A stretch of DNA of 60,605 nt, the filler included, from Streblomastix strix (Eukaryota): the NCBI GenBank assembly GCA_008636045.1. It is 3 parts of 3 records of this genome, joined end to end, with 100 filler letters (N's around TTAATTAATTAA, not from the genome) between each part and the next. Parts side by side here need not be neighbours in the genome. Positions count along the whole stretch, not along the records: positions 1 to 20,136 come from SNRW01000453.1; 2 more parts are not named here. One strand, 5' to 3'. The translations under genes and the position numbers were made by a program. The notes under the pieces were generated by a model. The model searched no databases and was not told where the DNA came from. It worked only from the letters and a program-made list of their open reading frames with translations. Positions 1-60,605 of the stretch are shown here, one piece after another (the stretch's first letter is position 1; each line of letters opens with the position of its first letter).

Positions 1-210
1 TTCAATGAAATAGAGATATCAAAGTACTGTTTACTCCTAACATATGATTAATTAGATGATTATCAAGAAAAAATTAAAAATATATGTGGAGAAGAAGTGA
101 AGAATTACATTGATGAAATGTAAAAAGGTAGTGAAAAGTAATACAAATTACGTGAATAATACATAATAGATTGGCGTTAGTTCTAAAAGGAAATGTGGGG
201 AGAAGATTGA
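1..210 (+). CDS. 3' end of a hypothetical protein, truncated by the window start
   Basis: Frame 1 is open with TAR=Gln (FNEIEISKYCLLLTYDQLDD...QKEMWGED) to TGA at 208-210. Confidence 0.45.
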
Positions 211-398
211 TTTATCTAAAAGCTAAGCATCTTAAGATGATTATTTTTGCATTAATAGTTATTTGACATGGACGAATGAAGGTAATTACCCTAGTAGAAT
301 TAATGAGCTCAGTTGTTGAGATTTTACTAATTTGGCTATGTATTTAACATGTATAGTGGTATTTTTGATGCCAAAATGATTGAATTTTAAATTAGTGA

Positions 399-660
399 TG
401 ATGGTCATTTGGCTGGGACGAATGATTCCTAATTTACGCGGCAGAATTAGTGCTCTTTGTGTAGAATTTAAGCGTTGATTTTTATAGTCATTTGACTGGG
501 ACAAACGGTTCCCAATTTCCACGGCAGAATTACTTTTCAGCGACGCGAATAATTAACTAAATCCGTCTATGGCATTTGATTTGTCAAAGTGATTGATTTT
601 TTGCGTTGATGCTGATGGTCATTTGGCTGGGACGAATGAGGGCAAATTCATACGGAAAAT
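399..660. repeat. Three imperfect copies of a relatively GC-rich ~45-nt motif
   Basis: GTCATTTG(G/A)CTGGGAC starts at 404, 487 and 618. Copies 1 and 3 share 27 identical nt (TGATGGTCATTTGGCTGGGACGAATGA). Copies 1 and 2 share downstream CGGCAGAATTA. Confidence 0.8.
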
Positions 661-1394
661 CATAGCCTCCAAAATTTTTGTACTATATCTCTAATATTTT
701 TCAAACATTATACTATTTCATTTATAAATATTAATTAATATTTATGGAAAATTTTGATTTTAAATTAAATTGGACTAAATCTGTTTTATTGCGGTTATTT
801 CATTTTAATTGATTTAAATAATTCATTAACTTTAAATATTTTATTTAGTCATAATAATAAAATAATATAATAATTTAAATTCAATTAATAGGAATTAAAA
901 TTTTTTGAATTATTTTTGATTTTTTTTAAAATATTAGATGCTTGGTATTCTCAACGCTATTATTTTATTATTTTCATATCGATCAAGAATTTCTTTCAAT
1001 AAATTAAAACCATAATCAAAGAAAAAGTATATTTAAATAACAATATTAATTTTAAATAAATTTACAGGAAATTTTTTGATTAATTTATAAGATATTTAAT
1101 ATTTAATACGAAATAAGGAATTTACATTACAAAAGAAATTAAAAAATAACATTTCATAATAAATTAAAATATCTACAAGAAGTATTAAAAAATATATATA
1201 AATCATTAGAAAATCTAATTATAAAACAATTTTTTTCATTAATTTCTTAAATTGAATAAAAAACAAAAACAGTATAAAATCATTGATTTCCAATTCATCG
1301 CTACACAATCTGTAATGTAAAGAGAATTATAAAAAAAAAGATTAATTATAATTACAAAAAAATTAACTTTACAACAGAAAATTATAATATAATA

Positions 1395-3513
1395 ATGAAT
1401 CATACAAAGTAAAAAAAGTTAAATTTCAGGAATTCATTAATGGATAAGAAAAAATAAATATATAATGCAACTGAATTAATTAAGTTTTGAAGAAAATTTT
1501 ACTGAAAATAAAATTACATAAGAAGTAACAAATAATATTTATTATTCAAATGTTGAGCAAAATAATGAGGAAATGATTTAATAGAAAATTAAGATACAAA
1601 CGTACATCTCGAATAAATTTTAAAAATTAATAAAAATATACATTTGAAATAGAAATCAATTAAGTAGAAAATATTAAACATATATTATAAAAATAATAAA
1701 ACTATAGAAGAAACACGTAATAGCGCTGTAATTTCACCAACAAAGTCCATTAATTTTTCTGAAAATTCTTAATAAAATCCAAATTCTTATCAATCACTCC
1801 AAATTAATTTGATTCAAAATCACTTATTTCTGATGACAGCAATAATATTGTCACTCCCCAATAAATAATAGTAAATCCTGAAAAAAAAATTTAAAATTCT
1901 GTTGCTGCAATAAAAACAGTAATAGAAATTCTAGAGGATGATGATGAATCAGTAGATGAAACAGATGATGAAGCGTGGTGACATCGGAAATAGTACTTCA
2001 GAAAGTTGATAACAAACTAAAAAAATGAATATTTTAAAAGAAAAGGAATAAATTAAAATTAAAAAATATCATTGCATGATAGTGAAGATGAAAGTAGTAG
2101 TGAAAATGATAGTTAAGTAGAGCGATAAAAAGACTAAGATTATTAAATCGAAAGCGATAGTGATTCATCTTCTGAATATGATATAGATTTTGGATCTATG
2201 ATTGAAAATAGTTATGAAGATGAAATTGAAATCGTTTTAAATAATTGTTGAATGAAAAAAAAATGAAGATTAATATGATGATCATAAAACAAGTACTCTA
2301 TAATTAAAAAAAATAATTGTTAATGGAAAAAAATATTTTAATAATAATAATTAACATAATAAATTATGAGAAAAAATAATAATAGTATTGACAAATATGA
2401 ATAATTTAAAATAATAACAACATTATTTGCAAGAAAAGAATTGTTTAATTCATTTTAGGAGGAAAATTAGAATATCAAAATTGGATATTCATAATATAAA
2501 AAATTCATTTAATTCAGAAAAATTCCTTCTAAAAGTTAAGTTGATATATGTAATCTATGCGAAGATTTGTTTGAATTAATAAAATCAGATTATGATATCT
2601 AGATTGAGTAAGAAGAAATAAAGTAAGTATGCTCATAATTACACCAGCTAGATGTAATCATAAAAAAATAAAAATATAATTAATTATTAAATAATTTATA
2701 GAATTCCGAATGCATAATTGTAACAGAATTTGTAGAGAGTTTCCGACTTCCTGTTAGAGCTAGAAAAATTAGGAAGACTACTTCAAATATAGTCAAGTGT
2801 CAATTCTGGCATTTTTAATATAATAAAAATAAGAAAATCTAATAATTAATTAAGTTTATTATTTTATATCTCTTTGCTAAAAAAAAGATTAAACTTACGT
2901 ATATGACTGTTTTGAAGATTTAATTATAAATAATAATTTACCATTTAATACAATTCATGTCTGGTCGGACAGCGGCACTTCTTTTAGAAGCGCTTCATTC
3001 AATTATCTTTTACTTTCTCCTTTTTCTCCGTTTCATCTTAAATATAACATTACCCAATCATTTTATGTATCAGGCTATTCAAAATATATATGTGATAGAG
3101 AATTTGGAATAACAAAGAATAAAATAAGATCATTAAAAAATAAAATATTGATTATTGAATAATTAGAATAATTTTTATAAGATTAGAGAAGTTTTGGAAC
3201 AAATACAAACCTTAAATTTGTCCGATATGAAAGAAGCGAAGGTGCACGAAGCTTCCCAATTTATTATGTTGATAACCAATTACAATATCTAAGTTTTAAA
3301 AACATAAATAATTAATTAAAACGAAGCTACTATTATGAGATTGATACAAATAAATATTAAGATATAGATAATAAACCCGAATAAAAATTATTCAAAGTTA
3401 TAAGCAAGATATCTGAAGTTAAAGTAAATTCAATTTAAGACAAAAATTATAATATAATGGGAGCCAAGAATATGAATTCATTACTTCCAAAAGTTGGAAA
3501 AGGATAAAACTGA
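1395..3513 (+). pseudogene. Degraded DDE/DDD-type DNA transposase (Sola-like)
   Basis: With TAR=Gln: acidic low-complexity N-part, DICNLCE (CxxC), IIVTEF, IHVWSDSGTSF and SGYSKYICDREFG; TGA at 3511-3513. Frameshift near 2765 and stops upstream. The 5' end is approximate and no TIRs were found. Confidence 0.55.
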
Positions 3514-4319
3514 TTCTCATTTCAATAATATTTTAAATTTAATAAATTTTTAATAATTATTATAAATTTTGGAAGTGAAAATTATGAATTAAAGTTTATA
3601 TAATTATAAAATCTATTAAATAAAGAAAATTATTTCAATTAGTATAAAATTATAAATGTAATTATAGAAATAAAATAACAAAATACATTTTAATGAAAAA
3701 ATAAAATAAAAATATTATGTCAGTGTTAAATGGATGTTGACATGAATAAATATGATTTATTTAACTAATTAAGCAAGAATACAGAAATTAATCTTAATAA
3801 AATTCATTTTAAAAAGTTAGTTATGATGAAACTCAGAATTTATTAATTAATAATATTTCTAAGTTTGTTTTGTATTTATATGTAGTATACAAAGAAGAAG
3901 TTTGCCGTATGTCAAAAAGCATTCATTTTCAGATCAATCTGCCCACGATAATTGAATAGTTGTAGCAAATTTATCTAAATATCAATGATTTTTAACATAC
4001 GGCAGCCAATTTTCCATATAATTATCGAATTAACGTTCATATATACATTAATTCATCACATTGATGTGAAGTATGAATAAATAAACGTTAATCCATATAA
4101 TTAGTCCATATTATTACTTGGAGCGCAGTGAAAACACATTATTCAAATTCGTTTACCATTCGAACAAACTGTTATAGTAAGTGTGTATCATTAATTGTAT
4201 CGTAAATCCTTATGATTTTCTAGTGTTACTAATATATTAATAAAAAGTAAATTTAAGTGGGTTAATGATAAAAGTTAATTTGTTTATTAAAGTGTGTTAT
4301 GCCTAATAAAAATAATCAA

Positions 4320-4978
4320 TCAATATAAATCAAAATTAATATCTTTATCCTGTTCTTCATACTATGCAGATTCCTCTTAACAATCATTTGTAGCTTAAAC
4401 TTATTATTATTCTTATGACTCTTCTTTTTCAATAATCTATTTGGGTTACTTATATTGTTTAACTTTTTATTTATATCACTATTTGTTTAACAGCATCTTA
4501 ATGTTATTGTTTAATAAAAAAATTTTCTGTTCTCATCCAGATTAGCACTTCCAAATCAAGTTAAGGATTAGTGTAATTAGTTTATGGAGTTTTTGATGAT
4601 TTTATGACTCTGTTTCTACCTTCTGCGGCAACTCTGTTGCTAATTTATTTCTTTAACTGTTTTTCCCCTTACTTCGCTTATTGATGTTTCATCGCTTTCA
4701 TTTTATTCTTCTAATGGTTAATAATATATGAAATCTTCTTCATCAACATCAATCTATTTTTAAGGTTATTTTTAAACTATCTTCTTTAGGTCTAACCCTC
4801 CTCCACGAGCTTATAACAATAACTTATTCTATTATGTTTATGTAATTTTTTAAAGGTCTTTTTTTCCTTCATCGAATACTTTAATATCTTTATTAGTTTG
4901 GATTACATATCCATTGTCAAAGTATTCAATATTTGTTCCATTCTCTATCAAATTCTTTAAGGCATGTTGTAAGTCCAT
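4320..4978 (-). pseudogene. Viral hypothetical protein (probable frameshift)
   Basis: ATG at 4978: MDLQHALKNLIENGTNIEYFDNGYVIQTNKD..., ending DINFDLY-TGA at 4320 after an apparent frame change. Confidence 0.55.
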
Positions 4979-5054
4979 TTGAATATTTTAAATAAAGAAA
5001 ATGATAAAGGGCATAGAAAGAAACTAAATTCGCATATCAAAATCCAAAAAATAA

Positions 5055-5743
5055 ATGTCTGAGATTAAGCATAAAGAACTTACGGATGAAGATAAAATAA
5101 GATTGCAATTGATCGATGATGCAATTAACAGGGTTAAATCAATACCAACTGTTGATGAAACAACCAAGAAAATGAGATTTAAACTGAGAATGAAACCAAC
5201 AACGTTGGCGGCATAAATGTAATTATTACATCAACACCTGAGTAATTGATCCTAACAGAATAAAAAATTACTAAGAATAAGAGTAAATATAATAAAGATA
5301 AATATAAAGAAGTAGATATAACAACAGCATAAGTTGAACCAGATGAAGTTGTTAAAATTACTTATCTTTCACACCCTAATCTCGCTGTAATGAAATTCAC
5401 TATCGATTGCCTATGGAAAACGGTAACTACAAGAAAAAGAGGAGATGATTTTATATTCTCATCAGATAATTTTATTAAACTTTGGTCATTAATTACTTAA
5501 GAAAATGAAGATGGTATTGAAACTCTATTAGAAGAACCATTAATGCGGTCCCATTTATGCATAGGTAAATCATATAAAAAGAATGATTTGATTCGTGTGA
5601 TGGATATTTTGATTAAGAATGTATCAGTTAAAGTATTGAATAATGTACTCTATAATTCTATTGAGAAACTTTATCGTGTGAATTGTGATTTTGTACGTTT
5701 AAGTGATACACCTGAAGTAGAGATTACCAAAGATGACTTTTGA
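5055..5743 (+). pseudogene. Viral hypothetical protein (one frameshift near 5170)
   Basis: MSEIKHKELTDEDKIRLQLIDDAINRV..., continuing in a shifted frame into the listed ORF 5543-5743 (...RLSDTPEVEITKDDF). Confidence 0.6.
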
Positions 5744-5771
5744 TTATATTTATTTTTTATTTGTCAAATAA

Positions 5772-6338
5772 ATGACATAGTAAAACAATTGGGAAACTTT
5801 AAAAGAAAATCCAAATTTTGTTATTTTGACCAATGAACCTCATACAATTGAAAGAATAGCTGATGATTTTATTCCTAAGGTTAGTTATAGTAATTCATCA
5901 AAATATTATTATATCAAATTGAATAACGACTAATACCTTTTTCATAGATTGATTTCATAATAATTTATTCCAAATCCTAATAATCTTCCTGAAGTTGATC
6001 ATATTAACCGAAATAGATTAGATAATAGAATTGAGAATTTACGTTGGGTATCTCGCTCCGACAACTAGAAAAATAAAGTTGGATGTAGAATTAAATATGA
6101 ATATTTTGATGAGTTACCTGATGGATGCTAACAATTAGATATGTATAATGGTCATGAACTAGAAGGATACTACTTTGATTAGGATTTTAATGTATATTAT
6201 CATAACGGTCTTAAATTTAGAAAGTTATTTGTTCATTAATACTCTTATTTACCATATGATATTGTTAATGTATGCGATGTAAACCACAAAAAGATTAATT
6301 TATTAATTGATCGATTGAGGAATGGAAATTACTAATGA
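5772..6338 (+). CDS. HNH endonuclease (HNH_3/I-HmuI-like), 188 aa
   Basis: Intact in code 6; motif FHRLISQQFIPNPNNLPEVDHINRNRLDNRIENLRWVS. Confidence 0.9.
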
Positions 6339-6363
6339 AAAACCTATTATTTTTGAAATAAAA

Positions 6364-7122
6364 ATGGAAAAATAACTAAGCGATTTAGATATGATTGATG
6401 AAGATGAATAGATTAATTAGTAAGAATATGTTAGTAAAATAAAAAATTAATAAGAAGAGGTTTAAAAATAAATTAAGGAAAGTAATACATTATTATAAGT
6501 TATTGGTAATGAGAAAATAAAGTACTTTAATTATTTGAGTTAATTTTTTAGGAATTCTATCGATTTTGTTAATTTGCATATTAACTAGATTGTTCGTGGA
6601 GTAAAGACATTTTTATCACATATAATAGCTGGCAAAATTATTAAATAAGGTGAAACAATTAATTAAATTTTATTAATTAACGGAGATACTATTGATAAAG
6701 ATTAATTAGACTATGAATCTATTGAAATTGCACGTTATACATCAATTGTTTATGGAATGTACGAGTAACGAATATGGGGTACATTAACAACATAAAATAG
6801 TAGAGTATATATTTCTCTTCAAATAACTCACTCAGATCCAAATACTACGTGGGAATCAGGATATACTTTATTCTCAATTGTTGATAATGCTATAAAACCA
6901 AAATTCAGTGGAACACCAACAAACATACCATTAAATGCAGTTATGTTTGCGTAAAAGGGATACTATTATCCAATGTTATGGAATGGTGCTATTCCTATTG
7001 ATTGTTTTATTAATCTTAATGGTAATGTTATAATAAATACAATGTGTTCGTTAAATTTACCTGATGATTTTTGTTTATAGGTTTGCGATTCATATGCTAT
7101 TCATAATTAATCAGCAAGTTGA
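6364..7122 (+). CDS. Putative short fibre/spike protein, 252 aa
   Basis: Intact in code 6: N-terminal coiled coil, shaft motif NQIVRGVKTFL...AGKIIKQGETINQILLINGDT, then a beta-rich C-terminal domain. Confidence 0.55.
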
Positions 7123-7169
7123 TTAACAACAAAGTTGCTGGTATAAATGCTAATTTAAAAATAAACAAA

Positions 7170-7295
7170 ATGAATCCGATAAATGAAACCATCATCTATT
7201 CTCTTGAATAATTGAACATTAACTGGCAAGCAATCTTTAAGACTATATAGGAAGCAGCAATCAAATACACATACGAATCAAAGATTTGTCATTGA
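7170..7295 (+). CDS. Small viral ORF, 41 aa
   Basis: MNPINETIIYSLEQLNINWQAIFKTIQEAAIKYTYESKICH, preceded by AATAAA like other element genes. Confidence 0.3.
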
Positions 7296-7323
7296 TAATA
7301 AAAATTAATTTATTTTTGAATTT

Positions 7324-9701
7324 TCACTGAGGTTTAATAGCTCCACCAGCAAGCTGTCCAATAACATCAATATATAGTACAATGTGTTGTAAATGCGTGA
7401 AAATTGTAAACGCGTGAATAATAAAATTTTATTTTAAATAATTTTATGAAAATTATCTTGGATTACACTATTTCAATAAATTAATTCCAAAAATGCACAT
7501 ATTAATAAATTTCACACCCCAAAAAAAATTTTATTTAAATTTTAGTTTGAAAATATAACATTTTTTATTTTAAATATATAAAAGCTTAAAGAAGTTAAAC
7601 TTTTAGCAATTAAAATATAATTAAGATCCATTTTTCTTGAATTTTAATTTATTTTTTATTTTTAAGAAATTTTATATTGAATTAATGTATATTACGACAA
7701 TTTTTAGAAAATAATTTAAAATTTATTTTTATTATTCACGTGTTTACAATTTTCACGTGTTTACAAACTATTGTACTTATGGCATTGAGCTATCATCAAA
7801 TATAATTTTAACAAACGCATCACACAAGTAATGCATCATTGGTGTAATAGATACTTTAGGAGGATCAGGATATGCTCTTATTCCAACGAATTAATTGAAA
7901 TCATTTTAGTTTTATGATGGATTTATATTAGTTGTATCAATAATTCCTTTAGCCAAATTTCTTTACATAATCACTTATACATTATTTCTAGAACCTATCT
8001 TAGAAGAGTTATATCCTCGCATAAATGAACCATCAGTAGCCAATTTCCATGCAAGCATATATTTATTGAGATAAAGTGTTCTAATAGCTTTACTTCCACA
8101 ATACAATGTTGTTAAATAGAATTTGTTAGCTGTTTTATATTAATCACTATTATCTATCAATCCATAGTAATTTTTTTATCATCAATATTCAAGTTCTCGA
8201 ATGTAAGTGAATGATATAGATCTGATGGGGCACTAACAACATCTTAATCAACGAAACAATCGAACATTTATCCATTAATTACTTAATTTAAGGATTTATA
8301 TGGTTATGGGATAACATTATTCTTATCAATAACTAGATTAAGTCCTGTGAATATTACAGGGAAAAACCACGTTGGATACAAGGGCATAGCAAATGTCACA
8401 AATAATGCCTTTATGTTAGAGAATGACATAATGCTTTACATTGATCCACTTTCTTTATCAAATCCACTAAATGGAAAGTTCGATGATTATGTTCTAAATA
8501 CTTATGTAAGAAAGTCAATTATTTTATGTTATTGAATCATTCTAATTATAGCTTCTTCATTTTCAATATTGATGCATACGTTCTATATCTCTAATGTATC
8601 AAATTTAGCTGATCCAATCTAGCTAATTGAATTTTGTGGTATCTTATCAAGAACAGCCGCATTTTACATATTTAAAACTCTTACATTATATCTTTTATAC
8701 GATAGATCATCAGCATCATCTCTTGATAATAGATAAACAATATCAGATTTCTCAGGAGGAATCATGTGATAAGCTAAATGATTATTTTATACTGTATCAT
8801 TTTTGTTAAGTCAAACAACCTTCAAATCTTATAGGAAATCTTATTTCCATAACTGTAGATGTTACGTTGCATAATTACGAGTATGAACAGGAAATGAATT
8901 AAATATAGGATTTAGTTAGCTAAGATCAAGTTCTCCACTGAACCTAATATCAAAAGGTATTTTATAGTAAAATGGTGTTCCTAAATCTTCAACAGTTGCT
9001 TATCAATCAATTTCACAAAGTGGGAAATCAATAAATACTCCACAATGACGTTTTCCTTCAATTATACTTTCAAGGGGTGAAACACTAACGCTATTTTTAG
9101 TACACAAATCACTGAGAGAATTCCCACTAATCACAGCTTATTCTCTTGCATAGATTGCAGATCCCCATAATGTTGTTGCATCTTTCTTTAGTTAAATTTA
9201 GTAGAATTGTCCACACGAAGTTGAGAAATCGATCCAAAATTATAGATGTTTTGATGATTCAATTCCTTAAGCTGATTTACCAAAATATCCTTATTCAGCT
9301 TATGACATATCTGTAGTCCAATCGGCTAATGGATCTTCTTTACCATTGAAATTAGTTCGTGCGATTAATTTACCTGCAGTATTCAAGTCATTAAATGTTT
9401 TATTTAATTGCATCGCTAATGTATTTTTAGAAATAGTAATTGTCCAATTTACTTAACAAGTTTGAACCATTGAAAATGCAGACTTACCACGTGCTCCTAA
9501 TGGTGCTCTAGTATATTTAACTCCACAAGATGTAAGTTCAGTTATAGGAGAATCGAAAAAATTTTGCTTTGATATTTCAAATGATTGTGGATGTATAGAT
9601 AGTGATTTTAGAACTTCTCCAAGTTACATATATCCACTAACATAATCAGAATGTTTCATTTTTGCTAATCGTCCAAGATAATCACTAGATTTGAATGACA
9701 T
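7324..9701 (-). pseudogene. Putative major capsid protein (~650 aa), interrupted by a MITE
   Basis: ATG at 9701 (MSFKSSDYLGRLAKMKH...); beta-rich; FSNIKALFVTFAMPLYPTWFFP, YMLAWKLATDGSFMRG and MMHYLCDAFVKIIFD; internal TGAs and a frameshift. The frame rejoins exactly across the MITE (DSSMPY/IDVIGQLAGGAIKPQ*). Capsid identity is inferred from size, composition and context. Confidence 0.65.
7376..7777. mobile_element. MITE, 402 bp, with ~80-bp imperfect TIRs
   Basis: Left end AGTACAATGTGTTGTAAATGCGTGAAAATTGTAAACGCGTGAATAATAAAA is the reverse complement of right end TTTTATTATTCACGTGTTTACAATTTTCACGTGTTTACAAACTATTGTACT. TAT (or TA) is duplicated on both sides. Confidence 0.9.
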
Positions 9702-9789
9702 TCCATTGAAACAAAAATTAATGAAACGGAAGTCAGAGACTAAGCGAAGCGAATAGATCTTTATATTAAAAGTTTTTATAATAAATCAA

Positions 9790-9996
9790 ATGGGTTTCTT
9801 CTCTGGAATAGCAAATTTTTGGTCGAAAATATTAGGTGGCGTTAAGAAAGCAGCATAATGTGTTGCACCAGCATTACATAAAGTTTTGTCTCCAATATCA
9901 GGTCCTGTTGGAATGATTTATCCCGCAATTGGAGGTGCATTAGGTGCAGGAGCTAATCTTGTAGGTGCCGTGGATCGACTTATAAATAAGCGGTGA
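9790..9996 (+). CDS. Small amphipathic Gly/Ala-rich protein (68 aa), candidate membrane-penetration protein
   Basis: MGFFSGIANFWSKILGGVKKAAQCVAPALHKVLSPISGPVGMIYPAIGGALGAGANLVGAVDRLINKR; intact. Confidence 0.7.
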
Positions 9997-10022
9997 AATT
10001 GACATAATTTATTTTTGTAAAA

Positions 10023-12269
10023 ATGAACAATTCACTATCATAATAGTAAATCCGAACAGTTAGATAACTTATCACTAATGATATAGCTTACTATATTCAA
10101 TATTAGAAACGAGGTAATTCTAGTGGTGGAATGATGTCAAATGAAGAGTATCAATTATTCATAAATAATAACAATGCATTAGTCTACGCTGCTAACAATT
10201 AAATCGTTGATGGAATTGCATCAGATTATGCATTAAAAATAGAAATAAGTGGTTTGCTAACGATAAAGAATTTGAAAGTGATTAATTTTTATTTTGTAGC
10301 TTAGATTAATTAGTTGATTAATTAAGTGAATTTACTATAACAATCAATTGGAACAACTGAATAGGATATTACTGATATAAAATATGATATTAATACTATT
10401 AATCAAGAATTATCAAGATAAACACATTTCTGAGGATATTATTTATTGAATAGTGACATCTAAAATTTAACTAATTCCGCTAATGGAGATTTTTCATTTA
10501 GTGCTGAAAGTGGAACAATTTGGATATATGATTAAATTTGGTATAATAGTTGAAATATAGTTCCAGATCAAGTAACACCTGCAAATGATGCAATTCCATT
10601 ATCTGATGGTACAGCAACAGCAGGAGTTAGTACAGAATATTCACGTGGAGATCATGTTCATCCATTAAATATAACAACTACTATTCCAATTAGTGATTCT
10701 GCTAGTGGATCAGTTGGTTCAACTAACTATTATGCCAGAAACGATCACTCTCATCCTCTCAATATAACAACTACTATACTTCCACAAGATAGTGTAAGTG
10801 GATCAGTTGGTACAACTAACTATTATGCTAGAAACGATCATTCCATCCAATTAATGTAGAAACTAATGCTTCAAATATTCCAATCGTTAATGGAGTTGGT
10901 GCAAATGGAACATCAGCTTTTTACGCTAGACAGGACCATATTCATCCATAACAATTAACTTACGATGGAAATGTAGCAGTAACTAAATTTATTAAATTGG
11001 AGGATTAGCGTCTGAAATATTGTGAGTTAATGGTGATACAACTACTTTAGAAAATAAATTTTCAAGAACATTTACAGGTAGTGGATGGGTTAGATTATGT
11101 GTATTTCCTGCTGGAGCTAGTGTTTGTAGTCCATTCATTGAATTTAAAGTATATTCGTCGTATAATTCTGTTCCAATCATTGGATTATAGCCTTTTTACA
11201 CTGTCAATGGTATCAATACTGCATATGGAGTATTTACTGCTCCAACTAGATTTACTTCATACTATTTGATTGATAATGGTGCAAATTAATTATTTCATAC
11301 TCATACTGGATCAGGTACGGCAGCTATTTATTCTGCATATATTAGATTAGAAACTGTTGGTTCAATTAAATTTGTGGTAACTGATTAAAGCACTTATTAT
11401 TCCAATAGAATTACTGAGATATTAACGTAAGATGCAGTTTCAACTGTTCCTACTGGAACATAAATACCTATAAATTATAATTTTGAAAATGTGGGAATAA
11501 TATAAAATACTCTATAAGTTAATCCAACAGAACGTATGAAATCCAACTATAATAATGGCATAAGAATAGGAACATATGTGAGTGAATCATCATTATATTT
11601 AGCATGTAGTAATTCAACAATTAGTGGAACAGTAACAGGATAATGAGAAGCTAGTAAAAATAATGATGATGCATTAACTATAGAACCTAGCTCATTACGA
11701 TAAGCTGATCATAGTGTTGGTTTAAATAGTAATAGTGATAGTACAAAAATAACATTTGATGGTAATGAATTAGTGAATATTGGAACTGACTAAACAATTA
11801 CAGGTATAAAACATTTGCAGGAGTTGTTTGTAGTGCTGCATAAATTAATCCTACTACTGCTAATTACTCATAAGGTTTGCGAATAAGTAGAAGTACAACA
11901 GGATGTGGTATATATATTGGAACTGGCAACCAAATAAACGGAACAGTATAAAATTATTGGTAAATAGTTTCATAATCTGATAATTTTGATTAAAACCCAT
12001 TAGGATTAACAATAGGCTTAAATAATGAAAGCTGAGCAGCTAATAGAGGATTACGAATAAGTGCTAATGTAAACACATTATTTTTCAATGGATATGTAAT
12101 TACAGGAACTGGCGTATCAAATGGTGGATATTCATCAGTAAATTATTCATAAGGAAAAGCAAAATAATGGGGTGTAAATAGTACAGATCCAATAGGTGGA
12201 TTCTATAGTGATTGAGCTAAAGTATATTGGAGAGCACATCCTTTAACAATGGGATCAGTTCTTCCATGA
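10023..12269 (+). pseudogene. Phage-like long tail-fibre protein with HxH repeats (~750 aa)
   Basis: Coiled-coil N-part; four repeats ending YSRGDHVHP, YARNDHSHP, YARNDHS(H)P and YARQDHIHP; motifs TKFIKIGG..EIL.VNGDT and DQTITGIK; G/S/T/N-rich C-terminus ending VYWRAHPLTMGSVLP*. Several TGAs and frameshifts (~10844, ~11815). Confidence 0.7.
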
Positions 12270-12297
12270 CTTTGATTATAATTTATTTTTGAAATAA

Positions 12298-12760
12298 ATG
12301 GAAAAAGCTGTAACACAATCGATCAAATAATTATTCAATGAATTAGTGAAATCACACTTTTAAGATAACGATACAATTAATGACACAATTGAAGCATTAT
12401 AAAATTTGTTAAAGAATGATGTAAAAGAGTCAATTCATCCATTACTCTAAGAATTAATGAGAATTAATAAAAATGTTCACTAATCAATAGTAATAATTAT
12501 AAAATATAAAGAAAATGGTTAATGAAAAAGATTATAAAAATAAGTTATTTAATGAATAGGATAAGTACTTCAAAAATAAATATCTATTAATCAAAAAGTC
12601 ATTAGATATAAACAATTAACCATAACAAATAAAGAAGTACAATATCTCTGAAGCTAGTGAAGAAGAAAAATAGATTTACAATTAATTTGTGAATGATGAA
12701 TAATACAGTAACTTTGTCAATTATTATCAGCTTAATTTAAAATAATAAGATTGTTGATAT
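12298..12760 (+). pseudogene. Viral hypothetical protein, degraded
   Basis: MEKAVTQSIKQLFNELVKSHFQDNDTINDTIEALQNLLK...; the frame breaks near 12520 and the 3' end is approximate. Confidence 0.4.
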
Positions 12761-13344
12761 ATTATATGTACCTAATTATTTCTTCAATTTTATCTTACGT
12801 TGGTTCAATAGAACAATAATGTTATTTGAATTATTCATATGTTTATTTTTCCTATTAATCCAAATCATTTACCTCGATTGGCGCTTCGAATATTTTGAAA
12901 ATCTCATAATCAGTCTCATAATACTATAAGCCAATGTTTATCGCTAATTAGTAAAGTTACTCCATTTCATTTAATTCAAACAATTTATTTTTATGGATTA
13001 TTTAACATTTTAAGATACAAAATATATCTCCATTGAGTAGCTAATTCCAAATCTTTATTTGATATTACTCCATTCAAAAATGTTTCGATTAATTCTACAG
13101 ATAACTATGACCAATGAATGCATGGCTAATTTTTATCCATTTTTCTTTTGTAAAAGAATTGTATAATGTAAATCGTTATATTTAATGGAACCAATACTAT
13201 ATCAAAATAGCTCCATAATGTTTTTACTACATTATCAGTATCCATTAATTTATCAGATATAGATACAGATATAATTGATGTTACAAAATTAACTCCATAG
13301 AACACGTAATTCATTACATTAATGATTACCGATAATATGTTCAT
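12717..13344 (-). pseudogene. Viral predicted membrane protein (two hydrophobic segments), frameshifted
   Basis: Listed ORF 13126-13344 continues through TAG (Gln); hydrophobic stretches ILSVIINVMNYVFYGVNFVTSIISV and LWSYFDIVLVPLNITIYIIQFFY. Confidence 0.45.
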
Positions 13345-13394
13345 GCAAATTTTATTTGCCGCAAAATCAAAAGATTTTGATTATTGTTTTTAAA

Positions 13395-14411
13395 ATGACA
13401 CTACAAGAATTATAAGATATAACATTTACTAATCAAGATCTATTGAACGAATATAAAACTAAGCCATTAACGAAAAATTCACTGTTACTGATTAATGGTA
13501 ATCATTATATTGTGGGAACTGTTGGAAGTGGTAAAACAACATTAATGTGTAAGCTAATTGTGATCTATAAGAAAATCATTAATCTGTACATATTATACTT
13601 CTCGAATTACGGTGCAGATGAAACTATGGCATTAAATCTTAATAGTAGGAACATTTAGTTAACAAATGTAACTTATGGAGAAGCAATGATATTTCTACCC
13701 GAAATTGATGAGATAAAATATTCTACTAAGGAGATGTATACATAGTATAAGATGAATGAATAAAAATAATCAAATACTATTGATTTCATTAAGCGATTGG
13801 AAGAACAAATTTTATAAGCTAATGAGATTAAAAAAAATGAAAAACCTAATGATTATCTTAATAAAATTGCTGAACTATTCAAATAAAAAGTAATCAAACC
13901 CATTAATACATATAGTTAACCAACCAAGATACTGAGATTCGATATCCCTGCTCTAATTCAAAACGTTAGTTATTAAAAGAAATTCAAAATAGTTGATGAA
14001 GATTAGGTTGATGTAAAGGTGATGAAAATACCTATATTAGAAAAAGCTTAATTACTCCATACATTAATGCTCTTTGATGATATTTGATCTAACGCAGATA
14101 TCTAACGATTCAGTTAATAACTGTCTAAAACAATAACACATCTCGTTAGTGATTCAAGACATAGTAAAAATACTATTTTCTTTATAGCTTAACGACCAAC
14201 TTATTTGTTTAAGACAGCAAGGATATTAACCCATATCGTTTGATTGGGAGTTAATCTTGGGGAAACTGATCTAAGATAAGTGTACGATGAAAATACCATA
14301 TAAAATTTTGATTTTGATGAATTCCAATTACTATACAACACATTAAAGAAATATGAACTTATAATATTAAAGAAATGAATGGAAAATTTTGAAATTCTAA
14401 AAAATAAATGA
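13395..14411 (+). pseudogene. A32/FtsK-HerA DNA packaging ATPase
   Basis: Walker A YIVGTVGSGKTT, Walker B TLMLFDDI, and SDSRHSKNTIFFIAQ...ARIL. One frame with premature TGAs (14085, ~14241, ~14376). Confidence 0.9.
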
Positions 14412-14420
14412 TAGATATTA

Positions 14421-17400
14421 TCATTCGTACGAATAATCCTTAGCAGTTAATCCATACATAAATGGACAGCATGATTGATTCTGTAATACTATCATTTTTG
14501 TGTGAATTCTTGTGATTCCATTTTTCTCAATAGAAAATTAGCTCATCTAATGATTCTTCTATCCTAATCTCATATTAGTGCATTCAGTTATCTTTGCTTC
14601 ATAAATGCAATCGACTATCTTGTCTTTAGTGATTTTATTAGTCTCCTAATTATCTCCTTTCAATTTTATTTTTGAATCATCGCAATAATTCTTAAATATG
14701 ATATAATTTTTAGGAGCTAATGCAATCATTGATGGATATTGTCTTTCGATTGCTAATCCAAGGATTTTCTTCTCATCATAAACGTCTCCTTTAATCGTTT
14801 GGAAGAAATACTTAGCATTTTCATTATAAAAATCTCTGTCTTAAACTACAGCATTAAATTACTAAGTAAAATCTTAATTAGGATTACCACTAATTGCACA
14901 ATAAGCTGATTCAGTATCTCCTTCGATAAAATGTATCCTATTCATATCTAAGCATTTGTACATGAAGTAATATATAAAGTTTAGATACCAATATTTAGCA
15001 CTATCTAATACAAAGAAAGCAACTTATAAAGAAGTTTTACAACTGCAATGTTCAGGATTCATTTAAACAATATAACTGTCTTCAGATATTTTTTGTTCAT
15101 CCATGAATGCATTAGATCTAATAGCTCTTTCTGTTTACTTCCTATTCATCATTTTAACTTTATGATATTTCTCAGTGTTCATTCCATCACTACCATAAGA
15201 ACTATTCATAACTATCTTAAAGAATTATTCCTATTCCTTATTCTCATTCAATTTTGCTTCAATTCTGTTTTTAGTAAATTCCATAATAAATGAGTTGAAT
15301 TAATCATGTTTATTGAATAACACTGTCTACTTTACATCATCTATAATAAAATGACAATCATCAATTAAGAATCATAGTTAATATGAGCTAAATGTCATAA
15401 ATTCTCCCATCGTTGATGATAAATTAGTTAGCTTTCTTTATTTTTGAACAGTCTTAATCGTATTCTATTTCATATGATTAAACATATAATTACCGATAAT
15501 TCTTTCATCAGTTGTGAATTCATAATTTCTTAGAATATGTGCGAAGTTAATGAAATCGTTAAGGTAATTCTCTTAAATATGACCCTTAATTTCTGCAATG
15601 AATAATCTTTCTTCTTGTGTAAATCTCTTTTTGCTATTAATTATTCGTAGTATAGATTATCTTGAATGTTCACTATTACCCTCAATCTAACCTGTTTATG
15701 ATCCACACATATACATTTCACCTCCTGTATATTTAATAAATTTATGAGGCTCTGATAACATAACACTAAGATATAAAGGATTAAAATCAACACCAACTAC
15801 ATGAGTAATTCGATAATCAGTAGTAAAAACAGTAACCTTTTTATTTACTTTATCATATTAGATTCATTTAATAAAATCAATTTCTGAAACATTAACTATA
15901 TGTATTGCATTTAATAATCCACCTGTGATCCATTTTCTGATTAAATGATATACCTCAATATCTGTTAAATTAGTTGGTAAGCATCTTATCATGAAATATT
16001 TACGTAATTATATGAACGATTTACTCATATTTTTATCTTTGTTTGAACAAAAGTAATTGCAATATAAACAACAAGGTTATACATTATCTTTTGAATGACC
16101 CTTTGAATTGTCGATTCTGTCTAGTGTTGGTTTATTAGCAAAAGTGAATTTACATGCATAAATGCTGCAATTAGAATCTTTGAATAATTGTTTGAAATAT
16201 TCGAAATCACTTTCTTATACGTTTTTTGTTGTGTCTCTTCTTTAATGTTTATCTTGGACTTGATATCCCCGTACTTTACTCTAACAATAGTTCCCTGTTA
16301 AGTAAAATTTCTATGATAAATCTTCAAAATTAGGATATGCTCCATTAATGTCAAAATCCTCATAAGTTTTAGCATATTTGATAGCATTAGAGCATGCAGC
16401 CGTACTCATGAAACTAAACATATCAATCATATATTTAAATTGTAAGCTAATTAGAGTCATTAATGGTTTAACCATAATATAAGTATCTTATTCGTTATAG
16501 AATTGTAAATAGTCCCATCTATTTTTAAATCGTTTTGCATCCTCTAGATAAATTTAATAATTCATTTAACTAATTTTAGTATTCTTTAATGATGAATTGA
16601 AATCTTCCATCGTAAATGGTTCTGATTTACTTAGTACATCATTAACGTTATCAGTATTGAAAGCTTCATAGGAAAATAAGCCCTTTTTATCATCATATCC
16701 ATCTCCAAAATCTTTTGCTGCTTACTTTAATTCCATAGCTTATAGATTCATCAGCATATCAACAAATTTCACCTTCAAATTCAATTTCTTATGATGCATA
16801 ATTACTTGCTTTGCTTATGAAGGGCTACCTATACAATTACTGATTATCCAATCTTTACATTACATTTATTATATAATTAATGATATGTCAAATCTTGAGC
16901 TATTGAATCCTACTATTGGTACTTCCATTGAATAAGGAATTGTTTCATCAATGGTGCAAGCTTCTGTGATATATTGATTATTAGCATTAACTTAATCAGC
17001 TTCTTTAAATAATTAATGTAACCATTATAATACAAAATCATCTCCATCTTACTAACTAAAGAAGATTTTCTTAATACCTTTTTTGTTACGAATAGTTGAT
17101 GCAACTGATAAAGGAAATAGTTCATACATTTAATAACTTGAATTACCGAACTTTTTATTAACGATTTTAGGAACTGTTTCAAGATCGTATGTGATGAAGT
17201 ATTGTTTAGGCTTAAACTCATGATATCTTCCATTTGCTAAAAGATATTTATATGTTTTATTTTGCATAATGTGTGGAACAAATGGCTTTTAGATGTATTC
17301 TAAACTAACTTTATTAACTATTTTTCCTTCGTTATTCTCACATTTAATAATAAGTTTCTCATAGTCTCTTGAGTAATTTCTATCTTTAAGATCGAATGCT

Positions 17401-19133
17401 TTTGAATTACAATGTGGACAAAATTTTAATCCAGTTAATGCTTATTTATTTGCAATTGCGAAAGCATGACAAATTTTCTTTCCTTCCCATTCAGATTCAA
17501 CAACTAATAAATCAATTGTTTTAATGTCAATCGCGATATTAGATGTGCTTTCGTATTTGTTATTTTAATTATCCTATTAATACATTACCTACAATTCTCT
17601 ATAATAATTTTTATGTTCATTATCGTAATAGTAAATGTCTTAGTTAATTTTTAATTTTTATGATACAATTTACGCGTATTTAGTTATATCTAATGCTTCA
17701 AATGTTTTCAATAAATCATTCATTTTTCTACTCTTTGAATCGAATGGTAGCTCTAATACTTAAACTAAATACTCTCTACTAATGTTTATAATTGATTCAC
17801 TTTTATACCTTTGGCGGCAACTTTGTTGCTATCGCTTCTCCTTTGAATCAGGATGTAATGCTTTGGCTATTGCTTCCATATAACAATTGTTATTATTTCC
17901 TGTATTTTTATATATAACATTTTTGCGACCCAGACAATGAAAATCGATTAATTCTTTCATACTAGCACCAACAATTTACGGTTAAAGATTAAATGTTTTG
18001 ATTAGCATTGAATGGATAGCTATGAATAGTTGCTTTGTGCTATCTATTATATAACTCTACATATTTACTATTGCAGATTTAATGTATTATTTATATTTTT
18101 CAATATCTTCTTCAAATAATATAACTTTTGGAGCATGTTCCTGAATTCGTGTATCACTTGGTAATATATATCCATAATCAACATAAACTTAATCATTCTA
18201 ATCAGACTTATATTCTTCGTAAATGACTCCAAAATTGAATTGAATCTTAAATGCTTAATGGTGCTTTTCCTCATAAACTTTATCAACAATCTCTTCAATA
18301 TCAATTATAGATTAGATAACATTATTATAGTGTAATTCGCTAAGTTATCCATTTTCTTCTGTTTGTTCTATTGTATGTTCCCGAGCAAATCCTTATCTTG
18401 CATTATAAACTGTAGCAATAAATTATTCCATATTCTCAAGAAAAAAATATAATAGAGTACCTGCATAATTATTTATTTCTCTAACTTTTATCCCACCAAA
18501 CTATTTAATAAGATCAGTAATCACTTTATTTTGCTAAGCAGTTATTTAGTATTGTAGATACGCTTCATATTCTTCGCTTGCTTAGCCTAAGGCATCTTAC
18601 TCTTCTTCCATAATTCTTTAAGCTAACTCTTGTTATTTATTGATCTTAACAGACCAGAAATCATTAGTTTCTTATTATTTTTATTCTCTACGATATTCTT
18701 ATAAATCTTATTCATATTAGTTTGAGTGATATTAAGTTAAATCTTAATGTAATTATCGGTTCCATTCTTATAAATCATCCTAGTAGATATCTTCTTATTG
18801 TTACAATTATTCTCTACGATATTCTTATAAATCTTAATCATATTAACTCTATTTGAAATGCAATCTTCGATAGGAGCTCTGCTATTAAACTAGGTATTTT
18901 GCCTTAAGGATTTACTTATTATAATTATAAACTTATTTTAAATTTGTTCTCAAATCATTATAGTTACTTCTACCTCGTTTCTTATAATTAATTTTGTTCA
19001 AATATTTATTGAGTTAATCTTTAAGCTAATTTATTTTTAATGAATTTGCAGAGCTCAAACCTATGGTTTCATTTATGTTTCTGATATTGATTTTGAGTAA
19101 TTTAATTAACTCCGCTTTCTTTAAGTAAGACAT
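14421..19133 (-). pseudogene. Protein-primed family B DNA polymerase polyprotein
   Basis: ExoI YFITYDLET, ExoII VGFNSSRFD, KGLFSYE, ExoIII YNEQDT, ITGGL, motif A GVDFNPLYLS, motif B KIVMNSSYG, motif C EGDTES (degenerate), ALAPKNY and KLKG. Start 19133, stop 14421; frameshifts present. Confidence 0.93.
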
Positions 19134-19170
19134 TTTGATTAAAATAAAAACAATTTATTTAGACAGCTCA

Positions 19171-20136
19171 TCAAAATTATATCTCGAGAAGTAAATTATT
19201 ATACATATCCATATATTGCATTGGTATCTTTCTTCCAAAGTTATCATATAATGTAAAGACTAACGATTTGTTCTATCCCATAAGACATTACTGACTCATC
19301 ATATTCTATCCCCATAATACTGGTGCATCAATCAAATTCTATTTAAAGCATACGTTAGAGAATCCATTACCTCCTGTTGATTAAAGAGTTATTCCTTATA
19401 ATTAATTAGATACGCAAATTATCAACATTTATGGATACTCTAGAAAATTCCAAATGTATGGGCAAAATATTGGAAGATCAACTTCTAAGCTTTCGTTATT
19501 ATGTTTAGTTTAATAGAACCATACTTCAAGATCAATTTGTTTAATAGCTGATGATAAATTAACTAATTAATTGGCTCCATTCTAGTTCCATCCATCATAA
19601 AGATCTTATCCAACAACTAGTTGTATATATAGATTTGGAGATAGTAATATACGATTAGAAAACCAGTATAAGTTGTTTTACTAACAGTATTCAGTCACAA
19701 CATATGGTATAAATTATCCATAATAATTTGTTCTTCCAACTGCAGTATAAATATCTTACCATTCAGCAATACTAAATGCAAGCAATGATTTGATAATTCT
19801 AATTGGAAATGTGTTAAAATTATTGATAATTTATTACATTGTTAATTGTTATACATTAATTGGTTGAGAATCAGATGTAGTAAATGTTCCATTAACATAT
19901 ATATCAACTTACTTACCAAATAAGTATCTTATTGATAGACCATTGCCTTATGAAAAATATTTTGGTTCAATTGATGTTATATAATTATTTGATGTTGGGC
20001 AATATAATCGTATTAATCCAATCATTCGGTATAACTCATTAACTGTTGTATCTAAAATCCAGTAATGATATAGAAATGCATCAATTCTAAGGTTAATATA
20101 ATTGATAGCGGAATTCACTAAATCCTATCCATAATT
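19171..20136 (-). pseudogene. Putative minor capsid (penton-like) protein, 5'-truncated by the contig end
   Basis: Beta-rich reading frames with shifts; C-terminus LVFTLYDNFGRKIP...NNLLLEIQF* resembles single jelly-roll penton ends of Polinton-like elements. Confidence 0.5.
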
Positions 20137-20236
20137 NNNNNNNNNNNNNNNNNNNNNNNNNNNNNNNNNNNNNNNNNNNNTTAATTAATTAANNNNNNNN
20201 NNNNNNNNNNNNNNNNNNNNNNNNNNNNNNNNNNNN
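20137..20236. other. Artificial contig linker
   Basis: 100 nt of N with a central TTAATTAATTAA. Confidence 0.97.
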
Positions 20237-22799
20237 CTGTTCTTGATTAGAATTTTGGTGACATTTGGCATAATAGTCAAATTTCATTATTTAAAGATTT
20301 TAGCAAAGTTGAACAGCAAACTAACAAATTAGTATTTATTGAATAAGCAATTCGCGAATATATATCTACTGGTCGAGTTGCTCGTTGCCCTCCTACTGCA
20401 TTGAATGATCAAATGTCACCTGTATATGGAATTAGAAATGGTAGATTTATATAAACATAAGTGTGAAATATAATATGTTATTATTCACTGTTATTTTTTA
20501 TTATTATACACTGATATTTTTTTAATTATTATTATTGTTTTTAAATTAACACAAATTTATTCAGACATTATTTGGAATCAGCCCGATTCCTATTTCAGTA
20601 GAAGCGACAAACTGGAAAAATTTGTCTTTCCAAAATTTCATAAAAACTCTGGAACATTTTATGTTATACACACAATTTTTAACTAGTCAACGTTTAGTTG
20701 CACGCGAGTTGGTTAGAAGATTTATTAATAATTTCAAAAGTCAAAATCTATCAGAAGGTACAAAAGATGATATTTAAGACAAAAATCACGAAAATATATT
20801 GAAAAAATTGATATATGCTATTTTTTGCTTGATTGCCAGGACTGCTTTAACATTTTAAAGTGGTATTTCTGAGAACGAATACCTTATGATGGCCAATCTT
20901 TACAAGCAATTATGATTTGGATTACGTTAACTTTCATTAATTATGAAATATCCAAATAAGAAATTCTTCACAAGAACAAAAGCAGAATTTTTTCATTCGC
21001 TTAATCGTGAAATATCTCTTGATTATTAATATTGGTTTAAATATAGAAATGAAATTTTGTAGTAGAATATTGGACTTCAATCAAATTTGAATATTCTATT
21101 CAATGACGACAATCTTCCTATTGGTTATGTTCCAAAATAACTTACATTAAAACCGGTCAAAATTTCTTAGAAATTTGATGATGACTCAACTGATTATAAA
21201 TTAGATCTCTATCATATTTCCGAAAAGAATAATTTCAACAGAAATTTGCTGGAAAATGTAGGTTTAAAACTTAATATGAATAATTTATTTAAATCATTAG
21301 TTAAAGAAAATAAAAGGTTGTAATTGAATAGTAAAGGCGAAGAATTGTATAAAAAATTACATTAAAACGACACAAGTGATATAGTTACAATTTCTAGTGA
21401 AGATGATTTAGATTATTTTAATTAGCTGTAATATTACTAACCTCCATTGTATATAAACAAGATTTCAAAAGAAAAAAATAAAATATCTTCATCAAAGCAT
21501 CACAATTCTCATAATCTTGAATTAATTGATAAAATCATTAATTAAAATTAATTTAATGTTTATAATATGCCAATTAATTAATAGAAAATTTCATCTCCAT
21601 ATATTTAATAAATAAATTATTCCCATCAACATTTTCACAGTCACAGAAACACAAATGAAATATATAATTTTCATAAACACAAACATAATAATGAATATAA
21701 CAGGAAATTTAAGCATTAGGAAGAGAAAGAACGCAAACATGAAAAATATAAAGATAATAAACACCACCATTAAAGAAACAAATAATTTAATGAAATTGAA
21801 ACACAAATTTTACTAGATGATGAGAACAATCAAATGCAAAATAAAATATCTGAAATCGACGAATGCAAATAAAATGAATATAATATATGGTAAATAGATT
21901 AACAAGTGAAAGATCATGAATTTTAAATTGATATTAAATAAATTTCGATCGATTTGTTGCCTTAATTTGACGAAATTAGTAATCATTTGTAGGATTCATC
22001 CAATCCAATGAGTAAAAGCATTTTTCATCCAATTGATGATTTAGATAATAATAATTAACACAACATGTAACATAAATAAAACATATTTCATTTGGAAGAA
22101 AATAAAACTGATATTTCAGATGAAAATAGAATTGAAATTTCAGATGAAAGTAGAACAGATCCATCCAATGAAAGTAAACCTGATATTTCAGATGAAAGTA
22201 AACCTGATATTTCAGATGAAAATAAAGTTAATATTTCAGAGAAAGAAAATGAATCACTTCGTTTCTCCATCTTTGATAACACATAAAGAACATAATTATA
22301 ACTTCAACGTGCATAATATAATAGACCTTTCCCACATTACAATAATCAAACATAAAAAGATAGAGATTGGAGTGAAAATATTGGACTTGTAACAACAATA
22401 TCATCAAAAGAGCAAGATGAATTAGTTCAATTATCACATAAAGAACAAATATCTCCTAATTTTTCAATAAATTTATAAAATATTGATTATTCAAAACAAT
22501 AATTTAATCCAATAACTATACAACCTGCTTCAGACATTTCAACCCATTTTCCCCAAAACTTTTTTAAAATTTAAACATCACCATTAGTTTTAAATCATAT
22601 GGTTGAATAAGTATTAAATTTAACTGATTCTCCATAGTTTAATCTTCCTCTACATACTTCAGAATCATTTTAATCGCCCTATAATACAAATAACGAAACT
22701 AGTATAATATAATCTAGAATAGTTTCAATAGTAATTAATTAATAAGGGAGTAATGATTTAGATGATTAAAGTGATAATGATCAAGGTGAGAAAGATTGA
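20237..22799 (+). CDS. Hypothetical Q/N/E-rich protein, 5'-partial, possibly disrupted
   Basis: Long code-6 frame ending DQGEKD-TGA; GT-AG intron at ~20441-20564; one in-frame TGA near 20913; short ISDE(N/S)KPD tandem repeat at ~22105-22240. Confidence 0.5.
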
Positions 22800-23699
22800 A
22801 CATTATATAGTAAATACACTATCTTTAACTTTTATAAATCATTATATTTTTATAAATATATTAATGGAGAAATCAAACAATTAAATAAATTTTAATTTTT
22901 AATACTTATTATTAATTTCTTAATTAACCATTAATAGTAATATTAATTATTCAAAATTATTGAATCAATATTTTTTTTAATAATTATAGGATCTAATGTA
23001 TATTTTTTGAATAGTTTTTATATGTATAATCTTCTTTTCAACAGTTTTAAAGTCTCAAAATTAATTTTTTAATTTTATTGATTGTTAAATTTCGTTTTAT
23101 TTTCATTATCATCTTTTAATGTCAAATATCATATTATTCAAATTTAACAAATATATTGTAAGTTTAATTATAGTTCCTAATATCAGCTCTATAAATATAT
23201 TTATGGTGTAAATTAATAAACTGTTAAAATATAAAATTAAATGTGTTGATTTATCAATAGTTTTTAATTATTCTTGAAAGATTGGTTTTATTTCACTCAT
23301 TTTTCTATTTCTTCTTCATATTTGTCGATCCAACTCGTTGACAACATCTCTTTTATCGATAATTCGTTATATCAAACTTTGACAGAGTAATGTCTTTATC
23401 TAATCATTTTCATTCCATGTACTCCAGCCCATTTTCAGCATCATTCCTCTTGTTCGATCCTTCAGTTCTCAAGGGAATTTTCTCCTTCTTTCTATTTCAT
23501 TTCGGGTTGCAATATATATTTTGGGTGGGCCAGAAGTGATATAAGGAATTATTTGGATAATGGATCATTAGCGTGTCTCTTGGAGAAGCGAAAATTATAA
23601 TTAGTTACCCCCTTCTCCCCTTATCTAACATCATTATTGAGATAAATAATTGAAACTTCTACTGTTTTTCTCTGCAATACTTATAAACTACCAAATATT

Positions 23700-24570
23700 T
23701 TAGTTTGCATTAATTTTGGATGCAAATATATAGTATATTCCGACTATAAATAAATTTTAGGAGTGATATTTAGAAGTAGTGAGATCTCTTTCAGATATAA
23801 CTTGCTTTATTAATTAAATTATTGTTGAGTAGTATATTATGTTTACTGAATCTTCAATTATTCTTAATTATTATAGTAGTTTTGTAAGTTGTAGATTTAC
23901 ATCTTTTGCAGTTGTTTATTTATAAAAACGCTAATGTCACTAAAAAAAGTCAGTATCCTTTGGAAATTGATTCTTAAATCTATGAATCCATTCAAAAATT
24001 GCTCATTTTGAAAAAACTTTTCATTATTTGTTTTACTAACTTCTTATATTTCTGTTGAGTCATCTTGTTAAAAAGTAGATCTTGGTATTGATAGATTATT
24101 TATTTTATTGGCATTCAAGAAATTCAATCTTGATTTTGCCATTTCATTTTGTACAAAAAAGCTTATCTATATAGATATAGAGGCAATTTTAACTTGCAAG
24201 TCATAGCTATTTAAATATTTATTTTGTTTTGGTTTTCTCCTGAGGTTAAGAAGTATTTAAATGTTCCAAATATTCTGATATCTTCTATGAGGGATAGTTG
24301 CATTTGCAAATGTCTTGATAATTAATTTGGATGTAGCAGACATTGCTAAGTTCTTTTTATATATAAGAGATTACATTGTAGTTATACAAGCTTTATGTGA
24401 TTTTGCTGATGCGACTGAGCTATTCTATTTCGTATTGAAGGCAATTACTCCTGTTAATATTACTTCTGCATCTTTCTTCATCATTTCTTCAATTGTTATT
24501 CTTTCAATGTCAAACCAATCTTGTAGTTGAGTTAGGAAGTTGAAGTCTCTCTTAGCAATGTTTAATCTGT
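23700..24570 (-). pseudogene. Tyrosine recombinase of DIRS-like copy 1
   Basis: RRYQNIWNI, LQVKIAS and a decayed C-terminal ...HSQN...VGIYYIF; lies downstream of the MT domain; catalytic motifs eroded. Confidence 0.55.
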
Positions 24571-24759
24571 AGCCTTTGAACAGTGAGTTTACCCCCCTTT
24601 TCCGGAAATAACCGCATCTTCATTCATCTCATTAACAATTCTCTACCTACATCTGCAGCAGGTCCAGAAGCAAGGCGCTCAAATTGTTTGGTGGAAGCTT
24701 TTGATCCTTGTTTTTCATTCTCTGTACCATCTCTAGAATTCTCTCTGATAATCCAAGAA

Positions 24760-26560
24760 AAAGGAATTTAATGGATAAATTCTTTAGTTCGATAAATCAC
24801 TATTGTACCTGCAAAACCGGTGCTATTATTATCCATTATGCCTTATCTTAATTCATTTTCTGTTGAATTCTATTTAAAACTGGTATTGGTGGATGGATAT
24901 ATAATTTGACTTTACTCCATTTGTAATTTAATGCGTTACGGAAATGTGTCCCCAGGTCGTTAAGATCCACTGTTGCATAATTGTTAATTAGTTTATTATA
25001 CTGTGTTGCGAATATGTCTATCTGTGGCATTTAATTCAATATCTTATAATTCATTTGAAATTTTCCATCCTTTAATGTGTAATTACCTGATCTGTATACA
25101 GTAGAACTCGGATAATTCGTAGGGTGACTTTTTCTGAAAATGTGAATCCAAATTAAATGTAATTCGTATTTTCTATTTAATTTTGAAATATTTTTCTAAA
25201 AAATATTTATTTCTTTAAAGTTTTTTCAAAAAAAAATACGAATTAAGCTGGGGTACGAATTAAACGGCGTTCGAATTAATCGAGTTCTACTGTAGTTTAT
25301 ACTGTGAGTTTGTTGTTGAATTTAGTTTTCCTGGGATGTGAATTGTAACAACTTATAGTAGAAATCTTTTCACTAGATAAAATATGTATTCAATTTTTTC
25401 ATTAAAGGATTCTTTCGCTTTCCATTTCCCAATTTCGTAGACTGCTGTTGTGTTGTCTGAACGTATCAAGACTGCTTTATCTTGCATTTTCTTGTAGATT
25501 TGCTCGAAACGGAGTAGCCCGTAGTAGATAATTTTGATTTCCTTAGCGTTGCTTGTCATTTCTGCTTCTTTCTCGCTCCAACAATCGTGTTTTATTAACT
25601 CTACTTGGATCTCGTATATCAGTGTCGTTCCCCAGCCCTATGGTGATGCGTCTGCTGTTAAAATACAAATTTTGACTTTAGGAATCAAAAATTCTAGTTT
25701 GTTATTGACTATTCTCCTTATCCGCTTTTCAGTTCTTTAATCACTCCTTTATTTACTGCTATAGTCTCAACTCTAGATATTGTCCTTAATACGTTTGTTT
25801 TCTCTTTGTCTGGGCACAGGATGTGCAGAGGCGCTTCTTTTATCTATGGTCTAAGCAAGTTCAGTCTACCTATCAGCGCTACTAGTTATCTTATCTTCAA
25901 GCTTCTTTTGTTGTATATTGTATTAGACTAGTCTTTCAATGCTAAATTCATTTTCAATTTCCTCTCTTCCGACATCCATGTATTCATCACTTTCAGATTC
26001 AATATTTATCATAAAAATGTTATTGTCAGTATTGATTTTGTTTCGCATTTTCCAGTTGATATCGTCCATCCAAATTATTCGACCATCTTCAATATTTCTA
26101 TTATTTAAGATTTGAGTATATATTTATCTTAGTGGATTAGAAGTATGTCATCGTAATAATTCAGAATTTTGATTTCTGAATGTATTCTTATGTACCTAAG
26201 GATTGATTCTATTGCTTCCGCGAAGAAGATTGGGCCATGTTTGGTCCCAAAAGGCATTGTTTTGTATGCATAATTATTAATATTAAAATTAAATGCTAGG
26301 TATGGTATTGAGTCTGGAGATACTGTTATATGGTGAAATGCTGATTTGAGGTCGAGTGATGTTGCATAATCCATTTAATTTGCTAGGTATTGTACATCCT
26401 CTAGTCTATGCATCTTGAAGTGTAATTTCTCTATTTCCTTATTCAACTAACTGGCATCCAGAATCTTTCTCCACGATCCATTAGGTTTCATTATCAAAAA
26501 AGTTTGATTCTTCCATCATATATGTTCATATTTTTAAAATCTTATAATTATTTCTTTCAA
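24760..26560 (-). pseudogene. pol of copy 1: reverse transcriptase, RNase H and adenine-methyltransferase-like domain
   Basis: RT: WRKILDASQLN, SLDLKSAFHH, MPFG, NYYDDILL. RNase H: TADASPQGWG, SNAKE, RSDNTTAV, HIPG. MT-like: IDIFAT...YIHPP. Confidence 0.9.
25099..25292. mobile_element. Tc1/mariner (pogo-like) MITE, 194 bp
   Basis: TA|CAGTAGAACTCGGATAATTCG ... CGAATTAATCGAGTTCTACTG|TA; removing it restores the pol frame HIPGKLNSTTNSQYKLYRSGNY. Confidence 0.92.
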
Positions 26561-27849
26561 TTCTTCTATCAATGTGTCTTGAGAAGCTCTTTTCTTTTCG
26601 AATGTCCCTCTGAATTTTATTATTACATTATTCTCCTCTGGTTATTATTAACTATTTCAGTCTATAAATCGAAAATTTAATGCAATGTTTATGAACTTTT
26701 ACTTTTTTATCTACTTCCATCTTTCTTTAAATCCTTTAATATATTCTTATATTCTATTATCTTTCTCTTTAAATATCAATTTTCCAATGTTTTCTTCCTC
26801 CAGAGGAGCCGTCATCATCAGCGCTCTCCTCCTCTCAATCTTCCATGAGGAACTCAACGCTGATCTCCCTTGATTGGTGCTTCCCTGCCCGGTCAGGTGC
26901 TCTGCTCCTTTTCATCCTGATCATTGGAGTATTTTGGTACGAGTTTGACCGATTAAGCATTTATTTTGCTTCCAATTATAATCATTTCTTTGGTTTTTGG
27001 AACTGCAGAAGTCTTTTATGTTTAAATTTAGGAACTGCTATTCTAATTTGGGTCATTGGAAGTATCTAAGCCTCCTTGTTGATTCTTTACTTTTATTTTT
27101 TTCATTTTCTTTGGCTTTTCCAGAATTCCAATTGGAACTGGGCCTGCATCATCTTTTTTCATTTAGCTCGGATAATTTCAGCTCTGGCAATTTAACAGTT
27201 ATGTTCACAGGTTCTATTAAACTGGGGGCTATGAGATTACATTGTCTCGGTAGTCCTTGTTCTAAACTAATGCTGCATCATCGATTTATTGGTCAATTTC
27301 TTTAGAATTAATTTTTTGGCTTTGATTTATTTATGGTTCTGTTCTTTCACTATTCCTAGCTGTTATAAACGTGGCTACTTTTAGCCTCAGCCAACCATTT
27401 ATGCTTGGGACATGAGCACCAGAAATCGGTCATAAACCAGTTGGCTATCCAACAGTTCCCTGAATATCAGGTGTTTCAATATTTGTATTATTGAGATCAT
27501 TGTTTTCTTATTGTTATAGTTATTGACTGGTTCACGGTCTTTTTTATTCTATTTCTATTTTCCTCTCTTTCTATTTAACTCTACATCTTTATGTGAGTTT
27601 CTGTGTTTGGGTATCAGGAAATTAAGTTTGACTATTTAGTTTGTCTTTGATCATTCCAGTGCTAATCATTCTTGGTGTTGATGATGCTATCTTTTCTACC
27701 GAGTTTTTGCATTTGGTGTTTGTAATAGTATTTATTATATTGTCATCTAGCTGAAGACTAATTATTAGCTCATTTGTTAAAGTCATTGTTGTGGAGCATA
27801 TTCGGGTATTTGCAAATCATTGTTGTTTATTTCTCCAATTACATGTTGC

Positions 27850-30800
27850 CACGCAAAGTAGAATAAATTTCTAATAATGCTAAAGCATGCAGCATAACGT
27901 TTTGTTGTGCCTTCTCATTGCTCTTAAGACTTTAAAAGTCGAGTAGTTTGCTATTGTTCCAGGCTTTGCAATATCTTGGTTTGTTTACTATTTCAGACAC
28001 TATCAGGTTCATAAAGGATGAAATTAATAGAGATCTTGGGATGTCTTTGCTGTTTATGAGTAATGCAAAAATTGAATATACCCCTCTTCTAATTGCAATA
28101 TTTTATTAGTTAGATTTGCCCATCTTTAGCGTTCTATCTAGTGCTTTTCTAACGTTTAGAACCATATTTCCTTTAAGGAGAGATGAAGCTTTCCTGTTCT
28201 TCGATTTTAGATAAATATCAACATTTGAAAATATAGCTCTTTGTGTTCTCCAAAGATTGGGATCTATCCCCCTTAATCAAAGATTCTTATTCCTCTATTT
28301 ATAAATGTTTAGCTATTGCAAGTCAGTTGAAGATTATATCTCCTCTCCAGTTCTTATCACGTACAGTATTACTCATTCTGGAGGTAGTTTCATTTTCTTG
28401 TGCTTCTTTGACTTGCCTTCTTTGAATATTTGTTCAGAGTTACTCAGAATAATCTAGTCTGACGCTATGTTTTGCAGCTGTCGTGACAATCACTGATTCG
28501 GCCAGACCATCGCTATCACCACTGCTGTGCAATTGCTTACTATTCGAAGTTGCTGTACTACTTTGCCCATTAAGGTTAGTGGTGGGTTAATAAATATCGT
28601 CTTGTTCGACCAAACAGCTTGAAGTCCTCCTGTGCCTGTTGCAACATCTTCCTGTGATGGTGAGAAATAAATTGTGTACTTCGCATTTTTCTTAGTTGCA
28701 AACATGTCCTCCGGTAGAGTGAGACCTAGTTGTTGGAAGGCAGTAGTCATATATTTTGTTTTTATTTGATAATATCCTGCTAGTTCGAGTCAATTCAGTG
28801 TGTCATCTTACCTTTTATCCTCTCCCTTAATATGCATTACATGCAACATCAATCCCATTTACGTTGCTTCTTGGAAGATTAATCTCATTGTTGTTGCTAG
28901 TGCGGCTGCAGATGCTTTCCGTTAAAGGTTCATAACAGCAATATGGTTATCTGTCTAAAAGGTCAATTGATCTATGCCCGCAAGTTAAAATTTAAACTTT
29001 CTTAACGCGTATAGAATTGCTCTCGCTATTCTCAAATGGCCAGATCTAAGACTCATTTGTTTCTTCCATGTTGAAGCTAGTAACAATTCCGATTAATCCA
29101 GCTTCAGTTCAGCTCCCTATCCAGTTCTACTAGTATCTGTTGTCAGAATGGCTGTCTATTGTATCTTCATTTGTAGTTATAGTGGACTATTTTGTGTTAA
29201 TGTCGAGTACCACCAATAAAGCTCTGACAATATTATATACTTGAGTCGAACAGTCGAATCTCATCCTCATTTGTGAACTGCTTTGTCTTTTTAGCGATTC
29301 AACTTGATTAGATGAAATTATATAAGTTGAAATTGGAATTTGAGGAATTGTAATTTTCCAATTAATTTTGCTAGTTATTTTGTCTGAAATTCTAGTCAAT
29401 ATTGAGTCTAATGAATGAGAAGGTTCAATTGATATAGTAGTTTAGTCTATTTTGAGGCATCTTATCTATTATTGCTTCAGAATTCCAAATTCGCCCCAGA
29501 TAACGCAATTCTTTCAATGGTTCCATCTTTGATTCCTTATTGTTAATTATCCAACCAAAATCTTATAATTGTTTCCTTATCAGTTAAGTTTTTTTACTGG
29601 ATTTTAATGGATTTTGATTTATTATTAATGTATAGTCTGAATATTGAAGAATAGCAGAAGATAGACCCTTTTTGATTGCTGCTAGCACCATCTAAAGGGT
29701 TTTTGTGAAGATAATTGGGGGAAAGCCTGAGTCCAAATGGCATGATGATGTAGACATATGAATGATTTTCTACTTAAAATCCCACATATGATTGGAGTGA
29801 AGGGTGTATGGTGATATGAATGAAAGCGGATTTAATGTCGATTGAAGTTAGGTATGAATTTTTGAGAAGAACTAATTGGACATCGAAAAGAGATATCACT
29901 TTGAAATGAATTTTCTTTGTCTATTCGTTAATTGCTCTTGCATCGAGAACCTTTCGGTAACTTCCGTCTCTTTTAGGTATACAAAAGGTTGGGGAGAAGA
30001 GTTTAACGTAAAATAGATTAACTTAATTAAACGATTTTCTAATGAATTTCTTTTTAAAGAAGAAGAGGATATTGATGCAGGTTTCCTCTCGATTGGGTGG
30101 TATATAATATGTTTTTGAGGATTTGTTTGTCGTTTTCGATCGACAAGAGAGGCATTATTCCCATCATCACCTGTCTTTCTGCTCCAATTACAGTCCATAT
30201 TTCTCGGAATCTCATTGGTCTCCCTCCTATTTCTTCTGATTTCTCTTCAATTTAGCAGTACTTGCATTCTAAACGAAGTTCTTATTGACTCAACGTCTCA
30301 TACCTCGCGATTGGAGAGTCCAGCCACGCATCACGCCCCCGCAAAAGGCCTTACGTTGATTCGCTCCTTTTTTTCAAGTTTTTTAAGGACTGATTCACGA
30401 ATAATTCATGGAAGTGGTGTTGCAGCTTTGAGATATTTGCATTTTTCATTTAGAACAAGTGATTCTAGAGCAGCATATGCATGGGTTGTGGTTTACTATG
30501 ACAGTCTGAACGTTCTCATTATCGGCTTTTTCTGTTTTTACCATTTTTCTGGAGATTTTGCAGCCACATTTGCCATCAAAGGAACAGATCTTGTAGTTGT
30601 TGTACTTAGTATTACAGATTCTGCAGCATCCTCATCACCATGCCCTTCCAATTTTTGAAGTGGATTTACAGTTGAAAAGTCTATCTTGTCAGGTGCAACA
30701 GCCCGAATATCTTCTTCAATTCTGGAAACTGAATATTTATAGTCTAAAGGCTTATAATGAGTAACTGAATCATTTATAATCTTTCTCAGCTCATTATGCA

Positions 30801-31440
30801 CAATGTCGTCATCTGTTGAAGCGTAACTACTGGATGCTGTGCTAGAATCACTCTAAGAATTTTCAGAAGAGCTATGTTAACACTATCGTGCAAGATAATG
30901 TTTGAATTTATTATTTGTTTTTTTATACTTGCCCTATTTCTGCTTTGAAAGCTTTTATTAAGGAAGCGATTCAATGGAATGGTCAAAATCTGACGATTAA
31001 TCCTTTCTCCTTCGTTTCAGCTTCCAACAATAGTGTTAGGTAATGCGATCACTTGTACTGCGTTCAGATCCACTGTCGGTTATTGATACTTCGTCAGTGC
31101 GTTTATATTTCGACACTTTAATCGCTAAATCTTCAATGTCGTCGATTTCTTCAAATTTCTATGCAATTTTTTTCAGCTTTTCGAATAATTTCCTTGTTTT
31201 AGGGTTAATAAGGACCTCGCTATCCGCATGGGATATTACACTTAAGAGTTGTATAGGAATTTGCGTAGTAAACACGAATTTGTTTTCAATAGCCTGACCC
31301 ATATGCGAAGGCTGTAATCAGAGCATTTCATGATTAGCATCTCGAACAATAAAAAGTGTGGTTGTCATTCAATATTCAGTGGGAGCGGTTGATGTGATCA
31401 TTCATGAAGGAATTTGAATTAGTCTATTTATACCAGCATA
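27850..31440 (-). mobile_element. DIRS-like retrotransposon, copy 2 (divergent, degraded, YR truncated)
   Basis: RT: DARAIN, SIDIKSAFIH, MPFGL, decayed YSDY. RNase H: ILTTDTS...QTDNH...HIKG. MT-like: EDMFAT...FINPP...AMVWPNQ. YR N-part: KPRYCKAWN...YSTLRG. Gag-like region ~30200-31300. Boundaries approximate. Confidence 0.85.
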
Positions 31441-34323
31441 ACATTGGAAATTTACGTTATTATTTTATTGTTAATTATACATTTAAATAATTAAAAATAT
31501 TGTTAAAATTATTTTTTTTATTAATAAAATATATTATACCCAGTAAAAAGAATTAATTACTGAAAAATTAAAATTATTTCCTTCATTAAATAAAACTAAT
31601 ATCTATTTATTTTTAACTTTTACAAAATAATTCAAATTTATGGAATCGGTTTTAAAAAAATTTATTTAAATATTTGAAAATTTTTATTGAAATTTTGGAA
31701 ATTTTTTTATAAAGTGTTATATTTAATTTTATAAATATTAACTAAATCAATTTTAAATTCAAAAATTTATTAAATTTATTTAAATCATTACTGGTAATGG
31801 GCAATTTTCGCGAAACTACTAAGTGGTAACCAACGGCAGTGTTTAAAATACTAGAGCTTAAAAAATCTTATTTTTTTAATCCATTAATTTTCTTCTAAAA
31901 TTTTTTAACTTGATTATTTAAATAATATTTCTTACAATTTATTTATTTCAATAAAAATTGTTAAAATATGTTAATTAACGTTCATTTCACTTAAATTTTA
32001 TTACGTATGACATTTTTTTGTCCAAAATATGTCAATTCTTGAAAAATTTCAAAATTAAAAACGAGTTGAGAGATTATTTAATAACAAAATATTTATTTGA
32101 AATCATATTAATTATATTTTTAGTAAATTTTGTAAGTATATAATAAATATAATGATTATTTCAAATATTTTAATTATTCGGATAAAAAATTTCAAAAAAA
32201 ATATAAATTTTGTTATTTTTTATGATCAAAGTTGATGTTTGTATAGTAATTATATTATATTTAGGAGATAGATCATGCTAATAAATAATATAAATTGTTT
32301 ATTAAAAATAAATGTTTCTTCGATTCTCCGGCAGTTCCGAGTTAAAATATTGTTTGTTAAACTTTTTATTCGGAAATTAAAATGTAAATTCTGAATCAAT
32401 GGCTAACACAAAATACTTGAATTATTATGGAGGATCCTAATTATATCGGATATGAAGAAGTAGTTCATTTTTATCTGGAAAAATAATTTTATCTTACAGT
32501 TTCACCCGAAACTAATCAGGTAAAATTTGCCCGGGTATATTTTAGATTCAGAAATAATTTTAAAATATTATAATTATTAATTTTATATCAAAAATGCAAT
32601 TAAAATGTGTTTAGTTTGCTTGCACTACAAGATTCGTTGGAATTTATTAGAAGAAAAATTTGATATTTTCTCTGAAATTTAACGCATATCTCATGATAAA
32701 GTTATGATAATTCAAATATTTAAGAAATTATTAATATTTCAATATTCAAAATATTGAAAATTTATACACGTTTATATATATATCAAATATATAAATAAAA
32801 ATGATTATTTTTTAATGATATTTTCAATTCATATTAATTTTATCTTAAGTAAAATTAATAACTATTAAAATTTTTTTTAGTTTTACAAGTATTAACAATA
32901 AAGAATACATGTAGCTAAACGATTTAAATGAATTAAATTAAATTTTTTATTTTATTTGTTTTTTATTAGAATTATTTGAATTCCGATAAATAAAGATATG
33001 AATTGATTGTTTTAACAATAAAAAGCGATCAACCAATATTTAAACGAGAGAAGAATTGGAAAAGATGATTATTGTAGAGTTGCTTCGTATGTGGAAACTC
33101 AGAGTTGCATTCGATTTGTATGAATAAATTACTTTTATTTATTTATTTATAATTTATTCTTTTAAATATTCTTTTGAATATTAAATTTCCTGAAAGCAAT
33201 GAAGATCATGAATAAAAATAGTAAAAATAAGAAATAGAAACCTAACTGAAATACATTTGATAATAATGAGAATGAAATTTCAATTATGAAAAAAATAAAT
33301 TTACATCAAAATATTTATAATATACTGGAGATTTGATATTTAATTAATTTTATTTAAACATATAAATATTAATTATATCAAGTATTAGATAATCTTAACA
33401 ATGTTAAAATTTGTATAATAATAAAATAAGATGAAGGAAGAGTATTAATTACAAACGAACTAATCAATATTGCTGAGAAGATGAGGAAACATCAGAAACA
33501 GAAGTTCTAATATTAATTATGATGATGAAGAGATTTCAAATTTAAAGACATTATTCATAAAAACGTCAAAGGGATTAAAAAGTAAAAAAATGATCAATTT
33601 TTATTTTATCCTATCTAAAAAATAAATAACAAACCGAAAGTTTGAAAATCGGGTAATTTGCCTATCACTACTTATTTATTAGGACTTTGAATAAAGCTCA
33701 AAATTTTACCCAATTTAAATAGTCCTCCAATCAGAAAATCTTATCTGCTGCTATGGCAAAATCTAGTTTTTGCTGTAAAACTGGATTATATCAATATTAG
33801 AAATAAAATAAAATTAATAAATAAGAAAAATTGATTTAGAATTACATTATAGATTGTTTAATATATAAAACCGTATTTCATACATGGTGCATGCATATGA
33901 AATCATGAATATATAGTTTGTGCGCTTTGTAGCCAATTAACTAACACTCTGTATTTTTTATTTATTGTAATTAATTATTTAAATGCAAATTGTATATTAT
34001 TCACCAATTTTATCAACATATATGGCTCAAACAAAATATCGGAGATATTGTTCTAATAAATAGCCAATTTTAAGCCTTTGAGAAACAATTTAGTATTATT
34101 TTCCTAATTTTTAATATATTTTTATATACCTTTCTATATTTTATACACATTTCATTATATTTTCTATTCATTTATTTTAGATCGTTCTTTTTTTAATAAT
34201 AATTGAGTGCATGTACAATAATAATATATTGTAATATTTTCTTCATATGTCATATTACTGCAATAATGATTTAAATATTTTTATCTACTTTCATTACTAT
34301 CCTTTAATAGAACTTCAACAACA

Positions 34324-37300
34324 ATGACTTCAAAATCAGATGAGTTAGCTTAAAAGAAAGACATGTTTTTTCTTGAGAATCTCGCCATTCCAGGCGAGAT
34401 CACTTCTGCAGCAGTTGGACACTTTCAAAATCTTAAATAGAATCTTTTAATTCTGGCCAAGGTATATTTTATTGTTACTTTGCAATTCTTAATTTGTTAT
34501 TTGTAATATTTTATTGTTCAGAGTACAATTTTATCGCTTTATGTATATGATTCCGAGTAAGGAAAATTTCATCTCCTTGATCACAAACACGTATTTAGAT
34601 AAGTACTCAGTATTCACACAGTTCCACAACACCATAGCCTTGATTGTCTACTTGTTGTATCTGTGAATGGAGAATGGCTTTTCCTATAATGGCATGAAAA
34701 TGACTTCTTTCCACTTGCATCAGGTTCATTAATGGATGCTGCACTTCGAATTACGAAGAACCCAGAACAAAGACGATTTCGCATTAATCCAGTATATTTT
34801 ATTATTTATTTTATTATTTATTAATATATTTACATTATTGTATAGACATTTCAATGGTCTGTACTTGTAATTCCACAAAGTGAAGATTCAACAAATCAAA
34901 TTTCAAAACCCGAAAAACCACAAACTTTTCAGCGAATAATTGAAAAAGAAATTCATAATTTTGATTCTGTCTCTAATATGATTAACTCTAATTAAACTCC
35001 AATATAAAGAATATCACTCAGGGCCATCTGCTTTGTAGATGAAGTTGTATGTGTCGGTCTCAGTTATGATGGACCAGGATCTGATCTAATGTATGATATA
35101 TCTGAGAAGATGGATGAAACATTGATGAATATCCCATAGATGTGTTAATGGGGAGATGAATATTCAGTAATATTAGATAATGGATTGGAACATATATGGA
35201 GAGCTAAATAGAAGAATAAAATAACTGTAAATGAAGCATTTGCTTAAAAGGAAAAAGTTGTAATCGCTAAAGCTGAAACATTTATATTCTTCGAAGATGA
35301 ATTGAATGAAATTGATGGAAGAAATATACTCATGTTGGACACCATTCATCGTGTTCGTCATGCTGCATACACAAGAAACATACATTTACCCAAATTTCCA
35401 TTCTAATGTACAGAAAGTTAAAATCGTTAATTCGATAATATAGCTTCTATATACCTAATTGTTGATACTCCAGAAGGAGTTTCCCTTCTTTCAGTAAACA
35501 TTAACTTCAGTAATAAGATTTTGAAGATGGATTCATTTGCTGTAATTGGATTGCCTTGTTCAACCTCAAGGATCATTATACTGCATGATGAACAGAATCA
35601 TAATTCAAGTTAATTATGCAATGAACTTATTTAATAGAGTCTTATAGGATCAATTCCAGTTAATGTTTAATTCATAGATAATGTGAATGAATCCAATTTA
35701 TTTCTGGCATTAAGTGGATAATAGATTAGAATAGTTTCAAAGGAATAAAGAGAACTAATTGCTGCAAAGAAACTTCAGAAACTGATTCATTCAAAGAGTT
35801 CAAAATCAAAAATGATCTCAATTCACATCAAATAAAATATATTAACTCCACCATTGGAAGGATCTCCAAAATCTGAAGAACTTACATTACCATTAACATC
35901 AGTACAATCTTCACTTTCTATATAAGATATTCAATCATAGACTTGTGATTATATTAATCATTCATTTGTCCCATATATACTTGCATCATCTAAGGCAATC
36001 ATTCTCCAATAATCAATTAATAAAGCATTTATATTCCCATTTCATACTTCACTTCCAATTCCTCCTTTTGGATTTTGCCATGTTTATGTTGAAGATAGAA
36101 CTGAATTAGAATAAGAATAAGAATTTAAATAATAAAATTCTGATTAATAAATAGAATAACATTAATATCCTCTAATATCTTAATAAAAAGATAAAACTAG
36201 AAAATTTATTCATAAAATACTTCTTGGAGGAGGAAAAGATATTATTACCATTCAAGATGGATAAATTCAATAACAACATTATGAAACAAAGTGTATAAAT
36301 GACATTATAATAATAAAACCTAAAAGAAATAACCCAAAATTAGAAAAATTAAAACCTAAAGAATAAGCTGAAAAACGAATAAAACACACTACTGCTGTTG
36401 TTACAACATCAAGTGGGACTCCATTATTGATGCATCTTGATAGTGGATAGATAATTGAAGTTGGTGAAGATGATGATGATTTTGCTCTTCCAACTGGAAA
36501 CATCCAACAAGTCATTAATATTCCACCCAAATGGGAGAACAAACAAGTTTAGGAAGATCGAATGGCATTTGGAGTTGCTCACGGGATAACTGGAACTGGT
36601 GAATTACAACTTGTGTCTGTTGGACATAAACTGAAAGAGATTATCAAAGACAATTGGATATGTGGAAATACAAAACTTTTCAGTTCTCAATAATTTGCTG
36701 GTCGAGGAATAAGAGAATTTCTTTTAGCTTAAGAGGAGAATATTATTTAAGAAATAATTCCAGATTCAATTTCCAATTCAATTAATCTCTAAAGTTCTCC
36801 TTTGACATTGATAACACCAAATATGCCTTCTCCATTCCCTATTCCTAAATCTACATAATCCACAACTGAATAATCAAATTCATTATTTCAAAATTCAAAT
36901 GGATAATTAATCAATTATTCACCTTACACAGAAAATGATACTATATACCAAGATTTCAATGTCAATTTACTATCTGCGAATATTATGAATGAAAATTTGT
37001 ATCATACACCATAAAATAGATCGGAAAAGACAATTTATACAACAAAACTATTTCAATTGAATGAAAACAAAATTTTAACTCTTAATTCTTTGAATTTTGG
37101 TATTAATCCAAATAACAGAGCAATTGCATTCCATGAATTATAAGGAGCAATAGCTTATGTATCAGAAAATGATATAACTATATTATGTACGTTGAAATAT
37201 AAAGGTCAACTGAAATAACCCAATGAAGAATAAATACTATCCAAATAAATTGAAGATGAAATACAATCATAATTATTTGATACTAAATAAACAATATAGA

Positions 37301-40300
37301 ATAACATCTAATAAACATAATAACAATCTCAATCATCTTCTGAAATATAATCTTCATTGTTTTCATCACCATCATCATCTTCTTCTTCCTCTTCCTCTTA
37401 ATCCTCTTCTTTTAGAAAATTGGGTGCATTAACAACAACTTACAATGATACTTCATAATCATCATAATCTTCATCTTAAATATCTTCTTTCCCTTCATAA
37501 TCAGGTATATCTTCTTCCTTATCTTCATCTATTCATGATTCCAATGTGCATTATAAAAGCACATAAAATTCTGAAAGTTTATAAATTGAATCTAATGAAA
37601 ATTAAAATTTTTTAACTTTGGATTAATTGATCATTTAAAACAAAAGAAAAGAAGATATAATAAAATTCTCTGATTAATCATAAATAAGATCAATTGATAC
37701 AACATAATAATCTTTAGATATGTCAGATGATAATCATAAAGAATAAATATCCTCATAAAATAAATTTGATCAAATTACATCTTAACTTCCCACATCTCAA
37801 TCTAAAGCTCCAACTGTCTTAGTAATAAAAGCAACAACAATAAAAGATAAGAATTAAGTTGGTACATTTTGGAAAGTGCCCCCGTGGCTTACAAGTGATG
37901 AATGCAAAAACATAATAGAATAAAAAGTTAAATTAGACGATATAATATAATAAATCTCATTCAATCCACTTAGACAAATTACAATTAATCATGCAGCAGT
38001 TGGAGATAATATTATAGTTGTGTCTCATAAGAGTATTGTATATGTTTTACTTTGGCATCCAGCACTTCCAATAGTTTTGGCATAGAAGAAATAATAAGCA
38101 TCTTGGAATCGAACAACAAGATTAGCTCTCATAGCTTATTACAGTTCTTAGCAGAATGCAACAAATAAAGTATTAAATTAAGATGGTGGAACAATTTCAT
38201 AAGGAGAATTAACAGAATAGTCTTAAATTAAAATGTAAATGCATTTCCAAGTTGTGTGTACACTCAAATTCACTTCTGATGTTACTGCTCTTGCTGCTTC
38301 CACAATATGCGACAATTAATTCATAGTTGTCTGCACAAAAGATCCAAACATGGCAAGAGTTTTCAGATTGAATAATTTAGAGAATGATATTGAGTTCTAA
38401 AAAGAGAATTAGAAGATATGGGGTATGATATATATTCAATGAAAATAATGTTCATACTATAAAATAACTTTTTTTATTTGATTTATAATTTTATGATTTT
38501 TAATTAATTATTATATTTTACTTTTATCTATTATTATTATTTATAGAACTTACGAATGAATATGAATTTAAATATTAGAAGAGGAATATTTTCAACCAAC
38601 TTCACTTTCCAAAGACAAAACCACAAGTTCCTCCAAATGAACAATTTATTGAAGCTAAATTAGGAGATAATTAATTTCTCTTAAACTTCTGCTGCTTATA
38701 ATTAACATTAACTCCAATAATTGATATGAAATTAAATAATCCTGCTTCTTCCTGCTTATTCACTACATTAGAAAGAACAGTTTAAAGATTTGGACCAGAA
38801 GAAGATATTATGCCGAATGAAGCTCTATTTGGAATGAGCATGAAAAGTGAATAATTTAAATAAAATGGTCATAAGAGACACATAAAAACTAAATAAAATA
38901 TGAATTAAACTACTTAATATCCATAAACATATGGAATATTAAGCCCAATTGAGAAAGAAGAATAATATTATGCACACGAAGGCGCATTGCTTCTTGTTGG
39001 TGGTTAGTATGGATTAGCTGAATTTGTTGTTATTCCATTGGCTGCATTAATGTTGGATGTTCCTCCTCATAGATACTCTTCAGCAATGGATGTATTAAAG
39101 ATTGGAATGCAATCAAGAGATTAGAAACTATAAAATTCAATTCATGAGTTATTCACATTTCCACCTGAATCTCAATTTATGGATTTAGGAAGATCTCCAG
39201 TTTCACTTGCTGAAGATAATAGAAGAGTTATAATTAAAGGTGAAAGAACATATGCTGTTAGATTTGATCCATATTTAGGAAGGACAGTTTGGCTTTCATT
39301 ATTCAACCCAGATGGAATAAGAAATATTGTTCCAGTGAGTGTGCTTTTAAATGAAACATTGAAATAAAGAAGAAAGAGAATGTTATATTAAAGAAGAAAA
39401 TTATTGAGACTTCAAATGAAGTTGAAATTAAAGAATATGTAAAAATAGTTGGAAAAAAATAATGAAACAAATTAAGACTCTATTTCAATAACATCAACAT
39501 CCGATTTCTCTTCTTCATCCGATTTTGAAAATCCAGAAAATTTTAAAAATGATTTTAATATGAATGAAAAACTTCCTAATCCAACAATTGCTTATATTGG
39601 AAATGAAAATAATGCAACTATTTCATTTGGAGTGATATCTAAACAACAAAGAATGAATAGATAAGTATAATAACTTCCTTCTGCTCCAATTGCAATCAGC
39701 CATTTGCCTTCTCTTCATGCTATCGCAGTATTATGCAGAGAGAAACATTATTATAAATAAGAATTTAATATTATTGATGAAAATTAAAATGAAACTGAAA
39801 ACCTTATTTAAGAAAATAACAATAAAGTATTGCTTAATAATGAATAATTAGATCATACATAGACAGGTTTATCTAATTAGAAAGAAGATCGAAAATAGAA
39901 ATTGCAATGGATCTTTTCAAATATAAAGAATGGATTTGGCGATCTAGTTTAAACAACTATCAATTCCTTTTATCAAGTTCCACTCCGAAATCTTCTGAAA
40001 TAATATTTCAATGAAAAAAATAATGAATTAATAAATTAGAGTTATTATTTTGAATCACAATCAAAATTTAATAAATCTCATGCTATTTCAAATAAAAATA
40101 AATAAATGTCAATAAATACAGTAATTGAGAATATTGGAGTTGGATATAAAGATACAAATAATATTCCTTTTTCTGATATAGCTGGTGATCATTTTTCAGA
40201 GAAATATTTTCCTTTTCGTTAAAATTTCCAATCAATTAAGTAATAACATTATAATAGATCAGAACAGTCATTAAATTACAATCCAAATACCAATTTTCTG

Positions 40301-40371
40301 ACATCTTTTCCCCATAACTATACCAAAGCATCTATTGAAGATTTTTTGAAGAAGAGAAATAAAGATAAATA
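34324..40371 (+). CDS. DDB1/CPSF160/SF3B3-family beta-propeller protein, 3'-truncated
   Basis: Exon 1 MTSKS...PGEITSAAVGHFQNLKQNLLILAK, exon 2 STILSLYVYD...VFRQVLSI...DCLLVVS; later LLVGGQYG and VIIKGERT; GT-AG introns at ~34462-34521, ~34792-34846 and ~38423-38547; long open code-6 exons. Confidence 0.7.
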
Positions 40372-40471
40372 NNNNNNNNNNNNNNNNNNNNNNNNNNNNN
40401 NNNNNNNNNNNNNNNTTAATTAATTAANNNNNNNNNNNNNNNNNNNNNNNNNNNNNNNNNNNNNNNNNNNN
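40372..40471. other. Artificial contig linker
   Basis: 100 nt of N with a central TTAATTAATTAA. Confidence 0.97.
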
Positions 40472-41099
40472 TGCAAAATTTTAAATATTTCAAATCTAAT
40501 TTTTTGAACATAAATAATAATTAATTTTATAAATATTTTCAAAATTGAGCATATAGAATAAAAGTCTAGTATTTCATTTAATAATTTTGATAATATTCCA
40601 ACAAACATAAATTAAATTAGTAAATACAAATATAGATAAAAAAATTAACTATAAAATTAAAAATGTAAATTCTGGTCTAGAAAAAATGTCAAATTAATTT
40701 ATTTTTTGAAAATCATTTCTATTTGTGATATTTCGATAGAATTTCGTCAATAAAGTTTCATATATATGTTTAAATGAAACATTTAGAAAATGTGTTTAAT
40801 ATAAATATATTAATCTGTTTCATATACCTAATAAGATAAATTTCTTCATTTTTCATCTGTAAGTAATAGAATTTTTAGATTAAATAAATTTATTTTTAAT
40901 CTAATTCAAATTTTAAAGTGGATTTCTTAAAAAAAAAATTTGGCTTTGTCAGTATACGATTATGATTTTTGGCTTTTGTAAAACCAAGTTTTCTGCCACG
41001 CAAATGAGATTGTAGTGGTATATATGCAATTATCATAACTTTTGTAACCATTGCAACAAATTTTAACAGTGTGCAGATTTTCTCAATTAGATTGGAAGT

Positions 41100-42560
41100 C
41101 AAAAAAAATTTATTCAATTTTCAGCGCACACAGAGATTATTTTACAAATAATTTTCGTATATATTCATCAAATAAACATATAAATTATTCACACAAAATT
41201 TTATTCTTAAATATGAAGGACTGAACTATAAATACTTTTTTTTTTTTCAAATTAATTCTAGATTTTTCAGGTAATTTTGGTTTGACCAAAGCTATATTGA
41301 GTAATAATTATGCTGTAATGGCCGGTACTAAGTATGAATACATAATTGAATAATAAATGAATCATTTATATAGAAATATTTTAATATTCATTTTTTTTTG
41401 TATTAATTCTTATTTATTTTATTCTTTTTATGTTCAGAGTCTACATAGCTTCAAAAATCTGGCTTTTGAAGAAGTATGATTGAAATCTCAAATGAATAAC
41501 ATTGAATCTAAATCTAAATTACTTTTATTTATTTTACTTAAAATTATTAATTATTTAATATATAATGAATATTGTATTATTTGTAGAATTGATTACTTTA
41601 GTGATATCTTCTCAATGGGAATTGTTATACATGAATTACTTGCAGGACTGAATAAGCTACAATTGAAATGATTAAATTTAGTAAACAAGATTAAATACCT
41701 TCTTTTATTCCCAGGGAGATGAAAGAATTGTTTACACATATATTGGGAAAGGTTTGTGATTATATAAATATAAATATAAATATTTATATTAATTATTTCA
41801 ATTTAATTTATTGTTATATATCAATTTAAGATTTATTGAAATATTCCACTAACAAAGTAGATCATAGAATAAGACACAATCAAGATATATCTTAGAATAA
41901 ATTTGACACAACTCGAAAAATCTATTAAGCTATGAACTTCGAATCTTGCAATTCCTTTACTGATAATTGGGTTAAATAGAAGAATGCAAGAAATATTATT
42001 CTCTTCTGTATGGGTATATGTGTCCCCACTGATTATAACATCTTACAGGCACTCACTCTCAACTTGGGGTTAAGACTATATTAATTAAGTATTTTATAAA
42101 TATTATATTATAATTGATTATTTATTTGATTTTTATTTAAATTATTAAGCTGAAATTATCCTAATTCAATATTATTCATTAATATTATATATATAATATA
42201 TATTTTAATTATAATATAACTTCACTATTATAATATATTAATATAGTATGCATTAACTTCACTTACAAGTGAATACCTCAGAGATACTGTAATCATTGGT
42301 TACACTTATACTCATACTAAATAGAATATAAATGAATTAACTCTTCAATTAGACTCTATATTCTTTAATAAAATTGTAAGATTAGAAGTTTATAGTTTAA
42401 AGAATTTATGAGGTTATATCAAATTTTAATAATTTACTTATTTATATTAATAATATTTAATAATTTTTTCATATTTATTCTTATTCATTTTATATTTATA
42501 TTTATTTGAACAGATTTTGGAATCGCTGATGAATCTATGCACTATGATCAAAAATAAATG
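41100..42560 (+). pseudogene. Degraded protein kinase followed by SPRY-like remnants
   Basis: Exons NFGLTKAILSNNYAVMAGT / VYIASKIW / YFSDIFSMGIVIHELLAG; DFG and APE are eroded and stops are present; boundaries approximate. Confidence 0.6.
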
Positions 42561-43120
42561 TCCTGAAGCAATTTGGGTATAATTAATATAATATTAATAC
42601 GATATAATGATTAAACTCATAAACAATCAATTTTATTACTTATTTCTATTAATCATTATTGTTTTATTATTTATATAACAGTGCTACTTTTGGTAAATGA
42701 ATGCTTCATTCAAAATCACAAAGATCGAATTTCTCTCAGCACTATCAACAAAACATGAAAAAAGATTTTGAGCATTTGAATATGAAAAAGAACTGAAAAA
42801 ACGAATAATAAATAAGAGAAAAGAAAAAGAAGAAAATGAAGCAACAATGCCAAAATAAGATTTAATTTTGATATTTTTGATGAAGAATGTTATTTATTTA
42901 AATATCTGATAATTGTTTTCATCTTAATTGGTATCATTTAACATTAGTTTTTAATCAATATTAATTTGCTATACAGTTAATAAAAGACACTTAAATATAA
43001 AATATTTAAATAAAGAAAATATTATACATTAATTCTTTATAGTTTTAAATAAAAATTGCTTCCAAACAAACAGAAGTCCAAAAGACCCATTGCCAGGTTA
43101 TTGAAAAACTTCTCACAACA

Positions 43121-44039
43121 ATGCCACTTGGAGGCGGTGAGAAAGGTAAAGATAGCTCGGATGATAATGATGTCCTATTTAATGAACATGTCGAAGAATC
43201 ACAAACAGTGGGAACGCCAAACGAGTCACTGAGTTAACTTTCAAGTGAACAAGAAGTTCAGAAGGGCAAAATATCATCAGGTGCAATCGAATAACTATCT
43301 GAAAATATTGAGTAATATATGGATTTGGTTGACGATGGATAATATACCGATGGTGAAGCGCAGCTGATTTCCTAAGAACTGATTTCCTCGTTCTCAAGAT
43401 TCTTTAGTCATTCGATTGTTTTCAAGTTGCTGAAGAAGAAGAAATGGGAGCAGAAGTTCCGCGACCAGCACTTCGACTCATAAATATTCAAAATTTAACC
43501 TTTGAACATGATTGGTGAAAACTTTTGCAGCAATCGAGCACAAAACGCGTGTCTGCAATACCCTCGTTGGCATCCAGTTAGAGAGCAAAATATAAAACAG
43601 TGTGAAGAAATTGAGTATAGGACATCAGCCATGTTAAACTTATTGAATGCTTAATAACCTATTCTTATTGAAGAACTTGCGAACAGCGTACTTCTTGTAG
43701 AAAAAATCATCTAAGCTAGCCGCGGTAAGATCTAGGTAGAATTGACATATGAAAACTGCGCATTCCTGCTTGCAACAGGGCTGATGATGACTCAAAAGTG
43801 CTGGAAGGATACGCACCGAGCGAACTCACGATGGGCATAAATAATTGGAGTAAATGTACAAATGCTAAATTCATTTGAATGCGAGATGTTTGAGGTATAA
43901 ATTCATTCTATAAAGAATTCTGTATTTATATTATATAATATTTATTATATAGGCACTAGATTTCGATGTTATTGTGAATGAAGATGAATTCAGTGTTGCT
44001 GTTTCAAAACTTAAATCACTTGTAATTCCTGAAGATTGA
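43121..44039 (+). CDS. Cyclin-fold protein, Pho80/U-type cyclin-like
   Basis: LLATGLMMTQKCWKDTHRANSRWAQIIGVNVQMLNSFECEMFE/ALDFDVIV; intron 43895-43952; TGA at 44037-44039. Confidence 0.75.
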
Positions 44040-45409
44040 AGAGGTTCTGCTTTGATATCAAAAAAATGATCCTAAAAGAATAATAATCATTCACACAATA
44101 TAAATTCAATGAATCATTCATTATTATATAACAATACTAATCTAATCAATCTGCAATATCGGCCATTGAATAATAGATGTGGTAGTAACCACAATGATCA
44201 ATAATACATTTCACAAACTTAATCATAATTGATAATATAATTATATTTAATCTATAAACCTTGTACGATGTTATATGAAGTAACATTCATTCATTGAGAT
44301 CGCCAAGGATCCTAAGAAAGTTAATATGAAGTCGTTTGTATGGAGTTATTAAGTTTGAATTTTTAATAGTTGAATAATTTTTATTTTAATTTTAATTTAT
44401 TATTTTTCATTAAGGAATTAATGTGATGGAGATTTAAATTTAAATTTTGTTTATTTTTCGTGTACTTCTTATGGAATATTATATAATTTAATATCTATTC
44501 AATTATCTGTATACTATAATATTGATATCTACCTATTCAAGTTGATTAAACTTTTCTAAATTAGTATAGAACTATTTCAAATTTTTAGTGATTTTTTCTC
44601 ATTACTTTCTTTGATTAAATCTTATTTTAATATCTATAATCGTTATCATTTCATATATTATATCCACTAATTCTTTTTCTTGATATTTTATTTTATTTTC
44701 TCATTCATTCAAATATTTTATACCTCACATTTAATTCCTTGTTCTATGAGTTTATTTTTTTGCTTTTTCCTAGATTTTTCTATTTACTTTTATTTTAATC
44801 TGTTAATTTATGCCTACAAACGCAATAAGCTACATCTTATATAATTACCACATCTAAATATATGACCGAAGGAACGGAAATTATGACCAGTATTTGTTTT
44901 CACAACATCCTTCTATTATCCAATAAAGTCACCTAGTTTAATTTTTGTTTGATTTTATAAAACTTTTATTTTGTCTAAAAGCGATAATTTTTCAAAAGAT
45001 TAGTTAGAAATTCCTATTCAAAATTTTGAAATTGAATCACGTTTCTCTCAATTTGTTAAGTTAAAGTTAAAATTTTAATTACAAAATATTATCTATATAA
45101 AATAATAATTTAATTTTCTAGTAAACATATAAAAAAACAATAAATAATAAAACTAAAATATCTGATTTTTTAAAAAAATTAGAAATTACCCTGAATGAAT
45201 AAACAAATTCTATATTATAATTTATTATTTTTACTATTAAAATTATTTAATTTTAATTTAATATTTAGCTACTAATTTAATTTCTTATTTAACATTTTTT
45301 GCAACACTTTTTAAAATTCAATTTATTTTATGTTTTTCTAGTATAATAACTCTTAAATTTTTATAATTTAATTTAATATTCAATAAAATTAGATATTGAA
45401 AGCTTGAAA

Positions 45410-48400
45410 ATGCAAAATAATTAAGATGAAGATATGGAATAACATGTATATACTGGCCTTGAGATTCATCGAGCACGTTTCTACTTATTATTTGAGGAAC
45501 TTTAAATGAAAGAAGAACCATCAAAGTTAGATTTGATTAACGAAGAAGGATTTTTGAAATTTTTAGCAAAGAACTAATTATAATAACAGAAATAATTGGA
45601 TAAAGTTAGAGAGGAAGGAGCATAACTTCTCTTCGATTTCGCGAACTATGTTTTGAATTACTTCAGATATGTTCTTAAACATGAACAGGATATGCGAGAT
45701 TAAGATAAACTAATACGAACCAATACTCTACTTACAGAAAAGGTAGAAACATTAATGAAAATAAGAGGTAGTCTTGAGACATAGATATGAAATCAGGACA
45801 TTACTTTGAAGTAAAGATAATAAGCATTATAATTATAACGAGAGCACTATTTCAAAGAAGTGATCCTACTCAAAGAGAAACTCCATGAAAAAGCGAAATT
45901 AAATGAGGCATACATACCAGATGAACTGGGAACATTCAACCCTCTTGCCTGGATCACAAAACTTATTGGGAAAGAAAATTTAACTGGGGATACAAGTATC
46001 CAATATTTATAATAGAAGACTCAAGAAGCCTTGGAGAAGATCAATGTCAGGCATTAACAGGATGTAAATGAGCTATAATATGAGATATAGGGACTTAAAT
46101 TTCAGTTAATTGGAGGGAAATTGACTCAGAAAGATGAGATCGAATATCAGAAGAGGAGGATAGAAGAAGAGAAAATTGATTCATAATTGAAACTGAAACA
46201 GGAAATAGATTCATATTAATATCTAACAGACACCCAGTCTAAAGAGATAGATAAATTAAAATACTAATTGAGTGCTGTAGTGACTAAATTAGAAGAAGTA
46301 TAATAAAAAGGAGGATATGTGGATGATTACAGATTTGATGATGATTATGGGAATGATAAGTAGAAACATGTTGGATTTACTTCATATCGTAATTATCAGG
46401 AGTAATAACAGTAAGAGAAATAAAAATAGAAAGTTGAATAAAGAAGAAAATCAAATTTGAAAAGTGAAAATGGTTCTGAATAAATTGATTTGAATGGGAA
46501 TGAATAATAGAATGAAGATGATAATATGCTAAATTTAACTGAATCTCAAACTGAAATGTAGAAAATGAAAGATTTTGGTAGTAAAAAGAATAAAACTAAC
46601 TATAAATCAAGTAAAACATTGATGAATTTATTGGAAAATAAGAAAATAAGCAAAGAGTAACTTCAGAAGCAAGTAACTGAAAAATTGGAAGGAATGAAAG
46701 AAGTAGATCGAATCAAATGGTTGAAAACACACATTAAATGGGGAAAATTAACTCATTTCTGGAAATCTGAGTACAATCAAGGTAAATGGCCTGATATAGA
46801 AGAATTGAAGCAATAGTAACAGTCATAATAACAATAAGAATAATAAATACAATAATAACCCAGTGAAGATAGAATGAGTTCTACATTAGGAAGGACATTA
46901 CGCGAGAAGATGCAATCCCCTAGAGAGATAGCTAAATTAGAAGCTAAGAAGAAAGTATAGGATATGATTAGATAGAGAGAAGAACTAGTATAATAGAGTA
47001 TCAAAGCAAGGAAAGAACTATAGAAATTAGATCAGGCGAATATAATCAAAATGAAGAATGTGAAAGAAGATTATGAAAAAGTTCAGAAGGAGAATATATA
47101 GAAATAATTAAATGCGAGAGGATTAGTTGTATCACTTGAAGAAGAAGAGTAGATCCATAAGAAAATGCAATAAAGACAAAAACAAATCGCATCAGTTGAA
47201 GCGAGAAAGAATGTTGATGAATTTGATAATAAGACTAAAACTAAATAAGAGATTGAATAGGAACTTGATGATGAAGATCAATTCTTGGAGGAATATCAGA
47301 AATTGGTCAAATAAAAAGGGATCAAAGCAAATGCATAAGCAGCTGATATAGAATGAGCTAGATTAGGTGGAGATTATTTCTCTTAATAACAATAAGATGA
47401 AAATGAAGCAGATTTCAGTGATGAAGATGATCCAAATGATGAAGATGATGAATATTTGGATGAACTTAATGACCAATTAAAAGAAATAGATGAAGATCTG
47501 GACTATGAAGAAGTGACTGAACAAGAAATGTAGGACAAAGAGAAGTACCCAGATTCAGTACTTGAAGATTATGAGAAAGATTAAGATTTCGCACCTGATG
47601 TAACAATGGAAGAAAGAAGAAGGAGATGCATTTTGAGGTATAAATAGAAATTAAGAGATCAAAAAAGAGAAGAAAGAAAGAAGAAGAGATAAGCAGAAAG
47701 AGAAATATAAAAAGCTGAGAAGCTGAAGAAGAAGATTAAGATTAAATAAGAGATGAAGAAAATGACTCCAGAAGAAAGAAGAGTTCATGATAGATTGAGG
47801 AAGATTGTCAATATTGATGATTTTGATATGGATGACTAATAATAATAAGGTTAAAATGGTGAATAAAAACCAAAATTAAGAACATCGAAGATTCCAGCTA
47901 ATTATTGGTCACATTTGGGAAGGAAGTCTCCTTATCATTATATTAACTAATCAAAGGCATTCAGAAAGACTGGTCAAAGAGATGCAAGAGAAGAGATTAA
48001 ATTGATTGAATAGGAATTATTGAGGGAAGTTCACATGCCTGTTGTGGCTTTTAGATTCCCAGGTTTGTTATGGAATAAATAAATGAACAATAAATAAAAA
48101 AACATATAAATGAATATTAATATTTATAATACTATCATTTGTATTCAGGTTTTTCAGATCCAACAACTCCATTTGAATAGAAAGGAGGAGGAGGAGTGAT
48201 TGTTTCTAAGATTTTGGATTAATAAGTTGAAAATCAATTGAATGAAAGAAGACAAAAGAAATTATAAATGAAGAAGGAAGTTGAAAAAGAGAAGAAAAGG
48301 TATGAAATATTAAATATAATAATATAATAATATAATAATATATTTATTTTATTAATTTATTCTATTGTAATTTCTAATTTTATAGAGAAGCCAAACTATT

Positions 48401-51400
48401 TGAAATTGAATATGAGAGAAAAAGAAGAAAAGACGAAAGAATGAAGGAAAAAGCAAAAGAAGAAATTGAGACACAATTGAATCAATTAGATTAACAGATG
48501 AAGGAAGGAACTGAATATTTATAAACAGAAGAATATAAGAGCCAGAATTAAGATTTAAGCTAAAACTTACTTCAAGATTAAGACCTTGAATAATACCAGT
48601 TTAATTTTAGTGGTGATGAGCTCAATAATGCATTCAATCAATCACAATCATATTCAAACATCCCATTGAATCCAACTTCTCCATTCTCAATATCTGAACA
48701 GCAATTCTTCAAACAAGTTAAATAGAACATATATTAAAGTAAGACTTTGAGACCTAAAACATAATAAGAAATGAGGTAATAAGATAAAGATAAAGAAAAG
48801 GATAATAAGAATGAAAGATAATTGAATGATTAAGGGAAAATGAAAGGAAGAGCTCAATCAGCTAAAATATTAGTATCTGATCGAGAATAAGAGAAAGAGA
48901 CGGATAAGATTAAAGTTGGGAAGAATAAACAATTTAGTGAAATTGTCAGAACTGTGAATTAGTTGAATAAATCAGATACAGAAGAAGATATGATCCAACA
49001 GTTATATGATCTTCAATACCAAATACAAGAGTAGCTATTTTTTCTATAAGGATCAACAGGCATAGTGAATATGAATATGAATCAATCATTAACAAACTAG
49101 AATCTTCTCTCTCCAATGTCATCTCAATTCTAATTCACTTTTCCATCTTTTACATTTTCATAGTCTCCATCTTAATCACAATTTTAATCAGCTACAATAT
49201 ACTAATAATAATATCAGTACAACAATGATTTATTATTATAGCAATAAATAGCGAATATCCAATAGAAGGATAATTTAATACAGTAGCAGAATGAGACTAA
49301 AGGCAAATTTGGGACAACACAACTTTCTTCTCCTTTTAATGCAGCATTGAGCACATTTAGTTCAGTGCGAAATAAGAGAATTAAGTAAAACATTACAAAT
49401 ATTAATAATCTGACTAATTTCAACAATAAATTAAATATCATAAGCAATAATGCAAATTTGAATGTAAATAATAGCTTGATAATAAATAAAATCGATTTGA
49501 ATGACAATCCAGATGTTCCACAGTTTGTTCCTATTTATGAAAGTCCACAAGAACTTGAATAGTAATTGTAATTTGTTCAGCTTCCTAAATCTGCTCCTAA
49601 CATGTCAAGGAAGCAAAATCAATAAAAATAATAATTGCAATTATTAAAAATGAGCAAAGAATAGTATTATTAAAGACAATTGGAGAAAGGAAATTAATTT
49701 AATTAGAAATTTGAAGATCAAATAAGTCAGTTTAATTAATTGAAAGAATAATATAACATTTAAAATTAATTCAATAATAATCTGAACAATGGTACAAATA
49801 TAAGCAAAGAGATAATGCGTTGGAGTGATGGAAATAAGAGCAATAATTAATAGCAGTAACAATAACCAAATAATCTTATTTCTGATTTATAGGACAGCAA
49901 TTAATATTAACAGTTGATTTAGTAAAAAGATGGAAGAATTCAATTTCTATTGAATGGACATGAGACAAAAGAATAAGTTGAAGATATGATTTTTATATTA
50001 AGAAATCGATTGAATGATATTGAAGGAGGTGAAAAATAAGAAAGAAATGAAAGAAAGAGTAAAATTGACTAAAAATAATAAGAAAAGAATGAAAAGATAA
50101 TAACAACAACTTCATCAACAATAAAATCATCATTAGTGAATAAAACATCCACACCACAAACATAACATTCTCCATCATAAGCACATCCACATTAATAAAC
50201 ACGTCCACACACACCTGAACTGAACAAACTAACATCAACATAATCACCATCTATTAAACAATATCAGCACAAACACAATAATATAATAAATGAACCTGAA
50301 TTATCAATATCACCTCTACTTCCATAATAACAATAAGACAATTCATTATTCCCATCTATTCGATCTCCTTCTTAATCTAATTATCCTCCACCTCTGCCTT
50401 CTCCATCATTACTTCTATATTAACATAATTATTAATAAGAGAAAGAATAATAATTAGAGAAAGAATAATAATAAGAGAAAGAATAATAATTAGAGAAAGA
50501 ATAATAAGAATAATAATAATAATAATAGTTAGATTAATAATAAGAATAATTAGTATAATAATCTCCTTCTCTTATTCCTTCTTCTCCATTATCTACATTG
50601 GTTATTTAGAATAGTTTCAGATCTTAATAATAACAACAATAATAATAATAAGATCAGTAACTATCTGAACCATCTTAAGAATTATAATAATAGTAATAAT
50701 AGCAATAATAATAATATGCTCATTCTTCTATTTTTGATCCAAAATTATTCTCTAAACCCAAATAACACAAATTACCCTTTATTTCTTCAAATGAAATGGT
50801 TCAATAAGAAAGAAAGAAATAATAAACAGATGAAAAATAAGAAATTGGAAACGATGAATTAAAGTAATAAAAAATTAATAATGAAAAATTTGAATAAGAA
50901 TAAGATTAAGGATTTAAAAAATATGAGATATATAACATTGATGATTCAAATCAGTTGAATGAATACTATTAAAAACAAGAAAATGAAAAACAATAGAAAT
51001 AAAAAGATGTTCAAAAAGATTAGACATCAAAAACAAACTAAGAATCTTAAAATGATAATCATTCATCAATTCCTATTACTTCTTCTTCTCCAATGTAATT
51101 CTCAGAACAAATTGCCACATCAACAAATAAACATTATTTGCCTTTTGATAATGAAAAATATTTGAACTAACATCATTTATCAGAAAAAGAACAACTTATG
51201 CAATAGTTGAAGTATTTACAATTTCATCAACGGAATTTGTCATTAAAAGAACAAAGAAAATATATTTAACCTGCATTTCAACGCATTGTAACCACACAAC
51301 ATACACCTTTCTATAGCTAATAACTATTCCAAGATAAATATTTATTCAACAAACAAAAATTCAAACGAAACCAAAAATACATTTGGCCTCTAAGACCAGA

Positions 51401-53090
51401 TATCCCATTTGATCAACTCCCACCAAAACTCCAATAAATTAAACAGAACAACGAAATCCAATAAAATAAATGGATTGATGTGGAGAACCTTGAAAGAGAA
51501 AGAGATATTATGAAGCTGACTGAAATAGATGAAGAGGATGAAGATGAAGATGAAGATGATTATTTATTATTTGGAATAAATGATGGATAAATTGAATAAG
51601 ATGGAGATGGATATAACAAAAGGAATAAAAATATTAATTAGTAAGAAAATGAAAATGAGAAAATGAATGATATGGAATTCTAATTGAAGTATGGTGTGGA
51701 CAGAGAATAATATAAACAGATGAGAGAATTGAAGAAATAAGTATGAATACAATTTTATTGAATATTTATATTAAATCATTTAAATTAAAAGAAACATAAT
51801 ATTAATTAAATATTTATTTGCTTTTTTATCTTAATTAAACTTAATCAGGCAATCCGTGAGCGCAATCTTCAAAGGCGATAACTTCGCAAATAACGAGAAT
51901 TGAGTAATTAAATTCAAAATTAAATCAAAACACAAATAATTCCATAAAACAAATAAAATTTCTCTCAGTCATATGCATTTGACAATTTTGAAAACTAAGT
52001 CCCCAATATTTATACAAATCTAAAAGAATATGAAGAAATATAATAAAAAGAAAAAGAAGCTAAGATTAAATAATAAGAAATTGAAAGAGAAAGAAGAAAT
52101 AGAAATGAAAATATATCAAATAATTCAAATAAGAGTATCACTTCATAAAATAATTCAAATATAAACAATAGTGGAGAAGTTTAAAGCAACAAAACTTCTT
52201 CTCAAACAAATCTTATTCCCATTTCACTTGACCCAACAAAACATCTTTCATTGAGTGTTGGTCTTAGTAATATTGATAATTAAAATAACAATAATTAACA
52301 ATAAATATAAGGATAGAATAATTTAAATGATAAAAGTGAGATTTAGAAAGAAAATATTAATATAAATGAAAATGGAAATAATTATAATAATACTGAAATA
52401 GTATTGAAAGCAAAGAAAATGAAGTATAAAACATATGAAAAGAATAATATGAAGAAAGAAAATAAAGTTATAATAAATGAAAATTTGAATTAGAATAACA
52501 ACAATAATAATTAATAGAAAAATACCATAGAAAAAAATAGGAAAAATTCTAAATCTGCTCTTTCATCTACTCGTATTGATTCATAATTAGTACATAATCA
52601 AATAGCATAACAACATCGGAGTATTTCTCGATCTTCATTTTCTTAATCTTTGTCATTATCTTTATAACAGTAATAATAACCTCCAGATTAAATCTAAAAT
52701 TAATTAATGTCAACTCAAAATTCATATCAAATATAATCTTCTCCTTCTAAACCACTTATGATGCCTCTATCTTCACGAAACCCTGTTAAAATATCATTAA
52801 CTATCAAATCTTAATCATCGTAATAAGAATATCGTAATCCTGCATTAAATGACCCACTTCAATCAATTCAATCTCATAAGAAAGATGAATAATAAAAAAT
52901 GTAAACAGCAGATTCAATAGTAAGAAAACAAACATAATTAAATTCTCCATCAAATTTTGGAACCAATCTTTTCCCTATATTAACATCGAACAATAATCGC
53001 CCTTCGCTAAGTTCATTATAAGCATCACTTGCAAAAACATCTAAAATCCTTGAATCACCTCTTCAGTAAAATCTGAATTCATAGAAATGA
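45410..53090 (+). CDS. Very large Q/E/K-rich coiled-coil, low-complexity protein
   Basis: About 7.7 kb open in code 6, with introns at ~48063-48148, ~48300-48386 and ~51741-51848; poly-TAA (poly-Gln) tracts and EKEQQL repeats at ~50436-50530; no recognised domain. Confidence 0.65.
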
Positions 53091-53568
53091 AAGAATTAAA
53101 CACATAGGGAAATGTAACTTACATCAACAGTCATTTAATTAATAGTTAGATAATAGTATTTTGCAATTGTATTATTAATTTTTATTTATAATTTTATTGA
53201 AATTTAACAATTTTTGTAATAAATTTCCGTATTATAAGCTCTGATTATACAATTCTTAATTTGAGGTTTATTTAGAAACAATTATTTTAAAATCCATATT
53301 CGAGATTTCTTCTCCTTACAATAATTTTAATCTATAAAGCAACTTTCCTTCTAAAAGAGTTAAAATCTATTAATATAAATCAAATTTAATAACTTAAGGA
53401 TAATGACATTGATTCTGTTTGTATTAAACGAGAATGAAATTATTAAGTTCAAAATTTAAATAATTTGAATATTAAAGACTAGTAGTAGTGATTCAGAATT
53501 GAAATGGGTTTAAATCTTATTATTGAAATAAATTCTATTAATCATTATATTTCTTTTTATTCATTTAT

Positions 53569-54983
53569 TCATTTCCATTCTTCTCCCCATTAAAGAGCTT
53601 TTGATCCTTCAGCTCCTTATGAAGTAGATTTAACCAATCTTTCAAATTTTGTTATTGTGAAGGAAGAAGATCTATAATAAATGCAGACCTAAATGAATGA
53701 AATAGAGAATTAATAAATGAATGTAGAATAATAATTATATAAAAAGATTGAGAAATAAATACAAATAATTCATTAATTCATTAGTTATAAAAAGTAATTT
53801 ATTTCTATTTGCAAACGAACCAAGAATCTAATCTCAGACGGTATTCCAACCACATAGTTAGGTTGCTCAATATCATCAATAAAGAACGTAACTTTGCGTG
53901 GAACAGTTGTAAGGTCGACCTCAATTCCCATTTTAGATTCTTCGGAATACTCTTGATTACCTTTTAGATGACTGCTTATATGATCAAGACTTCCGCTGAT
54001 AATAAAATATAATAAATGAATGTAATACATGTGATTATGATTAATAAATAATATAGTATTAATTAATAATATAGGATTATCAAAATATTATTATCATTAT
54101 TTTAATTGAATAATATATAATTCATACTCATTCCAATATCTAACTGTCTTTTTATCATCTTCACAATATGCATTCGAAAAGTTGTTGAATATAAAATAAT
54201 AATAAAATAGAAAAGAAGAAAGTCAAAATAAACCAAAAATAAATAAGAATAATTGTTATTACATTTTACTAAATATAATATTGAAAATAAGAATTAATTT
54301 AAATTGTATATTAAATTAATACTCCCATCAGCAGAGGGTTCTTTTCCAGCAGCAAAATAACAAGATGTATCTGCAATGCCCATGCCTGTCACAAATTAAT
54401 ATAATATATAGTTGATTGAAATAAAGAATAATTATATTATTATAATATATTATTTTCATATTCATATTCACATTAATTAATTCATATTAACATACCCATT
54501 AAAAATGCAGAATTCTCAAAAATTATTTCTATTCTGGTTATCCCTTCATTTATAATTGGATCAATTACTATTGAACAATGATTAAATTAATTTGAGTGAA
54601 TAAATTTATTGCCAACTGCTCTTCCTTAACTTAATTCCTTTATTATGAATAAAGGTGTTACTTGAACTTAAGATTATTGAATGAAAAGTTAATAAATTAT
54701 TTTTTGAAAAAAAAAAATAATTAATAAATTTATAAAATAATTAAAAAATTAATAAATATAAAATATTTTATTTTATTTTCATTTGATATTATTTATTCGT
54801 ACTTATCGATTATATTACACTTAGAAATCGTGGATGTTCTTTTAATTTATAAATATTTTTGCACAAAATAAGAAATTATTAAACATCCTGGGGGAGTTTC
54901 ATCTCAGATAAGATTTTAAGAATTATATCTGGTCCCAATCCTAGCAGACCTCCATCTACGTTGTAAACATTGACATGGTCCAT
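53569..54983 (-). CDS. F-box-like plus B30.2/SPRY-like protein, multi-exon
   Basis: MDHVNVYNVDGGLLGLGPDIILKILSEM...; later exons IVIDPIINEGITRIEIIFE, GIADTS and MGIEVDLTTVPRKVTFFIDDIEQPNYV; ends QWGEEWK*. Confidence 0.6.

Positions 54984-60605: not shown

Follow-up and report, generated by a model that had tools for sequence, protein, structure and literature searches.

Extent and coding capacity of the element

The window that we analysed, a stretch of 60,605 nucleotides from the Streblomastix strix assembly GCA_008636045.1, consists of three contigs with N spacers between them, and a decayed endogenous Polinton-like virus that uses genetic code 6 lies at about 3,800-20,136 of it. The contig that carries the element is 20,136 nt long, and the element stops at 20136 only because this contig ends; the probable penton gene is therefore truncated at its 5' end, and the right half is absent, as are the second terminus and any integrase. 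Under table 11, the interval 4320-20136 holds only 8 open frames of at least 80 aa, the longest of 107 aa, while table 6, in which TAA and TAG encode Gln, opens frames of up to 1143 aa. We read about 14 intronless genes or gene remnants, tightly packed, six or seven of them with a supported function, which bears out the claim of the first-pass annotation that at least 12 such genes are hidden from the standard code. At alignment columns where the element has TAA or TAG, Gln makes up 18-20% of the residues in standard-code homologues, as compared to a background of 4%. The GC content of the element (26-27.5%) is above that of the left flank (20%) and equal to that of the other two contigs.

The left boundary had been placed at 4320, and the repetitive region starts further out, near 3,780-3,815; on the right, the proposed limit of 20136 is the contig end. 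In run X1, the summed depth of contigs is 291 at 3511-3751 and jumps to 3,891 at 3752-3992, and a single-copy contig with 0 differences stops at 3813. The left terminal region (3780..4320) is apparently non-coding, with zero Pfam matches in six frames, and contains an imperfect hairpin at 3903-4004 (arms of 40 nt, 83%). No target-site duplication was seen, with only the left edge present in the contig. A transposase-like remnant at 2282-3513 sits in the low-depth flank, and for this reason we rejected it as a candidate integrase of the element. X2 is the only independent depth run, because X1 and X3 may derive from the source sample and X4 has no element-shaped profile; the signal in X2 is small. 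The read-based depth profile covers 137-7360 only, so the premature stops and shifted frames of the capsid, ATPase and polymerase genes may be real or may partly be assembly errors.

Near the left end, gene A (4320..4978, minus strand, frameshifted) and gene B (5056..5743, plus strand, frameshifted near 5155) lie within the high-depth region and have no family match in Pfam or PHROGs; their functions are unassigned. They are followed by a homing-type HNH endonuclease gene (5733..6338, plus strand; Pfam HNH_3, E 4e-13), which is an optional insert: contigs of other copies skip 5743-6345, with joints from 5742/5745 to 6346/6371, and the depth dips there. The HNH gene also has a weak homologue (E 0.002) in L001, one of two metagenomic contigs, L001 and L002, that recur below. 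Gene C (6322..7122, plus strand) is an open frame of 266 aa with a coiled coil and a beta-rich end; it adjoins the capsid gene in three other copies (P0029, P0140 and P0143) and matches no family in Pfam, PHROGs or NCBIfam. We take it to be fibre-like on the strength of its motif. A tentative ORF of 41 aa (7170..7295, plus strand) precedes the capsid gene, and two further small plus-strand ORFs (12298-12525 and 12515-12757), without assigned function or family match, precede the ATPase. Divergent from the ATPase is a probably frameshifted minus-strand gene of unassigned function (12717..13245), which does not match the similarly placed gene of L001/L002.

A miniature inverted-repeat element of 394 nt (7380..7773; arms of 134 nt, 75% complementary) is inserted near the 3' end of the capsid gene. 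It has TA on each flank, a GTAC duplication fits equally, and it is presumably Tc1/mariner-like. The paralogue P0066 continues through the insertion site to the same capsid C-terminus. With this insertion and with premature stops or frameshifts in several genes, the copy is dead, as first proposed.

Major capsid gene

The gene at 7324..9701 (minus strand) encodes a broken major capsid protein of 650 aa, whose pieces, read from 9701 to 7324, together cover an intact paralogue of 669 aa with 73-80% identity. The intact paralogue P0021, which is 59-71% identical to the capsid pieces of the window, was folded with an 89-row alignment and gave a double jelly roll (pLDDT 64.7, pTM 0.69). Foldseek placed the Sputnik, iridovirus and mavirus capsids at the top with E about 1e-9 (best 1.7e-9), at TM-scores of only 0.3-0.4 and with moderate model confidence. 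VIA returned Z 16.2 to the capsids of PBCV-1 and faustovirus (rmsd 5.0, 333 aligned), and it put the capsids of NCLDV and poxviruses (Z 15-16) ahead of those of Sputnik and mavirus (Z 11.7). The nearest Atlas neighbours are clusters of Preaxostyla (0.96-0.97) and Parabasalia (0.96), followed by NCLDV and virophage capsids. The suggestion that this gene is the major capsid thus passed its fold test, and the window capsid is predicted from the paralogue model to form a double jelly-roll shell. The same model has the double jelly roll that characterizes a Polinton-like virus in the wide sense, as defined in 10.64898/2026.06.19.733378.

Sequence profiles did not recover a virophage-type capsid. 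Among 9 full-length members, zero Pfam families matched at the curated cut-off, DUF4106 included, and the Sputnik/V20 virophage capsid family found no match at E up to 1; a PDB sequence search with a 48-row capsid profile was also blank.

Probable penton, fibre-like gene and Met-Gly peptide

The gene at 19171..20136 (minus strand), whose 5' part is lost, probably encodes the minor capsid protein, or penton, judging by its sequence relatives. There are 12 homologues in S. strix, some of which reach further N-terminally. A C-terminal motif is common to this protein and a protein of L002 (HH E 2.5e-4, probability 43%, 30 columns), and the C-terminal part of the latter scores 0.97 to the Sputnik V18/19 minor capsid clusters. 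The earlier assignment of this gene to a capsid is supported through this motif and not by direct folding, where the single-sequence model reached a pLDDT of 29; a PDB search with the penton profile gave no match.

Between the two capsid genes, a fibre-like gene (10023..12250, right end approximate, plus strand) carries A/R-x-D-H-x-H repeats and a 93-nt repeat, and its translations show several stops and frameshifts. It has no family match in Pfam or PHROGs. L001 and L002 carry fibre-like genes (Gp10_C), and from these together with its motif we take this gene to encode a putative fibre.

Upstream of it lies a short gene (9790..9996, plus strand) for a 68-aa peptide that starts with Met-Gly and forms an amphipathic basic helix. 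It has a homologue in L001 (E 9e-5, 37% identity), and its hydrophobic moment was exceeded by only 15 of 5000 shuffles. A Met-Gly N-terminus can be a site of myristoylation. The peptide is a candidate myristoylated membrane-entry peptide; of the original proposal, the conservation and amphipathic character are found, and the role in entry is read from these features.

Packaging-type ATPase and protein-primed polymerase

The gene at 13395..14411 (plus strand, three premature stops) encodes a packaging-type ATPase of the FtsK-HerA/A32-like kind, in which a long insert separates Walker A (GTVGSGKT at 13515) from Walker B (LFDDI at 14070); these are followed by SRH, FIAQRP and HIV. The Walker A/B, Arg and Gln motifs stand in the expected order and are kept in L001, whose homologue (E 2e-12) has the same long insert; the conserved Gln, also present in L001, is encoded by TAA in the window. 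The description of this gene as an A32-type ATPase holds for the motifs, whereas the A32 profile found no match to it in Pfam, PHROGs or NCBIfam. The best NCBIfam match of the L001 ATPase is VirB4 (E 3e-4).

The polymerase gene (14421..19133, minus strand) is a single frame with two premature TGA codons, and its identification as pPolB with clear motifs was confirmed by Pfam PF03175 (DNA_pol_B_2, E 9e-10, above cut-off). Following the domain scheme of 10.1101/2024.03.18.585575, we assigned motifs by eye, among them Cys and His motifs at aa 417 and 556, and recognized terminal-protein, vOTU and exonuclease parts and an endonuclease VII insert (phrog_1035, E 3e-11). The combination of pPolB, terminal protein and vOTU that characterizes Maverick-Polintons is therefore present. 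PDB sequence searches with the ATPase and the polymerase gave blank results or chance matches only.

Across Pfam, PHROGs and NCBIfam, no family of capsids, pentons, A32 ATPases, integrases or proteases matched the element. No RVE integrase was found in 3,700-20,136 (Pfam, PHROGs; the contig ends inside the element), and no Ulp1/adenain maturation protease in the part up to 20136 (Pfam, PHROGs; the element is partial). The full virion-morphogenesis module of the first-pass annotation was thus slightly overstated: capsid, ATPase and a probable penton stand, with neither protease nor integrase in the part present.

Copies in S. strix and relatives in metagenomes

The window capsid has 97 near matches, all in S. 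strix. Other copies include 28 near-full capsid models, which are 48-97% identical and fall into 5 groups at 70%. The majority of capsid models in S. strix are fragments, and full-length open capsid frames persist in subfamilies that are 48-70% identical. The anticipated synteny was borne out in part: of 11 chimeric gene models of other copies that were informative, 6 keep the gene neighbours and 5 show other orientations.

Outside S. strix, full-length homology links the capsid with 120+ metagenomic capsids that are unnamed, intact and in the standard code (HH 100%, 25% identity, 567 columns), and the largest contigs with a related capsid are near 17-24 kb. L001 and L002 between them have the ATPase, the penton end and the Met-Gly peptide in common with the element, and one of them carries a primase-helicase in place of pPolB. 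Both are partial sequences with intact, dense viral genes and no host genes; none of the 17 proteins scanned from these partial contigs was a Ulp1/adenain protease. Scans by exact peptide patterns returned no relative from IMG/VR (five queries), GTDB (two queries) or GenBank phages, and these blanks are weak because the scans need exact patterns. None of the open-access papers covered describes the metagenomic capsid family. We regard the metagenomic relatives as likely free viruses, some 17-24 kb in size, that have the capsid module in common and can exchange the replicase; their capsids likely represent an undescribed family of free viruses, and they may be the free kin of metamonad-type elements.

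Discussion

We are highly confident that the element is an integrated, now dead copy of a small DNA virus that used its host's TAA/TAG=Gln code, the host, likely a protist of the termite gut, very likely being S. strix, and that its ancestor likely built virions with a double jelly-roll capsid and a probable penton, packaged DNA by the ATPase and replicated by pPolB. The double jelly roll of the paralogue, pPolB and the packaging-type ATPase uphold the original view of a capsid-bearing Polinton-like virus with a virion-forming ancestor. The predicted double jelly-roll protein and the probable penton likely formed a non-enveloped icosahedral capsid, into which the ATPase would pump linear DNA copied by the protein-primed polymerase, with the vOTU presumably freeing the terminal protein. 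Fibres may have attached the particle to the host, and the Met-Gly peptide, myristoylated and packed in the capsid, could break the endosomal membrane in the manner of adenovirus protein VI. The integrase might have been encoded in the right part that is missing here or have come from other copies. After adaptation to the host's code, several related lineages may have entered the host or diversified in it.

Code-6 viral elements in S. strix have been published (Bellas 2023, PMC10120064), so the bare existence of the element is known. What seems new is a capsid subfamily that is unlike the published S. strix representative and homologous to intact metagenomic capsids. The MMN group of that paper resembles the element in likely host, code use, divergent double jelly-roll capsid and Sputnik as the best Foldseek match, and its capsids have similar short motifs by eye (AREQ/AREE after the first strands; Cys-Gly; an IPL/LDL...FP...L stretch). 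The window capsid, at about 650 aa, is longer than the MMN representatives (528-586 aa), none of which is among its 97 matches, and the text of the paper, as available, gives neither a gene map of S. strix elements nor free relatives. The metamonad group was still unplaced in a 2026 preprint, which asks for more related genomes (10.64898/2026.06.19.733378).

Maverick-Polintons (Polintoviricetes) share with the element a pPolB with terminal-protein and vOTU motifs, a homing-endonuclease insert, a packaging-type ATPase, a major and a probable minor capsid and genomic integration. Unlike in Maverick-Polintons, neither an RVE integrase nor a Ulp1/adenain protease lies in the 16 kb present, the capsid matches zero Pfam models, the ATPase has a long insert, and in relatives a primase-SF3 helicase takes the place of pPolB. 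Small basic amphipathic peptides encoded beside the capsid gene, with a proposed role in membrane breach, are also described for adenovirus protein VI and for the adintovirus Cupiennin-like, PLA2X and GasderminX proteins (PMC8502044); the peptides found here differ in starting with Met-Gly and in their length of 68-77 aa.

Taken together, we give about even chances to the following reading. The element would be an integrated, code-adapted member of an undescribed lineage, at family-to-order level, of double jelly-roll viruses with genomes of 17-24 kb. Its free relatives in public metagenomes, >120 in number and in the standard code, would be the first exogenous kin to emerge for the unplaced capsid group of metamonads. 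Members of the lineage would have the long-insert ATPase and the Met-Gly amphipathic entry peptide in common, may need no Ulp1 protease for maturation, and would have swapped replicases (pPolB against a repeat-flanked primase-helicase cassette).

A rival that we regard as possible, if somewhat doubtful, is that the element is one more member of the reported S. strix cluster of Metamonada capsids and that its metagenomic relatives sit as endogenous copies in the genomes of unsequenced protists with the standard code. All 820 published S. strix capsid hits fall in one such cluster (MMPC_40; 25% identity, 30% length), and the PSI-BLAST search behind them could have reached this subfamily (PMC10120064). 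The Parabasalia neighbours in the Atlas and the absence of the capsid family from the IMG/VR scans agree with this rival, and short-read contigs of repeated elements also end near element length. Against it, the S. strix representative of Table S3 and three other S. strix proteins of Table S5 (PMC10120064) are not among the 97 capsid matches, three motifs and six locus tags of the subfamily do not occur in the supplement text ahead of the S. strix rows, no Pfam family, DUF4106 included, fits the full-length members, and L001 and L002 have dense, intact viral genes without host genes.

It is improbable that the element is a virophage, or a hybrid of virophage and Polinton, that relied on a giant virus. 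Rumen virophages (Divpevirales; PMC4409740) do combine a virophage capsid with pPolB, in genomes of about 20-26 kb with a large capsid; the window capsid is large as well, its model has Sputnik and mavirus at or near the Foldseek top, and the penton end is similar to Sputnik V18/19. Yet neither the typical virophage capsid nor the protease of the rumen virophages was detected in the element part present, the virophage Pfam and PDB searches stayed blank, VIA preferred NCLDV and poxvirus capsids, and Sputnik is the best Foldseek match of published metamonad capsids too (PMC10120064). Equally unlikely is a capsid-retaining self-synthesizing transposon that spread only within the genome, its recent ancestor making no particles: the very high copy signal in contigs and the mostly fragmentary capsid models fit it, but full-length capsid frames are kept across divergent subfamilies, and fibres, penton, ATPase and peptide, which would be useless to an intragenomic transposon, are all retained.

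Metamonad Polinton-like elements occupy large parts of genomes such as that of Trichomonas, and no free virus of the metamonad group is described in the literature covered. The capsid subfamily serves as a query that retrieves >100 intact metagenomic relatives on contigs of near unit length, so that placement, host assignment and particle isolation become testable, and it offers a clean case of one virus lineage in both the standard and a reassigned code.

Genetic code and decay of the element

The first-pass annotation had described a dead Polinton-like virus at 4320-20136, masked by a non-standard code, and we found that the masking is real. With table 11 (standard stops), the element region holds 8 frames of at least 80 aa, the longest of 107 aa, whereas table 6, which reads TAA and TAG as Gln, gives frames up to 1143 aa and about 14 readable genes or remnants. 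The code test did not depend on gene models from S. strix: in four capsid pieces, the positions of 32 TAA/TAG codons hold Gln in 20% of the residues of 35 standard-code homologues, as compared to 4% elsewhere (18% at these columns once one misaligned column is removed). The window encodes a conserved Gln of the ATPase (AQR) by TAA, and L001, a standard-code metagenomic contig carrying a homologous capsid, has Gln there. Of the Gln codons, 224 of 282 are TAA or TAG in 14 frames of the element, as are 376 of 536 in six frames of the host; S. strix elements use the host code according to the accessible part of Bellas et al. 2023 (PMC10120064).

In its assembled state the copy is dead, as had been proposed. 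The capsid gene (7324-9701, minus strand) is broken by two premature stops and one frameshift and holds a 394-nt insert with inverted repeats, previously called a MITE; the ATPase gene (13395-14411, plus) contains three stops, and the pPolB gene (14421-19133, minus) two stops and altered palm motifs. Part of the breaks in these three genes could be assembly errors, as reads were mapped over 137-7360 only.

Extent and genomic setting

All 97 matches of the first capsid piece (1,434 candidates) and all 12 of the penton candidate (596 candidates) are attributed to Streblomastix strix in their records, and the window's own capsid fragment is recorded on a 20,136-nt contig. The runs containing the stretch are termite-gut metagenomes (largest share, 0.33), and this oxymonad is therefore the very probable host. 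Four runs (X1-X4) were mapped over 137-7360 for a depth profile. In X1, summed contig depth, which does not equal copy number, is 66-787 across 860-3750 and climbs to tens of thousands beyond position 3,752, and a single-copy contig terminates at 3813; the left edge therefore lies near 3,780-3,815. X1 and X3 are one sample, possibly that from which the assembly originated; the pattern is weaker in X2 and absent in X4. The HNH gene is optional, because depth falls over it and joints bypass 5743-6345. On the right, the element stops at 20136 because the contig stops there.

A second high-depth repeat occupies 137-859, with a 57-nt unit in three copies (385-441, 468-524 and 599-655). To the left of the element, the low-depth DNA holds a frameshifted remnant (2282-3513, plus) that is DDE-transposase-like by its motif and had no match in Pfam or NCBIfam. 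The N spacers at 20137-20236 and 40372-40471, with TTAATTAATTAA as core, separate three unrelated contigs (20,136, 20,135 and 20,134 nt), and features cannot be linked across them. Contig 2 carries a decayed retroelement (23462-31317, minus), which is DIRS-like by its motifs, with a reverse transcriptase (29477-30163; RVT_1 E 1.4e-9) and an RNase H-like frame (24624-25766). On contig 3, 42884-43981 and 55466-58177 are ordinary host genes, one cyclin-like and the other IQUB-like, with a tail of 42-nt tandem repeats.

Predicted virion and replication genes

The assignment of 7324-9701 as major capsid was borne out by a fold check on a paralogue. Three large capsid pieces tile the intact S. strix paralogue P0006 at 80, 80 and 73%, and a second intact paralogue, P0021, was folded from an 89-row alignment that included the window pieces (pLDDT 64.7, pTM 0.69). 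Foldseek placed the Sputnik capsid first (E 1.7e-9), followed by iridovirus, mavirus and PBCV-1, and a viral structure library matched adomavirus LO7 and virophage capsids. By VIA, PBCV-1 (rmsd 5.0, 333 aligned) and faustovirus reach Z 16.2, poxvirus D13 15-16, Sputnik and mavirus 11.7, and adenovirus hexon less than 10. For P0021 the predicted fold class, a double jelly roll, is clear, unlike its nearest family; TM-scores are 0.3-0.4. In UniRef, automatic naming has already labelled some S. strix paralogues "Major capsid protein"; the 28 retrieved models with lengths of 600-700 aa share 48-97% identity and fall into 5 groups at 70%.

The candidate A32-type ATPase has the motif order of the FtsK-HerA/A32 class and a homologue in L001 (E 2e-12, with the same long insert), but an A32 profile search gave no match. 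The peptide at 9790-9996 (plus) opens with Met-Gly, and the hydrophobic moment of the first 18 residues after Met was topped by 15 of 5,000 shuffles (17 of 5,000 for its L001 counterpart). L001 encodes two such amphipathic peptides in tandem (1185-1665), 77 and 73 aa long, that share their opening pattern. The gene at 19171-20136 (minus) is, on indirect evidence, a candidate penton (minor capsid). Profile searches found neither an integrase nor a Ulp1 protease in the element up to the contig end. The pPolB called earlier scores above the Pfam cut-off and contains an endonuclease VII insert; terminal-protein-like, vOTU Cys/His and exonuclease motifs were placed by eye following the scheme in the accessible part of 10.1101/2024.03.18.585575, where homing-endonuclease inserts in polinton pPolBs are also described. 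Fibres have been described in PLVs (PMC12220804) and membrane-active proteins in adintoviruses (PMC8502044).

Of 202 proteins set against the window, 11, all chimeric gene models, were informative on neighbours in other copies: six (P0029, P0140, P0032, P0094, P0174 and P0175) keep the window's order and orientation, whereas three (P0010, P0066 and P0143) have the peptide or gene C (6322-7122, plus, in the window) on the capsid strand and two (P0048 and P0095) another HNH there. The deviating models may reflect true rearrangements or chimeras formed during amplification.

Relatives beyond S. strix

The capsid search against 50% representatives gave 71 matches, five of them at 25-29% identity in ENA, Logan or NCBI records, and a profile of those five with the S. 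strix copies gave 159 matches among 7,997 candidates. The 120 of these listed are 627-715 aa long and 53-65% identical to the protein P0157, its closest kin aside; their longest contigs measure 17-24 kb in 36 cases, more than 24 kb in one and less in 83. The S. strix and metagenomic capsid profiles align over 567 columns (probability 100%, E 1.6e-45). In a quick-mode tree of 70 rows, drawn with midpoint rooting (25 S. strix copies, every third of 119 new matches and 5 others), a single branch (support 100) sets apart the S. strix copies, which have a very long stem; the other rows are a 42-member metagenomic group (support 100), the pair P0138/P0154 and the lone P0155; the order among these four groups was not recovered in this tree, where long branches meet.

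Two JGI contigs, L001 (22,996 nt, 18.4 kb examined) and L002 (21,833 nt, 14.4 kb examined), carry densely packed intact standard-code genes in the parts examined. Besides the ATPase, L001 has the Met-Gly peptide (E 9e-5) and an HNH in common with the window, and L002 has the C-terminal end of the candidate penton (BLAST E 0.014). The genes are ordered differently in the three. The 18.4 kb of L001 yielded no pPolB and encodes a 942-aa primase-SF3-helicase-type gene. Direct repeats (12977-13738/16858-16985; 75 nt, 81%, and 42 nt, 81%) flank this gene beside an exact 300-nt duplication, an arrangement that may mark a mobile replication cassette. Replicase exchange is described as common in the available part of 10.64898/2026.10.13.758929. 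Directly after its capsid gene, L002 encodes a 1,326-aa protein (4545-8525) that ends in a penton-like domain and is therefore a minor capsid with roughly 1,000 additional residues, perhaps a spike. An 11-nt tandem repeat at the extreme end of the L002 contig (1-43) is possibly a genome terminus.

Relation to published elements

Bellas et al. 2023 reported 820 capsid matches in S. strix, all within one Metamonada cluster, and the window's subfamily may already be included among them. The S. strix capsid illustrated there (562 aa) and three other named ones lie outside our 97 matches, and the subfamily's motifs are absent from the supplement text preceding its S. strix rows (PMC10120064, accessible part). 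The published type and the window capsid have short motifs in common by eye, and the Atlas clusters nearest to the capsid are Parabasalia and Preaxostyla; the window capsid is thus probably a remote branch within the supergroup of the published type. An egovirus preprint (10.1101/2024.03.23.586382) treats, in its available portion, polintons of Trichomonas and large viruses of the gut and does not cover this capsid family, and our literature search found no report of this distinct capsid subfamily or its link to intact metagenomic viruses. The element's existence in S. strix is already in print; the subfamily and the connection it makes to a large metagenomic set seem to be new. Metamonada elements were still ungrouped and more genomes needed, according to the part seen of Bellas and Sommaruga 2026 (10.64898/2026.06.19.733378).

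The element is real, the first-pass interpretation stands, and we see in it most likely an integrated virus that formerly formed virions; the structure-level steps of this account are predicted, and we infer those of entry and integration. We consider it an even chance that the metagenomic relatives represent a free lineage, so far undescribed.
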